Of a stretch of 64,000 bases of DNA, positions 1-64,000 are shown piece after piece (within the stretch, counting starts at the first letter, position 1; each line of letters opens with the position of its first letter). The notes under the pieces are model-generated. The model saw only the letters and a list, made by a program, of their open reading frames with translations. It searched no databases and had not been told where the DNA came from. A program made the position numbers and the translations under genes. The DNA is taken from contig BEIN01000002.1 in assembly GCA_002898375.1 (NCBI GenBank), forward strand, positions 64,347-128,346, in the 5' to 3' direction. This stretch comes from a bacterium HR37 (GTDB lineage: Bacteria > Desulfobacterota_D > UBA1144 > Nemesobacterales > CSP1-2).

Positions 1-32
1 ATCAGTGACCTTATTATGTCCTCAAGAGCCAT
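1..32 (-). CDS. Possible 5' end of a gene running off the left edge (MALEDIIRSL...)
   Basis: ATG at 32-30 on the minus strand with an open frame to the edge. Too short to identify. Confidence 0.3.
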   Translation of the reverse strand, partial: MALEDIIRSL

Positions 33-149
33 TTTCTAAAAACAATATAACCTGGTAACCTGAAGCCTTCAAATATACTGTGTGTGATTTGGACTTCTTT
101 TCAACCTGAGTTTCGGGTAACATTTGAGAAAAAACCGGGAGAAAAGAGT

Positions 150-1064
150 ATGCGTGAAGAAATCCCAGAGGGTTTTTTCTGTAGTGAGCTCTCAGTTGAA
201 TCTGGGGAGAATATGTTTGGAACTGCCCCAAGGGTTGATCTATGGTTGCTCCTGGAGTACAGAGGACATTGGGATGAAAATGCACTACCATCGGTTAGGA
301 TTCCAGAGGATGTAAGGGATCGCCTTTTTAAGTCTTTTGCCTCTATCCCGAACTCGCGCATCCAGTTAATTAAGCGCCACAGTTATAAAAACCCTGATGA
401 TCCCTTAAGACTGTATGTGGTTGTTTCAAAGGAGCTGGAGCCAAAGCTCTATGAGCTTTCCTTCTCTGATTACCCTGATCTGCTGGGTTTTGATATCCGC
501 AAACTGATATCTCAAGATAGATACCTAAGAGATAGCCCGGTTTTCCTTGTGTGTACCCACGGTACATACGATAGGTGCTGTGGTAAATTTGGTATACCGG
601 TTTATCTGGAGGCCTTAAAAAACGAGAGAGATTATATCACATGGCAGTGTAGCCATGTTGGTGGGCATAGATTTGCACCAAATATTTTGTGTTTTCCCCA
701 CGGAATTTACTACGGTCGTGTTGGTAAGGGTGAGGTTACAAACATTATTTCAGACTATAAAAACGGAATATTGAATCTTGAAAAGTACAGAGGTCGCTGC
801 TGTTTTAACCCTGAGGTTCAGGCAGCAGAGTACTTTCTTAGGGCAAATACCGGTGTGGTAGGTATTTCAGAGATACGTTTTAATAAGGCCAGTGAAGTTG
901 AAAAAGATACATGGTTGGTTGAATTTTTTGTGGAGGCTGATGATAAAACTTATTGGGTCTGTGTTAAGAAAGAATCGGGAGCTATTCTTGGTTATATGAG
1001 TTGTGGAGATAAGACCAAGTCTCCTATAGCCCAGTACAAGTTGGTTGATTTTAAAAGACTGTAA
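150..1064 (+). CDS. Sucrase/ferredoxin-like (thioredoxin-like [2Fe-2S], Apd1/Aim32-type) protein
   Basis: VCTHGTYDRCCG, WQCSHVGGHRFAPN and YYGRV motifs. ATG 150 follows GGGAG; the ORF track starts at 84. Confidence 0.85.
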   Translation: MREEIPEGFFCSELSVESGENMFGTAPRVDLWLLLEYRGHWDENALPSVRIPEDVRDRLFKSFASIPNSRIQLIKRHSYKNPDDPLRLYVVVSKELEPKLYELSFSDYPDLLGFDIRKLISQDRYLRDSPVFLVCTHGTYDRCCGKFGIPVYLEALKNERDYITWQCSHVGGHRFAPNILCFPHGIYYGRVGKGEVTNIISDYKNGILNLEKYRGRCCFNPEVQAAEYFLRANTGVVGISEIRFNKASEVEKDTWLVEFFVEADDKTYWVCVKKESGAILGYMSCGDKTKSPIAQYKLVDFKRL

Positions 1065-1128
1065 TTCCCCTGCTTAAAGGTTGATTGTTGTCTTTTAGTA
1101 TGTATATTTAATTACCTCTGGAGAAGCT

Positions 1129-1773
1129 ATGGGAGATAATGCTTTAAAGATTCCAAAGGATCAGATCTACGAGGAAAGAAAAAGAGAGCTTGAGAGGGCT
1201 ATTCGTATTGCGCAAAGAGAGTGGGAGAATATAGGGGTTTCATTAGAACTCTGTGGGGATATAGGAAGGTTTTGTAAAAGCGATTTCATGATAGGTATAA
1301 TTGAGGAAGACATTATAATAAGAGAGCCTCTTATAAGCCCTACGAAGTCTGTTTCAGGGTATTCTCCTACTTTCTATCCCATGTATTTTGTAAGGAACCT
1401 CCTTTTAATGGATCAGAAGCTACCACAGTATGGATATAAAACGGTAGAGGCCCTTTATGTTTTTACGGAGCTTGTACCCAAGGCGGTTGAGAGACTGGGG
1501 CTTTTGGGTAAGTTCAGTATGGCTTTTGGAAATGGTTATGCATATGTCCGTACGGGATGGATTGCTGAGAAGGGAAATCCCTGGGAAAGAGAGTATTTCT
1601 TTAAGATGTTTTTTAAGGGAAGAAAGGTAGATTATGATTGGGATTTCCACTGGACCTCTGTTAAAGAAAGACTAAAAAGGATATTTCAAAAATTTATGGA
1701 ATGGCAAAATGACCCAAACCTTTACGCAAGGGAGATAAAACCCAGGGTAAGGGTTAAACCCATGATGGTTTAG
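1129..1773 (+). CDS. Hypothetical protein, 214 aa
   Basis: Long ORF with GGAG SD and upstream TTGATT-16-TATATT (1081-1108). No motif recognised. Confidence 0.75.
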   Translation: MGDNALKIPKDQIYEERKRELERAIRIAQREWENIGVSLELCGDIGRFCKSDFMIGIIEEDIIIREPLISPTKSVSGYSPTFYPMYFVRNLLLMDQKLPQYGYKTVEALYVFTELVPKAVERLGLLGKFSMAFGNGYAYVRTGWIAEKGNPWEREYFFKMFFKGRKVDYDWDFHWTSVKERLKRIFQKFMEWQNDPNLYAREIKPRVRVKPMMV

Positions 1774-1781
1774 GGCCTTTT

Positions 1782-3149
1782 TCAGATTATCCCAATGTCC
1801 TCATAACCTTCTGCAAGGTTTTCAAAGCTTGGAACCCCAAGCTTTTCAAGAAAAGCAAGCCTTATAGTTCCCGTTGGTCCGTTTCTCTGTTTACCTATTA
1901 TGATCTCTGCGATTCCATCCTTTTGCTCCTGTTCCTCAGGCTTTGTTCTGTATGCATCTGCTCTGTGGATAAATATCACAACATCTGCATCCTGCTCAAG
2001 TGCCCCACTTTCCCTCAGATCAGCAAGCTGGGGAACCCTATTTGCTCTGGCCTCTGTCTGACGGCTGAGCTGGGATACAGCTATAACGGGGACCTGAAGC
2101 TCCTTTGCCAGAGCCTTAAGGGAAGCAGAGATTTCTGCAATCTCTCTTTCTCTGGTTTCGGCCCTTCCCGTACCTCGCATAAGCTGTAGGTAATCTACCA
2201 TGATAAGGTCAAGACCTTTCTCCTTCTTCTGTCTTCTTGCCTTGGCTCTTAGTTCTAAAACGTTAATTGCCGGTGTATCATCTATGTATATCTTTGCCCT
2301 GCTGAAGATATCTGCTGCTTTTATCAGTTTTTCGAGTTCCTCTGCTTTTAGGTATCCACTTCTTATATTTGAGAAGCTTACCTTTGAGACGATAGATAAC
2401 ATTCTAAGCATTAACTGTTCTTTTGTCATTTCCAGTGAAAATATTCCCACTGAAAGACCATGTTCAACGGCTGCGTGTATCGCAATGTTAAGACAAAAAG
2501 AGGTCTTACCCAAACCGGGTCTTGCTGCAACTATTATAAGGTCTGATGGTTGAAGCCCAGATGTCATGCGGTCTAGCTTTTCAAAACCTGTTGGAACCCC
2601 TGTTATTATCTCTTTGCGTGCGTGAAGTGTTTCTATAATCTCTAGTGCCTTTGCAGCCAGTTCTCTTGATTCATAAAAGCTTGGTTTTACCTTGTGCTGG
2701 GCTATATCAAGAATTGCGTGTTCAGCCCTATCAATGAAATCATCAACGTCGATACCTTCCTGTTGAGCGCGATTTGCAATATCCGTTGCCACAAGGACAA
2801 GTTTTCTTAAAATTGCCTTCTCTTTTACAAGCTTTGCATAGTATGCGATGTTTACGGTTGAGGGGACAACCTCGGTAAGATAGGTAAGGTAAGAACTGCC
2901 CCCTACCTCTTCTAGAAGTTTTCCCTTTGATTTTAGGTAGTCAAATAGGGTAAGTATGTCTATTGGCTTGTTGTTCCTATCGAGCTCAATCATTGCGTCA
3001 AATATCTTTCTGTGTGCTTCCTTATAGAAGTCCTCAGGAGTCAGTATTTCCAGAACCTGATTTATTAGACTTCCCTCTATAAGAATAGCTCCAAGAACGG
3101 CCTGTTCAGCCTCTATGTTTTGTGGAAGCGGTTTAGATAGGGTTACCAT
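1782..3149 (-). CDS. dnaB: Replicative DNA helicase
   Basis: PQNIEAEQAVLG N-terminus, Walker A ARPGLGKT, DYLQLM, LRESGALEQDAD, KQRNGP. Confidence 0.98.
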   Translation of the reverse strand: MVTLSKPLPQNIEAEQAVLGAILIEGSLINQVLEILTPEDFYKEAHRKIFDAMIELDRNNKPIDILTLFDYLKSKGKLLEEVGGSSYLTYLTEVVPSTVNIAYYAKLVKEKAILRKLVLVATDIANRAQQEGIDVDDFIDRAEHAILDIAQHKVKPSFYESRELAAKALEIIETLHARKEIITGVPTGFEKLDRMTSGLQPSDLIIVAARPGLGKTSFCLNIAIHAAVEHGLSVGIFSLEMTKEQLMLRMLSIVSKVSFSNIRSGYLKAEELEKLIKAADIFSRAKIYIDDTPAINVLELRAKARRQKKEKGLDLIMVDYLQLMRGTGRAETREREIAEISASLKALAKELQVPVIAVSQLSRQTEARANRVPQLADLRESGALEQDADVVIFIHRADAYRTKPEEQEQKDGIAEIIIGKQRNGPTGTIRLAFLEKLGVPSFENLAEGYEDIGII

Positions 3150-3164
3150 TTCAGTACATTTTAG

Positions 3165-3193
3165 ATTCTATACACATACTAACAAACCTTCAA
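3165..3193 (-). promoter_or_regulatory. sigma70-type promoter of dnaB
   Basis: TTGAAG (3193-3188), 17 bp, TAGAAT (3170-3165). Confidence 0.65.
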
Positions 3194-3194
3194 G

Positions 3195-3917
3195 TTACAC
3201 ACCAAGTAAAAGCCTATCGGCAAGCCATTTGTCAAGACCAGCTTTTACTATCTTTGCCTGTGCCTTTGGTATATCGTAGTTAACCCGGATAAACCGTATC
3301 GACTTTTCCACAGTATCGTATATCAGAAAAGAAGCCCGTGGATCCCTATCTCTTGGTTGCCCTATGCTACCCGGGTTAATAAGGTATTTTTTGTCTGGTT
3401 TTATTCTGAATTCGTTATGAAACAAGGACTGAACTTCTCCATTACAAAATACATATGAGATTCTTACATGGGTGTGTCCGAAGAAACATATACTTTGGTC
3501 CTGCATTAGCTTAAATTCCATAAGGGCATCGTAGGTTGAGAGGATGTAGAGGTCTGGGTCGGATATGGAGCCATGAACTGCTATAAATTCCCCATATTGC
3601 CTTGTATCGGGTAAATTCCACAGAAACTCTTTGTTTTCCTGGGTTAGGGTGTTTCGTGTCCAGAGTATTGCCTTTTTAGCAACTGGATTAAAGCCAATTG
3701 GCTCTTTTTTCCCACATGCAACAGCATCGTGGTTACCTGATATTGATTCTATACCCCGTTGTTTTAGCGTGTCTATACACTCGTTTGGATTCGCTCCGTA
3801 TCCTACTATGTCTCCAAGGCATATTACCTTGTCTGCACGGATTCTGTCTATCTCTTTAAGAGCACTGTTTAGAGCCTCAAGATTTCCGTGTATATCGGAG
3901 ATAATAGCGTATATCAT
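3195..3917 (-). CDS. Metallophosphoesterase (calcineurin-like, MJ0912-type)
   Basis: SDIHGN, GDIVGYG, GNHD, HGS, GHTH, INPGSIGQPRD. Confidence 0.9.
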   Translation of the reverse strand: MIYAIISDIHGNLEALNSALKEIDRIRADKVICLGDIVGYGANPNECIDTLKQRGIESISGNHDAVACGKKEPIGFNPVAKKAILWTRNTLTQENKEFLWNLPDTRQYGEFIAVHGSISDPDLYILSTYDALMEFKLMQDQSICFFGHTHVRISYVFCNGEVQSLFHNEFRIKPDKKYLINPGSIGQPRDRDPRASFLIYDTVEKSIRFIRVNYDIPKAQAKIVKAGLDKWLADRLLLGV

Positions 3918-3924
3918 GCTTTCC

Positions 3925-5256
3925 TTACGTGTGGTTTACAATTACCACACCTATATCCATTACATTCGTTCCGGTTGGCCCTGTTTTAATAAGGTCACCA
4001 AGTCTTTCAAAAAAAGTGTAAGAATCGTTTCTCGATAAGTGTTCTCTTGCACTTAAATTTATCTGTCTTGCCCTTATTCTGGTCTTCCCATCACAAATTG
4101 CTCCTGCAGCATCTGTTGGTCCGTCAATACCGTCTGTACCGCAGAAGAGACCAACAATGTTTCGGTTCATTATCTCCATAGAAAACGCAAGGGCCATCTC
4201 TGTGTTTCTGCCACCTCTACCTGAGCCTGTAACAGTAACTGTTGTTTCCCCCCCAAAGATAATACAGGCGGGTTTTTTTATTGGTATATCCAGCCTTTCT
4301 ACATCCATTGCTATTGCAGCTACTACCTTTGCCACCTCTCTTGCTTCACCGTGTATTTGTGATGAAAGGACTATGGGGTTATATCCAAACTCGCTTGCCT
4401 TTTTCTCAGCTGCTATAAGGGACTTAAAGTTGCTTCCTACAATCACAGTTTGAACCTTCTCCGGATCAAATTCCCCTTCTTTAAGGGTTTCGGGTATGTT
4501 ACCACGTCTTCCTTCCTCTAGGTGGACAACTACCTGAGGGGGAATTTTATGTTCTAGTCTAAGTGCTTCTATTACACGCCATGCATCTTCAAAGGTGGTT
4601 GAGTCTGGCACTGTTGGGCCAGAAGCTATTACATCGAGCTTATCACCAACAACGTCTGATAGCACAAGCGTTATTACCTGAGCCGGTAGGGCATGTTTAA
4701 GTAAACCTCCACCTTTGATCTGAGAGATGTGTTTTCTAACAGCGTTAAGCCCATGTGTGTCAACACCGGAAACAAGAAGCATCTCTGTTACTTTTCTTTT
4801 GTCTTCCAGTGATAGGCCAGGTGATGGCATTGCAAGAAGTGCACTTCCACCACCCGATATTAGGAAGATTACCAGGTCATCTTCCCGTGTAACCTGGAGA
4901 AGTTTCAATACCTCTTTTGCTGCTAAAAGTGATCTTTCATCGGGTATCGGATGACTCGAGAGGAGAAACCTAAGTCTTGAAAAGCTAAAAGGTGGATAGG
5001 AATTGGAGATCACAATCCCGTCGGTAATCCTTTCTCCAAGCACCTCCTCTATTGCCCTTGCCATAGAGGGTGCAGCCTTTCCAAAGGCTATAACGAAAAC
5101 GGATCTGTACCTTCTTAAGTTGTATTCTCTGTTTTCTATCCTTAAGGTATCTCCTTCCAGTAGAACGTGTTCCAGTACACACCTCTGTGGGTTTGCTGCT
5201 TCAAGGGCCTCTTTAAATATCTCAATTGCATGTTCTCTTGTGGTTTTGAAATCCAT
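3925..5256 (-). CDS. Glycerate 2-kinase (MOFRL family)
   Basis: FGKAA, LISGGGSAL, VRKHISQIKGG, SDVVGD, ASGPT, GGETTV, GRGGRN, GTDGIDG, TGPTGTNVMD. ATG 5256 lies 1 nt after the nuoE stop. Confidence 0.93.
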   Translation of the reverse strand: MDFKTTREHAIEIFKEALEAANPQRCVLEHVLLEGDTLRIENREYNLRRYRSVFVIAFGKAAPSMARAIEEVLGERITDGIVISNSYPPFSFSRLRFLLSSHPIPDERSLLAAKEVLKLLQVTREDDLVIFLISGGGSALLAMPSPGLSLEDKRKVTEMLLVSGVDTHGLNAVRKHISQIKGGGLLKHALPAQVITLVLSDVVGDKLDVIASGPTVPDSTTFEDAWRVIEALRLEHKIPPQVVVHLEEGRRGNIPETLKEGEFDPEKVQTVIVGSNFKSLIAAEKKASEFGYNPIVLSSQIHGEAREVAKVVAAIAMDVERLDIPIKKPACIIFGGETTVTVTGSGRGGRNTEMALAFSMEIMNRNIVGLFCGTDGIDGPTDAAGAICDGKTRIRARQINLSAREHLSRNDSYTFFERLGDLIKTGPTGTNVMDIGVVIVNHT

Positions 5257-5257
5257 G

Positions 5258-5731
5258 TTAATCTGCACGAAGTTTTTCTATAAGTTCGTCTATCTTTTTT
5301 CTTGTAAGGTTTTCGTAGAGTTCATCATCAACAAGCATTACTGGTGCGGTGCCGCAAGAGGCTAGGCATTCTGCCTCAAAGAAGGTGATCTTCCCATCAG
5401 GGGTTGTCTCTCCGGGTTTTATCCCGAGTTTTTCAGAAATGTAGTGTTCTACCTGTTGTGCCCCTCTAAGAGCACAGGGAAGTGTTCTACATAGCCATAT
5501 GATGTGTTTCCCAACGGGTTTTGTAAAAAACATAGTGTAGAAGGTTGCTACATTTTGCACATCTGCGGGGGGAATTGAGAGGAGTTCTGCTACCTCTTTC
5601 ATTGAATCAAGTGATAACCAGCCGTATTCACGTTGAACTTCGTGCAAAACAGGGATAAGTGCAGATTGCTTTGTTTCATATTTTGACATAATCTTTTTGA
5701 TCCTTTCCTTCAGGTCTTCTGAGAAAGCCAT
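5258..5731 (-). CDS. nuoE: NADH-quinone oxidoreductase subunit E ([2Fe-2S])
   Basis: SALIPVLHEVQREYGW, VATFYTMF, CRTLPC...ECLASCGTAP. Confidence 0.9.
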   Translation of the reverse strand: MAFSEDLKERIKKIMSKYETKQSALIPVLHEVQREYGWLSLDSMKEVAELLSIPPADVQNVATFYTMFFTKPVGKHIIWLCRTLPCALRGAQQVEHYISEKLGIKPGETTPDGKITFFEAECLASCGTAPVMLVDDELYENLTRKKIDELIEKLRAD

Positions 5732-5881
5732 CCTTTTCCTAATCTCCCAAAAGGTAGTTTTTGTTTAAGATTACATAGTTTGGAGGAGAGTGCAAGCATT
5801 GGATCAGATTAAATATAGGAAGCACTTTCTTCAACGAGTCTATCCATATAAAATAAATAAATCCTCCTTTAGGCAAATGTT

Positions 5882-7186
5882 GTGTTGGGGAATACGAGAA
5901 GAGTTGCAATAGTCTGTGGAATAAGAACACCCTTTATAAGAGCGGGTACCCTGTTTAGGGATTTATCATCTCTTGATCTGGGTAGGATTGTAACCGTTGA
6001 GCTTATAAACCGCTCTGAGGTGGATCCGGAAGATATAGATGAGGTTGTATTTGGATCTATGGTGTCTGTAGCAAGAACACCAAACCTTGCAAGGGATATT
6101 GCACTGGCTTCTGGTATTGGAGCCTCTACCCCCGCATACACCGTTACAATGTCTTGTATCTCCGGTATTCGTGCTTTTACCAGTGCTTTAGAAAGCATAG
6201 CCCTTGGTAACAGGGATACGGTATTGGTAGGTGGGGTGGAGTCGTTTTCTGAATGCGCTTCCTCCTTATCTTCCAAGATGTTTAATATAAAATTAAAAAA
6301 TGGTTCTTTTAAAACAGTGGGTTTGTTGCAGAGGGTAAATGCGTTTTTGGGTAATGGCTCTTACAAGCTGTCTTTTGGCCTTCCCTTTCTGTTAGATGCC
6401 TCAGCTGGCATTACCCTGGGAGAGTCAGCAGAGAAAATGGCTAGAAAGCACTCCATAACCCGCAGGGAGCAGGATGAGTTTGCTGCAAGAAGCCATAATC
6501 TTGCTTCTATATCTGCTAAGGACGGTAGGTTTGGGGAAGAGATTGTTTCTTTGCTGTTACCCCCTGATTTTTCAACTCTGGTGTGTAGTGATAATGGAGT
6601 ATGTAAGGATATATCAGTTGAGGCACTTTCTAAAGAAGAACCGATTTTTGATAGAAGGTATGGTACAGTTACCTTTGGAAACTCTTCTTACCTTAGTGAT
6701 GGTGCTTCGGCTGTTCTTCTTATGGCTGAGGAAAAAGCAAGGGCTTTGGGTTATAACCCTCTGGGATACGTTAGAGCATATGCATATGCCTCTGCCTCTG
6801 TTTGTACAGATGAGAAGCTTCTTATGGGACCGGCTTATTCAACCCCGATAGCCTTAGAGCTTGCAGAACTTACATTAAGGGAAATTGACTTAGTGGAGAT
6901 ACAGGAGACATTTGCTGCACAGGTTCTTTCCAATGCAAGAGCCTTTGCTTCAAAGAAGTTTGCCAAGGAGGATCTTAATAGAAGCAATCCTGTTGGGGAA
7001 ATCGAATTGGAAAGGCTAAATGTTCTTGGTGGCTCCATTGCCATAGGTCATCCATTTGGAGCCAGCGGTCTTGGTGTTATTGTAACGCTCCTTAATGAGC
7101 TAAAACGCAGGGACAGAAATTTTGGTCTAGTATGTATGTCTGCATCCGGGGGGTTAGGTGTATCGATTATACTGGAAAGGGAATAA
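5882..7186 (+). CDS. fadI: FadI-type 3-ketoacyl-CoA thiolase homolog with substituted catalytic motifs
   Basis: RTPF, GGVES, LNVLGGSIAIGHPF and the FadI-type FASKKFAKEDL insertion. HEAF appears as QETF and CAAGG as SASGG. GTG start. Confidence 0.85.
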   Translation: MLGNTRRVAIVCGIRTPFIRAGTLFRDLSSLDLGRIVTVELINRSEVDPEDIDEVVFGSMVSVARTPNLARDIALASGIGASTPAYTVTMSCISGIRAFTSALESIALGNRDTVLVGGVESFSECASSLSSKMFNIKLKNGSFKTVGLLQRVNAFLGNGSYKLSFGLPFLLDASAGITLGESAEKMARKHSITRREQDEFAARSHNLASISAKDGRFGEEIVSLLLPPDFSTLVCSDNGVCKDISVEALSKEEPIFDRRYGTVTFGNSSYLSDGASAVLLMAEEKARALGYNPLGYVRAYAYASASVCTDEKLLMGPAYSTPIALELAELTLREIDLVEIQETFAAQVLSNARAFASKKFAKEDLNRSNPVGEIELERLNVLGGSIAIGHPFGASGLGVIVTLLNELKRRDRNFGLVCMSASGGLGVSIILERE

Positions 7187-7204
7187 GAGGGGATTTAGCA
7201 AATT

Positions 7205-9304
7205 ATGCTTTCCTTTAACGTAGATAAAAGAGGAATAGGGATTTTAAAGATTGGAAAGGGGGATAAAAGCAAGAAGGGGCTTTCATCCAATTTGTTTGTT
7301 GAGCTTGGAAATTTGATTGGAGAAATTGAAGGAGGAAATTATATAAGAGCTGTTATCCTTACGGGGGAAAAAGACGAAGAATTTATCCCGGATATAGACC
7401 TTGAAGAGTTTTTAAAGTTTTCCTCAGAAGATGATGGAAGGTTGTTTAGCCTGCGTGCTCAGGATGTGTTAAATAGAATTGAAAGGTGTAGGGTTCCTTT
7501 TCTTGCAGCTATAAATGGTCTGTGTACAGGAGTGGGGTTTGAGATTGCTCTTGCCTGTAGTTACAAGATAGCCTCAGATAACCCTCGGGTTGCTTTTGGA
7601 TTCCCTGCTGTAAATCTTGGTTTGATTCCCTTTGCAGGTGGAACACAAAGGCTACCCAGGTTGATAGGTATCTCTAAAGCACTTGATGTTTTTCTTAGGG
7701 GGCGTCTTATAGGTACAGCAGAGGCTCTTAGATTGGGTTTGGTAGATGAGGTTGTACCTGAGGAGATTCTTTTAAGTATTGCCCTAGAAAGGGCTCTTAT
7801 GGTTTCTGGTGGTAAGAGGTTAAAATCAAAGCGATTCGGATTTACCAGAGGACTTTTCGAAAAAAACCCTCTCGTTCGCAAGATTTTGTTTAGCAGGGCA
7901 AAAAAGAATCTTGTAGATAAAAGATATGTTAGAAGCCTGGCTCCTCTTATGATTCTTGAGTCTGTAGAGGTGGGAATGGGTGCAAGCTTTAACAGGGGAT
8001 TACATGTGGAGTCTGTGTATTTTGGAGAGCTGGTTGTAAGTGATGTATCACGACAACTGTTAAAGTTCTTTTTATCTGTAGATGATGTTAAGAGGGAGAT
8101 TATCAAACAATCTGGCCATATAGAACCGGTAAAGAAGATCGTGGTAGTTGGTTCAGACCCTTTAGGCTCACAGTTTGCTATTGTTGCTGCTGAGGCAGGT
8201 ATATGTGTAAGACTCTATGACACGGATTATAAAAAGATTGGGGAGGGATTGAGAAATTGCTACAGGTACTTTAAGGGGAAACTTAAATCGGGAGCTATTA
8301 CAGAATTCGATATGAGAAGAAAGTTAAATCTTATAAGTTATACGTGTGATTACACCGGGTTCCGTAATGCTGATCTGGTTGTAGAAACCCTCTTTAAAGA
8401 CTTAGAGAAAAGGCAGGAAATCCTTAAGGGGATTGAGCCGGTTGCTGGCAAGGATACGGTTTTAATGTTGGTTACCTTTTCTACCCCTTTATCTATTATA
8501 TCCTCCGTTCTGTCCAGCTGGCAGGGAAGGGTTGTAGGTGTGCGACCTTTTCTTCCGATTTCCAATACAGGGGTTGTGGAGCTGATCTACCAGGAGGATT
8601 CTCCAAATAGTGCTATTGGTACCGTGGTTGATTTTTTAAGACGCACTGGGATACTTCCGGTATTTGTAAGGGATAAAGAGGGTTTCTTTGCAACACGAGT
8701 TCTTCTTGCCTATCTCTTCGAAGCACTTGAGCTGTTAGGTGAAGGTGCTATGGTTGAGCAGGTTGATGGGGCTATGATAGAGTTTGGATTTCCAAAAGGT
8801 CCATTTGCCTTAATCGATGAGATTGGACTGGAGTTTGTAAGTAAGGTAGGAAAGGAGCTTTGTGAGTCTCTGGGAGAGAGGTTTAAGATGCCACTTCTCT
8901 TGGATAAGATGGCAAGGGAGAAAAATCTAGAGTGGGGAGGGTTCTACAATGCTGAGGGGAAAGTTAACAAGTCAGTTTACAATCTGATTGAAGAAAAGAT
9001 AGTAAACGATAGACTTTTAAAAAGTGACTTTAAGGAAAGGCTCTGTCTTCGAATGCTCAGTGAAGCTATACTTTGCCTTGAAGAGGGCATAATAAGAAAT
9101 CCCAGGGATGGTGATGTGGTTTCTGTTTTAGGCCTTGGTTTTCCTGTTTTCCTTGGTGGTCCATTTCGGTATGCTGATTCTTTGGGATTGGGTATTATTT
9201 TAGAAAAACTGGAAGCTCTCTCCCATAGATTTGGTTCTCGTTTTGCTCCTTCTGGATTGCTAAAGGAGCTTGTACTTGAAAGAAAAAGGTTTTACGATGC
9301 TTGA
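7205..9304 (+). CDS. fadJ: FadJ-type fatty-acid oxidation alpha subunit homolog (crotonase + HAD domains), degenerate motifs
   Basis: AINGLCTGVGFEIALAC, LGLIPFAGGTQRLPRLIG, GFPKGPFALIDEIGL, DGDVVSVLGLGFPVFLGGPF. Confidence 0.85.
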   Translation: MLSFNVDKRGIGILKIGKGDKSKKGLSSNLFVELGNLIGEIEGGNYIRAVILTGEKDEEFIPDIDLEEFLKFSSEDDGRLFSLRAQDVLNRIERCRVPFLAAINGLCTGVGFEIALACSYKIASDNPRVAFGFPAVNLGLIPFAGGTQRLPRLIGISKALDVFLRGRLIGTAEALRLGLVDEVVPEEILLSIALERALMVSGGKRLKSKRFGFTRGLFEKNPLVRKILFSRAKKNLVDKRYVRSLAPLMILESVEVGMGASFNRGLHVESVYFGELVVSDVSRQLLKFFLSVDDVKREIIKQSGHIEPVKKIVVVGSDPLGSQFAIVAAEAGICVRLYDTDYKKIGEGLRNCYRYFKGKLKSGAITEFDMRRKLNLISYTCDYTGFRNADLVVETLFKDLEKRQEILKGIEPVAGKDTVLMLVTFSTPLSIISSVLSSWQGRVVGVRPFLPISNTGVVELIYQEDSPNSAIGTVVDFLRRTGILPVFVRDKEGFFATRVLLAYLFEALELLGEGAMVEQVDGAMIEFGFPKGPFALIDEIGLEFVSKVGKELCESLGERFKMPLLLDKMAREKNLEWGGFYNAEGKVNKSVYNLIEEKIVNDRLLKSDFKERLCLRMLSEAILCLEEGIIRNPRDGDVVSVLGLGFPVFLGGPFRYADSLGLGIILEKLEALSHRFGSRFAPSGLLKELVLERKRFYDA

Positions 9305-9322
9305 TTTAATGAGGGGTAGGTT

Positions 9323-10156
9323 ATGAAAGTACAAAAGCATGATAGGTACCATTTGGTGGTATTAATATTTTCGTTTACAGGTCTTTTACTCTCTCTTTAT
9401 TTAACTTACCTTTACTACAGCAAAGCACAGGCTGCATTTTGTAGTGCTGGTTCTGGATGTGATATTGTACGAGAAAGTCCCTATTCGCAAATTGCAGGTA
9501 TTCCTGTTCCGCTTTTAGGTGTTTTCGGGTATTTCTTAATAGGTGTTTTATCTCTTGTATCCATAAGCAGTAGGGGCAAATGGTTGCTTCTGTATGCACT
9601 TTCACTGGCTGGGTTTGTTTTCTCCGCATATCTAACCTATATTGAGCTTTTTGTTATACATGCCCTGTGTTTCTACTGTGTTGTTTCAGCTATTTTGATC
9701 TCAGCTGTATTTATCATACTGTTGGTTAAAAAACCAACTCTGGCTCCCCAGGAATCCCTTTTAAAGGTTCTCTTGTTAAGTATAGTGATTGCAGGTTCTG
9801 TTCTTATGGGGTCTTTTTTTCTACACCCCAGAGAGGGGGTTTCCTCAAACACAGATAGCTCCTCCCGCGTTGGACTTGCAAAACACCTCTCAAGTATAGG
9901 AGCGGTTATGTACGGATCATATAAGTGTCCACACTGTTTGGCTCAGAAGTATCTTTTTGGAGAGGAGGCCTTTAAGTACATAAAATACGTTGAGTGCCAT
10001 CCAGAGGGGAAAAACGCAAACCCTTCTCTGTGCCTTGAGAAGGGAATAACTGCATATCCTACCTGGGAGATAAACGGAAAATTCTATGTCGGGGCAATGT
10101 CTCTTAAAGAGTTGGCTAGAATCTCAGGGTACTCTTTAGAGAACACACAACCCTAG
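9323..10156 (+). CDS. VKOR-family disulfide formation protein fused to a thioredoxin-like domain
   Basis: Loop cysteines FCSAGSGC, TM CFYC, C-terminal YGSYKCPHC...YVEC...C...YPTW. Confidence 0.88.
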   Translation: MKVQKHDRYHLVVLIFSFTGLLLSLYLTYLYYSKAQAAFCSAGSGCDIVRESPYSQIAGIPVPLLGVFGYFLIGVLSLVSISSRGKWLLLYALSLAGFVFSAYLTYIELFVIHALCFYCVVSAILISAVFIILLVKKPTLAPQESLLKVLLLSIVIAGSVLMGSFFLHPREGVSSNTDSSSRVGLAKHLSSIGAVMYGSYKCPHCLAQKYLFGEEAFKYIKYVECHPEGKNANPSLCLEKGITAYPTWEINGKFYVGAMSLKELARISGYSLENTQP

Positions 10157-10176
10157 GTAAGCTTTGAGGGACTATT

Positions 10177-11868
10177 TCAGTTTAGATCTATTATCCTAAG
10201 GCGTATTCTTTTCTCTCCGTTCCATGTGTTAATCTCAGGTGTAAAAACCATATCTATCTTTTTTGGAACCGAAATGGGCTCTTTTAAGTTAAACCATATT
10301 GCATCAAAGATTTTGTTTCCCTGCCTTACCTTAAGTCCTAGGTGCTTTTGTTTAAAAAAACGCTGGGACAGCACATCAACTGATCTTGCAAGAAACACAG
10401 GCTCTGGATTTCCGATGCCAAAGGGGGAAAGCAGGTTTAACTCTGATACTATTTTCTCGTCTATACATTCAAGATTTACCATGCTATCAATCCTTAGCTT
10501 TAAGACGTTTTCTATTTTTGATTCTCTTACGATGTATTCAAATCTGTCTCTGAACTGTTCTATTCTTTCCTCTCTAATGGATAGCCCAGCTGCAAGCTGA
10601 TGTCCCCCAAATTGCTCAAACAGGTCTTCACATCTGGTTAGAGCCTCGTATATGTTTAGTCCTTCTATGCTCCTGCCGGAGCCTTTTCCTATTCCATCTT
10701 CCCCGATGGAGATAAGCACTGTGGGCTTGTTGTAGATTTCAACCATCTTTGATGCCACTATCCCTATAACACCCGGGTGCCAGTTCTTAGAGGCCAAAAC
10801 AATCGAGCACGATTTGGCAAAATTGGTGCTGGATTCAACCTGCCCAATGGCTTCTTTTAGGATCTTCTCCTCTATTAGCTGCCTTTTTGTGTTTTCCTGA
10901 TTTAGGATTCTTGCAACTTCCCTAGCCTTTTCAATATCCTCGGATATAAGGAGCTCTACAGCAAAACCAGCATTTCTTAACCTCCCTGAGGCATTTACTC
11001 TGGGTCCAAGCTTGTAACCAATATCGTAGACATCTACTTCTCCGCGGATTCCACTTACCTCTTTTAAAGCCTTTATTCCGGGCCTCTTGGTGCGTGTAAG
11101 TCTTTTAAGTCCCTCTTTAACGAAGATCCTGTTTACGTTTACAAGCGATGCACAGTCTGCAACGGTTCCAAGTGCAACAAGATCAAGGTAGTCTCCGAGG
11201 TTTGGTTCGGTTTTTTTGAAAAAACCCGACTCTCTAAGTACCCTTCTAAGTGCAATTGTGAGGTTAAAAATAACACCCACACCGGTTATTTCTTTCCCCG
11301 GGTAGTTGCATCCCGGTTGGTGTGGATTTAGCACTGAAACTGCTTTTGGAAGGATCTGAGGTGGTTTGTGGTGGTCTGTAACTATAAAATCTATCCCAAG
11401 CTTTTTTGCTTCTTCAACCTCTCTCCATGCTGTGATCCCACAGTCACCGGATACTATAAGAGAAACACCTTCAGACTTTAGCTTCCTTATGGCTTCTATA
11501 TTAATACCGTAACCCTCTTTTAATCTGTGAGGGTTATAGTATGTTACCTTTGTTCCGATATTCCTTAGGAATGTGTAAAGCAGAGCAGTTGCTGTAACAC
11601 CATCTACATCGTAGTCACCGTATATAGCTATCTTCTCGTTTCTCTCTATGGCCTTTTTTATTCTCTCTACGGCTTTATCCATTCCCTTTAGAAAGAATGG
11701 GGAAGGGATATCAAAGAGAGAACTCTCTAGAAAGAACTCTGCTTCAACTTCGTCTTTTATTCCTCTATTTATCAAGAGCTGTGCGGTTATTGGAGATATG
11801 TCAAGGGCCTTTGCCAGTTTCTCTCTAAGTCTTGGGTTTTCCTTCTCTATCACCCAGTGTTTCTTCAT
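10177..11868 (-). CDS. recJ: ssDNA exonuclease RecJ
   Basis: YGDYDVDG, EGYG, DCG, TDHH, LGTVAD, GPRVNASGR, GSGRS, GGHQLAAG, PFGIGNPEP. Confidence 0.97.
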   Translation of the reverse strand: MKKHWVIEKENPRLREKLAKALDISPITAQLLINRGIKDEVEAEFFLESSLFDIPSPFFLKGMDKAVERIKKAIERNEKIAIYGDYDVDGVTATALLYTFLRNIGTKVTYYNPHRLKEGYGINIEAIRKLKSEGVSLIVSGDCGITAWREVEEAKKLGIDFIVTDHHKPPQILPKAVSVLNPHQPGCNYPGKEITGVGVIFNLTIALRRVLRESGFFKKTEPNLGDYLDLVALGTVADCASLVNVNRIFVKEGLKRLTRTKRPGIKALKEVSGIRGEVDVYDIGYKLGPRVNASGRLRNAGFAVELLISEDIEKAREVARILNQENTKRQLIEEKILKEAIGQVESSTNFAKSCSIVLASKNWHPGVIGIVASKMVEIYNKPTVLISIGEDGIGKGSGRSIEGLNIYEALTRCEDLFEQFGGHQLAAGLSIREERIEQFRDRFEYIVRESKIENVLKLRIDSMVNLECIDEKIVSELNLLSPFGIGNPEPVFLARSVDVLSQRFFKQKHLGLKVRQGNKIFDAIWFNLKEPISVPKKIDMVFTPEINTWNGEKRIRLRIIDLN

Positions 11869-11888
11869 TTTTGCGTCCCGGTAGAGGA

Positions 11889-12338
11889 TCAGGCTGATTG
11901 TTTTTCTTTAAGGTAATTTACCAATCCTCTGAGCCCAAGGAGATAGCTCTCTTTACCAAATCCCGATACCACACCTACTGCTACATCCGAGATAAATGAC
12001 CTTCTTCTGAATTCTTCGCGTCTGTATATGTTGGATATATGAACCTCAACCGTTGGTATGCTTGTTGAGATTATAGCGTCTCGAATCGCAATGCTTGTGT
12101 GGGTATATGCAGCAGGATTTATAAGTATTCCATCGAATTTTCCGATAGCTTCCTGTATCTTTGTTACAATCTCTCCTTCGTGGTTTGACTGAATTAGCTC
12201 TATATAGACTCCCAGTTCACTTGCCAGTTCCCTAAGCATTGAGTTGATTTCCTCAAGGGTGGTTTTTCCATATATCTCGGGCTCACGTTTTCCAAGAAGG
12301 TTTAGATTTGGCCCGTGAATAACAAGTACTTTAAACAC
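11889..12338 (-). CDS. aroQ: Type II 3-dehydroquinate dehydratase
   Basis: [42 protein letters not shown] 12338 follows GAGGA. Confidence 0.97.
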
Positions 12339-12339
12339 C

Positions 12340-13041
12340 TTATTCCTCGCTTTTTTTTGATTCCTCCAGCTGTGTTCTTGCTTGTTCAAGTTTCATACGA
12401 ATATTATCGTTTTCTGGATAGGTTTCAAGTAGTTTTTCAAGTATCTTTATAGCCCTTTCATAGAGCTGTTGTTTAAGATATAGATCAGCCATTGTTTCAG
12501 TGTATATCTCGGTATCCACAAACTCAAAATCTTCTTCGCTCAATGATTCGGGGTTTTGTGCTTCCATGGAGTCTTTGTCTTTTCTGTACGTTAGAATCTC
12601 TTTTTTTATCTCTTCTACAGTCTCTATAAGTTCGTTGTCCTCAGGGTGAAAGACAAGAGTTGATAAGGCAAGGTGAAGGGCCTGATCTAATCTACCTTCA
12701 CTTATATATATCTGAATAAGGATTTTGCTTGCATTAACATTATCAGGAGCGTGTTTTATAACCTCTTCCATCTCTTTTTTTGCTTCATCTATCATCCATC
12801 TCTCATAGTAGATCTTACCAAGTATGAACCTTGCTGTAATATTGTGTGGGTTATTTTTTAAGCCCTTTATTAATACTTCTATGGCTTTATCCAATTCGTC
12901 CTGTTTTCTAAGTATCTCACCTAGGAAGACAAAGTCAGAAGAGAAGGGGTTTTCCATTAGGTTTTTCTCGAATTTCTCCTTTAGCTTCTGGATGTCATCT
13001 TCTAATAACAGGTAATTCTTTAGTTCAGATTCCTCTTTCAT
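12340..13041 (-). CDS. Tetratricopeptide-repeat protein
   Basis: Helical repeats ([28 protein letters not shown]) and C-terminal [18 protein letters not shown]. Confidence 0.8.
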
Positions 13042-13200
13042 GGTAACCTTGATATTACTTTAAAATGATAATCTGAGTCAAGGTGGGTACTTTTAGAGAG
13101 TAACGGGTTTTTTAGATGCAGGGATTTAAGGAAATGAAATGGCAAACTTGGGAGTTTTTGTATAGGTTAATATTGTTGTCTTTTTAAGGAGGTTTTATCA

Positions 13201-13746
13201 ATGGCTATAAGGATTAATATATCAAGATACGGAAGGGTAGTGGGTACAAGAGAGGAAGGAAAGAAGGTACAAAGGGATATAGTTCACAGTATAGAGAAGT
13301 TACCTGAGGGAGGTACTCTTATTGTAAATCTAAGGGGGGTAAAGGTACTTAGTGGTTCTTTTGCAGATGAGGCTGTTGTGATTCCCTATCAGAGGCTGGT
13401 TAGCGGTGAGTACGGTGAAAAAAATATGCTTATTGAGTGTAGTAACAGAGAAGTCCTTGAGGATCTTGAAGCAAAGCTTGAGAGAAGAAAGCTTGCTATG
13501 CTTGGCTTGGGAAAGGATTCACAGTGGTATGTTATAGGAAATCTAAATAAATACCTCCAAGAGACTTTGGAGGAAATTGTAAAGAGTAAAAAGGTAACTG
13601 CAGGGGAGCTTGCTCAAAAGCTTGGAATAAGCGTTACCAACTGCAACAACAGGCTTTCTAAGCTCTACAGATTAGGCCTGATAAAAAGAGAGAGGGTTAA
13701 CAATGTAACTGGGGGGATCCTTTATTTCTACAGGTCCATTATTTAA
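13201..13746 (+). CDS. STAS-like (DUF4325-type) domain plus C-terminal winged helix-turn-helix
   Basis: GTREEG...VNLRGVKVLSGSFADE, then TAGELAQKLGISVTNCNNRLSKLYRLGLIKR. AAGGAGG SD. Confidence 0.7.
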   Translation: MAIRINISRYGRVVGTREEGKKVQRDIVHSIEKLPEGGTLIVNLRGVKVLSGSFADEAVVIPYQRLVSGEYGEKNMLIECSNREVLEDLEAKLERRKLAMLGLGKDSQWYVIGNLNKYLQETLEEIVKSKKVTAGELAQKLGISVTNCNNRLSKLYRLGLIKRERVNNVTGGILYFYRSII

Positions 13747-13780
13747 TTTAACGGTCTTGGTTTTCTGGTTTCCTGTTTTG

Positions 13781-13812
13781 TTGATTTTATCATTTTCATT
13801 GAATACAATGAA
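13781..13812 (+). promoter_or_regulatory. sigma70 promoter with palindrome over the -10
   Basis: TTGATT (13781-86), 17 bp, TACAAT (13804-09). TTCATTG-aata-CAATGAA at 13795-13812. Confidence 0.55.
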
Positions 13813-13848
13813 TATATAGTATGGGAAGATAAGGGGGTAGAATTTTAC

Positions 13849-14286
13849 ATGGAAAAGATAAAGGGTACTGTGGAAAAGGCAAATGCAAGGGGCATTAAAC
13901 TCGATGGCAAATGGTATAACTATTCAAAGTTTATGGAAGAAGATATACCTAAGGTGAGTGAAGGTGATAGGGTTGAAGTGGATATTAGCGGTGATTGGAT
14001 AAAGGGAGTAAAGATTCTCTCACATCGTCCCTCTGAACTTGTAGAGGATAGGGAAAGTTACTTTACGGAGAAAAGAAAAAGGGATTTAGAACGTCAGATT
14101 GTAGTTACAAGGCTTGCATGCCTTAACACCGCTACCGAGATTCTAAAATCACACGCACGACCTATTAAGGCCAAAAGCCTGTTTAGAGTTGCTGAAGAGC
14201 TTGAGAACTGGGTCTGGCGTGGTCTAAAGAGGGAAATAGAAAGGGATATTGAAGAAGATAGGATAGAGTTCGAAGGAGAGGAATAA
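13849..14286 (+). CDS. Hypothetical protein; putative OB-fold-like ssDNA-binding protein with acidic tail
   Basis: Beta-rich N-terminus with aromatic residues (KWYNY, DWI), helical RQIVVTRLACLNTA, C-terminal EEDRIEFEGEE. Confidence 0.7.
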   Translation: MEKIKGTVEKANARGIKLDGKWYNYSKFMEEDIPKVSEGDRVEVDISGDWIKGVKILSHRPSELVEDRESYFTEKRKRDLERQIVVTRLACLNTATEILKSHARPIKAKSLFRVAEELENWVWRGLKREIERDIEEDRIEFEGEE

Positions 14287-14305
14287 TGCTTGGTTTGAGC
14301 TGAAT

Positions 14306-15865
14306 TCAGCTTTTCCTTCTTATCATTCTAAGAATGAAGCTTACTTCTTCAATTCTTAGCAGCTTTGATAACCCTATGTAGAGTAGAGCTGGGATCAGCA
14401 TTGATAGTGAGAATACAACTACCTTCTTTAGAGATACTGTGCTTTCAGTCCATTTTTCAATAGAGGCTATAGTCCATGCTGCCAGTCCCATGATAAATGC
14501 TGCAAGTATTACCTTTGCAATGAACAAAAGGTGTTTCTCTATTTCTATATATCCAGCACGCTTTCTCAGTATTAAGAATAGAATGGTGAAATTTAGGATG
14601 GAGGATAAAGAACTTGCAAGGGCAAGACCTAGGTGTTTTAAGCCTAAAACAAACCCTAGTAGATACCCGAAGAAAGCATTTGCCAGGAAAGCAATAAATG
14701 CAACAAGTACTGGGGTCTTTGTATCCTGAATGGCATAGAAAGTTGGGACGGTTATCCTTATTCCTCCAACTGCCCAGAGTCCAACGGCGTAACCGAGGAG
14801 AGCCTCTGAGGTTCGAACGGTTGCTTCGTAGCTAAATTCTCCTCTTTGATAAAGCAGATTGCAAATGGGAATTCTAAGTACTATTAGCCCTATAAGGGCT
14901 GGAATCATAACATATAGCATAAGTCTTAAGGCAAAAGAGTAGCTTTCCCTAAATTTCTCTGTTTCCCCCCTTGTGATATGAGAAGAAAGAGTTGGTAGAA
15001 GCGCTGTGGCAATGGATACGGCTACCGTTCCCAGAGGAAACTCAATTAATCTTTCAGAGTAGTAAAGGTAAGATACCGTTCCTTCGGGAAGATGAGATGC
15101 AAACTGTGTGCTTACAAGTATGTTTAGGTTGTACACTGCAAGTCCAAATATCTGTGGTGCCATAAGGAGTGCAATCTTTTTTACAGCTGGATGGTATATG
15201 TTCCTACTGAAGCTGTGAAGAAGATGTCTTTTCTTTAGAAACGGGATCTGAAACAGAAACTGTAGAGCTCCCCCTATAATTACTCCTATGGCAAGAGAGA
15301 GTATGGGGGGATTAAGGCTCTTGTAAATAAGAAGTATTATACCGATGCTCGTAATATTGAAGATCACCTGTGAGAAAGAAGGGGCAAAAAAATGTCTTAC
15401 AGAGTTTAGGATTCCCATTGAAAGGGCCGTAAGTGATGCAAATATTATGTAGGGAAACATTATACGGTTTAGATTTACAGCTAGATTAAATAGCTCGCCC
15501 TTAAACCCTGAGGCAAAGAGCTTTACTATTAAAGGTGAAAAAACAACTCCAAGGAAGGAGATAACAAGCAATGCAGCAGAGAGTGTGGTAAATGTTGCAT
15601 CGGCAACCTTTTTGGCTTCCTCTTTTCCCTTTTTCTCAAGATATTCCGTAAATACAGGGATAAAAGACACTGTCAGTGAGCCTTCTGCCAGAAGACGCCG
15701 AAGGAGATTTGGAATCCTAAAGGCTACGTAGTAAGCGTCTGTCTCTGCCCGTGCCCCAAACAGGTAGGCTATTACCATATCGCGTATGTATCCTGTTATT
15801 CTGCTTACAAGAGTAAAAAGCCCTACTATGCCTGCAGAACGGGTTATATCTTCTTGATGTTTCAT
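14306..15865 (-). CDS. murJ: Lipid II flippase MurJ (MviN)
   Basis: SRITGYIRD, AFRIPNLLRRLLAEG, YYSERLIEFPLG, FYAIQDTKTP. ATG 15865 preferred over 15904. Confidence 0.97.
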   Translation of the reverse strand: MKHQEDITRSAGIVGLFTLVSRITGYIRDMVIAYLFGARAETDAYYVAFRIPNLLRRLLAEGSLTVSFIPVFTEYLEKKGKEEAKKVADATFTTLSAALLVISFLGVVFSPLIVKLFASGFKGELFNLAVNLNRIMFPYIIFASLTALSMGILNSVRHFFAPSFSQVIFNITSIGIILLIYKSLNPPILSLAIGVIIGGALQFLFQIPFLKKRHLLHSFSRNIYHPAVKKIALLMAPQIFGLAVYNLNILVSTQFASHLPEGTVSYLYYSERLIEFPLGTVAVSIATALLPTLSSHITRGETEKFRESYSFALRLMLYVMIPALIGLIVLRIPICNLLYQRGEFSYEATVRTSEALLGYAVGLWAVGGIRITVPTFYAIQDTKTPVLVAFIAFLANAFFGYLLGFVLGLKHLGLALASSLSSILNFTILFLILRKRAGYIEIEKHLLFIAKVILAAFIMGLAAWTIASIEKWTESTVSLKKVVVFSLSMLIPALLYIGLSKLLRIEEVSFILRMIRRKS

Positions 15866-15939
15866 ACGAGGGGTGTAGTTTATACCAAGACATAGGGTAA
15901 TCAAGAAAGAACTAGCTACTCTGTATTTGTAAGTAGTCT

Positions 15940-16881
15940 ATGATAACCTGTAATGTTATGGAGTACTCTGTTGGTGAGGTGATAGGGGGTGTTTGGTTTG
16001 TTGATTTAAAGGTGGGTGGAGAAGAAGAGTATACGGGGATCTATGTGCTTTCCGATGGCAGGGAGGCTCTTTTAATAGATGTCGGACCTTCAAGTACCGG
16101 GGAAAAGGTTCTGGGTGCATTAAAGGATATTGGGATTCCGTTTGATAGTGTAAGATACCTGTTGCTTACACATGTCCACCTTGACCATGGTGGTGCGTGT
16201 GGAGGGCTTATTCGCTTTTTTCCAAAAGCCACAGTTATAGTTCACCGAAGAGGGGCTTTCCACTTGGTAAATCCAGATGCAGTTTTGTGGAAATCCTCGA
16301 TTAAGGTTTTAGGGAGTGTTGCAGAGATATACGGAAAACCGGAGCCGGTTCCTGAAGAAAGGATAGTTTCCATTGAAGACACTTTTTATCTTTCTCTGGG
16401 TAACCTTGATTTTGAGATTTTACCAACTCCAGGGCATGCAAGTCATCATGTCTCTATTTACTGTAGAAACTACAGGGTTCTTTTCCCCGGAGACTCTGCA
16501 GGGGTTTATGTACCCAGCCTTGATGCTATGCTTCCTAATACCCCTCCTCCATTTAAACTGGATAAGGCTCTTAGGTCAATTGATGCTATGATAGCTCTTA
16601 ACCCTGAGGTAATAGCATACACCCACTTTGGGGTATCTAGGGAGGGTTTATATAACCTTAGCAGGTGCAGAAGGCAGCTAACTGCATGGTATGAGCTTAT
16701 AAAGGAGATGAAGGTTCGTGGTATTGGGAAAGAGGAGGAGGAGGAGATGCTTGGGGCAATTGCACAAAGTGATGAGGATCTAAAAAGGTTTATTGCTAAA
16801 TCAGAAAGGTTAAAAGGATTACAAAGAGGGCTTAGAACCAGCCTTAGGGGGCTTATTCAGCTTGTTGAGGATGCGCAGTAG
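15940..16881 (+). CDS. MBL-fold metallo-hydrolase
   Basis: THVHLDHGG, TPGHASHH, FPGDSAG, YTHFG. Confidence 0.9.
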   Translation: MITCNVMEYSVGEVIGGVWFVDLKVGGEEEYTGIYVLSDGREALLIDVGPSSTGEKVLGALKDIGIPFDSVRYLLLTHVHLDHGGACGGLIRFFPKATVIVHRRGAFHLVNPDAVLWKSSIKVLGSVAEIYGKPEPVPEERIVSIEDTFYLSLGNLDFEILPTPGHASHHVSIYCRNYRVLFPGDSAGVYVPSLDAMLPNTPPPFKLDKALRSIDAMIALNPEVIAYTHFGVSREGLYNLSRCRRQLTAWYELIKEMKVRGIGKEEEEEMLGAIAQSDEDLKRFIAKSERLKGLQRGLRTSLRGLIQLVEDAQ

Positions 16882-17089
16882 GGGTTAGCTCATCAAATTC
16901 TATTTCGTTTTTTAGGTTTTTAAGGATCTCAAGTGTCTCATTAAGGGTATCCTCGGTGGTGATAAGTTTTATTATCCCCCTGTCTGGGTCTTCTGACCTT
17001 ATCCAGGCGGTGTGGCAGTATGTACCCAGTATGGACTGAAGTGATACGGTTTCGCTTGGTTTTTTTAGTTTTATGTACACAACAGGCAT
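16853..17089 (-). CDS. Small protein, DUF4911-like
   Basis: 78 aa; ILGTYCHTAWIRSEDPDRGIIKL recalls DUF4911. Promoter directly upstream. Confidence 0.55.
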   Translation of the reverse strand: MPVVYIKLKKPSETVSLQSILGTYCHTAWIRSEDPDRGIIKLITTEDTLNETLEILKNLKNEIEFDELTPTAHPQQAE

Positions 17090-17095
17090 AAAACT

Positions 17096-17125
17096 AGAGT
17101 AAAACAGCGATCTGTTTTATGTCAA
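17096..17125 (-). promoter_or_regulatory. Leaderless-type promoter with palindromic spacer
   Basis: TTGACA-18-TACTCT-6 nt-ATG. TAAAACAG-cgat-CTGTTTTA at 17100-17119. Confidence 0.55.
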
Positions 17126-17267
17126 GTAGAGTGTTAGAAATAATATATATTTACGGTTAGTTTAGCATAATAAATAATATTTTACATCAAGTTTTTTGCT
17201 TAACCGATTAAAATTTCATTTATTATATAAATAAGAGCTAAAAAAACCTTAGATTTCAAAAACTTAC

Positions 17268-17323
17268 TTGACAAAATTTATGCGTTTTTATATAGTGGTT
17301 TAAAGTGGCATAAAGTGGCATAA
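17268..17323 (+). promoter_or_regulatory. dcw promoter with three MraZ-box repeats
   Basis: TTGACA (17268-73), 17 bp, TATAGT (17291-96). GTGG at 17295, 17305 and 17315 (10-bp period). Confidence 0.85.
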
Positions 17324-17334
17324 AAAGGTTTTTA

Positions 17335-17781
17335 ATGTTTCGTGGAAGGTATGAGCATACTATGACTGATAAGGGGCGGATAAGCGTACCGGCCAAATTC
17401 AGAGAGGTGTTAAGGGACAAGTACGGAGATGAAACGCTTATTGTTACAAACTTTGATAGGTGTCTGGTTGCCTATCCTCTGAAGGAGTGGAATGAAATTG
17501 AGAGAAAGGTCGCAGAACTTCCACAGTTTAGACAAGAGGTTATCTCTTTTCTGAGATACCTTATGGGAGGGGCGGTGGATTGCCCTATTGATGGGCAGGG
17601 AAGAATCCTTATACCCCAGTCTCTTAGAAACCATGCACGGATCAAGCGTGAAGTGGTTATGATAGGGATGCTTACCAGGTTTGAAATATGGGCAAAAGAG
17701 ATATGGGAAGAGGAGGAATCCAAGAGGGCATATGAGGAATTTATAAAGAGCAAGGAAACCTTGGCGGGACAGGGATTATAG
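17335..17781 (+). CDS. mraZ: Transcriptional regulator MraZ
   Basis: FRGRYEHTMTDKGRISVPAKFR and second repeat IDGQGRILIPQSLR. Confidence 0.97.
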   Translation: MFRGRYEHTMTDKGRISVPAKFREVLRDKYGDETLIVTNFDRCLVAYPLKEWNEIERKVAELPQFRQEVISFLRYLMGGAVDCPIDGQGRILIPQSLRNHARIKREVVMIGMLTRFEIWAKEIWEEEESKRAYEEFIKSKETLAGQGL

Positions 17782-17784
17782 AGT

Positions 17785-18741
17785 ATGGCTAAGCCAGCAC
17801 TTGAGGAACAAATAGTTCATAAGCCTGTTATGGTAAGAGAGGTTATTGAGTTTTTAAATCCCAGTCCCGGTGGGATCTATGTAGATGCAACCCTTGGGCT
17901 TGGTGGGCACACTGAAGCTATTCTTAAAGCATCCGGGATCAAGGCTAGGGTCATTGGCTTTGATGTCGATGAGGAGGCACTGACCCTTGCAAAGAAGCGA
18001 CTTTGTGCTTTTTCAGAAAATATCGTTTTTGTAAATGAGAATTTCTCCCGTATAGAGGAGGTTCTTAAATCTCTGGGCATAGAAGAGGTTGATGGGGTGG
18101 TTGCTGATCTGGGTTTATCGTCATTCCAATTAGAGGGTAGTAAGAGGGGTTTTAGTTTCTTAAGGGATGAGCCCTTGGACATGCGTATGGATAAGAGGAT
18201 TGGTGTAACGGCTTTTAACCTGATTAATGAACTCGATCTTGAGGAACTCTCCAACATATTTAAAACCTATGGTGAAGAGAGATGGGCAAGAAGGGTGGCA
18301 AAGTATATAATAAGATACCGTAGCCAAAAACCTATTAAAACCACGCTCGAGCTTGCAGAGATAGTTTCAGAGGCGATTCCGAAGAGGTTTCATCCCAGGA
18401 GTATTCATCCTGCAACCAAGGTTTTTCAGGCTCTTCGTATAGCGGTAAATAAAGAGTTAGAGAACCTGGAAGTATTTTTAAGAAAGGCTATTCCTCTCCT
18501 TAAAAGGGGAGGAAGAATAGCTGTAATATCCTTTCACTCTTTAGAGGACAGAAAGGTAAAGAGCGTGTTTAGAGAGTTTTCCTTATCGTGCATATGTCCT
18601 CCGGGACTACCTGTTTGTGGTTGCGGAAGGAGGGGAGTGCTCAGGGTGCTTACACGTTCCCCTGTTAGACCTTCTTCCCAGGAGGTTTCCAATAACCCGA
18701 GAGCAAGAAGTGCAAAACTGAGAGTAGGAGAGAGGATTTAG
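17785..18741 (+). CDS. rsmH: 16S rRNA m4C1402 methyltransferase
   Basis: HKPVM, DATLGLGGH, LDMRMD, HPATKVFQALRIAVN, NNPRARSAKLR. Confidence 0.98.
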   Translation: MAKPALEEQIVHKPVMVREVIEFLNPSPGGIYVDATLGLGGHTEAILKASGIKARVIGFDVDEEALTLAKKRLCAFSENIVFVNENFSRIEEVLKSLGIEEVDGVVADLGLSSFQLEGSKRGFSFLRDEPLDMRMDKRIGVTAFNLINELDLEELSNIFKTYGEERWARRVAKYIIRYRSQKPIKTTLELAEIVSEAIPKRFHPRSIHPATKVFQALRIAVNKELENLEVFLRKAIPLLKRGGRIAVISFHSLEDRKVKSVFREFSLSCICPPGLPVCGCGRRGVLRVLTRSPVRPSSQEVSNNPRARSAKLRVGERI

Positions 18742-18743
18742 AT

Positions 18744-19079
18744 ATGGCTCATACAGGCACTGTTAGGGTAAAGCCGGGTTTAGATAGGTTTCTTCTTTCA
18801 AAGAAATTGCTGATGCTTTTGATTGTTGTATTTGGTTTAGCATTTGTGTATGTCCACTTAAAATTGGAAGGAACAAAACTTGGATACACTCTTTCAGCAA
18901 ATCTCAGTAGGGAACGTGAGTTGATTAGAGAAAACCTTGCTTTGCAAGCTGAGTTTATGAAGTTGAAATCGCCAGAGAGGATAGCAAATATAGCGCGTGG
19001 TTTAGGTTTTAAACTTCCCACACAGCAGGACGTAATATACATAGTAGAGGAGAGTCCTTTAGTTGGGGAAAGAGAATAA
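18744..19079 (+). CDS. ftsL: Cell division protein FtsL
   Basis: Single TM plus coiled coil, LKSPERIANIA; lies between rsmH and ftsI. Confidence 0.85.
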   Translation: MAHTGTVRVKPGLDRFLLSKKLLMLLIVVFGLAFVYVHLKLEGTKLGYTLSANLSRERELIRENLALQAEFMKLKSPERIANIARGLGFKLPTQQDVIYIVEESPLVGERE

Positions 19080-21012
19080 AAAAAGGCCACGGAATCTCAA
19101 GGCAAACAGATCAAAGAGAATATCCCTGGGAAGGGAATTGTACAAACCCCGCCTGAGGATACTTATAGCGGGCTTGATGATTGTCCTTTTATTTGTTGCT
19201 GTTTCAATAAAGGCATTTGAACTTCAGGTTCTTGACCGTGAAAAGGCGTTAAGGATTGCAATGAGCCAACACAGAGGTTTTTTTACCTTGCTTCCTAGGA
19301 GGGGAAAGATTCTTGATTCTAACAATAAGGAGCTGGCTGTCAATTTAGAAGCCTACTCAATATACCTCCGTCCAAAGGAAGTTAAAGAACCTAGAAAGCT
19401 TGTAGATGCCCTTTCAAAGCGTCTTGGTCTTACCAGGGATGAGGTTTTAAATCTTGTTTCTTCCAAAAAGCCCTTTGTATGGGTTAAAAGGCTTGTGGAA
19501 CCAGATGTTGCATCCAAAATAAAGGAAATGAATCTAGGTGGTATTGGTTTTATAGAAGAGCCCAAGCGTATATATCCGAATGGCCATTTAGCAGGGCAGG
19601 TTCTTGGGTTTACAGATATAGACTCTCGCGGTATTGAAGGGGTTGAGTACTATTTAGATGAGGTTTTGGCTGGGAAACCGGGCAAGGTTGTTGTTAAAAA
19701 GGATGCACGTGGGAGACAGATACTCAGTGAACCCTTTGATTTTGGAACCGAAGAGAGTATATCCGGTGCTGATGTTATTTTGACCCTAAACTCACAGATT
19801 CAGTACATTGTGGAGCGGGAGCTAAAGGAGGGAGTTGAAAGGGTAAAGGCGGAGAAGGGAATGGTTGTGGTTATGGATCCCGAAACTGGTGAAGTCATTG
19901 CTATGGCTTCTTATCCTTTTTTAGATCCAAATAACTTTAAAAGGTACGGAGATGAGGTAAGGAGAAATCTTCCTGTCTGGTACTCCTTTGAGCCCGGTTC
20001 CACTATAAAGCCTTTTCTTGTTGCCGCTGCACTTGAGGAAAAGGTGGTAAGCCCATCAACAACGTTTGATTGTGAGAATGGAAGAAGAAGAATAAGTGGG
20101 GCAGTTATAAGGGATGTTCATCCCTATAAGGTGCTAAGTGTGAGTGACACGCTAAGGTTGTCAAGTAACATATGTGCTTCAAAAATCGCGGAGGTTCTTG
20201 GGAAAGACAGGTTTTACAAGTACCTTGAGGGATTCGGTTTTGGTCAGAAAACGGGAATAGATTTACCTGGTGAGTCAAGCGGCATAGTTACAAAACCCAA
20301 ACAGTGGGGGCCTGTTGAGCTTGCAACCCTTTCATTTGGTCAGGGAATCTCGGTTACTGCCCTTCAGCTTGCAACGGCCCTTTCTGCTATAGCAAATGGT
20401 GGGTATCTTATTAAACCCTATATAGTAAAGAAGGTTATAGATCCAGAGGGTAATGTGTTAAAGGAAAATGAAACAGAGGTTCGAAGAAGGGTTATATCCT
20501 ATGAAACCGCCAGGAAAGTTACGGAGATGTTAGAAGCTGTTGTTGAGGATGGTACGGGTAGGAATGCCTTGGTTCCTGGATACAGAGTTGCTGGAAAAAC
20601 AGGAACCGCTCAGGTGCCTAATCCTCAAACTGGAGGGTACTATTCTGATCGTCATATCTCCTCATTTATAGGGTTTGCTCCCTCAGATGATCCCAGAATC
20701 ACGGTTGTTGTGGTTGTTGTAAATCCAAAGACGAGTTTTTATGGCGGTGTGGTTGCTGCTCCTATATTTAAGGAAATAGTGGAGAAGAGCCTGTTTTATC
20801 TTGGGGTTCCTCCTCAAAAGGGGTTTGCAGAGGCAAAGATAATGCCTGATCTCAGAGGCATGAGTGCAAGAGAAATACTAAGGTGGGCTGAGAAGGAAGG
20901 TGTTAAGGTAAGGTTAAAGGGAAGCGGATATGCAAAGAATCAGAAACCGGGTGCAGGGGAGAAAATTACGGAGGGAACCGTTTGTTTAATAGAACTGGAG
21001 CAGAAGATATGA
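19063..21012 (+). CDS. ftsI: Penicillin-binding protein FtsI/PBP3 with C-terminal PASTA
   Basis: RRGKILD, EPGSTIK (SxxK), LSSN (SxN), GKTGTAQ (KTG), MPDLRGMS. Confidence 0.95.
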   Translation: MGKENKKRPRNLKANRSKRISLGRELYKPRLRILIAGLMIVLLFVAVSIKAFELQVLDREKALRIAMSQHRGFFTLLPRRGKILDSNNKELAVNLEAYSIYLRPKEVKEPRKLVDALSKRLGLTRDEVLNLVSSKKPFVWVKRLVEPDVASKIKEMNLGGIGFIEEPKRIYPNGHLAGQVLGFTDIDSRGIEGVEYYLDEVLAGKPGKVVVKKDARGRQILSEPFDFGTEESISGADVILTLNSQIQYIVERELKEGVERVKAEKGMVVVMDPETGEVIAMASYPFLDPNNFKRYGDEVRRNLPVWYSFEPGSTIKPFLVAAALEEKVVSPSTTFDCENGRRRISGAVIRDVHPYKVLSVSDTLRLSSNICASKIAEVLGKDRFYKYLEGFGFGQKTGIDLPGESSGIVTKPKQWGPVELATLSFGQGISVTALQLATALSAIANGGYLIKPYIVKKVIDPEGNVLKENETEVRRRVISYETARKVTEMLEAVVEDGTGRNALVPGYRVAGKTGTAQVPNPQTGGYYSDRHISSFIGFAPSDDPRITVVVVVVNPKTSFYGGVVAAPIFKEIVEKSLFYLGVPPQKGFAEAKIMPDLRGMSAREILRWAEKEGVKVRLKGSGYAKNQKPGAGEKITEGTVCLIELEQKI

Positions 21013-22517
21013 AACTCAGGGAACTGCTAAGAGGTGTAAAAACCAAACAGGTTGTTGGTTCCCTAGATGTTAACATCCAAGGTGTTTCCTATAACTCAAA
21101 AGAGGTTGGAGACGGATTTTTGTTTGTTGCACTACCCGGTACCAGAACCGATGGACATAGATTCATAGAGGATGCGGTAAAAAAGGGAGCAAGGGCATTG
21201 CTTGTTGAGCGGATTCCTCAATCTGCTTTTGAGGGTGTTTCGATCGTCCAGGTTGATGATACAAAATCTGCACTCGCCTTGGTTTCAGCCAATTTTTTCT
21301 CTGATCCCTCAAAGGAGCTTACCGTTGTGGGGGTAACAGGGACTAATGGAAAGACAACTGTTACCTATTTGCTTGAAGCTATATGGAAAGCAGAGGGGAG
21401 GGAAGTTGGGGTTATAGGAACGGTTGAGTACAGGTTTTCCGGTAGAAGCATTCCCTCTAACATGACCACACCTGAATCGGTAGATTTAATGAGGCTCCTT
21501 GGAGAGATGAAAGAAAACGGTGTTAGCTGTGTTGCTATGGAGGTTTCCTCTCATGCTTTAGATAAAAAAAGGGTGGATGGATGTCAGTTTGATGCAGCGG
21601 TTTTTACAAATATCACCCAGGATCACCTTGACTATCACGGGAGCATGGAAAACTACTTTAACGCTAAAAAAAGGTTATTTAAAGAAGTGCTTGGCTATAG
21701 CAAGAAGAAAGAAAAGTTCTCTGTAATTAACTTTGATACTCCTTATGGCAGGAAGATAGCAGAGGAAGCTGCTGGAGAGGTTATACCCTATTCAGCTAGT
21801 GGGAACGATGCTATGGTTTGTGTAAGGAAAAAAAAACTCACAGGACAGGGAATTTGGGCGATTCTATCTACACCCTGGGGTGAGCTTGAGATAAACTCAA
21901 GCCTTATAGGGGAGCACAATCTCTCAAATATACTGGCTGCTTCTGCTACGGCCCTTTCTCTTGGTACTTCCCCTGAGGCGGTAGAAAGAGGTATATCAAG
22001 TGTAAGTTCAATCCCCGGAAGGTTAGAAAAAGTGGAAAACCCCTTGGAAATTACCGTTCTTGTGGACTATGCTCATACCCCTGATGCATTAAGAAACGTT
22101 CTTGAAACTCTAAGGTTTGTTATTTCAGGAAGGCTTATTCTTGTTTTTGGTTGTGGTGGTGACAGGGACCCAATTAAAAGGCCAATAATGGGGAAAATCG
22201 GCATTGAGCTCTCTGATATCCTTATAATAACCTCGGACAATCCCCGTACCGAATCCCCCGATAGCATAATTGAGCAGATAGAAAGGGGTGTCTTGGAGTG
22301 TGAGGGAAAGAAGGGAATATACTTTAAGGTTCCCGATAGACGTATGGCAATAAAAAAGGCGGTTGAGATTGCACGGAGTGGCGATACAGTGCTTATAGCT
22401 GGTAAAGGACATGAGAACTACCAAATTGTAGGAAGTGAAAAGATACCGTTTGACGATAGAGTGGAGGCAAGAAGAGCCTTGGAGGAGAAGAGAAGAAGTA
22501 TGAGAGAGACATGTTAG
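21009..22517 (+). CDS. murE: UDP-MurNAc-tripeptide synthetase (meso-DAP type)
   Basis: TGTNGKTT, TTPES, MEVSSH, DHLDYH, DYAHTPD, DNPR, AGKGHE. Confidence 0.97.
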   Translation: MKLRELLRGVKTKQVVGSLDVNIQGVSYNSKEVGDGFLFVALPGTRTDGHRFIEDAVKKGARALLVERIPQSAFEGVSIVQVDDTKSALALVSANFFSDPSKELTVVGVTGTNGKTTVTYLLEAIWKAEGREVGVIGTVEYRFSGRSIPSNMTTPESVDLMRLLGEMKENGVSCVAMEVSSHALDKKRVDGCQFDAAVFTNITQDHLDYHGSMENYFNAKKRLFKEVLGYSKKKEKFSVINFDTPYGRKIAEEAAGEVIPYSASGNDAMVCVRKKKLTGQGIWAILSTPWGELEINSSLIGEHNLSNILAASATALSLGTSPEAVERGISSVSSIPGRLEKVENPLEITVLVDYAHTPDALRNVLETLRFVISGRLILVFGCGGDRDPIKRPIMGKIGIELSDILIITSDNPRTESPDSIIEQIERGVLECEGKKGIYFKVPDRRMAIKKAVEIARSGDTVLIAGKGHENYQIVGSEKIPFDDRVEARRALEEKRRSMRETC

Positions 22518-23890
22518 AGCTTGATTTTGTTCTTAATTCTTTAAATGGGCGTTTGCTTTCAAAATCGGATAACGTGGAGTTCTCTGGCGTTTCTACCGAT
22601 TCCAGAAGGATAAGGAAGGGGGAGTTGTTTTTTGCCCTCTGTGGAAACAGGTTTGATGGACACGACTTTATCCCGGATGCATTTGAGAAGGGAGCAGGAG
22701 GTGCTGTTGTAGAAAAACCTGTGGCTTTTCCCAAACCTAATAAGTTCGTTTTAATACAGGTTCCCTCTACCCTTAAGGCATTGGGAGATCTGGCTTTGGC
22801 GTGGAGAAAGAGGTTTTCTGATATCAGGATTGCCGCAATAACAGGTTCTAATGGAAAGACAACCACCAAGGAGATGGCTTCAAGCATACTTTCACTAAGG
22901 TTTTCAGTTTTAAAGAACTCGGGGAACCTGAATAACCTGATAGGTCTTCCCTTAACCCTTTTAAAGCTTAAGAGTGAGCATAGGGTTGCTGTTGTTGAAC
23001 TGGGAATGAATGATTTTGGAGAGATAAGACGGCTCTCTGAAATTACACTTCCCGATGTTGGTGCGATTACCTGTATTGGTAAAGCGCATCTTGAGAAACT
23101 GGGAAGCGTTGAAGGGGTTGCAAGGGCAAAAGGGGAACTTGTAGAGGGCTTTACAGACAGGCATACATTTGTGGTCAACTTAGACGACCCATGGATTCAA
23201 AAGATTGCATCTGGTGTTAGGTGTAGGAAGATAACCTTTGGTATAGAATCAAAGGGTGTGGATATATCTGCAAAGGACATACAACCTGTTGGTTTCTCTG
23301 CCATTAAGTTCAGAATGGTAATAGAAGGAAAGGAAATCCCCTTAAGAATAAGGGGAATAGGTTTTCACAACGTGATGAATGCACTCTGTGCCGCTGGAAT
23401 CGCTATTTCCTTTGGATGTGATACCTATGAGGTTCAAGCAGGTCTTGAAAGGTTTGTTCCTGCCTATATGAGACTGGAGGTGATAGATACACCTTTTGGG
23501 TTTAAGGTAATAAACGATGCTTACAATGCAAACCCTGATTCAATGAGAAAGGGTATAGAAGAGCTCGTAAGGCTAAAAGGAAAGGGTCGAGCCATAGCTG
23601 TGCTCGGGGATATGCTTGAACTAGGAGACAAAAGCGAAAATGAGCACATTGGTCTTGGGGAGTTTCTTGTGGATAAGGGAGTAGACTTTGTAATAGCGTA
23701 TGGTAATTATGGGGCATCCCTTTTAAAGGGAACTGGAGGAAGAATAAGGGGTGTTTTGGCAACAACTTATAAGGAGGCTGCTGAGGTTTTGATTGAGTAT
23801 GCTAGACCCGGTGACCTTGTTCTCATTAAGGGATCCCGTGGTGTGAAGATGGAGAATGTAATTCAGAAGCTCTTTGAGAGGTATCCTTAG
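22511..23890 (+). CDS. murF: UDP-MurNAc-pentapeptide synthetase
   Basis: STDSR, ITGSNGKTTTKE, NNLIGLPLT, ELGMN, NDAYNANP, LGDMLELG, KGSRG. Confidence 0.97.
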   Translation: MLELDFVLNSLNGRLLSKSDNVEFSGVSTDSRRIRKGELFFALCGNRFDGHDFIPDAFEKGAGGAVVEKPVAFPKPNKFVLIQVPSTLKALGDLALAWRKRFSDIRIAAITGSNGKTTTKEMASSILSLRFSVLKNSGNLNNLIGLPLTLLKLKSEHRVAVVELGMNDFGEIRRLSEITLPDVGAITCIGKAHLEKLGSVEGVARAKGELVEGFTDRHTFVVNLDDPWIQKIASGVRCRKITFGIESKGVDISAKDIQPVGFSAIKFRMVIEGKEIPLRIRGIGFHNVMNALCAAGIAISFGCDTYEVQAGLERFVPAYMRLEVIDTPFGFKVINDAYNANPDSMRKGIEELVRLKGKGRAIAVLGDMLELGDKSENEHIGLGEFLVDKGVDFVIAYGNYGASLLKGTGGRIRGVLATTYKEAAEVLIEYARPGDLVLIKGSRGVKMENVIQKLFERYP

Positions 23891-23892
23891 AG

Positions 23893-25002
23893 ATGCTCTA
23901 TTTTTTGTATCTGCTGAGAGAAGATTTTATAGTTTTTAATGTTTTTAAATACATAACGTTTCGTTCGTTTGGGGCAGGTGTTACAGCGTTTCTTATAAGT
24001 TTGGTTCTGGGTGCAAAGTTTGTTGATTTTCTTTCAAAGAAGCAGTTTAAGGAAAACATTCGTGAGGATGGTCCTCCGGGGCATAAGGCCAAAGCAGGAA
24101 CCCCAACAATGGGGGGTATTTTTATTGTACTGGCAATAGTTATTTCTACCGTTTTGTGGGTGAATTTAACCTTTGAAATACTTTGGTTGGTTCTTTTATT
24201 TACCATAGGTTACGGTGCTATTGGGTTTGCCGATGACTGGTTGAAGTTAAGGTACGGAAAAGGAATGCGCGCAAAGGTAAAGTTTTTATTACAGGTTATA
24301 GTGGCTCTTTTTTTTATATTGCTACTTTTAAACGAAAAAAAGGGTTTTACGATGTCATTGAGAATAGATGAGGTTGCGTATTTCCCGTTTACATCTGTGG
24401 TGTTTCCTTTTTTAAAGAAGGCGGTTTTTGATCTTGGATGGTTTTACGTTCCATTTGCAATTACAGTTTTGGTTGGTGCATCAAATTCCGTAAACCTAAC
24501 AGATGGCCTTGATGGACTTGCTATTGGCTCAATAGCCATTGCTACCGCTACCTATATAATTTTTGCATATCTTTCCGGGCACGCTGAGTTCTCCAGGTAT
24601 TTACAGATACCTTATATCTCTGAAGGAGGAGAGCTTGCTGTTTTTCTTTCTGCTGTTGGTGGGGCTTGCTTGGGGTTTCTGTGGTATAACTCTCATCCTG
24701 CAGAGGTTTTTATGGGTGATGTTGGCTCTCTTTCTCTTGGGGCTGCAGTTGGGGTAGTTGCACTTGTAATCAAACAGGAAATACTGCTTGTTGTCGTTGG
24801 TGGTCTTTTTGTAATGGAAGCCATCTCCGTGATAGTGCAGGTTATATCATTTAAGCTTACCGGAAAGAGGGTTTTTAGAATGGCACCACTTCATCACCAT
24901 TTTGAGCTAAACGGCTGGCCTGAATCCAAGGTTGTTGTTAGGTTTTGGATAATCTCTGTTGTTCTTTCTTTGGTTGCTCTCTCAACCCTTAAGTTGAGGT
25001 AG
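23893..25002 (+). CDS. mraY: Phospho-MurNAc-pentapeptide transferase
   Basis: KAGTPTMGG, NLTDGLDGL, FMGDVGS, MAPLHHHFE. Confidence 0.98.
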   Translation: MLYFLYLLREDFIVFNVFKYITFRSFGAGVTAFLISLVLGAKFVDFLSKKQFKENIREDGPPGHKAKAGTPTMGGIFIVLAIVISTVLWVNLTFEILWLVLLFTIGYGAIGFADDWLKLRYGKGMRAKVKFLLQVIVALFFILLLLNEKKGFTMSLRIDEVAYFPFTSVVFPFLKKAVFDLGWFYVPFAITVLVGASNSVNLTDGLDGLAIGSIAIATATYIIFAYLSGHAEFSRYLQIPYISEGGELAVFLSAVGGACLGFLWYNSHPAEVFMGDVGSLSLGAAVGVVALVIKQEILLVVVGGLFVMEAISVIVQVISFKLTGKRVFRMAPLHHHFELNGWPESKVVVRFWIISVVLSLVALSTLKLR

Positions 25003-25006
25003 TTGC

Positions 25007-26350
25007 TTGATGGATATTAAAGGGAAAAAGGTGCTGGTTGTTGGGCTTGGGAAAACAGGTGTTAAAACGGTTAGGTTTTTGGTAAAGAAAGAGGCCTGTG
25101 TCCGAGCAAGTGATATTTTGCCCCTTGAAAAACTCCCAGATGAGGTAAGAGAACTTAAGAGGGATGGTGTATATATAGAAACCGGAAAACACTCAAGAGA
25201 GAGCTTCCTCTGGGCAGATACAATAATTCTCAGTCCGGGTGTGCCGTTTGGATTGCCTCTTGTGGAAGAGGCAATAAGAAACGGGGTAGAGGTAATAAGT
25301 GAGGTTGAGTTTGCTTTTAGATACGTAAAAAAGCCAATTATTGGTATTACTGGTTCAAACGGTAAAACCACCACTTCAACGCTTGTAGCCAGGATTTTGG
25401 AGGCAAGTGGGAAAAGGGTTTTTTTGGGAGCAAATATTGGGACTCCTTTGATTCAGATTGCAGAGCAGGATGAGGACTTCGATGTTTTGGTTTTGGAACT
25501 AAGTAGCTTTCAACTTCAGGGTACGGTAACGTTTAAACCTTTTATCGGGGTTATTCTTAACATATCTCCCAATCACTTGGATCATCATGCTGGCTTTGGG
25601 GAGTATATGGAGTCTAAGTTTAAGCTTTTTGCAAACCAAACGGAGGATGACTGGTCTGTGTATAACTTTGATGACTTCTATGTTAGAAACTACATGCCTG
25701 AAATTAAAGCCAGAAAGCTACCTTTTGGATTTACCTCTACGGATAAGGGGGTATTCTTTGACGGTACCTTTGTGCGCTTTGGGGAGGAGGTATACGATTT
25801 AAGAGAGATGAGGCTTGTTGGAGCTCACAATCTGGAAAATGCGATGGCTGCTATAGCTTCAACAAGGATTATGGGATGCGACCCTGAAGTAATAAGGAGG
25901 GAAATTGTGGGTTTTTCTCCTCTTCCTCACAGGATAGAGTTTGTGGGTGAGTTTAACGGTGTAAGGTTCTTTAACGACTCAAAAGCGACAAGTCCCGGAG
26001 CAACCCTTAGGGCACTTCAGAGTTTTTCTGGCTCTGTGATTCTAATAGCTGGTGGAAAGGATAAGGGGGTTGACTACAGCATGCTGGGGGATGAGGTGGC
26101 CAGGAAGGTAAAGGTTCTTATTCTTATTGGGGAGTCAAGGTTTCAGATGCAAAAGGAACTGGGTGATAGGGTTAAAACCCATCTTGCTTCTTCACTTGAG
26201 GAGGCAATAGAGATAGCAATCTCAAATTCGTCCAGAGGTGATACGGTTCTTTTCTCTCCTGCGTGTTCCAGTTTTGATATGTTTAGTTCGTATGAAGAAA
26301 GAGGGAGGAGATTTAAAGAAGGTGTATGGAAATATCAGAAACAAGGCTAA
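25007..26350 (+). CDS. murD: UDP-MurNAc-L-Ala:D-Glu ligase
   Basis: LSPGVP, ITGSNGKTT, LELSSFQ, HLDHH, NDSKAT, SPACSSFDMF. Confidence 0.97.
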   Translation: MMDIKGKKVLVVGLGKTGVKTVRFLVKKEACVRASDILPLEKLPDEVRELKRDGVYIETGKHSRESFLWADTIILSPGVPFGLPLVEEAIRNGVEVISEVEFAFRYVKKPIIGITGSNGKTTTSTLVARILEASGKRVFLGANIGTPLIQIAEQDEDFDVLVLELSSFQLQGTVTFKPFIGVILNISPNHLDHHAGFGEYMESKFKLFANQTEDDWSVYNFDDFYVRNYMPEIKARKLPFGFTSTDKGVFFDGTFVRFGEEVYDLREMRLVGAHNLENAMAAIASTRIMGCDPEVIRREIVGFSPLPHRIEFVGEFNGVRFFNDSKATSPGATLRALQSFSGSVILIAGGKDKGVDYSMLGDEVARKVKVLILIGESRFQMQKELGDRVKTHLASSLEEAIEIAISNSSRGDTVLFSPACSSFDMFSSYEERGRRFKEGVWKYQKQG

Positions 26351-27434
26351 AGGATACGACCTGGGTATTATAGTGTCTGTTTTTTTTCTTTCCGCCATGG
26401 GTATGCTAATGGTCTATAGCACAAGTTCCGTTTATGCTCTGGAGAAGTTTGGTGATCAGAGTTACTTTCTAAAGCATCACATAGTTTACCTTTTTATTGG
26501 TCTCGTTGGAATGGTGGGTTTAATGTTTATTGACTACAGGGTTCTCAGAAGGTTTGCATATCCCATGTACGTAGCGGGTCTTTTCTTGCTTGTGCTTGTG
26601 CTTATTCCGGGTATTGGTAAGGATGTAAGTGGTGCAAGAAGATGGATGGACATTGGTTTTATAACCTTTCAACCTTCTGAGGTTGCAAAGTTTTTGCTGA
26701 TTATCTATCTTGCTCACTCACTTGCAAAGAAAAGGGATAAAATGGATACCTTCTGGGTAGGTTGTGTATCTCATATCTTAATGGCTGGCTTATATGTGGC
26801 ATTAATTCTACTTGAGCCAGATTTTGGAACAGCAACTATACTTGTTGTTTCCCTATTTGGGATGCTTTTTATAGGGGAGGCGAAGGTGAAGTATCTTGTT
26901 ATACTGGGGTTGTTTTCTCTTGCATTTCTTGCTCTGGCTGTGTTGACGGAAGGTTACAGAATGAGCAGGGTGCTATCCTTTTTAGATCCCTGGAAAGATC
27001 CCTTGGGCTCAGGCTATCAATCCATACAGTCCTTTGTTGCGTTTGGTTTGGGGGGATTCTGGGGAAGTGGACTTGGTGATAGCTCTCAGAAACTGTTTTT
27101 CCTCCCTCAGGCTCATACAGATTTTATATTCTCCATAATCGGTGAGGAACTCGGTTTTATAGGGGTCCTCTTAATTGTATCCGGATTTGTGTTCTTTGTG
27201 TTCCGCTGTCTTAAGGTTGCACTTAATGCTCCTGACGTTTTTGGTTGCTACTTGGTTTTTGGTTGCACCCTTCTTATAGGTATTCAGGCGGGAACCAATA
27301 TGGCTGTTGCTGTGGGATTGTTTCCCACAAAAGGACTTACTCTGCCTTTTATAAGCTACGGGGGAACATCACTTATAAGTAGTCTCGGTGCAGTCGGTAT
27401 GATACTTAGTGTTTCAAGGGCGGGTATAAAATGA
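26322..27434 (+). CDS. ftsW: Peptidoglycan polymerase FtsW
   Basis: GARRW, FQPSEVAK, EPDFGT, LPQAHTDFIF, LPFISYGGTS. GTG 26322 follows GGAGG; start uncertain. Confidence 0.95.
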   Translation: MYGNIRNKAKGYDLGIIVSVFFLSAMGMLMVYSTSSVYALEKFGDQSYFLKHHIVYLFIGLVGMVGLMFIDYRVLRRFAYPMYVAGLFLLVLVLIPGIGKDVSGARRWMDIGFITFQPSEVAKFLLIIYLAHSLAKKRDKMDTFWVGCVSHILMAGLYVALILLEPDFGTATILVVSLFGMLFIGEAKVKYLVILGLFSLAFLALAVLTEGYRMSRVLSFLDPWKDPLGSGYQSIQSFVAFGLGGFWGSGLGDSSQKLFFLPQAHTDFIFSIIGEELGFIGVLLIVSGFVFFVFRCLKVALNAPDVFGCYLVFGCTLLIGIQAGTNMAVAVGLFPTKGLTLPFISYGGTSLISSLGAVGMILSVSRAGIK

Positions 27435-28522
27435 GAATAGTTATTGCTGGAGGAGGAAGCGGAGGCCACGTCTTTCCGGCCATCTCTATAGGTGAGGAGA
27501 TACTGCGAAGAGACCCTGGAAACAGGGTTTTATTTGTAGGAACAAAAAGAGGGATAGAAAGCAAGGTGTTTAAAAATGGTAATTACCCCATTGAGTTTAT
27601 AAGCTCTTCCGGTGTTGTTGGTAAAGGTTTTAAGGAAAGCATAAGGGGAGTGGTTTTGGCATTCAGGGGTTTTTTTGAATCCCTAGGGCTTCTAAGAAGG
27701 TTTAAACCTGATCTTGTTCTAGGTGTTGGAGGATACGTTTCAGGACCGGTTGTTGCAGCAGCTTTTTTGCTTCGGATTCCAACTGCAATCTGCGAACAGA
27801 ATGCAATTCCGGGGATTACAAACAGGGTTCTTTCGGTACTTGCAAAAAGGATATTTGTTTCTTTTGAAAGAAACCTTGCTTTTTTCCCCAATCGGAAAAC
27901 GGTGGTAACTGGAAACCCTATACGAAGTAGCCTGTTAACAATAAAGAAGGATTATGCTAGTCCAAAGGATGTATTTGTGATATTGGTTTTTGGTGGAAGT
28001 CAGGGAGCCAAAACGCTTAACCAATCTGTACCAAAGGCTATGGGTTTGTTGGGAAGACGCAACGTATACTTAATCCATCAAACGGGAGAAAGAGACGTTG
28101 AGGATGTAAGGAAAGCCTATGAATGGTTTGGTATCAGGGCGGAGGTTGTTTCTTTTATAGAGGATATGAATAACGCTTACAGACGTGCGGATCTTGTGAT
28201 AGGAAGAGCGGGTGCGGGAACCATTGCTGAGATAACTGCAATAGGAATAGCCTCAATCCTCATACCATACCCTTTTTCAGTGCACAACCACCAGCTGGAG
28301 AATGCAAGAATCCTTGAAAAGGAAGGAGCAGCAATCGTTATAGAGGATAAGGATGCGGTTCCTGAAAAGATAGCCGAGGTACTGGATAAAATACTTCACT
28401 GGGATAAACTTAGGGAAATGGGACTTAGGGCAAAGAGGCTGGGCAGACCCAATGCAGCAGGTCTAATAGTTAATGAGATTTACACCATACTGGGAGTTTA
28501 CCAAGATGTACGGAAGAATTAA
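27431..28522 (+). CDS. murG: Undecaprenyl-PP-MurNAc-pentapeptide GlcNAc transferase
   Basis: [40 protein letters not shown]. Confidence 0.97.
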
Positions 28523-29879
28523 GAAGATTCACTTCGTGGGAATAGGCGGAATAGGGATGAGCGGAATAGCCGAGCTGTTACTTAACATGGGTTATACAGT
28601 TACCGGTTCTGATATAAGGGTTAGTGAAACCGTAGAGAGGCTTAGGTGTTTAGGGGCAACCGTTTTTATAGGTCACAGGGAAGAAAACATAGGGGATTCA
28701 GACGTGGTGGTTGTATCTTCGGCTATAGGTAAGGATAATCCGGAGGTAGTAGCTGCTCACAGCCGAAAGATTCCCGTTATCCCAAGGGCTGAGATGCTTT
28801 CGGAGCTTATGAGGCTTAAGTACGGTATAGCTATTGCTGGAAGTCATGGGAAAACCACGGTTACCTCTATGATCTCAACTGTACTTGGTTTCGGTGGGTT
28901 TGATCCAACCATTGTTGTTGGGGGCAGGGTAAGGACTCTTGGTACAAACGCACATCTGGGAAATGGAAGCTTTATGGTGGTTGAAGCAGATGAAAGCGAT
29001 GGTTCTTTTTTAATGCTCTCTCCAGTGATAGCTGTTGTAACCAATATAGACAGAGAGCACTTGGATTACTACAGAGACATTGAGAACCTAAAAATGGCCT
29101 TCTCTGAGTTCCTAAATAAGATACCCTTCTATGGACTTGCTGTTATATGTGCTGATTGTTGTGTTTCAAGGTCTCTTGTGGAAGGGGGTTTTAAGAAGAG
29201 GTTTGTAACATATGGCTTTTCCTCAGACTGTGATTTCGTAGCTAGAGATGTAAAAAGTCTGGGTTTTGAAACTGATTTTAAGGTTTTCTATAAAGGTGGT
29301 TTCCTTGGGAATGTAAGGTTAGGGGTTCCAGGAAGGCACAATGCCCTAAATGCCCTTGCTTCTTTTGCGGTTGGTATGGAGCTTGGAATGGACTTTGAGA
29401 GTATACGAGGTGGACTCGAGGAGTTTAGGGGTATAGAGAGAAGACTGCAGGTAAAGGGGGAAAAAAGAGGAATTTTGGTTATAGACGATTACGGTCACCA
29501 TCCTCAGGAAATAAAGGCAACCCTGGGTACTCTAAAGGAGTCTTTTCCGGAAAAAAGGCTGGTGGTAATCTTCCAGCCTCATAGATATACAAGGACTTAC
29601 CTCTTATTTGACGAGTTTGTAAAGGTCTTTAGAGACGCGGATTTGGTGTTTGTTCTGGATATATATCCTGCAGGGGAGTCTCCAATCGAGGGGGTAACCT
29701 CGGAAAGACTGGTTCAGGTAATGAAGCAAGAGGGATACAAACAGGTTTTTTATGCGGGTAGTATGGATGAGGTTGTGTATGGGGTTGTGGATTTAATAAA
29801 AACCGGAGATATGGTTCTTACCCTCGGTGCTGGAAACGTATGGATGGTGGGAGAGAGGATACTCAAAGAGATACCATGA
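28506..29879 (+). CDS. murC: UDP-MurNAc:L-Ala ligase
   Basis: [45 protein letters not shown]. Confidence 0.97.
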
Positions 29880-30778
29880 AGAAGGTGATTGAGGAACTTA
29901 AGAGGCTTGGTTGTTATTACCTACAAAATTTCCCGATGGATAGGTACACCTCACTGCGTGTGGGTGGTGTAGCCGATTTAATTGTTTACCCCAGAAACCA
30001 TTTGGAGTTTGTGCAGGTGCTAAACCTCCTTTCTTCTGTGGCTGTTCCCTGGATGGTGCTGGGTGGTGGATCAAATACTTTGGTTCATGATGAGGGGATA
30101 CAAGGGGTAGTGGTAAGCACCAAAATGATGCGAGGTATAGAGGTATTGGATGATGGAGTGGTTGTTGCTGAGGCAGGAGCGGTTTTGGGTTCTATCCTTA
30201 ACATGTCAATTAGAGCTGGGCTTTCAGGTTTTGAGTTTGCTGCAGGGATTCCTGGGACAGTAGGGGGAGGGGTTTTTATGAATGCCGGGGCAAATGGTGG
30301 AGAGATAAAGGATGTGGTTGAGAGGGTGTGGTTATGGTTGGAAGGTAGGGAAGTGGTTTTATCAAGGGATGAGATAAAGTTTGAGTACAGAAAGAGCCAT
30401 CTTCCAGAGGGCAGTGTTGTAACAAAAGCAACTTTTGTTTTAAAACCCGGTGATAGAGAGGAAATAAAGAGGAGGGTAAAGAACTATCTTGAGAGAAGAA
30501 GCAAAACACAGCCGATAACGATGTCCAATTGTGGGTCTGTGTTTAAGAATCCTCATGAGATTCCGGCTGGTAAGCTTCTGGATGAGCTTGGGTTTAAGGG
30601 ATTTAGGATTGGAGGGGCAAAGTTTTCTGAGATTCATGCAAATTTTATAGTTAATTTGGCGAATGCAAGGGCCTCAGATGTTTTGGCTTTAATAGATATA
30701 GCAAGAGAAGAGGCTCTTAAGAGAAGAGGTATCGTACTTGAGCCTGAAATAAAAATTGTAGGTAAGGTTAAGGGTTGA
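29876..30778 (+). CDS. murB: UDP-N-acetylenolpyruvoylglucosamine reductase
   Basis: [44 protein letters not shown]. Confidence 0.96.
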
Positions 30779-31488
30779 AGAAGAAAAGAAACTCAAGGGT
30801 TATATTTATTTTCCCCGTATACATAGTTGTCACGGGCAGTGTGGTTTTTTACATAGTTCTGTATATGGGTTTTCTTACCGTAAATCAAATAGAGGTTAAG
30901 GGAAATAAGCGGGTATCCCAAAGGGAGATACTAAAGAGATCAGGGCTTATTAAGGGAAAAAGTACGCTTCTCTTTCTGGAGGATAGGGTAAGAAAGCAGA
31001 TACTTGAGAATCACTGGATAAAAGAGGTTCGACTGGAGAGGATTTTCCCCGGTAAGGTTGTTATAGAAGTAGAAGAGGAAGAGCCTTTTTGCCTTGCTTT
31101 GAGTGAAGAGGGCGAATTGCTCTACGTTGATAAAAACGGAAAAAGGCTTGGAAGGGCAAATTTTAAAGACGGTCTTGATTTTCCACTTCTTATAGGTGAA
31201 GGTATTGATGAGCCTAAACTCTTAAAGGAGGCTATAGAACTTTTAAATCTTTCTTTAAGAAGCAGGGTGCTTGAATGGGATGAGATCTCTGAGGTTAATC
31301 TGGATTCACTCTACGGGATCACCGTTTTTACAAACGATAAAAGGCGAATCGATTTTGGCGAAGGCGATGTAGCAAAGAAGTGGCATAGGGTAGAGCAGTT
31401 AATAGTTAAAATAAGGCAGATGAACCTTATTGAGGAGTACATAAATGTGAGTTCGGATAAATTGGGTGTGGTTAGTTTCAAATTTTAA
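30775..31488 (+). CDS. ftsQ: Cell division protein FtsQ/DivIB
   Basis: N-terminal TM, POTRA-like IEVKGNKRVS...WIKEVRLERIFPGKV; upstream of ftsA. Confidence 0.85.
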   Translation: MKKKRNSRVIFIFPVYIVVTGSVVFYIVLYMGFLTVNQIEVKGNKRVSQREILKRSGLIKGKSTLLFLEDRVRKQILENHWIKEVRLERIFPGKVVIEVEEEEPFCLALSEEGELLYVDKNGKRLGRANFKDGLDFPLLIGEGIDEPKLLKEAIELLNLSLRSRVLEWDEISEVNLDSLYGITVFTNDKRRIDFGEGDVAKKWHRVEQLIVKIRQMNLIEEYINVSSDKLGVVSFKF

Positions 31489-31517
31489 GGTCTTATATGC
31501 ATGTGTAGGAGAGTAAT

Positions 31518-32744
31518 ATGACCAGGGAACCTGAGCTCATTGTGGGTCTAGATGTTGGAACTACAAAGGTATGTGCAGTGGTTGGAGAGGTCACAAATGA
31601 GGGGGTAGATATAATTGGGGTTGGATCTCATCCATCTTATGGGCTTAAAAGGGGGATAGTGGTTAACATCGAGAATACGGTTCAATCAATAAAGAGTGCG
31701 GTTCAAGAAGCTGAACATATGGCTGGATGTGAGATAAGAACGGTCTTTGCAGGGATTGCTGGGGGGCATATAAAGGGTATAAGCGGACATGGAATGATAA
31801 CCCTTAGGAATCGGGAGGTTACAAAGCGGGATATAGAACGTGTAATTGAGTCTGCAAGCGCACTTCTTATTCCGGTAGATAGGGAAATCCTGCATGTAAT
31901 TCCCCAGGAGTTTATAGTCGATGGTCAGGGGGGAATTAAAGACCCTGTGGGGATATACGGTGTTAAGCTTGAGGCAAAAGTACACATAGTTACAGGTCAG
32001 GTAACAGCTGCCCAGAACCTGGTAAAGTGCATTCATCGTGCTGGTATGGATGTTGCAGACATAGTCCTTGAACAGCTTGCCTCAAATGAAGCTGTGCTAA
32101 CACCTGATGAAAGGGAGATAGGGGTTGTGCTTATTGACTGTGGTGGGGGAACAACGGATATCGCAATATTTGCTGGGGGAAGCATAAGGTGTACGGAGAA
32201 CCTAACACTTGGTGGGGATCACGTGGATAGAGACATAGCGCTTGGGCTTTCAACCTCTTTGGCGGAGGCAAAGAGGTTGAAGGAGAAATACGGTTGTGCT
32301 ATGGTGGATTTGGTTCCACCCGATGAAAAGATAGAGGTAACAAGTGTTGGCGGAAGGCGTCCAAGGGTTATTTCCCGCAGGGAACTTGCTATGATTATAG
32401 AGCCCAGAATGGAGGAAATCTTCAGCCTTGTAAGAAGGGAGATAGTAAAATCAGGATATGATAGATTGGTTCCTGCAGGTGCTGTAATCACCGGAGGAAC
32501 CGTGATAATGGAAGGTACCGTCGAGCTGGCAGAAAAGGTTCTAGGCATGCCGGTAAGATTGGGGATGCCTTCTCAGGTTGGTGGTTTAAGTGATATTATT
32601 GCAAACCCCATTTATTCTACGGGGGTAGGGCTTGTTCTTTACGGAATGAGGTATAAGGGGGATAAAAAGATTAGAATTCGTGATGAGAACATCTTTAAGA
32701 AGGTGTTTGACAGTATGAAGAATTGGTTTCGTGAATTCTTTTAA
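31518..32744 (+). CDS. ftsA: Cell division protein FtsA
   Basis: GLDVGTTKV, IDCGGGTT, GAVITGG, amphipathic tail MKNWFREFF. Confidence 0.98.
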   Translation: MTREPELIVGLDVGTTKVCAVVGEVTNEGVDIIGVGSHPSYGLKRGIVVNIENTVQSIKSAVQEAEHMAGCEIRTVFAGIAGGHIKGISGHGMITLRNREVTKRDIERVIESASALLIPVDREILHVIPQEFIVDGQGGIKDPVGIYGVKLEAKVHIVTGQVTAAQNLVKCIHRAGMDVADIVLEQLASNEAVLTPDEREIGVVLIDCGGGTTDIAIFAGGSIRCTENLTLGGDHVDRDIALGLSTSLAEAKRLKEKYGCAMVDLVPPDEKIEVTSVGGRRPRVISRRELAMIIEPRMEEIFSLVRREIVKSGYDRLVPAGAVITGGTVIMEGTVELAEKVLGMPVRLGMPSQVGGLSDIIANPIYSTGVGLVLYGMRYKGDKKIRIRDENIFKKVFDSMKNWFREFF

Positions 32745-32779
32745 AAAATAGAACTAATTTAAGGAGGAGGGGAGATACT

Positions 32780-33865
32780 ATGGCAAACTTTGAACTAGAA
32801 GAGGTAACAGTAGAACAAAAGGCAAGGATTAAGGTGATCGGTGTTGGAGGGGCTGGAGGAAACGCTGTAAACACCATGATAGAGAAGGGACTAAATGGCA
32901 TAGAGTTTATAGTGGTAAACACCGATGTTCAGGATTTGAAAAAATCCCGTGCATCAACAAAGATCCAGATAGGCTCTAGAGCCACAAAAGGACTTGGTTC
33001 TGGTGGAAATCCGTTGCTTGGTAGGGAAGCTGCTTTAGAGGATCAGGCTAAGATCTCGGAGGCACTTGAGGGGGCCGATATGGTTTTTATCACAGCGGGT
33101 ATGGGAGGGGGGACTGGAACTGGTGCCTCTCCGATTGTAGCTCAGGCTGCCAAGGAGCTTGGGGCTCTTACGGTTGGGGTTGTAACAAAACCCTTTACGT
33201 TTGAAGGCCCAAGAAGAAACAAACAGGCAATTGAGGGGATAGAGAGTTTGGAGAAGGAAGTTGACACTCTCATAATAATTCCAAATGACCGTCTAGCGAG
33301 CGTGCACAAAATAAGCATACTTGAAGCGTTTAAGAAAGCAGATGAGGTACTTTATCAGGCGGTAAGGGGTATTTCTGACATAATAATAGGAACTGGATAC
33401 ATAAACGTAGACTTTGCTGATGTAAAGACGATAATGAGCGAAAACGGTGGAAAGGCATTGATGGGGACTGGATATGCAGAGGGAGCACATAGGGCAATAG
33501 AAGCTGCAGAGGCAGCAATTACAAGCCCTCTTCTAGAGGACATATCTATAGATGGAGCAAGGGGTATACTGCTCAATGTTACCGCTTCTCCTGACTTTGG
33601 TATAGAGGAGCTAAATGAGGCCTGCAACTATATAAAAGAGCGTGCACATGAAGATGTCAATCTCATCTTTGGTCTTGTGTTTGATGATTCGATGAAGGAT
33701 GCTGTGCGGATTACCGTAATCGCTACTGGTATCCAGGGAAGCTCAAAGGTAGAATCCATCTCGCAGATCAACAGGATAGCAAGCAAGATCGATACCGGTG
33801 TGGTGGGAGATGATTTTGAGATTCCAGCTTTTATAAGAAGGCGAAGCATTAGGGAAGGAAAATAA
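32780..33865 (+). CDS. ftsZ: Cell division protein FtsZ
   Basis: [25 protein letters not shown]-terminal FEIPAFIRR. Confidence 0.99.
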
Positions 33866-33869
33866 AGAA

Positions 33870-35471
33870 TTACTGGTTGTTTGTTAGGTGGACCCTGCCA
33901 AGGAGGATAAGGCCAAGAGGGTCAGGCTCTAGGCCTTTTACATATGGTTTGATAAGACACTGTTGTACTGAGATAAATATAGGAGCTATTGGAACATCTA
34001 TTTCGGTAAGTATCTTCTGAGCTTTCCTGTATAGAAGGGTTCTTTTAGAAAGGTCTTTTTCCTCTGCTGCCTTTTCCACCAGGTTATCGTATGCTGGATT
34101 GCACCATCCCGTTTCGTTGTTGCCGCTTTCACATTCAAATAGGTTCATAAAATTGTGGGGATCTGGAAAGTCCGCACCCCATCCAGCACGAAAAACGTGA
34201 GGAGGGTTTGTATCAAGTGTACTCAGATAGACCTTCCATTCCTGATTTTCAAGCTCGACATCAACACCGAGGTATCTTTTCCACATACTCTGTAGTGCTT
34301 CAGCTATTATTCTGTTGTTTCCAACATCTGGATAAAGAAACTTTACTTTTGGAAACCCTTTGCCTTCGGGATATCCGGCTTCGCTAAGCCAGTTTTTTGC
34401 TTTCTCGGGATCAAAACCTATGCCTATATCCGGTGCGTATCCAAGCATCCCTTTTGGAATCCATGAGGTTGCCGGGATTCCAGCTCCCTGAATAAGCTCG
34501 GTGATGCTTACCCTGTCTATTGCAGCCGAGAAAGCACGTCTTACAAGGGGGTTGTTAAAAGGATGCTTTCTTACATTAAAACCTATGTAGTTTCCTCTAA
34601 ATTGAGGAACTTCCTTAAATTCTGGGGAAAGCCTGAGTCTTGGTACCTCAAGTACAGGTATTCCTCTACCATCAACGAAATCAAGCTCTCCGTTTTCATA
34701 CAGTGCAAGCACTGAGGTTGGGTTTTCGTTCATTATCATCTCAACTTCTCTGAGCCTTGGTTTCTCTCCCCAGTATGTTGGATTTCTCTTAAGTACTATT
34801 TTTTCATGGTGGCGCCATGTAGAGAGCATAAAAGGCCCGATGGTAACAATGTTTTTAGGTTCTGTCCATTTTACCCCGTATGTCTCTACTATGTCTTTTC
34901 TCATTGGAAAGGTTGACATAAAGGTTAGGAGACTGAGAAAGTAAGAAGCTGGTCTTTTTAACCTTACAAGGAGCCTGTGGTCATCTATGGCCTTTACCGC
35001 AACCTTCTCTGGGTCTTTGTACTTACCGGTGTTATACTCTTTTGCTCCCTCTATATCGTAGAGGAAGTAGGCGTAATCCGCACCGGTTTTCGGATCAAGA
35101 AGGTGCTTCCATGAGTACTCAAAGTCCTGGGCCCTAAGTGGTTTTCCATCTGTCCAGTATACGTTTTTTCTTAGGAAAAAAACAATGGTTTTTCCGTCTT
35201 CACTTATCTCCCACCTTTCCGCTAGTGCTGGCTCAGGCTTGTAGTCTTTCCCAAACCTTGTTAGTCCTTCCATTATGTTTATAAGTATGGTGTAGGAGGT
35301 GCTATCCGTTGCAAGAGACCAGTCAAGGGTAGGGGGTTCTGCCCCTATGTTGATTCTCAGGGTATCCCTTTTAGGGCTTTTTAGGGAAGGTGCTTGATCC
35401 TCCCCTTTGCACCCTGAGATAACAAAAATCCAGAGGATGGCAATAACCGATGCTAAGGATTTTGCATACAT
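33870..35471 (-). CDS. oppA: Peptide ABC transporter substrate-binding lipoprotein (OppA/SBP family 5)
   Basis: Lipobox ISGC, EPPTLD, WTDGKPLRAQDF, GWGADFPDP. Confidence 0.9.
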   Translation of the reverse strand: MYAKSLASVIAILWIFVISGCKGEDQAPSLKSPKRDTLRINIGAEPPTLDWSLATDSTSYTILINIMEGLTRFGKDYKPEPALAERWEISEDGKTIVFFLRKNVYWTDGKPLRAQDFEYSWKHLLDPKTGADYAYFLYDIEGAKEYNTGKYKDPEKVAVKAIDDHRLLVRLKRPASYFLSLLTFMSTFPMRKDIVETYGVKWTEPKNIVTIGPFMLSTWRHHEKIVLKRNPTYWGEKPRLREVEMIMNENPTSVLALYENGELDFVDGRGIPVLEVPRLRLSPEFKEVPQFRGNYIGFNVRKHPFNNPLVRRAFSAAIDRVSITELIQGAGIPATSWIPKGMLGYAPDIGIGFDPEKAKNWLSEAGYPEGKGFPKVKFLYPDVGNNRIIAEALQSMWKRYLGVDVELENQEWKVYLSTLDTNPPHVFRAGWGADFPDPHNFMNLFECESGNNETGWCNPAYDNLVEKAAEEKDLSKRTLLYRKAQKILTEIDVPIAPIFISVQQCLIKPYVKGLEPDPLGLILLGRVHLTNNQ

Positions 35472-35492
35472 TTACCTGCTCGGTGGAAGTTT

Positions 35493-35996
35493 TTACTGAG
35501 AGGCTTCATTTGGTGAGATAACAACAAGTACCACCCCACTCTCTACTGTATCCCCTTCTTTTACCCGTACCTCTCTTATCTTTCCCTCCATAGGTGATTT
35601 GAGCTCGCTTTCCATTTTCATGGCCTCTATTACTATTACTCCCTCCCCTTCTTCCACCTCTTCGTCTTCCCTCTTTAGTATCTTTACCACACGGCTTGGC
35701 ATGGGAGCCTTTATCTCTTGAGTGCCCGAAGCACCCCCCTTTGCTTTTGCCCTTTCCCTCTCAGATATGGCTTCAAATTCAAATAGGTCTCCGTCTATAA
35801 ATACCTGAATGTTTCTACCTTTCCTCAGTATGCCAGCGCCAATGGATTTGCCCTCAACTATTATTGAGTAAAAGTTCCCATCGATCTTTCTAAACTCTAG
35901 TGGAATTCTTTTGCTCTCGATTTCTATCTCTGTTTGGTCCCCCTCTTCCATGGAGACCCTGTATATTTGGTCTCTGAACTTAAATGTCAACATCAT
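35493..35996 (-). CDS. Biotin carboxyl carrier subunit
   Basis: APMPS...EAMKME biotinyl motif with an N-terminal extension. Confidence 0.93.
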   Translation of the reverse strand: MMLTFKFRDQIYRVSMEEGDQTEIEIESKRIPLEFRKIDGNFYSIIVEGKSIGAGILRKGRNIQVFIDGDLFEFEAISERERAKAKGGASGTQEIKAPMPSRVVKILKREDEEVEEGEGVIVIEAMKMESELKSPMEGKIREVRVKEGDTVESGVVLVVISPNEASQ

Positions 35997-37498
35997 ATTA
36001 GCTGATTCCTCATTACTGCAATTTTTCTACCAAAGAGTTTCCAGTAGGATACAGGCCCCTGTTCTGTTTTTCCCTCCTCCTTCTTTGTTGAGTCCTTCAT
36101 TGCAACAGCCGCAGCAACAAGGGCAGGCTCTAGGTTCTGGGTATCAACAGATGGAGAGAGAAGCTCTGGGTGCCTGTCTATAAAACCGGTATCAAATTCC
36201 CCCTTTATGAATTCCTCGTTTTCCATAACCCTTCTTAGGAATCCAATGTTGGTTTTAACCCCAAGCACTATGTATTCTCGTAAAGCATTTCTCATCTTCT
36301 TTATAGCTTCTTCTCTTGTGTCTGCCCAGGCAATGAGTTTTGATAACATCGGGTCGTAAAACGGCGTTATTTCACACCCGCTGTATATTGATGAGTCATC
36401 TCTTATGCCGGGTCCACCAGGGGTACGTACGTATTCCAATTTGCCTGGGGAGGGAAGAAAGTTTCTCTCAGGGTCTTCAGCATAAACCCTGCACTCTATT
36501 GCGTGTCCTCTAATTGATATGTCTTCTTGGGTAAGTGTTAGCTTTTCCCCTGCTGCTATTCTTATCATCCATTTTACTATGTCAAACCCTGTTATCATCT
36601 CCGTTACCGGATGCTCAACCTGAATGCGGGTGTTCATCTCAAGGAAATAGAAGTTTTCGTTCTGATCCAGGATAAACTCAACTGTTCCGGCTCCCCTATA
36701 AGATACCGCTTTTGCAACCCTTACTGCAACTTCTCCCATTCTTTTCCTTGTGCGTGGGCTTATAGCAGGTGAGGGAGCCTCTTCTATAACCTTTTGATGC
36801 CTTCTCTGTATAGAACACTCTCTTTCAAAAAGATGCAGGATGTTGCCATAGGCATCCCCTATTATCTGTATCTCCACATGACGCGGGCGTTCTATAAACT
36901 TCTCTATGTATACGGAGTCATCGCCAAAGGCGGAACGGGCCTCACTTCTTGCCATTCGTAGTGAGCTCTTAAAATCCTCTTCCCGTCTTACAAGCCTCAT
37001 CCCCTTACCACCTCCACCTGCTGATGCCTTTATCATCACGGGATAGCCTATCTTCTTTGCTATTACTTCAGCTTCAACATCACTTACCGCACCGTCTGAA
37101 CCTGGAACGAGTGGAACCCTTGCTTCCTGGGCAATACGTCTTGCCGTTATCTTATCTCCCATAAGCCGGATTGCTTCCGATGATGGCCCAATAAAAACTA
37201 TCCCTTCTCTTTCACATGCTTCTGCAAAAAGATGGTTCTCGGAAAGAAAACCATAACCTGGGTGTATGGCATCTGCCCCTGAGCGCTTTGCTACACTTAT
37301 TATCTTCTCTATGGAAAGATAGCTCTCTGTTGGAGGAGGGGGACCGATATTATAGGCTTCATCTGCCATTGCAACGTGGAGAGAGGTTCTATCTGCATCG
37401 GAGTAGACAGCAACCGTTTTTATCCCTAATTCCCTACAGGCCCTTATTATCCTAATGGCTATTTCCCCTCTGTTTGCAATAAGGATCTTATCAAACAT
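35993..37498 (-). CDS. accC: Biotin carboxylase subunit
   Basis: ANRGEIA, HPGYGFLSEN, GGGGKGM, ERECSIQRRHQK, EMNTRIQVEH. Confidence 0.96.
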   Translation of the reverse strand: MFDKILIANRGEIAIRIIRACRELGIKTVAVYSDADRTSLHVAMADEAYNIGPPPPTESYLSIEKIISVAKRSGADAIHPGYGFLSENHLFAEACEREGIVFIGPSSEAIRLMGDKITARRIAQEARVPLVPGSDGAVSDVEAEVIAKKIGYPVMIKASAGGGGKGMRLVRREEDFKSSLRMARSEARSAFGDDSVYIEKFIERPRHVEIQIIGDAYGNILHLFERECSIQRRHQKVIEEAPSPAISPRTRKRMGEVAVRVAKAVSYRGAGTVEFILDQNENFYFLEMNTRIQVEHPVTEMITGFDIVKWMIRIAAGEKLTLTQEDISIRGHAIECRVYAEDPERNFLPSPGKLEYVRTPGGPGIRDDSSIYSGCEITPFYDPMLSKLIAWADTREEAIKKMRNALREYIVLGVKTNIGFLRRVMENEEFIKGEFDTGFIDRHPELLSPSVDTQNLEPALVAAAVAMKDSTKKEEGKTEQGPVSYWKLFGRKIAVMRNQLI

Positions 37499-37513
37499 CT
37501 GCCATTCCTCTTT

Positions 37514-39058
37514 CTATAGGGGTATGTTACCGTGCTTTTTTGGTGGAAGCGTTTGCCTCTTGCCCTCTAACATCTCAAAGGCCGCTATTACCCTTGGTCT
37601 TGTATCTTCCGGTCTTATTATCTCGTCTATGTAGCCAAGCTCTGCTGCTCTATAAGGGTTTGCAAACGTGTTCCTGTATTCAGTGGCAAGCCTTGCCCTT
37701 TCAGCCTCTGGGTCTTCAGCCTGTTCTATTTCCTTTCTGGCTATTATATTTACCGCTCCTTCGGGTCCCATCACTGCTATTTCTGCCGTTGGATAGGCAA
37801 AGTTTATATCACCCCTTATGTGCTTTGAGGACATAACATCGTATGCTCCCCCGTAGGCCTTTCTTGTTATCACAGTTACCCTAGGTACAGTGGCTTCACA
37901 GTATGCATACAGCAGTTTTGCTCCGTGTTTTATTATCCCATCCCATTCCTGGGCGGTACCCGGTAAGAAACCGGGTACATCAACGAAGGTGAGGATTGGG
38001 ATATTAAAGCAATCACAAAACCTTACAAATCTAGCAGCCTTTACAGAGGCATTTATATCAAGACAGCCTGCAAGAACGTTGGGTTGGTTCCCTACGATTC
38101 CTACCACCCGACCATTTAGCCTTGCAAAGCCAATAACTATGTTTTTGGCAAAGTGTTCCTGAACTTCAAAGAAGTATCCATCATCTACCACCCTGGTTAT
38201 TACATCTTTGATATCATAGGGTTTATTGGGGTTTTCTGGAACAATCTCTCTGAGTTTCATGTCCCTGCGATCTACAGGATCGCTACACTCTGCTCTTGGG
38301 GGATCTTCCATGTTGTTTGAAGGAAGAAAGCTAAGCAACTCTCTTATAAGAAGTATGCATTCCCTGTCGTTCTCTGTGGCAAAGTGGGCTACCCCACTTC
38401 TTGAGTTATGAACCATTGCACCACCCAGCTCTTCCCTGTTTACCTCTTCATGCGTTACAGCCTTTATAACATCAGGGCCGGTAATGAACATGTAGCTTGT
38501 GTTTTTTACCATTATGATGAAATCCGTTATGGCCGGTGAGTAAACTGCTCCACCTGCACATGGGCCCATTATAGCAGATATTTGTGGTATAACACCCGAA
38601 CATAACACATTCCTTAAAAATATCTCTCCATAACCCCCTAGGCTCTCTACTCCTTCCTGTATTCTTGCTCCACCTGAGTCGTTAAGCCCAATAATGGGGG
38701 CTCCAACCTGCATTGCCAGATCCATTATCTTACAGATTTTTCTTGCGTGTGTCATACCAAGTGATCCACCAAAAACGGTAAAGTCCTGTGCAAACACAAA
38801 TACCTGACGACCGTCGATTTTTCCGTAACCGGTTACAACACCATCTCCTAGAAACTTTTTCTTATCCATATTAAAGTCGGTGCACCGATGTACTGCAAAC
38901 TTATCGAGCTCAACAAATGTACCCTTGTCCAGAAGGAGGTTTATTCTCTCGCGCGCGGTAAGCTTTCCCATTTCGTGCTGTTTTTGAATCTTATCTAAAC
39001 CACCGCCTGATTCCGCTTCCTTCTCTTTTTGCTCAAGAAGCGATATTTTTTCCTTCAT
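37514..39058 (-). CDS. pccB: Acyl-CoA carboxylase carboxyltransferase (PccB-type)
   Basis: [50 protein letters not shown]. Confidence 0.96.
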
Positions 39059-39177
39059 ACTTCATCCACTCCTTTGGTTAGCCTCGACAACAATCTACAA
39101 TTTAGAAACAGAATTAGCAAGTACTTCTTCTTTCACCTCGGTTCAGGTAAGCCTTAACTATACCAAATAAAGTGTGT

Positions 39178-39786
39178 CTAATCAAAAGACCCTAAACCTA
39201 TGCTTTTCCATATTCTCTCAACCTGTTTTCTCGTTTCTTCAAGGTTTCCTGAGTTATCAATTACATAGGTTGCGTGCTTTACTTTTTCCTCAACTGGCAT
39301 CTGTGACCTGATTCTAGAAATTGCTTCTTCTTTTGATAGTCCTCTTTCTTCTACCAGTCTCTTTATCTGCGTTTCCTCATCTGAGGTAACAACAATTAGC
39401 TCATCTATTATATCGCTAAGCCCTCCTTTTTCCACTATTAGAGCAGCTTCAACAACTACGACTTTTTGGTTCTCTCTCCTGTATTTCTCTATTAGCTCTC
39501 TTATCTTTCCTATTATCCTTGGGTGGGTAATCCGGTTTAGTTCTTCTCTCTTCCCTTCGTCTTCAAAAACTATTTTCCCTAACTTCTTTCTGTCTATTGT
39601 TCCATCGTCTTTTAATATATCTTTTCCGAATTTTTCAATAATCTCTTTCCAGGCAGGCTCTCCAGGCTGCACTATCATTCTGGCAATCTGGTCTGCATCT
39701 ATTACTTTTGCTCCAAGTTCCTCAAACATCTTTGCTACAACGCTTTTACCACACCCTATATTTCCTGTAAGTCCTATAACCTTCAT
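39178..39786 (-). CDS. coaE: Dephospho-CoA kinase
   Basis: GLTGNIGCGKS, IDAD, ITHP, SQMP, NSG. Confidence 0.96.
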   Translation of the reverse strand: MKVIGLTGNIGCGKSVVAKMFEELGAKVIDADQIARMIVQPGEPAWKEIIEKFGKDILKDDGTIDRKKLGKIVFEDEGKREELNRITHPRIIGKIRELIEKYRRENQKVVVVEAALIVEKGGLSDIIDELIVVTSDEETQIKRLVEERGLSKEEAISRIRSQMPVEEKVKHATYVIDNSGNLEETRKQVERIWKSIGLGSFD

Positions 39787-39905
39787 GAGGGTATTTTATT
39801 TTACAAAAGTTTCAAGGGAAATTGCAACTGACTCCTTAAAGGGTAGTTTTGTTATGTTATATGTGTATAATATTTTCCAGATTTTGGTTCTTAAAGGAGG
39901 TTAAA

Positions 39906-40772
39906 ATGCCATTTAAAGTGGATGAGGTAAAAAAAGTGGGGGTTATTGGAGCAGGAACGATGGGTTCAGGTATTGCTCAGGTTGTGTCCGCTAGTGGAAG
40001 AGAGGTTATCTTGGTAGATATTTCTGACTCTGCGCTTAAGCGTGGAATTGATACCATACAGAAGAGTCTATCCAGATTTGTAAAAAAGGGAGAAATAAGT
40101 GAACAGGAGAGCAACTCTATTTTATCCCGTATAAGGACAACAACGTCTTTTGAGGATTTAAAGGACGTTGACCTTATAATAGAGGCCGTTTTTGAAAACA
40201 TGGAGGTAAAGAAAGAAACGTTTAAGAAACTCGATGCCTGCACACGTCCGGATGTTATTTTTGCAACAAATACCTCTTCTCTACCTATTGTGGAACTGGC
40301 TGTAAGTACAGGGAGACCAGATAAGGTGGTTGGAATGCATTTTTTTAACCCTGCCCCTATAATGAAGCTTGTGGAGGTAGTAAAGAGCCTTGTAACATCT
40401 GAGGAGACAGTTCAGTTTGCATATGATTTTGCCAAGGCTTTGGGAAAAGACCCGGTTAAAACAAAAGACGTTCCAGGGTTCATAGTAAACCGTATACTTA
40501 TGCCTATGCTTAATGAGGCCGTTTTTGCTCTTGAAGAAGGGGTTGGAACACCTGAAGATATCGACAAGGCTATGAAGCTTGGGACAAATCAGCCAATAGG
40601 TCCTCTTGCACTTATAGACCTTATAGGGCTTGATGTAACCCTTGATGTACTTGATGTACTCTATCGCGAGTTTGGAGACCCGAAATTCCGTGCTGCCAAC
40701 CTTCTTCGTCAGATGGTTCGTGCTGGTTGGCTGGGAAGGAAAACCGGGCGGGGCTTTTATTCCTATCAATAG
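39906..40772 (+). CDS. hbd: 3-hydroxybutyryl-CoA dehydrogenase
   Basis: GAGTMG, ATNTSS, GMHFFNP, PGFIVNR, GRKTGRGFY. AAGGAGG SD before ATG 39906. Confidence 0.95.
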   Translation: MPFKVDEVKKVGVIGAGTMGSGIAQVVSASGREVILVDISDSALKRGIDTIQKSLSRFVKKGEISEQESNSILSRIRTTTSFEDLKDVDLIIEAVFENMEVKKETFKKLDACTRPDVIFATNTSSLPIVELAVSTGRPDKVVGMHFFNPAPIMKLVEVVKSLVTSEETVQFAYDFAKALGKDPVKTKDVPGFIVNRILMPMLNEAVFALEEGVGTPEDIDKAMKLGTNQPIGPLALIDLIGLDVTLDVLDVLYREFGDPKFRAANLLRQMVRAGWLGRKTGRGFYSYQ

Positions 40773-40783
40773 GGGGTGCTTTG

Positions 40784-41401
40784 GTGCGGGTTGCCATAAT
40801 ATCTGATATACATGATAATGTGTGGAATCTGGATGCTTTAGTGGAAAGCATTAAGGGGTTAGATGCGGTTATTTGCTGCGGTGACCTGTGTTCACCTTTT
40901 ATAGTTGACCTGATAGCTCAGAATCTATCCAACTGTCCCATTCACATTGTGTTTGGTAATAATGATGGAGATACATTCCGTATCACCCAGAAGGCTGGTG
41001 TTTATAAAAACGTTTATGTACATGGAGAGTTTGCAGAGCTTGTGGAGTTGGAAGGAGAGTTGATAGATAGAAAGGACTTTGAAAAACGGTATGGCAACTT
41101 TTTTGATTCAAAGGAAGGTGGAAAACGCTTTGCCGTTAACCACTACGATAGCATTGCCTATGCAATTGCAAGCACAGAGAGGTATGATGTGGTTTGCTAT
41201 GGTCACAATCATTTATACAGGGTTGAGCGTCTGGGAAAAACACTTCTTATAAATCCGGGGACCGTTATGGGTTATGATGTGATTAATAAAAAAGATATAC
41301 CCCCAACGTTTGTTGTCTACAATACGGATACGGATACACCAACCGGATTTGAGATAAGCTCTTTGGATAAAGGAGGAAAAAAGGTCTTACCTATTAAGTA
41401 A
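40784..41401 (+). CDS. Metallophosphoesterase/phosphodiesterase (YfcE-like)
   Basis: SDIHDN, CGD, FGNND, YGHNH, INPG. Confidence 0.88.
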   Translation: MRVAIISDIHDNVWNLDALVESIKGLDAVICCGDLCSPFIVDLIAQNLSNCPIHIVFGNNDGDTFRITQKAGVYKNVYVHGEFAELVELEGELIDRKDFEKRYGNFFDSKEGGKRFAVNHYDSIAYAIASTERYDVVCYGHNHLYRVERLGKTLLINPGTVMGYDVINKKDIPPTFVVYNTDTDTPTGFEISSLDKGGKKVLPIK

Positions 41402-41405
41402 TTCT

Positions 41406-42824
41406 TTAGTTACTGGGATTTTTACCTTCTAAAGATATGGTCTTAATTGCCCTCTCCAGCCTTTCTAATACCTTTTCCTTCCCCAGGATCTCCATAACCT
41501 CAAATATTCCTGGACTTACGGTTTTCCCCGTAAGAGCTACCCTTACTGGCTGAGCAATCTGAACGAGCTTTAGCCCTTTTTGCTCTATTATCTCTCCAAA
41601 TACCCTTTGAAGCTCGGAAGCGTTAAAGTCACTTAGTGAGGAAAGCCTATCTATTAAATCCCTAAATATAGGAACAATTTCAGGGGTAAGAAACTTTTTC
41701 CTGGCTGACTCGTCGTACTCTATTTCATCGGTAAAAAAGTATAAGGATGCATCTGCAAGCTCTTTAAGCGTTTTTGCCCTTTCTCGTAAGCTGTTTACAA
41801 CCTTTATTAGCTTTTCGTTGAGAGCGGCTTTTATACCTCTTTTTTCAAGGAAGGGAAGCACAAGCCTTGCTATCTCCTCAACAGGCTTGTTTCTTATGTA
41901 CCATCCATTTAGCCAGAGGAGCTTTTCAGGATTAAAGACAGCAGGGGATTTTCCAACGTTATCAAGTGTAAACTTTTCGATTAGCTCTTCCCTGCTAAAT
42001 ATTTCTTGATCTCCATAAGACCACCCCAGGCGGGTAAGGTAGTTTACCAGTGCCTCTGGAAGATAACCCATTTCCCTATACGCTATAACCGAGGTGGCTC
42101 CGTGTCTTTTGCTGAGCTTTGTTCTATCCGGCCCAAGTATCATGGATACGTGAGCAAATTTTGGCAGTTCATATCCCAGGGCTTTGTATATGAGGATCTG
42201 TTTTGGTGTATTGGCTAGGTGGTCATCTCCTCTTATAACGTGAGTTATATTCATTGTGGCATCATCAACCACAACTGCGAAGTTATAGGTTGGAAAACCA
42301 TCTGTTTTCTGAATTATAAAGTCATCTATATCTTTGGCATCAAAGACAATGGTTCCTCTTATAAGATCCTCAACCTCTATTGTTCCCACCTCAGGTGTTA
42401 GGAGCCTTACAGTAAATGGGGCATTTGCGGGCTGGGATTTTAAGTATCTGCATCTACCATCGTATCTGTATACTCTACCCTGTCTTTGAGCCTCTTCCCT
42501 CTTGGCCTCTAGTTCCTCCTGTGTACAGTAGCATCTGTAAGCCTTTCCCGCTTCTAAAAGCCTCTCTATGTGGCTTTTGTATACGTGTAGCCTTTCAGAT
42601 TGCCTAAAGGGTCCTTCATCCCACTCAAGCCCAAGCCACTTCATTGCATCTATGATTTCAGCTATTGATTCTTCAGTGGACCTTGTTCTATCCGTATCCT
42701 CAATCCTTAAAATGAATTTGCCTCCGTGGTGCCTTGCAAAAAGCCAGTTAAAGATAGCCGTTCTTGCCCCTCCAATGTGAAGTGAACCTGTAGGGCTGGG
42801 AGCAAACCTAGTTCTTACACTCAT
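41406..42824 (-). CDS. gltX: Glutamate-tRNA ligase
   Basis: RFAPSPTG, HIGG, RIEDTD, KLSKR. Confidence 0.98.
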   Translation of the reverse strand: MSVRTRFAPSPTGSLHIGGARTAIFNWLFARHHGGKFILRIEDTDRTRSTEESIAEIIDAMKWLGLEWDEGPFRQSERLHVYKSHIERLLEAGKAYRCYCTQEELEAKREEAQRQGRVYRYDGRCRYLKSQPANAPFTVRLLTPEVGTIEVEDLIRGTIVFDAKDIDDFIIQKTDGFPTYNFAVVVDDATMNITHVIRGDDHLANTPKQILIYKALGYELPKFAHVSMILGPDRTKLSKRHGATSVIAYREMGYLPEALVNYLTRLGWSYGDQEIFSREELIEKFTLDNVGKSPAVFNPEKLLWLNGWYIRNKPVEEIARLVLPFLEKRGIKAALNEKLIKVVNSLRERAKTLKELADASLYFFTDEIEYDESARKKFLTPEIVPIFRDLIDRLSSLSDFNASELQRVFGEIIEQKGLKLVQIAQPVRVALTGKTVSPGIFEVMEILGKEKVLERLERAIKTISLEGKNPSN

Positions 42825-42832
42825 AGTCTTTT

Positions 42833-42861
42833 AGGTTAAATTAGAGTTTGTATTGAGTCAA
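42833..42861 (-). promoter_or_regulatory. Near-leaderless sigma70 promoter of gltX
   Basis: TTGACT-17-TAACCT-8 nt-ATG; no SD. Confidence 0.6.
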
Positions 42862-42882
42862 ACAGCCTGGCGCTTCTGGAAC

Positions 42883-43134
42883 TCAGGCCAGGAGTTCCTC
42901 CAATTTGCCAAGCCTCTCCAATTCTTTGAGTTGTTCGTATCCCCCTATCAGTTTTTCTCCAATGATTATAATGGGTACCGTTTTCCACCCTGTTTTCTGC
43001 ATAACCCTTATTTTCTCTTCTGGATCCGAGGTAAGATCAACCTCCTCGTATGCTATACCTTTGCTCTCAAGAAGTGCCTTAGCCGCACGACAGTAAGGGC
43101 AGTAGGTGGTAGTGTAGATCCTAATGCGTTTCAC
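42883..43134 (-). CDS. grxC: Glutaredoxin 3-like
   Basis: CPYC, TVP, IGGY; GAGG SD before GTG. Confidence 0.93.
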   Translation of the reverse strand: MKRIRIYTTTYCPYCRAAKALLESKGIAYEEVDLTSDPEEKIRVMQKTGWKTVPIIIIGEKLIGGYEQLKELERLGKLEELLA

Positions 43135-43246
43135 TGTATACCTCCCTCAGTTTTCCAGTATCAGGTAATATGATGCTTGTCTTGAATCCGGGTTTCAAGT
43201 ATGATTGAAAACCTAAACTACGGATTCTTTGGAATTGCCAAAAGTA

Positions 43247-43813
43247 ATGAAAAGTAACGGAATAAAAAGTATATGCCTTTTTACAATCTTTTTTGTTATT
43301 TACTCCTTGATGGCTTCATGCTCTGTGGTTAGGTTTGCCAGGTACTATGCATCTTCCGATACAGATGAGGGTAAGTTTAAAGGCCGGGTCTATAGGTCCC
43401 GGGATACAGCCTATAGTATTGGGGTGCTTTCAGAGGGGTGGAAGAGGATAGATTTAAGGGGTGGTGACATTGCTTTCTGGAACGAAGCTCTTAAGGCCAC
43501 AATAACCGTAAACTCAACATGTAATGAAAGGATAGGGAACGAGCCTCTTAACAACCTTGTGGATTCCCTTCTTGTGGGTTTTTCTGATAAGGAGTTGGAA
43601 AGGAAAGAAGAAGTTACCGTTAGTGGGCAAAGGGCAATTGATACAGTTTATAGAGGAAAGGTAAAAGACACATACGTTAAGCTTAATATAGTTGTATTAA
43701 AGAAGGACAACTGCGTATACGATTTAACGTATGCCAGCTTGCCAGAGAGCTTTGATTTGGGAATTGGGGAATTTAGGGAATTCGTATCACAATTCAGGAT
43801 ACTTAAAAAGTAG
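43247..43813 (+). CDS. Putative lipoprotein, PsbP/DcrB-like fold
   Basis: Signal peptide with lipobox LMASC; C-terminal VVLKKDNCVYDLTY...F..FV..F. Confidence 0.6.
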   Translation: MKSNGIKSICLFTIFFVIYSLMASCSVVRFARYYASSDTDEGKFKGRVYRSRDTAYSIGVLSEGWKRIDLRGGDIAFWNEALKATITVNSTCNERIGNEPLNNLVDSLLVGFSDKELERKEEVTVSGQRAIDTVYRGKVKDTYVKLNIVVLKKDNCVYDLTYASLPESFDLGIGEFREFVSQFRILKK

Positions 43814-43817
43814 CATT

Positions 43818-44594
43818 ATGGTGGGCTTTATTTCAGGGATTGGAAGCTTCTTTATCTCTATGATTGAGCGCATTGGTGATGTGGGGATTTTACTCTATAG
43901 AACCTTACGCCTTTGTTTTTCACGTCCCTTGAATCTGGATTCTATCATTGAACAGATATACGAGATTGGATTTAAGTCTATCCCCATTGTTGTGCTCTCA
44001 GCTATGGCTATAGGAATGGTTATGGTTGTACAGCTTGCCTATGGCTTTGGCAGATTTGGAGCAAAGGGGCTTGTTGGTCCTGTGGTCTCACTTGCAATTG
44101 TTAGGGAACTGGGGCCTGTACTTGCATCTCTTTTGGTTGGGGGAAGAGTGGGAGCTGGGATTACGGCTGAGATTGGCTCAATGAAGGTTACAGAGCAGAT
44201 CGATGCTATAAGGGCACTTGGAGCAGACCCTATAAAGAAGCTGGTTGTTCCAAGATTTATAGCAGCCGTTGTTTCTTTTCCTCTACTTACCCTGATTGCT
44301 GACCTGGCTGGCATTTTGGGCGCTATGATAATGGCAAACGTTGAGCTTGATATAACCCCAAGGCTTTTTATCTCAAGCATTGTAGGCTGGATAATCGTTT
44401 CCGATATATTTAGCGGTATTTTAAAAACCGTTTTTTTTGGCCTGATAGTTTCTACTTTGGGGTGTTATATAGGGTTAAACACCGAAGGGGGAACTCAGGG
44501 AGTAGGAAAAGCTACAACCTTTACCGTTGTTATCTCTCTGGTTTTGATAATAATTGGAGATTTCATACTCACAAAGCTGTTTTTAGTACTCTAG
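43818..44594 (+). CDS. mlaE: MlaE-family lipid ABC permease
   Basis: IVRELGPVL, GRVGAGITAEIGSMKVTEQIDA, LVVPR, GVGKATT. Confidence 0.95.
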   Translation: MVGFISGIGSFFISMIERIGDVGILLYRTLRLCFSRPLNLDSIIEQIYEIGFKSIPIVVLSAMAIGMVMVVQLAYGFGRFGAKGLVGPVVSLAIVRELGPVLASLLVGGRVGAGITAEIGSMKVTEQIDAIRALGADPIKKLVVPRFIAAVVSFPLLTLIADLAGILGAMIMANVELDITPRLFISSIVGWIIVSDIFSGILKTVFFGLIVSTLGCYIGLNTEGGTQGVGKATTFTVVISLVLIIIGDFILTKLFLVL

Positions 44595-45079
44595 TTATGC
44601 TGCCTTTTTCTTTCCTCAAGGGATTTCTTAAGCTCTATTGCCTCCTTGTATTCTGTGTATCTTCTGTAAGCCATCTCTGCTTTTTCTTCCTCTCCTGATC
44701 TAAGTGTCTGTATATACTCCCTATACCAGTAGGTTGCACTCTCTATTAGGTCATTTAGTGTGTTTTTCTCTGCAAGCCTTCTGGTTGCATCTGAGCTCTT
44801 GGGTCTGCTGTAGGTATTTGTCCAGAGTTGTTTTTGAGGGTAAGGGGGTGTATGTGGTTTTATTTGGGGTTGTATGGTGGTGTAGTCATCTTTTAAAATC
44901 TGCTCTCTACTGTAGTTTGAAGAGGTATTTAGAGTCTTTTTCCCGCTATAACCTGTGTGGGAGTTGTACTCGTTTATGAGTGATTGGAATACATCCGAAT
45001 CACCAAGGAAAACAACAACCGAGGCCGCTCCAAACACTGTGAGGAGAACCAAACTCACTACCTTCCCCACTATATCCAT
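44591..45079 (-). CDS. Hypothetical membrane-anchored protein
   Basis: N-terminal hydrophobic helix, low-complexity P/Q/T/S linker, helical C-terminus; GGGGG SD. Confidence 0.7.
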   Translation of the reverse strand: MDIVGKVVSLVLLTVFGAASVVVFLGDSDVFQSLINEYNSHTGYSGKKTLNTSSNYSREQILKDDYTTIQPQIKPHTPPYPQKQLWTNTYSRPKSSDATRRLAEKNTLNDLIESATYWYREYIQTLRSGEEEKAEMAYRRYTEYKEAIELKKSLEERKRQHN

Positions 45080-45123
45080 ATGGATTCCCCCTTGTGGGTG
45101 TGTTAGAGGAGAGTTGATAAAGC

Positions 45124-45242
45124 ATTTGGAGTTAGCATTGCTGAAGGTTGTCTTCTCGGGAAAAACATAGCCAATGTGGGAGGTGGATAGTAATTCGTAT
45201 ATAAACCCATACCTGGCCCTCAGTTAAAGTTTAATGCCAAAT
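45124..45242. ncRNA. Candidate structured RNA, family unknown
   Basis: Ends ATTTGG...GCTGAAGG and CCCTCAGT...CCAAAT form a long imperfect stem with G-U pairs on the + strand; inner AGGT/ACCT helix. Confidence 0.3.
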
Positions 45243-45320
45243 CTTATCTTTTACAATGGGCTATTATAGCGGTTTATTTCTCTATAAGATGAGTTGATCT
45301 GTGATATACTAATTACCGGT

Positions 45321-45755
45321 ATGCGAATACTGGCTCTTGATGTTGGAACAAAAACAATAGGGGTTGCGGTAAGTGATGAGCTTGGGATTGCCGCTCATGG
45401 GGTTAAAACCATAAGAAGAAAAGGGGTAGATAAGGATATAGAGGAGATAGCCAGATTGATAGAAGAGTACAGGCCCTGCGAGATACTAGTTGGTATACCT
45501 TATGGGTTTGATGGCAAAATTACAAGGAGAGGAAGAGATATAATTAAGTTTGCCAAGTTAGTTGAAAGGAGCTTTTCGGTTCCTGTTAGGTTTTGGGATG
45601 AGTCTTTCTCTACGGTTTGCGCTGAAAAGGTGCTTTTAGAAGCGGATATGAGTAGGTATAGGAGGAAAAAGGTAATTGATAAACTGGCTGCGGTTTTTAT
45701 CCTTGAAGGGTATCTGGAGATGCAAAGAGCAAAGAAGCAGCTAGAGAGTAAGTGA
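45321..45755 (+). CDS. ruvX: Holliday junction resolvase-like/pre-16S nuclease RuvX (YqgF)
   Basis: LALDVGTKTIGVAVSD, WDESFST, IDKLAAVFILEGYL. Confidence 0.95.
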   Translation: MRILALDVGTKTIGVAVSDELGIAAHGVKTIRRKGVDKDIEEIARLIEEYRPCEILVGIPYGFDGKITRRGRDIIKFAKLVERSFSVPVRFWDESFSTVCAEKVLLEADMSRYRRKKVIDKLAAVFILEGYLEMQRAKKQLESK

Positions 45756-45765
45756 GGAGATAGAT

Positions 45766-46557
45766 ATGCCTTATGCAAGGGTAAACGGGATCAACATATA
45801 CTATGAAACACACGGTGAGGGGTATCCTCTTGTCCTTATAGGGGGACTTGGAAGTCAAATACAGAGCTGGGCTACACAGATATCCCTTTATTCAAGGTAT
45901 TTTAAGGTCATAGTTTTTGATAACCGCGGTGCTGGGAAAACCGATAAACCAGATGTTCCCTACACGATAGAGCTTATGGCAGATGACACTGTCGGGCTTT
46001 TGGATTTTCTGGGTATTGATTCTGCTTACGTAGCTGGCAAGTCAATGGGGGGGATGATAGCACAGTGGCTTGCCATTAAGTATCCCGACAGGATAAGGAA
46101 GCTTGTTTTAGCGTGCACCTCGGCTTCACGTGACGAGGTGGGAAATGAGATTCTGAGAATCGGAAGAGAAGTTGCAACAAGAATGGGAATGAAGTATGTG
46201 TGGCTCATAGCTCTTTTTTGGGGATATACCAGGGAGTATATAGAAAGGAATCTGGGGTCTATAAGGGAAGCTCTAGCAATGGTTGATGATTCTCCGGAAT
46301 CCATAAGGGGCTACATTAGACAGAGCCTTGCCTGTGAGAAACACGATACAAGAGAGCTGGTAACCAGGATCAAGTGTCCAACACTTGTTATGATAGGGAA
46401 TCGGGATTTAATCGTTTCACCCAAGCGCTCAATTGAACTTGCTGAGTTGATTCCTAACTCGCGGTTGGAGGTATTTGATGGAGTAGGACACGGGTTCTGG
46501 AGAGAAAGACAGGAAGAGGTTGACAGGGTTGTTCTGGATTTTCTGTTGGGGGTATAA
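45766..46557 (+). CDS. Alpha/beta-fold hydrolase (enol-lactonase-like)
   Basis: DNRGAG, GKSMGG nucleophile, GNRD acid, GVGH histidine. Confidence 0.9.
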   Translation: MPYARVNGINIYYETHGEGYPLVLIGGLGSQIQSWATQISLYSRYFKVIVFDNRGAGKTDKPDVPYTIELMADDTVGLLDFLGIDSAYVAGKSMGGMIAQWLAIKYPDRIRKLVLACTSASRDEVGNEILRIGREVATRMGMKYVWLIALFWGYTREYIERNLGSIREALAMVDDSPESIRGYIRQSLACEKHDTRELVTRIKCPTLVMIGNRDLIVSPKRSIELAELIPNSRLEVFDGVGHGFWRERQEEVDRVVLDFLLGV

Positions 46558-46568
46558 GTTGGGATCAC

Positions 46569-47969
46569 CTATGATTTAAGGGCATTTGCCAGATCCATAA
46601 TAGCTTTTTTTGCATCGCTAAAGAGCATAAGACAGTTGTCCGCAGCAAAAAGTGGGTTGGGAATTCCAGCAAAACCAGGAGCAAGGCTTCTTTTTATTAC
46701 CACAACGGAGCGGGCTTCATCCACGTTCAAAATCGGCATGCCGGCAATTGGGTTTGATGGATCAGAAGAGTTTCTTGCCAGAGGGTTTACCACATCGTTT
46801 GCTCCTATTACCAAAACCACATCTGTTTCCTTAAATTCTGGGTTTATCTCATCCATTTCCTTTAGCTTATCGTAAGGTATATCAACCTCTGCAAGCAGAA
46901 CGTTCATGTGTCCTGGCATACGTCCAGCTACAGGATGAATTGCAAACTCTACCTCTATACCTCTGGATTCCAGAAGGTCTGTAAGGTCTTTAATCGGGTA
47001 CTGGGCTTGTGCAACCGCCATACCGTAGCCAGGCACTATGATAACTTTCCTGGCTCCTTCAAGCAACATTGCAACCTCTTCAGGAGAGGCTGATTTTACA
47101 CGACCAGCGTATATGCTATCACTTTCGGATTCAGTGGCAACTATGGTTCCCACACCTGCAAACATGACATTGGCAAGTGATCGGTTCATTGCCTTACACA
47201 TGAGTGCTGTTAGTATAAAGCCTGCACTTCCAACCAACGAACCTGAAATTATAAGTACACTGTTATTTAAAACCCAGCCGTGACCGGCTGCTGCAATTCC
47301 TGAGTAAGCATTGAGCAGGGAAATAACCACAGGCATATCTGCTCCGCCAATTGGTATTACAAGCAATATGCCCAGAACAGAAGCAACTATAACCATGAGC
47401 CAGTATGGAAGCGAGAATACGGGATTTACAATTAGCCATGCACTAAGGGCAATGCATACTATTAAAAGCGCTAAATTTATAGCATGTCTTCCCGGTAAAA
47501 GGATGGGGCGTTCTTCAATTAGCCCCTGAAGTTTTGCAAAGGCGACTCCGCTTCCGGTAAGAGAAATTCCCCCTATAAGTCCTGAAGCTGCAGCAGAGAC
47601 TGTAAACACAATATCTATCTCTTCTATGAACCCACCTTTAAGTGCCTCTTCAAGGGCAGCTCCAACTGCAAGTGCAGAGGCACCTCCTCCAAACCCATTA
47701 AATATGGCAACCACTTGGGGCATGGCAGTCATAGGGGCTTTATAGGCCATTATGGCTCCTATAAGTGCGCCTATAACCAGCCCTGCTATTATTACTTCGT
47801 AACTTACTATGCGTCTGTCAAGAAGAGTAACCACAATGGCTATAAGCATCCCCAGGGCCCCTAAGAGGTTGCCACGAACAGCAGTACGTGGATGAGACAA
47901 TAACTTTAACCCTATAATAAAGCACACGGAGGCAAGAAGGTAAAAGAGGTTTATATACTCTCTTGGCAT
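46569..47969 (-). CDS. pntB: NAD(P) transhydrogenase beta subunit
   Basis: GGADMPVVISLLN, PGYGMAVAQAQ, IHPVAGRMPGHMNVLLAE, GANDVVNP. Confidence 0.98.
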   Translation of the reverse strand: MPREYINLFYLLASVCFIIGLKLLSHPRTAVRGNLLGALGMLIAIVVTLLDRRIVSYEVIIAGLVIGALIGAIMAYKAPMTAMPQVVAIFNGFGGGASALAVGAALEEALKGGFIEEIDIVFTVSAAASGLIGGISLTGSGVAFAKLQGLIEERPILLPGRHAINLALLIVCIALSAWLIVNPVFSLPYWLMVIVASVLGILLVIPIGGADMPVVISLLNAYSGIAAAGHGWVLNNSVLIISGSLVGSAGFILTALMCKAMNRSLANVMFAGVGTIVATESESDSIYAGRVKSASPEEVAMLLEGARKVIIVPGYGMAVAQAQYPIKDLTDLLESRGIEVEFAIHPVAGRMPGHMNVLLAEVDIPYDKLKEMDEINPEFKETDVVLVIGANDVVNPLARNSSDPSNPIAGMPILNVDEARSVVVIKRSLAPGFAGIPNPLFAADNCLMLFSDAKKAIMDLANALKS

Positions 47970-47971
47970 CT

Positions 47972-48262
47972 TTACTTAACCTCTTTTTTGGTGTGAAACA
48001 TCTCTAACATTCGGTGTGTTACAAGAAATCCCCCTACCACATTGGCAGTTGCCATGATTACGGCTGCAAGACCCAGTATTGTGGTAAACGTTGTAAGCTT
48101 CATACCCGATGTTACAAGCGTCCCTACAAGGGTTATGCCTGATATGGCATTTGCCCCGGACATAAGAGGGGTGTGAAGAAGCGGGGGCACCTTGCTTATT
48201 ACCTCAAAGCCCACAAACAGTGCCAGTACAAAAATCGTTAAGGCAGATACAAAGACTTCCAT
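47972..48262 (-). CDS. pntA: NAD(P) transhydrogenase alpha-2 (membrane) subunit
   Basis: LHTPLMSGANAISG, NVVGGFLVTHRMLEMF. Confidence 0.95.
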   Translation of the reverse strand: MEVFVSALTIFVLALFVGFEVISKVPPLLHTPLMSGANAISGITLVGTLVTSGMKLTTFTTILGLAAVIMATANVVGGFLVTHRMLEMFHTKKEVK

Positions 48263-48273
48263 AATCCCCTCCT

Positions 48274-49452
48274 TTATTGGTTATCTTTACCCTCAGGTGA
48301 TTTGGCCGGTAATCCAAGCAGAGTACGCACCATGGGGTTTACAACCTCTCCCCCTTGGGTGACCAGTGTGTCGTGAATGATTGGGTCCTCCAAGTTTATG
48401 CTTAGCTTGCCGTTTCTTAGCAGGTTCTTAACGAAAGCCGTTATGTTTCTTGAGTACATGCTACTTGCATGAAATGGAACGGTTGAAGCAAGGTTTAAGG
48501 GTCCGAAAATGGTAACCCCATTTAGCTCTATCTTTTCCCCTGGCTTTGTAACCTCACAGTTACCTCCTGTTTCTGCGGCCATATCAACTATTACGGACCC
48601 AGGCTTCATGTTGTGTATCATATCCTTTGTGATCAAAACCGGTGCCCTTCTCCCTGGAATGGATGCCGTTGTTATCACAACGTCGCTTTCGGCAACTACG
48701 TTATTTATCATCTCTCTCTGACGCCTGTAAAAATCTTCACCCATATCCCGTGCGTAACCACTGGATGTCTCAGCTTCCTTGGTTTCTAGACCGAGTTCCA
48801 CAAACTTTGCCCCTAGGCTCTGTACCTGTTCCTTTACAGATGGCCTTATGTCATAGGCCTGTACTACAGCACCTAGGCGCTTTGATGTTGCTATTGCCTG
48901 TAGTCCAGCAACACCTGCTCCAATTACAAATACCTTGGCTGGTGTTATTGTCCCAGCGGCTGTAATCATCATGGGAAACATCTTTTTAAGAGCGGTTGCA
49001 GCTATTAGAACAGCCTTATACCCTGCAATGGTGGCCATTGAGCTAAGAACATCCATGGGTTGAGCACGGGTTATGCGGGGAAGTAGTTCTAAGGCAAAAG
49101 CTGTAATGTTTCTTTGTGCTAGCTCCTTGGAAAGTTCAGGCCTTGTAAGTGGATTTAAGAGTCCTATTGCTACCTGACCAGGCTGGAATAACTCAAGTTC
49201 GTTGTGGTAGGTATTTTCTCCTATTACATGTATCCTAAGTACAATGTCGGATTTTAAAAAGAGCTGCTTTCTGTCGGATACAACGTTTGCCCCTTTCTTT
49301 TCGTATTCATTATCTGAAAAGCCAGCTTTCTCTCCTGCTCCTTTCTCTACCAGTACCTCTAATCCTGACTTGGTAAGTTCAGGAACAGAAGAGGGAACAA
49401 CAGCAACCCTCTGTTCATCAGGGTAACTCTCAGCGGGTATCCCTACTATCAT
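48274..49452 (-). CDS. pntA: NAD(P) transhydrogenase alpha-1 (NAD-binding) subunit
   Basis: EQRVA, PRITRAQ, AGYKAV, GAGVAGLQA, PGRRAP, GGNCE. Confidence 0.96.
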   Translation of the reverse strand: MIVGIPAESYPDEQRVAVVPSSVPELTKSGLEVLVEKGAGEKAGFSDNEYEKKGANVVSDRKQLFLKSDIVLRIHVIGENTYHNELELFQPGQVAIGLLNPLTRPELSKELAQRNITAFALELLPRITRAQPMDVLSSMATIAGYKAVLIAATALKKMFPMMITAAGTITPAKVFVIGAGVAGLQAIATSKRLGAVVQAYDIRPSVKEQVQSLGAKFVELGLETKEAETSSGYARDMGEDFYRRQREMINNVVAESDVVITTASIPGRRAPVLITKDMIHNMKPGSVIVDMAAETGGNCEVTKPGEKIELNGVTIFGPLNLASTVPFHASSMYSRNITAFVKNLLRNGKLSINLEDPIIHDTLVTQGGEVVNPMVRTLLGLPAKSPEGKDNQ

Positions 49453-49500
49453 AATTTTTACCTATTTATCACATTAAAAATTTTTAGTCAAGCATATTTA

Positions 49501-49567
49501 TTGTATTTGTAATCATGCTAGATTATAATCTCCTAAGATAATAAAAGAGAAACCGGTTTTCTCTTTT
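49501..49567 (+). promoter_or_regulatory. sigma70 promoter and leader inverted repeat of the GGDEF-EAL gene
   Basis: TTGTAT-17-TATAAT (49501-49529); AAAAGAGAAA-ccggt-TTTCTCTTTT (49543-49567). Confidence 0.55.
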
Positions 49568-49631
49568 TAAATTAAGAAATGCTTCTTGTTCATAGCTGAA
49601 TGAAGAGGTGTTTTAAAAGGGGATATACATT

Positions 49632-52319
49632 GTGAGTAGCTATATTGTAAAAAAAGAAGATAACGCTTTGGAGGTACTCTGTGAGTTTATCGAATCTATT
49701 TCCATGTCTTCTAGTTTGCAGGAGGTATACAGCGTTTTTCTTGGTTGCCTTTTAAAGCTAAAAAAGGTCAGCTCAGCCGCAATCTACTCTGTAGATGATA
49801 AGAAAGGACAGGATGCGGTGTTAAGAGCGTATGTTAACTTACCTAAGGTCTGGGTGGAAAAAATGGGTGTTATACCTTATGACAACGGGTTTATATGGAG
49901 GATTGCAGAGACTGGAAGAACACTCTTTATAAAAGACATTCAGGAGGGGTTTGAGACTGGTTTTTGTTTTAAAGAGTTGTGTAACAGATGGGTCTTAGGA
50001 ATTCCGGTACTTCTAGAGAATAGGGTAAGAGGTGTTTTGCTTTTATTTAGTCACAGAAACAGTAGCTTTGATAGTGAGAATATAGCACTCATTTCAACCT
50101 TAGGTAAGCAAATGGCAACACTTCTAGCAAAGGTAGAGCAGGTAGAGGAGCTAAAATCGAGAAATAAGGTTCTTTCTATTCTTGGTGTGATTTCCCATAC
50201 GGTTAATAGCTCTGTTGAGCTCAGATACACCTACAAGACGGTTTTGGAGATCATAAAGGGAATTGACTTTGTGGACATATTTGGAGTCTATTTGGTTGAG
50301 GGGAAAAAAAGAAAAAAGGAAGCTGTATTGCATGTTTACAGCGGGTTCTCAAAAGAGTATCTAAAAAGAGCAAGCCGTATTCCATACGGCAGGGGAATTA
50401 CATGGTATGTAATTAACAAGGGGGAGACAGTGTATTTTCAAAACGTCTCCATTCTGTATTCAAAACTTGGTTGTGCTGGCAGGTTCCTTGGTATCCGTAC
50501 GCTTCTGTCTATACCTGTAAAGTTGGATAGGGGTACAATAGGTGTGGTACATTTTGCAAGTATTAAAAAACATTCGTTTACTCAACAGGAGTATGATTTT
50601 CTGGTATCCCTCGGAAATCAAATAGGGGTGGCTATAGTTAAGGCAAAGGTTGTAAAGGATTTGGTAAAAAGTAAAAGAGCCTTAAAGGACAGCGAATACA
50701 GATATAAATTCTTATATGAGAACAACCCCTCTATGTACTTTACCGTGGATGCAACCGGAAAGGTTATCTCGGTAAATCGGTTCGGGGTAAAGCATCTTGG
50801 ATATACGACCGAGGAACTGGTTGGTAGATCAATTCTGGATATTTTTTACGAGGAGGATAGGGAAAAGGTTGGGGAACAACTCAGGCTCTGTTTATCCAAA
50901 CCAAATGAGGTTTTTAGCTGGGAGCTTAGGAAGCTCTGCAGGGATGGCAGGTTGATATGGGTTAGGGAGTATGCTCAATCTGTCCGTGACGATAAAGGGA
51001 ATCAGGTTATTCTTATTGTGTGTGATGACATTACTGATTACAAGTATCAAGAAACAAGAATTCGACACCTTGCGGAGCATGATTTTCTAACCGGTCTTCC
51101 AAATAGACGTGTCCTTGAGGGACGTTTGTCTGATGCTATAGGGCGTGCCAGGTCCGGTGAGAAAAGTGCCCTTATCCTTCTTGACCTTGACGATTTTAAG
51201 TTGATAAACGATACACTTGGACATATTGCTGGAGACAGGCTTTTAGTTAATCTGGCAAGGTTCCTGCAGGACAAGATGGATTCAAATTGTCTCTTAACCA
51301 GGTTTGGTGGGGACGAGTTTGCTATTCTTATGGAGAACTCCTCAATAGAGTCAGCAAAGTCTTTTGCTAATCGTATATACGATGAACTCAAGGGTTTTAA
51401 ATTCATCCTGGATAACCACGTATTTGAGTTCACAGTGAGCATAGGGGTTTTTATCATTGATGGCAGTATGGATGTGCAGGCCGTTTTAAATCTAACCGAT
51501 TCTACCCTGTATAGAGCAAAGGAGCTAGGGAAAAACCGTATCATGGTAAATGAGTTTACGGGCGATAGCCATTCAAAGCTTGCTGGAGCTACAAGATGGG
51601 CTAATCTAATAAAGAATGCCCTTTCGGAGAACAGATTCCTGCTTTACTACCAGCCCATAGTTAACATCGAGAGTGGGGAGACAGAGTACTTTGAGGTTCT
51701 TCTTAGGCTAAGAGATGAAAGCGGGCAAATCATTTCACCGGATGCTTTTATACGTGTTGCTGAAAGCTTTGGTCTGATGCCTGGAATAGATCTCTGGATG
51801 CTCGAGATTGTTCTTGATTTGCTTTCATCAACGCACTCGGGGGCTAAGTTCTTTGTGAACCTTTCACGCTCAAGTCTTGGAAACGCTTATCTTATTGACT
51901 TCATTAAAGAGCGCTTTCTTAAGGGGGATAATATCCTAGATCGTTTGGTGTTTGAGGTTAGTGAGATTGTTACCGCAGGAGACCTGGAAAAGACCAAACT
52001 GTGGATGAGGCAGCTAAGACAAGTGGGTTGCCTTTTTGCCATAGACGATTTTGGAATAGGTGTTTCTTCTTTCCATTCCCTTCGCACTCTTCCTGTTAGC
52101 TATGTAAAGATCGATAAGTCCCTAGTATGGAATATGCATACGGATAGCACTAACTATAAGATAGTAGAGGCCTTTACCATGATCGCTCATGCTCTTGGTA
52201 AAAAGGTTATTGCTGAGGGGGTAGAAAGTAAGGAGGTGGTGAATATACTCAGGGAATTTAAAATAGATTACGGTCAGGGATACTTCTGGGGCATGCCAAG
52301 TGAGGTGGTTTTACCCTAG
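49632..52319 (+). CDS. GAF-GAF-PAS-GGDEF-EAL c-di-GMP cyclase/phosphodiesterase
   Basis: Two GAF-like regions, PAS (YENNPSMYFTVD...RKDG-like CRDGRLIWV), DLDDFKLINDTLGH, FGGDEF, EVLLR, VNLS, DDFG, YVKID, AEGVE, YGQG. Confidence 0.93.
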   Translation: MSSYIVKKEDNALEVLCEFIESISMSSSLQEVYSVFLGCLLKLKKVSSAAIYSVDDKKGQDAVLRAYVNLPKVWVEKMGVIPYDNGFIWRIAETGRTLFIKDIQEGFETGFCFKELCNRWVLGIPVLLENRVRGVLLLFSHRNSSFDSENIALISTLGKQMATLLAKVEQVEELKSRNKVLSILGVISHTVNSSVELRYTYKTVLEIIKGIDFVDIFGVYLVEGKKRKKEAVLHVYSGFSKEYLKRASRIPYGRGITWYVINKGETVYFQNVSILYSKLGCAGRFLGIRTLLSIPVKLDRGTIGVVHFASIKKHSFTQQEYDFLVSLGNQIGVAIVKAKVVKDLVKSKRALKDSEYRYKFLYENNPSMYFTVDATGKVISVNRFGVKHLGYTTEELVGRSILDIFYEEDREKVGEQLRLCLSKPNEVFSWELRKLCRDGRLIWVREYAQSVRDDKGNQVILIVCDDITDYKYQETRIRHLAEHDFLTGLPNRRVLEGRLSDAIGRARSGEKSALILLDLDDFKLINDTLGHIAGDRLLVNLARFLQDKMDSNCLLTRFGGDEFAILMENSSIESAKSFANRIYDELKGFKFILDNHVFEFTVSIGVFIIDGSMDVQAVLNLTDSTLYRAKELGKNRIMVNEFTGDSHSKLAGATRWANLIKNALSENRFLLYYQPIVNIESGETEYFEVLLRLRDESGQIISPDAFIRVAESFGLMPGIDLWMLEIVLDLLSSTHSGAKFFVNLSRSSLGNAYLIDFIKERFLKGDNILDRLVFEVSEIVTAGDLEKTKLWMRQLRQVGCLFAIDDFGIGVSSFHSLRTLPVSYVKIDKSLVWNMHTDSTNYKIVEAFTMIAHALGKKVIAEGVESKEVVNILREFKIDYGQGYFWGMPSEVVLP

Positions 52320-52327
52320 CTATAAAA

Positions 52328-52921
52328 CTACTTTATGGCTTCTATAAGCCTGTTTAGGATTTCTTGAAATTTGCTCTCGTATCTTGTGTTAAGCTCTGAG
52401 AGGAAGTACCGCCACTCTGGGAGTTGCTCTATTGCATCTTCAACCGAAAGTTGAACAACTATTTTGGTGTCTTGCTGCTGAATCTCTCTTATCCTCAGTT
52501 CGGGATTTCTCTCAACTTGAATTCTAAAGTTGTTATAGGCCATCTTCATCTCTTCATCGTATCTTTTTTGAATCTCCTGTAAGGTGTTAAGAAGTGCCTC
52601 AACCTCTGGGATCTTTTTGTCCTCCTTAAGGGTTTCTATGGCCAGTATCCCTTCCCTTTTTCGTTGGGTCTCATGCAAGCTGTCTTTTAACCTTAAGGAC
52701 TCTATAAGCCTTTTTTGAGCCTCTTTAAATATTTCTTCTTTACCTTCTTCCTTCAATAACTTCCAGAGCTCATTTGCATCTATCTCTTCCTTGTTGAACC
52801 TAGCAAGTATTGAGTTTAGTCTCTCCTGGGCCTTTATCTTCTCTCTCTCTTCTTTTGTTGGCTCTCCAATCTCTGCAGCCTTTTCCATGGCGATCTCAAA
52901 GGCTGTTTTTATTTCTTCCAT
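52328..52921 (-). CDS. Conserved-looking helical/coiled-coil hypothetical protein
   Basis: [16 protein letters not shown]-terminus; E/K/L/Q-rich; overlaps the DnaJ-domain gene stop. Confidence 0.75.
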
Positions 52922-53772
52922 AGTATTTCCCTCCCTTGAATTACGAGTTTGTCTACATAGTGTTTAAGTCTTGAGTAAAGTGGAACCTGTACCTTAACTT
53001 TAAGGTATAGATCCCCAACCCGACTTCCATCACTCTTCCTTCTTCCAAGTCCCTTTAGCCTGAGTACCTGGCCATCTCTGATTCCAGGAGGAATCTTTAT
53101 CGCTATCTCTTTTAGCTTTCCATCGGTTCCCCTGTGCTGATAAATTAGTTCTCCTCCCGCGTGAGCCTGCTCAGGTGTAAGGTATACTACATCATGTAGG
53201 TCGGTTTCATCTGAGGAATTTGCTACATCGGTTATCTTTTTTGTGTACTCTATCGCCTTTTTTAGCAAACCCGATAACCGGGAAACTCCTAGCTCAGCCT
53301 GGTTCTTTTCCCTTCGGGGCGATTTGTGAGGCTTTTCCCTGTAGGGAATGGTAAAGATGAAAAAACCTCGAGCAAAAAAACCCGGGGATTCAAACTCAAA
53401 CCTTCTGTATCTTGAGCCGTATATGTCTCTGAATATATCATCAGCGCTCCGAAATCCAAAGGCTTTAGCAAACTCATCAAATATGCGGTTTATATCAGAG
53501 CCCCTAAATATATCCTCATCGGAGTATCTCTGCCTGAACCTTTCGTATCCCGAGGAACCATACTGTGCTCTTAGGGCATCGTATTGCTTTCTTTTCTCAG
53601 GGTCGCTAAGTACGGAGTAGGCTTCATTTATCTCCTTCATCTTTTCAACAGCCGAGGGGTTGTCTCTGTTACGGTCAGGGTGGTACTTAAAAGCAAGCCT
53701 GCGATAGGCTTCCTTTATCTGCTGCTGGGTTGCACGTTCGTTGACCTCCAGGATCCTGTAGTAGTCTTTCAT
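52909..53772 (-). CDS. DnaJ-domain protein (CbpA-like, no zinc finger)
   Basis: [37 protein letters not shown]...LRLKGLG...GDLYL. Confidence 0.9.
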
Positions 53773-53854
53773 TTTATCTTAATCTCTAACTGGCTTTTTA
53801 AGCTTAAACCTTTAATATATTAACACAACAAAAAAGGAATCTAAAAAAAATCAC

Positions 53855-53907
53855 TTGACAACTACTATATATTGTGTTTCAATCCAAAAAGAATACAACA
53901 TATAACA
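53855..53907 (+). promoter_or_regulatory. nrdJ promoter with tandem NrdR boxes
   Basis: TTGACA 53855-60; box 1 ACTACTATATATTGTG 53861-76; weaker box 2 (TACAACATATAA from 53894) 31 bp later. Confidence 0.7.
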
Positions 53908-53925
53908 AAAGAGGAGGATAGAGAG

Positions 53926-56352
53926 ATGGATTCGGAAAAATTATCAACCGTAGATAACCTGGAAAACAGACTATCAGAGGGACAGGGTTTGGGTGAAGAG
54001 GACTCTTACGGGGAGTATATGATCCCCAAGGATGGGATTATGGAGATACCACAGGAAACGATAAGTGCTTTTGGTGGAGATGAACTTCGTGCAAGGGTGT
54101 TTTATGAAAAGTATGCTTTACGTGATGAAACTGGAAGGATTGTTGAGAAGACCCCTGATGAAATGTGGCATAGGGTTGCAAGAGAGATTGCCTCTACTGA
54201 GAAGACCCAGAAACTTAGGCGAGAGTGGGAGGAGAATTTTTATTGGCTTCTTTCCGATTTTAGATTCATTCCTGGAGGTAGAATCCTTTTTGGGGCAGGG
54301 CAGAAAAGAAGGGCTACCCTTCTTAACTGCTATTTTATACCCATCAAGGAGGATTCAATAGAGGCGATATTTGAGTGGTGTAAGGAGGCGGCAAGAACCT
54401 ATTCATTTGGAGGTGGTGTTGGAACTGACATATCCGTTTTAAGGCCCAAAGGTGCACCCGTTAATAACTCCGCGATATATTCTACTGGGGCAGTTTCTTT
54501 TATGGAGCTGTTCTCAACCACAACGGGGACGATTGGTCAGGCTGGTAGGCGTGGTGCGCTTATGATAACGATAGATGTAACACATCCGGATGTCTTGGAT
54601 TTTATAGATATAAAAAACGACCCAGAGAGAACAAAGGTTAGATTTGCAAATATATCGGTTAAGGTAACTGACGAATTTATGAAAGCTGTTGAGGAGGATA
54701 GGGATTTTGAACTCAAATTTGAAAACGATAGGGTGAGGGTTACAAAAAAGGTAAGAGCTAGAGAACTTTGGAAGAAACTTGTCAGGTCTGCATGGGCATC
54801 TGCTGAGCCGGGTGTGATATTTTGGGATGCTGTAAAGAGGTTTTCTCCAACTGAGTACAACGGAATGGAGATCCACGGGTTCAACCCGTGTAGTGAGCAG
54901 GCTCTTGAGGACTATGGAAACTGCTGTCTTGGAAATATCAATCTCTCTCTGTTTGTTAAAGATGCATTTACCGAGCATGCCTCTATTGAGTGGGAGAGTC
55001 TTGAACGTGCCCTTAGATTCGCTGTTAGGTTTCTTGACAATGTGCTTGATTACAACATAGAGAAGCACCCTCTTAGGGCTCAGAGAGACTCCTCTCAGAA
55101 CTCTCGTCGAATCGGTGTGGGTTTTACAGGCTTTGGAGATATGCTTGCAAAACTCAACCTGAGATACGACACACATGAGGCAATACAGTTTGCAGACAAG
55201 ATGTTTGAATACATAAAGAACCTTGTTTATGAGGCAAGTTCTGACCTTGCAGCCGAAAAGGGAAGTTTTCCCGCATTTGATCCCGAACTTCACCTCTCAC
55301 GTCCGTTCTTAAAAACCGTGGATGAGCGCGTAAGGGAAAAGATAAGGAAACAGGGACTCAGAAATGCCTGTATCCTTACCGTTCCACCTGTAGGAAGCGG
55401 CTCTATACTTGCTGGGACTACCAGTGGAATTGAACCTATATTTGCCCTTTCGTACTACAGGCGTTCTAATTCACTTTCTCAGGAAGAGTTTAAAGTCTAT
55501 CATCCCCTTGTTGCTGAGTATATGGAGCGGTTTGGAATCAAGGATGAGAGGGATCTCCCCCCCATATTTGTAACGGCTCATCAGATAGAGCCTGAGATGC
55601 GGGTTCGTATGCAAGCTGCTATACAGAAGCACATTGATTCCTGTATATCGAGTACCGTAAACCTTCCCTCAGACATAACCCCAGAGGAGGTTGAAAAGAT
55701 TTATTTCCTTGCCTGGAAACTTGGATGTAAGAGTATAACGGTATACAGGGAGGGTTCTCGTGAGGGTATACTTTTAACGGAGAAGGCAAGAAAGAAGGAA
55801 GAAACTCCAAAGCCAAAAAGGGGTGATGACAACAAGGAAAGCCACTCTAATCCTGTAGAATTTTCCTCTCCTATACCGGAGGTTAAACCACTTAAGCGAC
55901 CACAGTACCTTGAGGGGTTTACCGAGGTTGTAAAAACGGGTTATGGGAATCTCTACGTTACGGTTAATCTCTACGAGGGAAGACCTTTTGAGGTCTTCGT
56001 CCAGATTGGTAAATCCGGATACACAACTATGGCTGATGCTGAGGCTATTGGCCGTCTGGCCTCTCTTGCTCTCAGATCAGGTATAAGCGTAAGAGAGGTT
56101 GTAGAGCAGTTAGAGGGGATAGGGGGTGCTTCTCCGGTATTTGCTGATGGAAAGCTTATAATGTCTATTCCCGATGCGATAGCCTTGGTGTTAAAGAAAC
56201 ATTTTGTTTCCGACTCTGGTGATGGGGTTGGAGCAAAACCAAGAAGGGTTGATGTAGGTTTTGAGAGGTGCCCTGATTGTGGTAGCCGTGCCCTTGCGTT
56301 TGAGCAGGGATGCATAAACTGCAAGAACTGTGGATTCTCTAAGTGTGATTAA
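53926..56352 (+). CDS. nrdJ: Class II (B12-dependent) ribonucleotide reductase with C-terminal TSCPD-like/zinc-ribbon region
   Basis: PGGRIL, LLNCY, RRGA, NPCSEQ, CCLGNINL, TSGIEP, STVNLP, GCKSITVYREGSR, CPDC...CKNCGFSKC. GAGGAG SD before ATG 53926. Confidence 0.93.
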   Translation: MDSEKLSTVDNLENRLSEGQGLGEEDSYGEYMIPKDGIMEIPQETISAFGGDELRARVFYEKYALRDETGRIVEKTPDEMWHRVAREIASTEKTQKLRREWEENFYWLLSDFRFIPGGRILFGAGQKRRATLLNCYFIPIKEDSIEAIFEWCKEAARTYSFGGGVGTDISVLRPKGAPVNNSAIYSTGAVSFMELFSTTTGTIGQAGRRGALMITIDVTHPDVLDFIDIKNDPERTKVRFANISVKVTDEFMKAVEEDRDFELKFENDRVRVTKKVRARELWKKLVRSAWASAEPGVIFWDAVKRFSPTEYNGMEIHGFNPCSEQALEDYGNCCLGNINLSLFVKDAFTEHASIEWESLERALRFAVRFLDNVLDYNIEKHPLRAQRDSSQNSRRIGVGFTGFGDMLAKLNLRYDTHEAIQFADKMFEYIKNLVYEASSDLAAEKGSFPAFDPELHLSRPFLKTVDERVREKIRKQGLRNACILTVPPVGSGSILAGTTSGIEPIFALSYYRRSNSLSQEEFKVYHPLVAEYMERFGIKDERDLPPIFVTAHQIEPEMRVRMQAAIQKHIDSCISSTVNLPSDITPEEVEKIYFLAWKLGCKSITVYREGSREGILLTEKARKKEETPKPKRGDDNKESHSNPVEFSSPIPEVKPLKRPQYLEGFTEVVKTGYGNLYVTVNLYEGRPFEVFVQIGKSGYTTMADAEAIGRLASLALRSGISVREVVEQLEGIGGASPVFADGKLIMSIPDAIALVLKKHFVSDSGDGVGAKPRRVDVGFERCPDCGSRALAFEQGCINCKNCGFSKCD

Positions 56353-56363
56353 TTCTGGGTCTC

Positions 56364-56410
56364 AAGACAGGTTCGATCCGCTAAGACTAGGGATTGAACC
56401 TGTCTTTTAA
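56364..56410 (+). terminator. Intrinsic terminator-like hairpin after nrdJ
   Basis: AAGACAGGTTCGATCC / GGATTGAACCTGTCTT, 16-bp stem with one G-U, followed by TT. Confidence 0.7.
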
Positions 56411-56421
56411 AATAAGTTGGT

Positions 56422-56450
56422 TTGACCGCACCTTTTCCTTCCAGTATACT
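56422..56450 (+). promoter_or_regulatory. sigma70 promoter of the malic enzyme gene
   Basis: TTGACC-17-TATACT; ATG 17 nt later, no SD. Confidence 0.65.
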
Positions 56451-56467
56451 AAAACTTAAGTTTTTAT

Positions 56468-57934
56468 ATGGAAGACCCCAAGATAGTTCCTCCCACAGAT
56501 TTAGTTAAGCCAAGTCCTGGCTATACTTTGATTATTCGCTGTATTATTCAGAATGAGGTTGGTATGCTTGGCAGGGTTACAACTGCCATAGGGGAGGCTG
56601 GTGGAGATATAGGTGCTATAGACCTTGTTGGTTTTCAGAGGGATAAGATTATAAGGGATATAACTGTAAAGGTAAAGAATGAGGAGCATGGTCAACAGCT
56701 TATTGATCATCTCAAGAAGGTTAAGGGGCTAGAGATTGCTGGGGTTTCAGACAGAACCTTTCTTCTCCATATAGGTGGGAAGATCCAGATAAAGAGTAAG
56801 ATTCCTCTCGAAAACAGGTACAATCTGTCCATGGCCTATACACCTGGGGTAGCCAGGGTTTCAATGGCAATACATAAAGATCCAAGAAAGGTTTTTCAGC
56901 TTACAATAAAGAAAAACACGGTTGCTATAGTAACCGATGGTTCTGCGGTTCTTGGGCTGGGGGATATTGGACCTGAGGCTGCACTTCCTGTAATGGAAGG
57001 AAAAGCAATGATATTTAAGGAGTTTGCAGATGTTGATGCCTTTCCAATATGTTTAGCCACAAAGGATGTAGAGGAGATAATAAGGACAGTAAAGGTAATA
57101 TCTCCTGTTTTTGGTGGTATAAACCTTGAGGACATATCTTCTCCAAGGTGTTTTGAGATAGAGGAGAGGTTAAAAAGGGAACTTGAGATTCCTGTGATTC
57201 ACGATGATCAGCACTGTACCGCGGTGGTTGTGCTTGCTGCTCTTTTTAATGCCCTTAGGATAGTGAAGAAGGAGCCTGACCAGATAAAGGTTGTTATAGC
57301 CGGGGTTGGTGCTGCGGGTGTTGGTACCACAAAGCTTCTCCTTACCGCTGGTGTAAGGAACATAATAGGGTGTGATATATATGGGGCTATTTATAGGGGG
57401 ATGAAAGAGGGTATGGATCCTGTAAAGAGGTGGTATGCTGAGCATACAAATCCTGAGAACCTTAAGGGTGATCTGGCCAGTGTCATAGAGGGGGCAGATG
57501 TATTTATAGGAGTATCTGTTGGTGGTGTTCTTAAACCTGAGTATATACGTAAGATGAATAGGGACCCTATAGTGTTTGCTCTGGCAAATCCTATACCTGA
57601 GATTATGCCGGAGGAAGCTCAACCCTATGCAAGGATTATTGCTACCGGAAGGTCAGATTATCCAAACCAGATTAACAATGCCCTCTGTTTCCCTGGTCTT
57701 TTTAGAGGAGTACTTGACTGTAGGGCTAGGGAAATAAACGATGAGATGAAGATTGCGGCTGCAAGGGCAATTGCATCAATTGTAGCTCCAAAAGAGCTTT
57801 CAGAGGAGTATATAATTCCCAGCATATTTAACAAGAAGGTTGTAAAGGCTGTGGCAACAGAGGTGATAAAAGCTGCTTATAGAACCGGAAGTGCAAGAAG
57901 ACAGAGGGTACCAATGTCTATTTACCATATATGA
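56468..57934 (+). CDS. NAD(P)-dependent malic enzyme with N-terminal ACT domain
   Basis: ACT-like NEVGMLGRVTTAIGEAGGDI; AYTPGVA, MEGKA, NLEDI, HDDQH, ALANPIPE, NQINN. Confidence 0.95.
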   Translation: MEDPKIVPPTDLVKPSPGYTLIIRCIIQNEVGMLGRVTTAIGEAGGDIGAIDLVGFQRDKIIRDITVKVKNEEHGQQLIDHLKKVKGLEIAGVSDRTFLLHIGGKIQIKSKIPLENRYNLSMAYTPGVARVSMAIHKDPRKVFQLTIKKNTVAIVTDGSAVLGLGDIGPEAALPVMEGKAMIFKEFADVDAFPICLATKDVEEIIRTVKVISPVFGGINLEDISSPRCFEIEERLKRELEIPVIHDDQHCTAVVVLAALFNALRIVKKEPDQIKVVIAGVGAAGVGTTKLLLTAGVRNIIGCDIYGAIYRGMKEGMDPVKRWYAEHTNPENLKGDLASVIEGADVFIGVSVGGVLKPEYIRKMNRDPIVFALANPIPEIMPEEAQPYARIIATGRSDYPNQINNALCFPGLFRGVLDCRAREINDEMKIAAARAIASIVAPKELSEEYIIPSIFNKKVVKAVATEVIKAAYRTGSARRQRVPMSIYHI

Positions 57935-58714
57935 TTACTTCTTTTCCGGCACAGAAAGGTTTAGTTCCTTAATAACAATCTGCATATCTTCCCATAGGAG
58001 TTTCTTTAGATTTGGATTGCGCAGGAGAGCAGCAGGATGGTATGTGGCCATAACCTTTGCCTTTCCGTAATAGTGGAATCTTCCCCGCAGGTTTGCGAGT
58101 TTGTCTTTTGTCCTGAGAATGGTTTGAGCAGCAACGTTTCCCAGGCAGACTATTATATCTGGTTCTATTGCCTTTATCTGTTTGAATAGAAACTGCTCAC
58201 AGGTACCTATTTCATCTGGTTCTGGGGTTCTGTTTCCCGGAGGACGGCATTTTACAACATTACATATATACACATCTGATCTATTAAGCCCCATTGCGTT
58301 TAAAATCCTGTTTAAGAGTTGTCCAGCTTTGCCTACAAATGGTCTTCCCTGTTTGTCCTCTTCTTCACCCGGGCCTTCGCCAACAAAAACTATCTTTGCA
58401 TTTGGGTTTCCCTCTCCAAAAACAATATTTGTCCTCCACCTGTGAAGCTTGCACCTTGTGCAATCCCCGATTTCTTCGCGGATCTCTTCAAGGGTTGGTT
58501 TCCTGGTTGTGTCAAATATGCTTAGCTGTTCCTGAACCTTTATTATATTTTTTCCCTGATCTGTTAGAGGGTTTTCCTCTTGCTCAGCTCTGGTTTTATC
58601 TTTATCTTCTCTTTTCTTTCTCATTATCAGTGTTTCAAGCCCAAGGTTTTTCTGAAACTCAAGGTATTTTCTTAGCTCTTCCAAAATCTCTTCTAACCCT
58701 GTCTCTCTACTCAT
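57935..58714 (-). CDS. Uracil-DNA glycosylase family 4 ([4Fe-4S])
   Basis: CTRCKL, GEGPG, GRPFVG, NVVKCRPPGNR, YHPAALLR. Confidence 0.95.
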   Translation of the reverse strand: MSRETGLEEILEELRKYLEFQKNLGLETLIMRKKREDKDKTRAEQEENPLTDQGKNIIKVQEQLSIFDTTRKPTLEEIREEIGDCTRCKLHRWRTNIVFGEGNPNAKIVFVGEGPGEEEDKQGRPFVGKAGQLLNRILNAMGLNRSDVYICNVVKCRPPGNRTPEPDEIGTCEQFLFKQIKAIEPDIIVCLGNVAAQTILRTKDKLANLRGRFHYYGKAKVMATYHPAALLRNPNLKKLLWEDMQIVIKELNLSVPEKK

Positions 58715-58782
58715 TTTGGCTACAGGTAGTGTTAATATAACCTATATGTAGCCTAAAAACCAGTTTTTTAACCATAGGAAAT

Positions 58783-58811
58783 TTGAAAGAGGGTAAGGGT
58801 TAATTTAAAAT
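58783..58811 (+). promoter_or_regulatory. sigma70 promoter of leuS
   Basis: TTGAAA-17-TAAAAT. Confidence 0.6.
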
Positions 58812-58859
58812 AATAGCGCACTGAATAATTTATTCTAGGGAGTAAAGTTATATCTTGTT

Positions 58860-61343
58860 ATGAAGGGATACAATCCACAGGAGATTGAGGAGAAGTGGCA
58901 GAGAATCTGGGACGAAAGAGGGATTTACAACGTTTCTGAGGATCCAGAGAAGAAGAAGTACTATGTGCTTGAGATGTTCCCCTATCCTTCTGGAAGGATA
59001 CACATGGGACATGTACGAAATTACACCATAGGAGACGTTATAGCACGTTACAAAAGAGCAAAGGGCTACAACGTGCTACATCCTATAGGGTGGGATGCGT
59101 TTGGGCTTCCTGCTGAGAACGCAGCTATTCAGCATGGAGTTCATCCTGCAAAATGGACATACGAGAACATTTCTCAGATGAGACAACAGCTTAAGAGACT
59201 TGGGTTTAGTTATGATTGGAGAAGAGAGGTAACAACGTGTGATCCATCCTACTATAAGTGGGAGCAGATGGTTTTTGTAAGAATGTTAGAGCGTGGCCTT
59301 GCCTATAGGAAGTCCTCTGTTGTAAACTGGTGTCCTTCCTGTGAAACGGTTCTTGCAAACGAGCAGGTGGAGGAGGGAAGGTGCTGGAGATGTAAGTCAA
59401 GGGTTGAGTCAAAGGAGATGGAGGGCTGGTTTTTCAGAATAACCGATTATGCTGAGGAATTACTTGATGGTATTGAGAAGCTAAGGGGAAAGTGGCCTGA
59501 GCGCGTCCTTACAATGCAGAGAAACTGGATAGGTAAAAGTGTTGGGGCAGAGATTGATTTTCCCCTTATAGAGCCAGTTGATGGAATAGATGCTCTGCGT
59601 ATTTTTACCACACGACCAGATACCATATTTGGTGCAACTTTTGTCTGTATTGCTCCTGAGCACCCTTTAGCGGAAAGGCTTGTAAAGGGCAAATCACAGG
59701 AGAGTGAGGCTCTTGATTTCATAAACAGGATAAAAAAACAGAGTAATGTTGAGAGACTGGCTGAGGGGCTAAAGAAGGAAGGTGTTTTTACCGGAAGTTA
59801 CTGTCTAAACCCTCTTACTGGTGAAACCATACCAATCTATGTTGCCAACTTCGTACTTATGGAGTATGGAACCGGAATAATAATGTGTGTTCCAGCTCAT
59901 GACCAAAGGGATTTTGAATTTGCAAGGGAATACGGTTTGCCTATAAGGGTTGTAATTAAACCTGAGAAAGAGGAATTAAATCCGGAGAGTATGAGGGCTG
60001 CCTATGAAGAATCCGGAATTATGGTTAATTCAGGAGAGTTCTCAGGACTTCCTTCTGAGGTGGGAAAAGAAAAGATCATAGAGTACATAGAATCAAAGGG
60101 AATAGGTAAAAGGAAGGTAAACTACAGACTAAGAGACTGGGGAATATCTCGTCAGAGGTACTGGGGGGCCCCTATACCTGTTATCTACTGTGATAGGTGT
60201 GGTGTTGTTCCTGTTCCTGATGACAAACTTCCCGTGGAGCTTCCTTTAAATGTAGAGTTTACAGGAAGGGGTGGATCTCCTCTTGCAAAGCTTGAGAGCT
60301 TTGTAAAAACTACCTGCCCAAAGTGCAAAGAACCTGCCAGAAGAGAGACGGATACAATGGATACCTTTGTTGAATCTTCCTGGTATTTTCTCAGGTATGT
60401 ATCTCCAGACTTTGATAGGGGAATGTTTGACCGGGAAAAGGTAAGATACTGGCTTCCTGTTGACCAGTATATAGGTGGTATCGAACATGCTATATTACAC
60501 CTGCTCTATGCAAGGTTTTTTACAAAGGTTCTAAGGGACCTTGGCATGTGCGAACTTGATGAGCCGTTTTCCAGCCTTCTTACCCAAGGAATGGTTATAA
60601 AGGATGGGGCAAAGATGTCAAAGTCCCTGGGTAATGTGGTTGATCCCGATGACATGATTAAGAAGTATGGAGCGGATACGGTGCGGGTGTTTATGCTCTT
60701 TGCTGCACCTGTTGAAAAGGATCTTGACTGGAGTGATGAAGGTATAGAAGGGGCTTTTAGGTTCTTAAACCGTGTCTGGCGTCTTGTTACTGATTCTCTC
60801 TCAAGGATAGAGAGTTTTAAAGGTGTAAGACCTGATCCAAATTCGGTTTCTGATTCTGCAAGGGAGCTGTTAGTTAAGGTTCATAAAACGATAAGAAAAG
60901 TTACCCTGGATCTGGAGAGGTTTCAGTTTAATACAGCAATTGCAGCTATTATGGAGCTTCTTAACAGCACTTCTAGGTTTGAGATAAAGGGGGAGGAAGA
61001 TGTGCCGGTTTTAAGGGAATCTGTAGAAACGATAATTCGCCTTCTGTATCCTATGGCTCCACACATATCGGAGGAGCTATGGGAGCTGGTTGGATACAGG
61101 GAGACTCTAGTTGATAAACCATGGCTTGAGTGGGATGGTAAGCTCCTAGAGAGTGAGTCAATAACCATTGTTATTCAGGTAAACGGTAGAGTAAGGAGTC
61201 AGATTGTTATGGACTCAGAAGCTGATGAGGATGAAGTGAAAAGGGCTGCGTTTTCGGATGAAAGGGTAAAGAGCTATATAGCTGGAAAGGAGATAAAGAA
61301 GGTAATAGTGGTTCCTAAAAAACTGGTTAATATAGTTGTATAG
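58860..61343 (+). CDS. leuS: Leucine-tRNA ligase
   Basis: MFPYPSG, HMGH, FTTRPDT, SRQRYWG, KMSKS, QVNGRVR. Confidence 0.98.
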
Positions 61344-61355
61344 AGTTTTGCAAGT

Positions 61356-61383
61356 TTGACCTTTTAAGGTTCTGTGGTATCTT
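61356..61383 (+). promoter_or_regulatory. sigma70 promoter of the DHS-like gene
   Basis: TTGACC-16-TATCTT with extended -10 TG. Confidence 0.5.
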
Positions 61384-61435
61384 CACTTTTCCCAAAATTT
61401 AGAACCTATGAAGATTTTTTTTTGGAGGTGCGAGA

Positions 61436-62521
61436 TTGTATAAAGCTAAGAAAACGGAGGAAAAGAACAACCTTCTTACTCAAAGGGTTAAAGCCATAGA
61501 GGTAAAGGCCCCTAAAACCATATCCAGGTTGCTAGAAGATATGTCACGTACCGGTTTCCAGGGAAGGAGTCTGGCAAGGGTAGTAGATGTTATGGAGGAG
61601 ATGATAAAGGATAAGGACACTACAATTCTTCTTGGTTACGCCGGTTCTCTCTCTACTACCGGACAGTGGAAGATAATTAATTGGCTGATAGAAAACAGGT
61701 TTGTAGATATTCTAGTGCCAACTGGAGCAAACATCTCAGAGGACATAGTAGAGGCTATGGGGTATAGCTACTGGCAGGGGGATCCTTTGGTTAACAACGA
61801 AGAGCTTTTTAAAGCTGGTTATAACAGGTACTACGATGTATACGGAAAGGAGTCTGACTATCTGGAGATGACAGAGCTGATTGCAGATTTTATACAGACA
61901 CTTGATGAGGGGTATAAGTACTCATCGAGAGAATTTTTGTATCTATTTGGCAAGTGGTTGTTAAAGAAGAAGATAAGAAGTATTGTTGCCGTTGCAGCAG
62001 AAAAGAAGGTTCCTGTGTTTTGCCCCGCTATAGCTGATAGTCCCTATGGCGATGCTGCTTTAATTGCAAAAAGCCGTGGTTTTAGTCTTACCATTGATGC
62101 CATAAAGGATTACGTTGAGTTTATGAGTCTTGGAGAGAGGGTAAAAAACACCGGGGTAATATACATAGGAGGAGGAGTTCCAAAGGATTTTATTCAGCTT
62201 TTTGCTGTAACCGGTGATCTGCTATACAAGGATAGGAAGATACCGAATAGAGAAGGAGGGCTTAAACGCAGCAGTACCGATGAGACCTACTATCCTCATA
62301 AGTATGCGGTTCAGATAACAACAGATTCTCCTCAGTGGGGAGGTCTCTCTGGTTGTACTTTTGAGGAGGCTGTATCCTGGGGAAAAGAATCTCCTCAGGG
62401 AAAGTTCGTTCAGTGTTACTGTGATGCTACAATCGCTCTACCTATTGTAGCACATGCCCTTGCAGAGAGAATAAAAACCAAGAGGAAAGGAACCGATTTC
62501 TCAGATCTGTTTAATCTGTAA
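61436..62521 (+). CDS. Deoxyhypusine synthase-like protein (possible homospermidine synthase)
   Basis: TGFQG, PTGANISED, FCPAIADS, IGGGVPK, GGLSGCTFEEAVSWGK with active-site Lys, DATIALP. TTG start after GGAGG. Confidence 0.92.
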   Translation: MYKAKKTEEKNNLLTQRVKAIEVKAPKTISRLLEDMSRTGFQGRSLARVVDVMEEMIKDKDTTILLGYAGSLSTTGQWKIINWLIENRFVDILVPTGANISEDIVEAMGYSYWQGDPLVNNEELFKAGYNRYYDVYGKESDYLEMTELIADFIQTLDEGYKYSSREFLYLFGKWLLKKKIRSIVAVAAEKKVPVFCPAIADSPYGDAALIAKSRGFSLTIDAIKDYVEFMSLGERVKNTGVIYIGGGVPKDFIQLFAVTGDLLYKDRKIPNREGGLKRSSTDETYYPHKYAVQITTDSPQWGGLSGCTFEEAVSWGKESPQGKFVQCYCDATIALPIVAHALAERIKTKRKGTDFSDLFNL

Positions 62522-63140
62522 ACAGACTCGACAGTGCACGGGCTGCTCCTTCTGGGTCTGGTGAGCCAAACACCCCTGTTATTACCGCAATACCATCCAC
62601 TCCTGTTTTGACTATGGTATGTGCGTTTTCGGGTGTTATGCCGCCAATTGCAAAAACAGGTATGCTTTTAATCCGCCTTTTAGCCTCAACCAGAATCTCA
62701 AGCGGAGTAGGTTTCCTGTCAGGTTTTGTGGGTGTAAAAAAAGGTGTCCCAAACGCTACGTAGTCGGCACCTTCTTTTTCGGCTTTCTCTCCTCTTTCAA
62801 TGCTTCCGTAGCAAGAAACCCCTATTATGGCCTTGCTTCCAAGAACTTTTCTACTGTAGGATATGGAGGGGTCAGTTTCTCCAAGGTGAACTCCATCTGC
62901 CCCTATTTCCTTTGCTATCTCAGGCGAGTCATTTACGATAAGAGGAATGCCGTATTTTCTTGTGAGTTTAAGGAGCTCTCTTCCTAAAGAGATTACCTCC
63001 TCTGGAGGTGTGTCCTTTTCTCTTAACTGAACTATGTTTGCTCCACCTTTTATAGCCTTTTCTACGGTTTCTATAAACCTTTCTCTGGGAATGAGTTTTT
63101 TGTCGGTAATTACATACAATCCTTTCAGTTTCTCTCTCAT
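62511..63140 (-). CDS. thiE: Thiamine-phosphate synthase
   Basis: VQLREK, IVND, GVHLG, GVSC, FFTPTK, AIGGI. Confidence 0.95.
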   Translation of the reverse strand: MREKLKGLYVITDKKLIPRERFIETVEKAIKGGANIVQLREKDTPPEEVISLGRELLKLTRKYGIPLIVNDSPEIAKEIGADGVHLGETDPSISYSRKVLGSKAIIGVSCYGSIERGEKAEKEGADYVAFGTPFFTPTKPDRKPTPLEILVEAKRRIKSIPVFAIGGITPENAHTIVKTGVDGIAVITGVFGSPDPEGAARALSSLFTD

Positions 63141-63258
63141 AGGTACTTAAAGATAAACTATCTTTTTAGATATTTAAAGCAGGGTATTCTTGAAACATGG
63201 GTGTAAATTGTATAAAATCAGCCTAGGTTAAATTTTTCAGTGAAGGAGGCAAGGAGAG

Positions 63259-64000
63259 ATGAGCAAAGGTAAAGGAGGTAGTTTGTGTTTAAAGAGCCTG
63301 TTAGCCTTTCTTCTGGTTTTATCTTTTATCACTACAAAGGATACAAAAGCTGCAGGCGCAAATATCCCTTATTCTTTTTTTCTTGAGCATCCATACTCGA
63401 TTACCGGGATAAGATTAAACGGTGAGGTTGTGGATTTGGATGGTTCAGGGGCACTGTTTATGAATATGATTAGAGCCGATATCAATATATACCAGAACCT
63501 TCTTGGTGTTTATGTCAAGTTTCCGTTTGCAGGTGTAACAAACTTTGGCCCGGGGGATGAGGATGATTACGATTTCGGAAACATAGGTATTGGGGGAAAG
63601 GTGGCTTTACTAAACCTTGATAACGCTATCCTTACCGGAGGATTTGAGCTTATAGTTCCTACCACAAGTAACGATTTCGGGGCACAGGCTGCACGTAGCT
63701 ATTTTAGGGATTTTTCCTATTTCGTGGACGATGCCGTAACCCTAAAACCTTATCTTGTTCTTGGGCTAAGCAGTGGTATGTTTGCACTTCAGGCCAACTT
63801 CGATGCCGATGTGCTTACCGATGCCGATGAGGTTGAGGGAGATAATACGGAGCTTATCCTGAAATACGGAGCTACAGGTAGCATAACCCCTGAACTTCCC
63901 CTTCCCTTTTCAACCTCGTTCTTACTTGAGCTGCTTCTTGCTTCATCTACTTCGTTTGATGATAACATAACCGGAGGGTATCTTACCCCGGGTGTAAGAT
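63259..64000 (+). CDS. Partial (3' truncated by window) exported protein, probable outer-membrane beta-barrel of MetA-pathway/SphA type
   Basis: My translation: MSKGKGGSLCLKSLLAFLLVLSFITTKDTKA signal, DFGNIGIGGKVAL, GFELIVPT, alternating aromatic strands, no stop before the edge. AGGAG SD; TTGAAA-17-TAAAAT at 63190-63218. Confidence 0.75.
   Translation, partial: MSKGKGGSLCLKSLLAFLLVLSFITTKDTKAAGANIPYSFFLEHPYSITGIRLNGEVVDLDGSGALFMNMIRADINIYQNLLGVYVKFPFAGVTNFGPGDEDDYDFGNIGIGGKVALLNLDNAILTGGFELIVPTTSNDFGAQAARSYFRDFSYFVDDAVTLKPYLVLGLSSGMFALQANFDADVLTDADEVEGDNTELILKYGATGSITPELPLPFSTSFLLELLLASSTSFDDNITGGYLTPGVR

Follow-up and report, generated by a model that had tools for sequence, protein, structure and literature searches.

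Trifunctional enzyme (TFE) complexes are classic examples of channeling enzymes, and moonlighting roles have been reported for HADHA of the human mitochondrial complex. The closest described relatives of the gene pair analyzed here are the anaerobic E. coli TFE FadI/FadJ (anEcTFE; PDB 6YSV, 6YSW, 8BNR, 8BNU), the best sequence and structure match with a TM-score of 0.90, and human HADHA/HADHB (PDB 6DV2, 5ZQZ), the second-best match with a TM-score of 0.92 and a fully catalytic member of the alpha2beta2-type family. In a literature search, TFEs were always described as catalytic; neither non-catalytic TFE complexes nor publications on the TFE of the Dadabacteria-like clade were found. Engineered variants of MtTFE (alpha-E141A, alpha-H462A and beta-C92A) have been deposited, according to the entry titles of PDB 7O1I, 7O1K, 7O1G and 7O1M. 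In TLP1 of Mycobacterium smegmatis, which has a thiolase fold, the NEAF, GHP and CXG fingerprints are replaced (PMC3406046).

The window, the whole 64-kb stretch of DNA that was analyzed, encodes a TFE-like pair in which all three active sites have degenerated:

5882..7186, plus strand: fadI-like gene (ORF, GTG start), 434 aa, TFE-type thiolase-fold beta subunit with a degenerate active site
7205..9304, plus strand: fadJ-like gene (ORF), 699 aa, alpha subunit with a crotonase domain and HAD domains, hydratase and dehydrogenase sites degenerate

Both ORFs are full-length and uninterrupted, as the initial annotation had described them, and are separated by 18 nt. Their proposed FadI and FadJ architecture is borne out by Pfam domains, by the best NCBIfam models and by the closest solved structures. 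The fadI-like protein contains Thiolase_N and Thiolase_C domains (206 and 110 bits) and the fadJ-like protein ECH_1, 3HCDH_N and two 3HCDH domains. The best NCBIfam models are FadI NF006516 (459 bits, below the equivalog cut-off of 560) and FadJ NF008363 (561 bits, below the cut-off of 869). Canonical orthologs in the same clade score 608-618 bits for FadI and 817-879 bits for FadJ, reaching or approaching the cut-offs, and profile scores drop along the degeneration classes described below. The top PDB matches are 8bnu_A (E=2e-101) and 6dv2_A for the fadI-like protein and 8bnu_C (E=6e-117) for the fadJ-like protein. The pair shares its domain architecture with anEcTFE and also its gene order, beta followed by alpha, adjacent and co-oriented, which is the same in all related loci; the identity of the alpha subunit to anEcTFE is only 31-33%. 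An AF2 monomer model of the alpha subunit has a pLDDT of 88.8 and TM-scores of 0.90-0.93 to TFE-alpha structures, while the monomer model of the beta subunit is of moderate confidence (pLDDT 70.9) with a low-confidence loop domain. By these models the TFE alpha/beta fold is preserved in both proteins, which may assemble into an alpha2beta2 complex.

Residue states were read from alignments to anEcTFE and human TFP and compared with 120 homologs per subunit, with the consensus of each class and with a canonical Hbd encoded in the same genome; the roles assigned to the residues follow PMC11301753 and PMC3406046. The relevant positions of the beta subunit are:

6155..6157, plus strand: Cys92 codon, thiolase nucleophile in the CXS fingerprint (C-I-S), retained
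6902..6904, plus strand: Gln341 codon, N/HEAF changed to QETF, oxyanion-hole His replaced by Gln
7049..7051, plus strand: His390 codon, GHP fingerprint, kept in the window copy
7133..7141, plus strand: codons Cys418-Met419-Ser420, acid/base Cys of CXG replaced by Ser420

The initial annotation considered all thiolase motifs substituted. This applies to HEAF and the acid/base Cys, both of which are present in anEcTFE, but not to Cys92 (CXS), LMG and the GHP His390, which are intact in the window copy; thus two of the four catalytic fingerprints are lost and the canonical set is incomplete. The fingerprints for binding (GNSS.L.DGA, LMG and CXS) are retained. All 120 beta homologs surveyed, whatever their class, carry the nucleophilic Cys, and the CXS motif reads C-I-S in human TFP as well. 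The QETF change is private to the lineage formed by the query, P0121 and P0122. In the sister copy (L005/P0122, 94% identical) His390 is replaced by Tyr (GYP) while the ORF is still intact. Cys418, two residues upstream of Ser420, is lineage-specific, canonical relatives reading (T/S)-x-C-A-A-G-G at this site. With the HEAF His and the acid/base Cys both missing, the enzyme is expected to have lost Claisen cleavage and condensation. TLP1 resembles the beta subunit in being a thiolase-fold protein with replaced catalytic fingerprints but, in contrast, is monomeric, shares about 15% identity with thiolase, has no nucleophilic Cys and does not belong to a TFE pair (PMC3406046).

The alpha subunit has changes at both of its sites, and the window also holds the dehydrogenase used as comparator:

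7391..7393, plus strand: Asp63 codon, first crotonase oxyanion-hole motif FI(A/S)G(A)D changed to FIPDID (G63D)
7541..7543, plus strand: Glu113 codon, first catalytic Glu of the hydratase, kept
7607..7609, plus strand: Ala135 codon, second catalytic Glu of the hydratase replaced, PEV to PAV
8150..8167, plus strand: GSDPLG, codons 316-321, degenerate NAD-binding GxGxxG with the middle Gly replaced by Asp318
8543..8545, plus strand: Arg447 codon, replacing the catalytic His of the HAD His-Glu dyad
8579..8581, plus strand: Glu459 codon, Glu of the HAD dyad, kept in all classes
39906..40772, plus strand: stand-alone canonical 3-hydroxybutyryl-CoA dehydrogenase gene, comparator (NF004474, 428 > 408)

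The substitutions proposed for the hydratase hold for the second Glu and for the oxyanion motif, FIPDID being unique to the window's lineage, but Glu113 is kept; the canonical set of two Glu residues and the crotonase oxyanion-hole motifs is therefore incomplete. Those proposed for the dehydrogenase hold for GxGxxG, for the catalytic His and for SNTSS, which reads VTFST, whereas Ser426 and Glu459 are kept, leaving the canonical combination of GxGxxG and a His-Glu dyad broken. Position 318 is Asn in the sister lineage. The HAD 'Asn208' position (T497), which had also been considered, is not diagnostic as many canonical TFEs carry Thr or Ser there. anEcTFE, by comparison, possesses the second Glu, the FIAGAD oxyanion motif, GxGxxG and the catalytic His. 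Ala135 and Arg447 occupy the same alpha positions as the engineered MtTFE substitutions alpha-E141A and alpha-H462A, Arg447 corresponding to MtTFE His-alpha-462 (PMC11301753). The MtTFE variants were made in the laboratory by point mutation of an enzyme that is canonical in all other respects, whereas the window pair has many more changes and keeps the beta nucleophile. Judged from these residues, the dehydrogenase and hydratase sites have very probably lost canonical catalysis and the thiolase site is very probably crippled, and with Asp in GxGxxG and His replaced by Arg the dehydrogenase would be unable to bind NAD or abstract a proton. The hbd gene is canonical, as had been noted, with intact GAGTMGSG, NTSS and GMHFFNP motifs in addition to its NF004474 score, and is predicted to provide this genome with an intact HAD activity.

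The pair is a vertical, syntenic ortholog of canonical TFE in the Dadabacteria-like (Thermodesulfobacteriota) clade. Related genomes share a chromosomal slot in which DnaB, metallophosphatase, MOFRL and NuoE-like genes are followed, divergently, by thiolase, FadJ and VKOR genes, and this slot is filled by canonical as well as degenerate TFE versions. In a control-gene tree the window groups with canonical-alpha genomes (bootstrap 1.0), and the branch leading to the query is lengthened several-fold for fadI and fadJ but not for control genes. We also considered the pair as a paralog and rejected this, as it occupies the ancestral syntenic slot. Scanning of the 64-kb window, whose dcw region (17-33 kb) was annotated only through the syntenic L005 gene table, revealed no active paralog in the parts covered. 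The suggestion that the pair acts as an inhibitory partner of an active paralog is therefore unsupported here.

Comparison with orthologs, which the initial annotation had proposed, revealed the same substitutions in relatives of 98% and 91% identity and a shared synteny. More distant relatives form a graded series from canonical pairs (class A) through pairs with a dead alpha and an intact beta subunit (class B) to pairs with a dead alpha subunit and a beta subunit without the base Cys (class C), the window lineage being the most degenerate. Class A pairs (P0010/P0126 in L015 and P0009/P0151 in L016) occupy the same slot with the same neighbors and are 45-47% (alpha) and 57-61% (beta) identical to the window pair but keep all catalytic fingerprints. 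Classes B and C (e.g. P0069/P0200 and P0059/P0223) share the synteny and resemble the window pair in the loss of the second alpha Glu, a broken Rossmann motif and the His to Arg change, and class C beta subunits also in the loss of the acid/base Cys. In contrast to the window pair, both classes retain FIxGxD, HEAF and the GH(P/T) His, and their omega of about 0.09-0.14 indicates tighter constraint. Their replacement residues differ as well, with the second Glu changed to Gly or Gln and the Cys to Ala or Pro, and a Cys-His-His set has stayed invariant in the beta subunits of class C after loss of the base Cys. Parsimony indicates at least three separate His-to-Arg events, and the thiolase base Cys was lost at least three times in the Dadabacteria-like clade. 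Graded TFE degeneration thus recurs across the clade and is not unique to this genome, and that of the window lineage arose independently of classes B and C.

Both genes are under purifying selection. dN/dS relative to L005 is 0.213 for the fadI-like gene (P=4e-8 for <1) and 0.289 for the fadJ-like gene (P=1e-10 for <1), and omega is unchanged when measured against the 98% relative. Six of seven domains have an omega significantly below 1, the lowest value being that of the alpha crotonase lobe (0.18); the exception is the linker, which is near neutral (0.79, not significantly <1). Under neutrality 5.3 and 12.8 nonsense substitutions (about 18) would be expected while none is observed, and indels are in-frame only, with all three sampled lineages intact. 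The proposal that selection maintains the ORFs is thus supported, and canonical orthologs combined with a dN/dS near 1, the signature named for a decaying paralog, are not what we find at values of 0.21 and 0.29. Constraint on the pair is nevertheless 3-10 times looser than on neighboring genes. Relative to control genes, FadI and FadJ of this lineage evolve 2.3-9.4 times as fast, compared with 0.9-1.4 times for canonical beta subunits; within the lineage their rates are 5-9 times those of control genes, and omega is the highest of all classes (0.21/0.29 vs 0.06-0.16). The degenerate state is older than the window/L005 split and former catalytic positions are still changing (H390Y, D318N, S395C). 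Relaxed constraint and drift at H390Y and D318N argue against the suggested new chemistry using the ex-catalytic residues in this lineage. Conversely, class C pairs are tightly constrained (omega about 0.09) despite a comparable catalytic loss, which shows that a TFE of this clade can be degenerate and yet functional. The G/T-rich codons, mentioned earlier as a possible sign of relaxed selection, reflect a genome-wide strand effect and are not specific to the pair, GT3 being 0.55-0.67 in all plus-strand genes and 0.39-0.50 on the minus strand.

Homology and fold, loss of essential residues (partial for the thiolase) and subsequent purifying selection are the hallmarks of a pseudoenzyme and are all found here. 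With the TFE fold kept and relaxed purifying selection maintaining intact genes, we favor, with modest confidence, a retained pseudoenzyme complex, in which an alpha2beta2 assembly would bind CoA or acyl-CoA or serve as a scaffold, acting at most as an acyl-thioester carrier and probably not as a beta-oxidation enzyme. In this scenario, ancestral fadI and fadJ genes would have been inherited vertically in a Dadabacteria-related Thermodesulfobacteriota lineage while the three active sites degenerated, leaving a dehydrogenase without NAD binding and proton abstraction, a hydratase without its second Glu and first oxyanion motif and a thiolase incapable of Claisen cleavage or condensation. Acylation of the kept Cys92, with His390, and binding of CoA or acyl-CoA may persist. 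Since selection keeps the genes and relatives show earlier stages of loss, the complex probably survives for a job beyond normal beta-oxidation. More broadly, and as a tentative proposal that we regard as rather unlikely, the TFE scaffold of the Dadabacteria-like clade could have been repeatedly and independently stripped of beta-oxidation chemistry yet selected for an undescribed function, the window pair being its most derived form. Cys-His(-His) acyl transfer, base-independent condensation, acyl-CoA sensing and a membrane- or lipid-associated structural role are examples of what such a function might be.

The highest omega of all classes and the near-neutral linker would also fit two genes that are in the process of being lost. 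Beta-oxidation could be dispensable and the pair drifting toward loss, with omega below 1 reflecting only selection against misfolded or toxic products while the genes are still expressed, or the short time elapsed since their last function disappeared. The accelerated rates within this lineage, the continuing changes at ex-catalytic positions, the loss of the oxyanion motif specifically in this lineage and the weak translation-initiation signals of the fadI-like gene all fit such slow decay. We nonetheless consider it unlikely, as degeneracy predates the window/L005 split and most domains have remained constrained since, nonsense substitutions are absent from three intact lineages and class C demonstrates tight constraint after comparable loss. 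Residual or altered catalysis is possible because Cys92, His390, Glu113, Ser426 and Glu459 remain. Neofunctionalization, with the beta Cys-His core performing acyl transfer or a base-independent (decarboxylative, KAS-like) condensation and the alpha subunit docking CoA esters, would agree with the invariant nucleophile of every class, with the strongly constrained Cys-His-His set of class C and with the oxyanion holes of the thiolase superfamily, which use Cys plus His-His or Asn-His (PMC3406046). It is improbable for the window pair, in whose lineage constraint is loose and the His-His pair is not conserved (Q341, and Y390 in the sister); moreover, the neighborhood consists of housekeeping genes that are syntenic for phylogenetic reasons and contains no linked genes pointing to a new pathway. 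A still functional beta-oxidation-type enzyme, using Cys418 or Ser420 as acid/base and a one-Glu hydratase/isomerase and leaving the dehydrogenase step to Hbd, seems even a shade less probable. The retained Cys92, His390, LMG, CoA-binding fingerprints and Glu113, the apparent swap of (T/S)-x-C to C-x-S and the canonical Hbd within the window speak for it, and in SCP2-type thiolases the base Cys reportedly comes from a different loop. However, the sister copy has lost His390 with its ORF intact, the oxyanion residue of HEAF has changed as well and G63D destroys the first oxyanion motif of the crotonase domain, evolution is strongly accelerated, and the engineered E-to-A and H-to-A alpha variants were deposited beside C92A (going by PDB entry titles).

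An orthologous, syntenic series from fully active to triple-degenerate TFE would be an unusually clean system for asking how multi-site enzymes become pseudoenzymes and what non-catalytic roles the TFE scaffold has in assembly, CoA-ester binding or membrane association. Automatic annotation names these proteins 'FadI/FadJ' or '3-hydroxyacyl-CoA dehydrogenase/enoyl-CoA hydratase', and metabolic reconstructions would consequently wrongly credit many Dadabacteria-like MAGs with complete beta-oxidation.

The pair is flanked by the following features:

5732..5881, no strand assigned: intergenic region of 150 bp between the divergent nuoE-like and fadI-like genes, presumed promoter of a fadI-fadJ(-VKOR) unit
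9323..10156, plus strand: VKOR-family gene (ORF), 18 nt downstream of the fadJ-like gene

No match to the sigma-70 consensus is present in 5732..5881, and neither a promoter nor a strong RBS was recognized upstream of the fadI-like gene; the divergent nuoE-like/fadI-like arrangement is kept in all related loci. There is no terminator between the fadJ-like and VKOR-family genes, and the latter, which is syntenic throughout the clade, is probably co-transcribed with fadI-fadJ.

The fadI-like and fadJ-like genes are intact and encode the two subunits of a trifunctional enzyme (TFE) architecture. The initial annotation had described two uninterrupted, adjacent open reading frames (ORFs) of the FadI/FadJ type, and this description holds exactly, with a gap of 18 nt between the genes. 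The pair and its immediate neighbors are arranged as follows:

5258-5731, minus strand: orphan NuoE-family 2Fe-2S gene (TIGR01958, 179 bits, cut-off 142)
5882-7186, plus strand: fadI-like gene (beta subunit), uninterrupted ORF of 434 aa with a GTG start
7205-9304, plus strand: fadJ-like gene (alpha subunit), uninterrupted ORF of 699 aa
9323-10156, plus strand: gene for a VKOR-family membrane protein, whose start lies 18 nt past the fadJ-like stop

Pfam domains are Thiolase_N/Thiolase_C in the fadI-like protein and ECH_1, 3HCDH_N and 3HCDH in the fadJ-like protein. Among NCBIfam models, those for FadI and FadJ (equivalogs) score best, though both scores are well below cut-off (459 against 560 for fadI-like, 561 against 869 for fadJ-like). 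The nearest solved structure is the anaerobic TFE of E. coli (8BNU/6YSV; E=2e-101 for beta and 6e-117 for alpha), with human mitochondrial TFP also among the nearest for both subunits. AlphaFold2 models the alpha subunit with confidence (pLDDT 88.8, pTM 0.88), and this model superposes on TFE-alpha structures with TM 0.90-0.93; the beta model (pLDDT 70.9) has a confident core and a weak loop domain.

Catalytic residues are substituted in both subunits, extensively in alpha and partially in beta. Residue roles were assigned from MtTFE, where the catalytic residues are Glu-alpha-119/141, His-alpha-462, Ser-alpha-441 and Cys-beta-92 (PMC11301753), and from the thiolase fingerprints CXS, VMG, NEAF, GHP and CXG, with Cys378 as the base (PMC3406046). 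The initial annotation had all three activities apparently disabled, a claim with good grounds for two of them. Loss of dehydrogenase activity is a well-founded prediction, with the NAD motif GxGxxG reading G-S-D318-P-L-G and the catalytic His replaced by Arg447. The SNTSS motif is changed to VTFST, with the catalytic-site Ser426 still there. The dyad partner Glu459 is universally retained, which suggests an Arg-Glu salt bridge in place of the His-Glu dyad. Thr497, the Asn208-equivalent, was dropped as a sign of dehydrogenase loss because canonical TFEs carry Thr or Ser there; the MtTFE equivalent is Ser-alpha-512 (PMC11301753). The case for a disabled hydratase is strong: the first oxyanion motif FI(A/S)G(A)D has become FIPDID, with Asp63, and in alpha alignments the first catalytic Glu is present as Glu113 and the second is Ala135. 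For the thiolase, disablement is plausible but incomplete. The acid/base Cys has become Ser420 and HEAF has become QETF (Gln341), but the nucleophile Cys92 is retained in a C-I-S motif identical to that of human TFP-beta, as are the LMG fingerprint, the GNSS..DGA CoA fingerprint and the GHP His390. A lineage-specific Cys418 lies two residues upstream of Ser420; a convergent shift of this kind was not found at the related locus L039, which has the Cys-to-Ser change without a Cys at position -2. The stand-alone hbd at 39906-40772, cited in the initial annotation as a canonical reference, is indeed canonical and exceeds its NCBIfam cut-off.

The pair is the vertically inherited ortholog of a TFE that was canonical in the ancestor, and not a duplicated paralog. 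In a collection of 5.8 billion proteins, the alpha subunit has only two close relatives (98% and 91% identity), and every alpha substitution is common to both; the next matches have at most 47% identity. The conserved neighborhood consists of DnaB, a metallophosphatase, a MOFRL glycerate kinase and the NuoE-like gene, followed divergently by thiolase, FadJ-like and VKOR genes. It is kept in loci L005-L008 (91% relative) and L009 (47% relative) and also in L011-L013, L015 and L016, where the TFE is canonical or differently degenerate. The pair thus occupies the ancestral slot of canonical orthologs, and an origin as a degenerate paralog of an active copy was rejected. Because synteny extends over the entire region throughout the clade, the neighbors (NuoE-like, VKOR, MOFRL kinase) are uninformative on function and were dropped as a guide to it. 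Named records among the relatives are Candidatus Dadabacteria or Thermodesulfobacteriota MAGs, the former being a class within Thermodesulfobacteriota (NCBI taxonomy). Canonical FadJ proteins from other phyla, gathered with too general a search pattern, served as outgroups only.

TFE degeneration in this Dadabacteria-like clade is graded and arose independently in the window's lineage. The series runs from class A to class D, and NCBIfam scores drop in step with it. Both subunits are canonical in class A, and the sole change in class A* is alpha His to Arg or Tyr. Class B combines a canonical beta with an alpha in which the second hydratase Glu is Gly, the Rossmann motif is broken and the His is Arg. 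The class C alpha also has a broken Rossmann motif, with Gln for the second Glu and Arg or Lys for the His, and the class C beta has Ala, Pro or Ser for the acid/base Cys and GHT for GHP, with Cys-His-His invariant. Class D, the query lineage, is the only one also lacking the FIxGxD motif and the HEAF His. A neighbor-joining tree of alpha groups the query with classes B/C, but a control-gene tree (DnaB, MOFRL and NuoE-like concatenated, 1060 columns) places the window with class A/A* genomes, separate from B/C with a bootstrap of 1.0. A single origin with B/C was therefore rejected as long-branch attraction. Parsimony gives at least three origins of the His-to-Arg change in alpha. The set of class C betas among Dadabacteria-like FadI homologs is large (L011, L017, L018 and proteins P0173-P0233), and the Glu/Asp of TVT[E/D]GNS is present in the class C loci examined and in the class E locus L019. 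Tight constraint on the class C beta (omega ~0.09) indicates that this protein has probably been re-purposed and functions as a thiolase-like enzyme, in partnership with a degenerate alpha.

Both genes are kept under purifying selection that is relaxed relative to neighboring genes and other classes. Against the 91% relative L005, NG86 dN/dS is 0.213 for fadI-like (23 nonsynonymous versus 33 synonymous changes; P(omega>=1)=4e-8) and 0.289 for fadJ-like (64 versus 62; P=1e-10); comparison with the 98% relative gives 0.23 and 0.28. All domains have omega significantly below 1 versus L005 except the 201-305 linker (0.79), the lowest being the crotonase lobe (0.18). Over the window-L005 divergence, 5.3 + 12.8 nonsense substitutions are expected under neutrality and none is observed, and every indel between the three copies preserves the frame and falls within one loop. 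Decay of this copy beside canonical orthologs, with dN/dS near 1, is thus contradicted both by these values and by the substitutions shared with the closest orthologs. Neighboring housekeeping genes have omega of 0-0.09, and other classes 0.06-0.09 (beta) and 0.09-0.16 (alpha), with dS near saturation. Normalized to the MOFRL and NuoE-like controls, beta rates are 0.9-1.4x for canonical proteins, 1.7-1.8x for class C and 2.3-2.9x for the window versus class A, and within lineage D reach 5.5x for beta and 9.4x for alpha. Within the lineage, change at former catalytic positions is ongoing, with H390Y, S395C and D318N in the sister copy.

The G/T-rich codons once read as a hint of recent relaxation are a replicon strand asymmetry and no signature of decay. 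GT3 is 0.605 in fadI-like and 0.619 in fadJ-like, and coding-strand GT3 is 0.55-0.67 in every plus strand gene of the window and 0.39-0.50 in minus strand genes. Together with a cumulative GC skew that climbs monotonically, this asymmetry points to a probable location of the window on a single replichore, most of its genes sharing one orientation. Two antisense ORFs, at 5869-6276 (minus strand, 135 aa) within fadI-like and 7561-8106 (minus strand, 181 aa) within fadJ-like, translate into low-complexity sequences rich in Ser, Thr and Pro; most likely they are strand-bias by-products, not genes.

Our preferred reading, to which we give slightly better than even weight, is a pseudoenzyme-type TFE whose fold is intact and which purifying selection, though relaxed, has retained. 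The complex would have lost its canonical dehydrogenase and hydratase chemistry, with thiolase Claisen chemistry crippled, and would probably survive as a CoA/acyl-CoA binder or scaffold, possibly with persisting acylation of Cys92. Slow decay of the gene pair, favored by the elevated rates within the lineage and opposed by the absence of nonsense substitutions, appears unlikely. Neofunctionalized Cys-His chemistry could build on the retained Cys92 and His390, but is better supported in class C than here and is improbable for this pair. A residual beta-oxidation chemistry via non-canonical residues such as Cys418 is about equally improbable. For the pseudoenzyme-type TFE, the nearest precedents are the thiolase-like protein TLP1 (PMC3406046) and engineered MtTFE active-site variants, which hit the same alpha positions as the natural substitutions. 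The literature search returned no description of a naturally degenerate or pseudoenzyme TFE, nor of such a feature or beta-oxidation details in Dadabacteria. The pattern across the clade is broader and more interesting than the window's pair alone, and there is a practical consequence for metabolic reconstructions that rely on annotation.

Acyl-CoA metabolism is represented elsewhere in the window by a small cluster (35493-40772) positionally unrelated to the TFE pair. The remaining features are:

35493-39058, minus strand: consecutive genes for a carboxyltransferase (mmdA-like), biotin carboxylase and BCCP
39178-40772: CoaE and stand-alone Hbd, after the carboxylase genes
61436-62521, plus strand: deoxyhypusine-synthase family gene (Pfam DS, 302 bits)

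In the scanned parts of the window, which hold the canonical Hbd and this acyl-CoA carboxylase/methylmalonyl-CoA decarboxylase-like set, we found neither a second TFE nor an additional crotonase or thiolase, and no acyl-CoA dehydrogenase; for the dcw region at 17-33 kb, annotation came solely from the syntenic L005 gene table. The mmdA-like carboxyltransferase scores 868 bits, under its cut-off. Further genes include CoaE, PntAB, RNR, malic enzyme and aminoacyl-tRNA synthetases, and the dcw cluster is present as well. An Rfam scan of the 64 kb gave no hit at gathering score, hence no detected tRNA, rRNA or riboswitch, and a scan for promoters and terminators was uninformative. The VKOR gene, which matches no NCBIfam model, follows the TFE pair wherever the flank is long enough (L005-L015). 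The NuoE-like gene is divergent from fadI-like, has no other nuo genes nearby and is syntenic clade-wide, its protein being 100% identical to the L005 ortholog (dN=0). Against the same relative, dS differs four-fold among adjacent genes (0.06-0.27, window 150-18738), which could reflect a recombination patchwork between the window and L005 lineages. The deoxyhypusine-synthase family gene adjoins thiE, in a bacterial genome.

Follow-up and report, generated by a model that had tools for sequence, protein, structure and literature searches.

A FadI/FadJ-type protein pair as a candidate pseudoenzyme complex derived from the trifunctional enzyme of fatty acid oxidation

The closest described system to the gene pair analyzed here is the anaerobic trifunctional enzyme (TFE) FadJ/FadI of Escherichia coli (anEcTFE; PDB 6ysv, 6ysw, 8bnr, and 8bnu), which was the best match in both sequence and fold and resembles the pair in gene order (beta, then alpha) and domain architecture. 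The TFE literature names the catalytic Glu and His residues and the NAD-binding glycines, and roles have been described for E119, E141, H462, and C92 of the Mycobacterium tuberculosis enzyme (MtTFE) (PMC11301753). The MtTFE variants alpha-E141A, alpha-H462A, and beta-C92A (PDB 7o1i, 7o1m, 7o1g, and 7o1j) are point mutants, made in the laboratory, of an active enzyme. A further point of reference is provided by the monofunctional delta3,delta2-enoyl-CoA isomerases, which, like the crotonase domain described below, possess one of the two hydratase Glu residues; in the known enoyl-CoA isomerases, this single catalytic Glu is found at the position of either Glu164 or Gly172 of enoyl-CoA hydratase (ECH) (PMC13126182). 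A literature search for catalytically dead TFEs, for FadJ or crotonase pseudoenzymes, and for beta-oxidation in Dadabacteria returned nothing specific. To our knowledge, bacterial pseudoenzymes are little documented.

We analyzed a stretch of 64,000 nucleotides (here termed the window) from an uncultured Dadabacteria-like bacterium, in which a fadJ-like gene adjoins a gene for a FadI-type beta subunit, with 18 nt between the fadI-like stop and the fadJ-like start (Table 1). The VKOR-thioredoxin gene follows the stop of the fadJ-like gene after another 18 nt, has a GAGGGG Shine-Dalgarno motif in front of it, and is probably cotranscribed; a scan for consensus promoters and terminators gave a signal no higher than background. 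VKOR was found downstream by synteny in 12 of 15 related loci. A functional link between fadIJ and VKOR-thioredoxin was nevertheless rejected, since 39 of the order's 41 genomes carry the VKOR gene, among them the ones devoid of fadIJ.

Table 1. Position of the fadIJ-like genes, the FadJ-like domains, and two further genes in the window
Feature	Coordinates	Strand	Basis
FadI-like (TFE-beta) thiolase homolog, 434 aa	5882..7186	+	HMMER, Pfam Thiolase_N and Thiolase_C
FadJ-like (TFE-alpha) homolog, 699 aa	7205..9304	+	HMMER, Pfam, predicted structure
Crotonase (ECH) domain, FadJ-like residues 23-197	7271..7795	+	Pfam ECH_1
Rossmann (3HCDH_N) domain, FadJ-like residues 311-490	8135..8674	+	Pfam 3HCDH_N
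C-terminal helical HAD domains, FadJ-like residues 493-699	8681..9301	+	Pfam 3HCDH (493-575)
VKOR-thioredoxin fusion gene	9323..10156	+	Pfam VKOR; sequence
Canonical monofunctional 3-hydroxyacyl-CoA dehydrogenase (HAD)	39849..40772	+	Internal control

The fadJ-like gene translates without interruption into a protein with the FadJ/TFE-alpha architecture (~700 aa; crotonase, Rossmann HAD, and two C-terminal helical HAD domains). When aligned by HMMER with FadJ of E. coli (8bnu_C), it showed no gaps over residues 5 to 695 (E = 6e-117, 395 bits), and this alignment reproduced the register of a FadJ homolog that the first-pass annotation had set by eye. With this register, the changes proposed there for the oxyanion loop, the second hydratase Glu, the NAD-binding glycines, NTSS, and the dehydrogenase His were borne out. 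In the crotonase domain, the loop-2 motif AGAD is replaced by P62-D63-I64-D65 (7388-7399; FIAGADI of E. coli corresponds to FIPDIDL), the oxyanion-hole Gly of helix 3 by Val110 (7532-7534; CLGGGLE to CTGVGFE in the alignment to E. coli FadJ), and the second hydratase Glu by Ala135 (coordinates re-derived as 7607-7609; LPEV to FPAV), while the first hydratase Glu is retained as Glu113 (7541-7543). Since the oxyanion-hole donors are backbone NH groups (PMC13126182), we infer the loss of the oxyanion hole from side-chain changes. In the dehydrogenase part, the NAD-binding GxGxxG reads GSDPLG (8150-8167; GGGLMG in E. coli), NTSS reads VTFS, with its first Ser replaced (8471-8482), and the catalytic His is Arg447 (8543-8545; GLHFF to GVRPF); the dyad Glu is present as Glu459 (8579-8581). 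The motifs GGTQRLPRLIG, GPFALID, and GPFRYAD persist in the translation, as had been stated.

The annotation was wrong in counting GFFATR (Thr497, 8693-8695) as the loss of the Asn of GFxVNR: Thr occupies this column in 85 of the best 121 homolog clusters, including some with every other catalytic residue, and also in a sister-genus ortholog that passes the FadJ equivalog cutoff (GFYTTRI). Its suggestion that the single-Glu crotonase domain could act as an isomerase is unsupported, as the two isomerase Glu positions are occupied by Ala135 and Phe143 (7631-7633) and the retained Glu113 corresponds to ECH Glu144. Its view of a conserved fold with lost catalysis is supported in both parts, as far as sequence evidence reaches: the predicted structure (pLDDT 90.2) superposes on E. 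coli TFE-alpha (6ysv_A) with a TM score of 0.92 at 32% identity, and the residues named above are missing. The 3HCDH_N domain scored 90.6 bits, versus 231 bits for the canonical HAD of the window, and the protein missed the FadJ equivalog models NF008363 of NCBIfam (561.1 versus a cutoff of 869) and TIGR02440 (500.7 versus 968). A compositional artifact is ruled out by the same monofunctional HAD, which carries GAGTMG, NTSS, GMHFF, and GFIVNR.

The FadI-like partner aligned over its full length to E. coli FadI (8bnu_A; E = 2e-101, 343 bits). The thiolase nucleophile Cys92 (6155-6157) and His390 (7049-7051) are present, HEAF is changed to QETF (Q341, 6902-6904), and the acid/base Cys of the CxG motif is replaced by Ser420 (7139-7141), with Cys418 two residues upstream. 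The thiolase fold is present, and the score is below the NCBIfam FadI equivalog cutoff (NF006516; 458.7 versus 560 bits). Compared with the E. coli enzyme, the window pair is thus devoid of the acid/base Cys in its thiolase subunit and, in its alpha subunit, of the second hydratase Glu, the AGAD and GGG motifs, GxGxxG, the first Ser of NTSS, and the catalytic His. A135 and R447 occur naturally where the alpha-E141A and alpha-H462A variants of MtTFE were engineered, as given in the PDB entry titles. In contrast to those variants, however, the changes in the window are natural and multiple, extend to the motif for NAD, and have persisted through evolutionary time, whereas the thiolase nucleophile altered in beta-C92A is retained and the acid/base Cys has been lost instead.

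A common gene layout, in which dnaB, phosphoesterase, glycerate kinase, and nuoE genes lie on one side and are directed away from fadI, fadJ, and VKOR on the other, was found in three families of the order. The syntenic orthologs of the sister genera g2 and g4 are canonical at every catalytic and cofactor motif in both subunits, and these intact sister-genus orthologs exceed the equivalog cutoffs (FadJ, 913.9 versus 869; FadI, 615.6 versus 560). The window pair shares 44 to 47% (FadJ) and 57 to 59% (FadI) identity with canonical sister-genus orthologs (L032 = G009 and L035 = G003), the hosts of which are closest to the window genome on a DnaB plus GlyK tree. On this tree, the window genome is nested within the intact genera on a branch of ordinary length (0.14); its branch lengths for FadJ (0.79 to 0.91) and FadI (0.55) are 3 to 6 times those of the sister genera. 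The sets of residues lost differ in other lineages of the order, which indicates at least two to three independent losses; the minimum number of changes on the neighbor-gene tree was two each for the His and the second Glu and three each for GxGxxG and the FadI Cys. In genus g20, FadJ lacks the second Glu, GxGxxG, and the His and FadI lacks the acid/base Cys; lineage G022 has also lost the nucleophile Cys and still retains the pair. Canonical, half-dead, and fully dead orthologs occupy the same locus in related genomes, and FadI and FadJ always co-occur, each lineage with one of them having both. Among the best 121 homolog clusters, 43 lack the complete pair of hydratase Glu residues, GxGxxG, and the His together.

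On the FadJ gene tree, all degenerate lineages group together, and family monophyly was rejected (AU test, P = 1.4e-4). We attribute this grouping to long-branch attraction, although it could reflect a shared ancestry of decay or the transfer of a cassette. Shared ancestry was not adopted, because the neighbor-gene tree sets the window among intact genera and because the identity of the window FadJ peaks with intact orthologs. Furthermore, P0023 and P0024, the sister of the g8 branch, retain PEI and GAGEIG, and g8 retains the His, which argues that the ancestor of the degenerate FadJ "clade" was intact at these sites.

The ortholog pair in a sister species of the same genus (L047; 91% identity) permitted an assessment of selection. 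The dN/dS ratio was 0.29 for fadJ (binomial P = 1.2e-10) and 0.21 for fadI (P = 4e-8), with values of 0.19 to 0.27 in the folded domains, each significantly below 1; the ratio for the FadJ linker (residues 206 to 305) was 0.73, which is near neutral and not significant. The dead sites are free to change inside the genus, with Asn at FadJ D318 and Tyr at FadI His390 in L047. An enzyme fold is present, catalytic residues are absent, and the gene is under purifying selection, the combination by which a pseudoenzyme is recognized. Although both genes are intact and selected, the residues for all three reactions are replaced, so the pair probably does not serve in fat burning. Retention of the TFE fold, the persistence of both proteins together, and purifying selection, weaker than on housekeeping neighbors, lead us to favor, with some reservation, the reading that the window encodes a pseudoenzyme alpha-beta complex kept for a noncatalytic role, neither a pseudogene nor a working beta-oxidation enzyme. 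The pair would descend vertically from a canonical anaerobic-type TFE of fatty acid oxidation (alpha2beta2), and in the window genus residues required for all its reactions have been lost: the hydratase is without its proton-donating Glu and has changed oxyanion-hole motifs in loop 2 and helix 3; the dehydrogenase is without the NAD-binding glycine motif, the catalytic His, and the first NTSS Ser; and the thiolase is without the acid/base Cys and, in the sister species, also without the catalytic His. Both proteins may still assemble as an alpha-beta complex, and selection may maintain a noncatalytic property of this assembly, for which the binding of acyl-CoA or lipid, association with the membrane, and a scaffold function are examples. 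In 51 of the best 121 homolog clusters, Arg stands in place of the dehydrogenase His; in the window protein, it probably preserves a buried pairing with the dyad Glu459, which is invariant in all 121. Beta-oxidation-type chemistry would run on separate monofunctional enzymes, of which the genome contains canonical representatives (one HAD, four crotonases, one thiolase, and two acyl-CoA dehydrogenases).

The pair could alternatively have exchanged beta-oxidation for another chemistry that uses the remaining residues, which we consider unlikely. Examples would be acyl transfer through the Cys92-His390 pair without C-C cleavage or a Glu113-dependent reaction in the crotonase pocket. Acyl-enzyme chemistry may persist, because FadI retains Cys92 and, in the window genome, His390; C418 lies two residues ahead of the lost acid/base Cys. 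E113 is retained in 117 of the best 121 homolog clusters, all three folded domains are under purifying selection, and the motifs that replace the canonical ones are conserved in their own right across the large f2-type clade, where Arg reaches 95%. However, the sister species L047 carries Tyr at FadI position 390 and Asn at FadJ D318 (GSDPLG to GSNPLG), the other lineages without the acid/base Cys do not conserve C418, and G022 keeps the pair without the nucleophile. The replacements differ by lineage and so form no common new active site, and neither of the positions known to hold the isomerase Glu is occupied by one. A per-column comparison of conservation between intact and dead groups revealed no clear new active site, the conserved Arg excepted.

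Still less probable is that the genes are a relic heading for deletion, in which catalysis has become redundant with the monofunctional enzymes, residues drift, and the only constraint is selection against toxic or misfolded products. The dN/dS ratios of the window genus are the highest among the pairs measured (housekeeping neighbors, 0.00 to 0.07), the fadJ value exceeding those of relatives that are intact or long dead by a factor of two to three, and with the near-neutral linker this weak constraint could partly reflect selection against a misfolded expressed relic. The long branch and the catalytic residues still disappearing inside the genus are also in line with decay, as is the patchy distribution of the pair: in many of the order's families (f3, f5 to f8), and in some genomes within the window's own family, it was not found; remnants of fadIJ beside VKOR, sought in the pairless genomes G005, G015, and G004, were not found, and the gene context differs there. 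On the other hand, each folded domain is under significant constraint, and open reading frames of 2.1 and 1.3 kb have stayed open along a branch of ~0.8 to 0.9 substitutions per site and in two species that have diverged. Moreover, the equally dead pairs of genus g20 have ratios of 0.10 (fadJ) and 0.08 (fadI) at a dS of ~0.9, and the partners are retained together in every lineage with either. A working trifunctional enzyme that tolerates unusual residues is very improbable: the full-length architecture, the first Glu of the hydratase, the Glu of the dyad, Cys and His of the thiolase, and the CoA-fold motifs are retained, but every one of the three active sites has key catalytic or cofactor-binding residues replaced simultaneously, two of them at positions altered in the MtTFE variants, both proteins fall under equivalog cutoffs that sister-genus orthologs pass, and the dead-site residues vary between close relatives.

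The reading as a pseudoenzyme complex has consequences for annotation. The public names of the homologs, including the degenerate ones, are [quoted passage not shown] or "NAD-binding domain-containing protein," so reconstructions from Dadabacteria-type metagenome-assembled genomes that count the gene as beta-oxidation would be wrong in many lineages. The recurrent appearance of Arg for His and of Phe for Ser next to a dyad Glu that never varies may illustrate how an unused active site is structurally repaired. We regard it as a tentative proposition, at slightly less than even chances, that a whole three-activity complex turned into a dead but still selected alpha-beta assembly several independent times in one order and in both subunits. 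That both subunits would be dead and yet selected points to a moonlighting role of the TFE, and the canonical, half-dead, and fully dead orthologs at one locus form a natural series in which to find it. If this proposition is true, the ancestral TFE had a second, nonenzymatic role (acyl-CoA or lipid binding, membrane organization, or scaffolding) that outlived its enzymology.

The fadJ-like gene translates into an open frame with the full domain order of FadJ, the alpha subunit of the trifunctional fatty-acid-oxidation enzyme (TFE), and its top NCBIfam model is FadJ, with 561 bits versus a curated cut-off of 869. The HMMER alignment with E. coli anaerobic TFE-alpha spanned residues 5-695 (E=6e-117) in a sound register and reproduced all active-site substitutions listed in the first-pass annotation, which had called the protein a catalytically dead FadJ homolog; its codon positions (7607, 8150 and 8543) agreed with those re-derived here. 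In the crotonase (ECH) domain, loop-2 AGAD reads P62-D63-I64-D65, helix-3 GGG reads G-V110-G, followed by a retained Glu113, and LPEV reads F-P-A135-V. In the 3-hydroxyacyl-CoA dehydrogenase (HAD) part, GxGxxG reads G316-S-D318-P-L-G321, NTSS reads V-T-F425-S and GxHFF reads G-V-R447-P-F; E459, the Glu partner in the His-Glu dyad, persists. GFFATR, previously counted as a loss, is not one: of the 121 best homolog clusters, 85 have Thr in this column, among them otherwise intact proteins, and so does a sister-genus ortholog (GFYTTRI) above the FadJ equivalog cut-off. In ECH, Glu144 activates water, Glu164 protonates C2, N(Ala98) of loop-2 and N(Gly141) of helix 3 form the oxyanion hole, and the loop-2 carbonyls hold the CoA adenine, with a Gly97-Ala98 peptide that must rotate (PMC13126182). 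The M. tuberculosis TFE equivalents are Glu119, Glu141, His462, Ser441 and Cys-beta92 (PMC11301753); the positions altered in its PDB variants alpha-E141A and alpha-H462A (entry titles) are those naturally replaced here by Ala135 and Arg447.

Features of the window (nucleotide positions) and Pfam domains of the fadJ-like protein (residues)
Feature	Position	Strand	Remark
nuoE-glycerate kinase (DUF4147/MOFRL)-phosphoesterase-dnaB	1782-5731	-	divergent from fadIJ
fadI-like gene	5882-7186	+	full-length FadI/TFE-beta homolog
fadJ-like gene	7205-9304	+	699 aa
ECH_1	residues 23-197		Pfam
3HCDH_N	residues 311-490		Pfam
3HCDH	from residue 493		Pfam
VKOR-thioredoxin gene	9323-10156	+	VKOR fused to CPHC thioredoxin-like domain
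winged-helix gene	13201-13746	+	HTH_24/MarR_2 matches
145-aa protein	13849-14286	+	next gene; acidic tail, zero Pfam matches
biotinyl carrier	35493-35996	-	acyl-CoA carboxylase set
biotin carboxylase	35993-37498	-	acyl-CoA carboxylase set
carboxyltransferase	37514-39058	-	acyl-CoA carboxylase set
coaE	39178-39786		beside carboxylase set
monofunctional HAD	39849-40772		every canonical motif present

The fadI-like protein (343 bits to E. coli FadI; 458.7 bits versus the NCBIfam FadI cut-off of 560) keeps the nucleophile Cys92 and His390, whereas HEAF reads QETF and the acid/base Cys aligns, gap-free, to Ser420. In its ortholog from the 91%-identical sister species (L047:4666-5979, metagenome contig Ga0101943_1000181; identical in L048), GHP reads GYP, with His390 replaced by Tyr and the remaining motifs as in the window. 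Decay of the thiolase site is thus still under way within the genus. Gaps of 18 nt separate fadI from fadJ and fadJ from the next gene; this tight spacing and Shine-Dalgarno-like GAGGGG motifs suggest a single transcript. Neither 18-nt junction held a terminator-like site in a consensus scan, whose site counts across the region did not exceed background.

The AlphaFold2 model of the fadJ-like protein, built on 49 homologs (pLDDT 90.2, pTM 0.89), superimposes on E. coli anaerobic TFE-alpha and human TFP-alpha with a TM of 0.92 each; the TFE fold is thus conserved in the prediction. Arg447 would replace His in a buried pairing with the invariant Glu459. The suggestion that the crotonase domain could act as an isomerase is not supported: known enoyl-CoA isomerases use a single Glu at the position of ECH Glu164 or Gly172 (PMC13126182), and these are occupied by Ala135 and Phe143, Glu113 being the equivalent of ECH Glu144. 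The near-universal retention of Glu113, even in the most degenerate relatives, suggests a structural role. As Cys92 and Glu113 are kept, the pair might perform new chemistry through one of them; we consider this unlikely. Glu459 is invariant across the 121 best homolog clusters and Glu113 is found in 117 of them; Arg takes the place of His in 51. Three features, namely both Glu, GxGxxG and His, are all present in 53 clusters and all missing in 43, with 25 intermediate.

By DnaB, the closest relatives (63-78% identity) are for the most part MAGs of uncultured bacteria, filed under Deltaproteobacteria, Thermodesulfobacteriota or Candidatus Dadabacteria bacterium, and the closest FadJ-like proteins carry the same names. 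Only two close clusters were found for the FadJ-like query (98% and 91% identity), both with the same degenerate motifs, and the next matches reach at most 47%. Among 40 related genomes, a full-length FadJ homolog, with which FadI co-occurs, turned up in most genera of the window's family (f1) as well as in families f2 and f4; the search gave none in f3 or f5-f8. The fetched loci share the layout dnaB<-phosphoesterase<-glycerate kinase<-nuoE | ->fadI->fadJ->VKOR-Trx, so that the fadI and fadJ copies are positional orthologs; the pair descended vertically from a canonical enzyme. Identity to the window genes is 64-81% for the neighbours, but only 37-60% for FadI and 33-47% for FadJ. The nuoE-dnaB block is syntenic in three families of the order, with other nuo genes absent nearby (window and loci L032-L046), and genus g8 has a second glycerate kinase (G011:C143, G007:C6, G014:C9; L147-L149; 45-47% identical to the one in the window) besides its syntenic copy. 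Of 41 genomes from the order, 39 carry the VKOR-thioredoxin gene, with or without fadIJ; it looks like the order's general disulfide-oxidation system and adjoins fadJ only through inherited gene order. No fadIJ remnants were found beside it in three genomes lacking the pair (G005, G015 and G004).

Decay is graded. In g2 and g4, genera of the window's own family, FadJ (GGG, E, PEV, GAGFMG, NTSS, HFF) and FadI (C, HEAF, GHP, C) are wholly canonical and exceed both equivalog cut-offs. FadJ of g8 has PDI, GAAQIG and NVSA and keeps His; that of f4 has DDL and His replaced by Asn. Family f2 has NGI, DQI or NQI, GVNDLG or GEETHG, and NSFA, with Arg or Lys in place of His; Ala or Pro replaces the acid/base Cys of FadI in three of its genera, and one f2 genome, G022, has lost the FadI nucleophile too. 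Two replacements, of His by Arg and of Ser by Phe, recur between the window lineage and f2.

The DnaB+GlyK tree recovered f1 (support 99) with the branching (window,(g4,g2)), then (g3,g9), then g8, placing the window genome, on an ordinary branch of 0.14, among intact genera. On this tree, His and the second Glu each require at least 2 state changes, GxGxxG and the FadI Cys at least 3 each, with the window lineage accounting for one at every scored site; its losses were thus independent, and decay of FadIJ was repeated within the order. The window branch is 0.79-0.91 for FadJ and 0.55 for FadI, versus about 0.2-0.3 and 0.1-0.2 in sister genera. The FadJ tree instead joined all degenerate, fast-evolving lineages with high support and rejected f1 monophyly (AU p=1.4e-4). 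This remains a caveat, but looks like long-branch attraction, because synteny is conserved, window identity is highest to intact orthologs, and members of the cluster keep PEI, GAGEIG or His, so that its ancestor was intact at those sites. Convergent attraction is another option for this clustering of dead enzymes.

Compared with L047, which like L048 carries the 91%-identical fadJ ortholog and its neighbours, dN/dS was 0.29 for fadJ (64 nonsynonymous and 62 synonymous differences; binomial p=1.2e-10 versus neutrality), 0.21 for fadI (p=4e-8), 0.20 for VKOR and 0.00-0.04 for dnaB, glycerate kinase, nuoE, recJ and phosphoesterase. Within fadJ, the values were 0.19 (ECH), 0.25 (HAD-N) and 0.27 (HAD-C), each significant, and 0.73, not significant, for the linker (206-305). 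Same-genus fadJ pairs elsewhere gave 0.13-0.17 when intact and 0.17-0.20 in the partly degenerate g8. In genus g20, where FadJ is missing the second Glu, GxGxxG and His, and FadI is missing the acid/base Cys, the values were 0.10 for fadJ and 0.08 for fadI at a dS of about 0.9. The weakest constraint measured was that of the window's genus, and dead sites are free to change, as seen from D318 to Asn in FadJ and His390 to Tyr in FadI of the sister species. That the pair is a relic drifting toward deletion is nonetheless quite improbable: the dN/dS values indicate dead genes held by selection, and purifying selection continues with both subunits co-retained.

The chemistry is available elsewhere in the genome (2.42 Mb, 97.6% complete), which also encodes four monofunctional crotonases, one canonical thiolase, two acyl-CoA dehydrogenases and the canonical HAD; this HAD doubles as an internal control for compositional artefacts. 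The biotin-dependent acyl-CoA carboxylase set adjoins coaE and this HAD (35493-40772). No account of a dead TFE, or of a FadJ or crotonase pseudoenzyme, turned up in full-text literature searches, nor did anything specific to beta-oxidation in Dadabacteria. Catalytic or cofactor-binding residues are lost at all three active sites, and a TFE that still works is hardly credible. The pair is rather probably a pseudoenzyme version of the FadIJ complex, selected for a non-catalytic property. The two proteins would still assemble as a TFE-like alpha-beta complex, because neither gene is retained without the other, even where one of them is wholly dead, and selection may maintain a property of this assembly such as acyl-CoA/lipid binding, membrane association or scaffolding.
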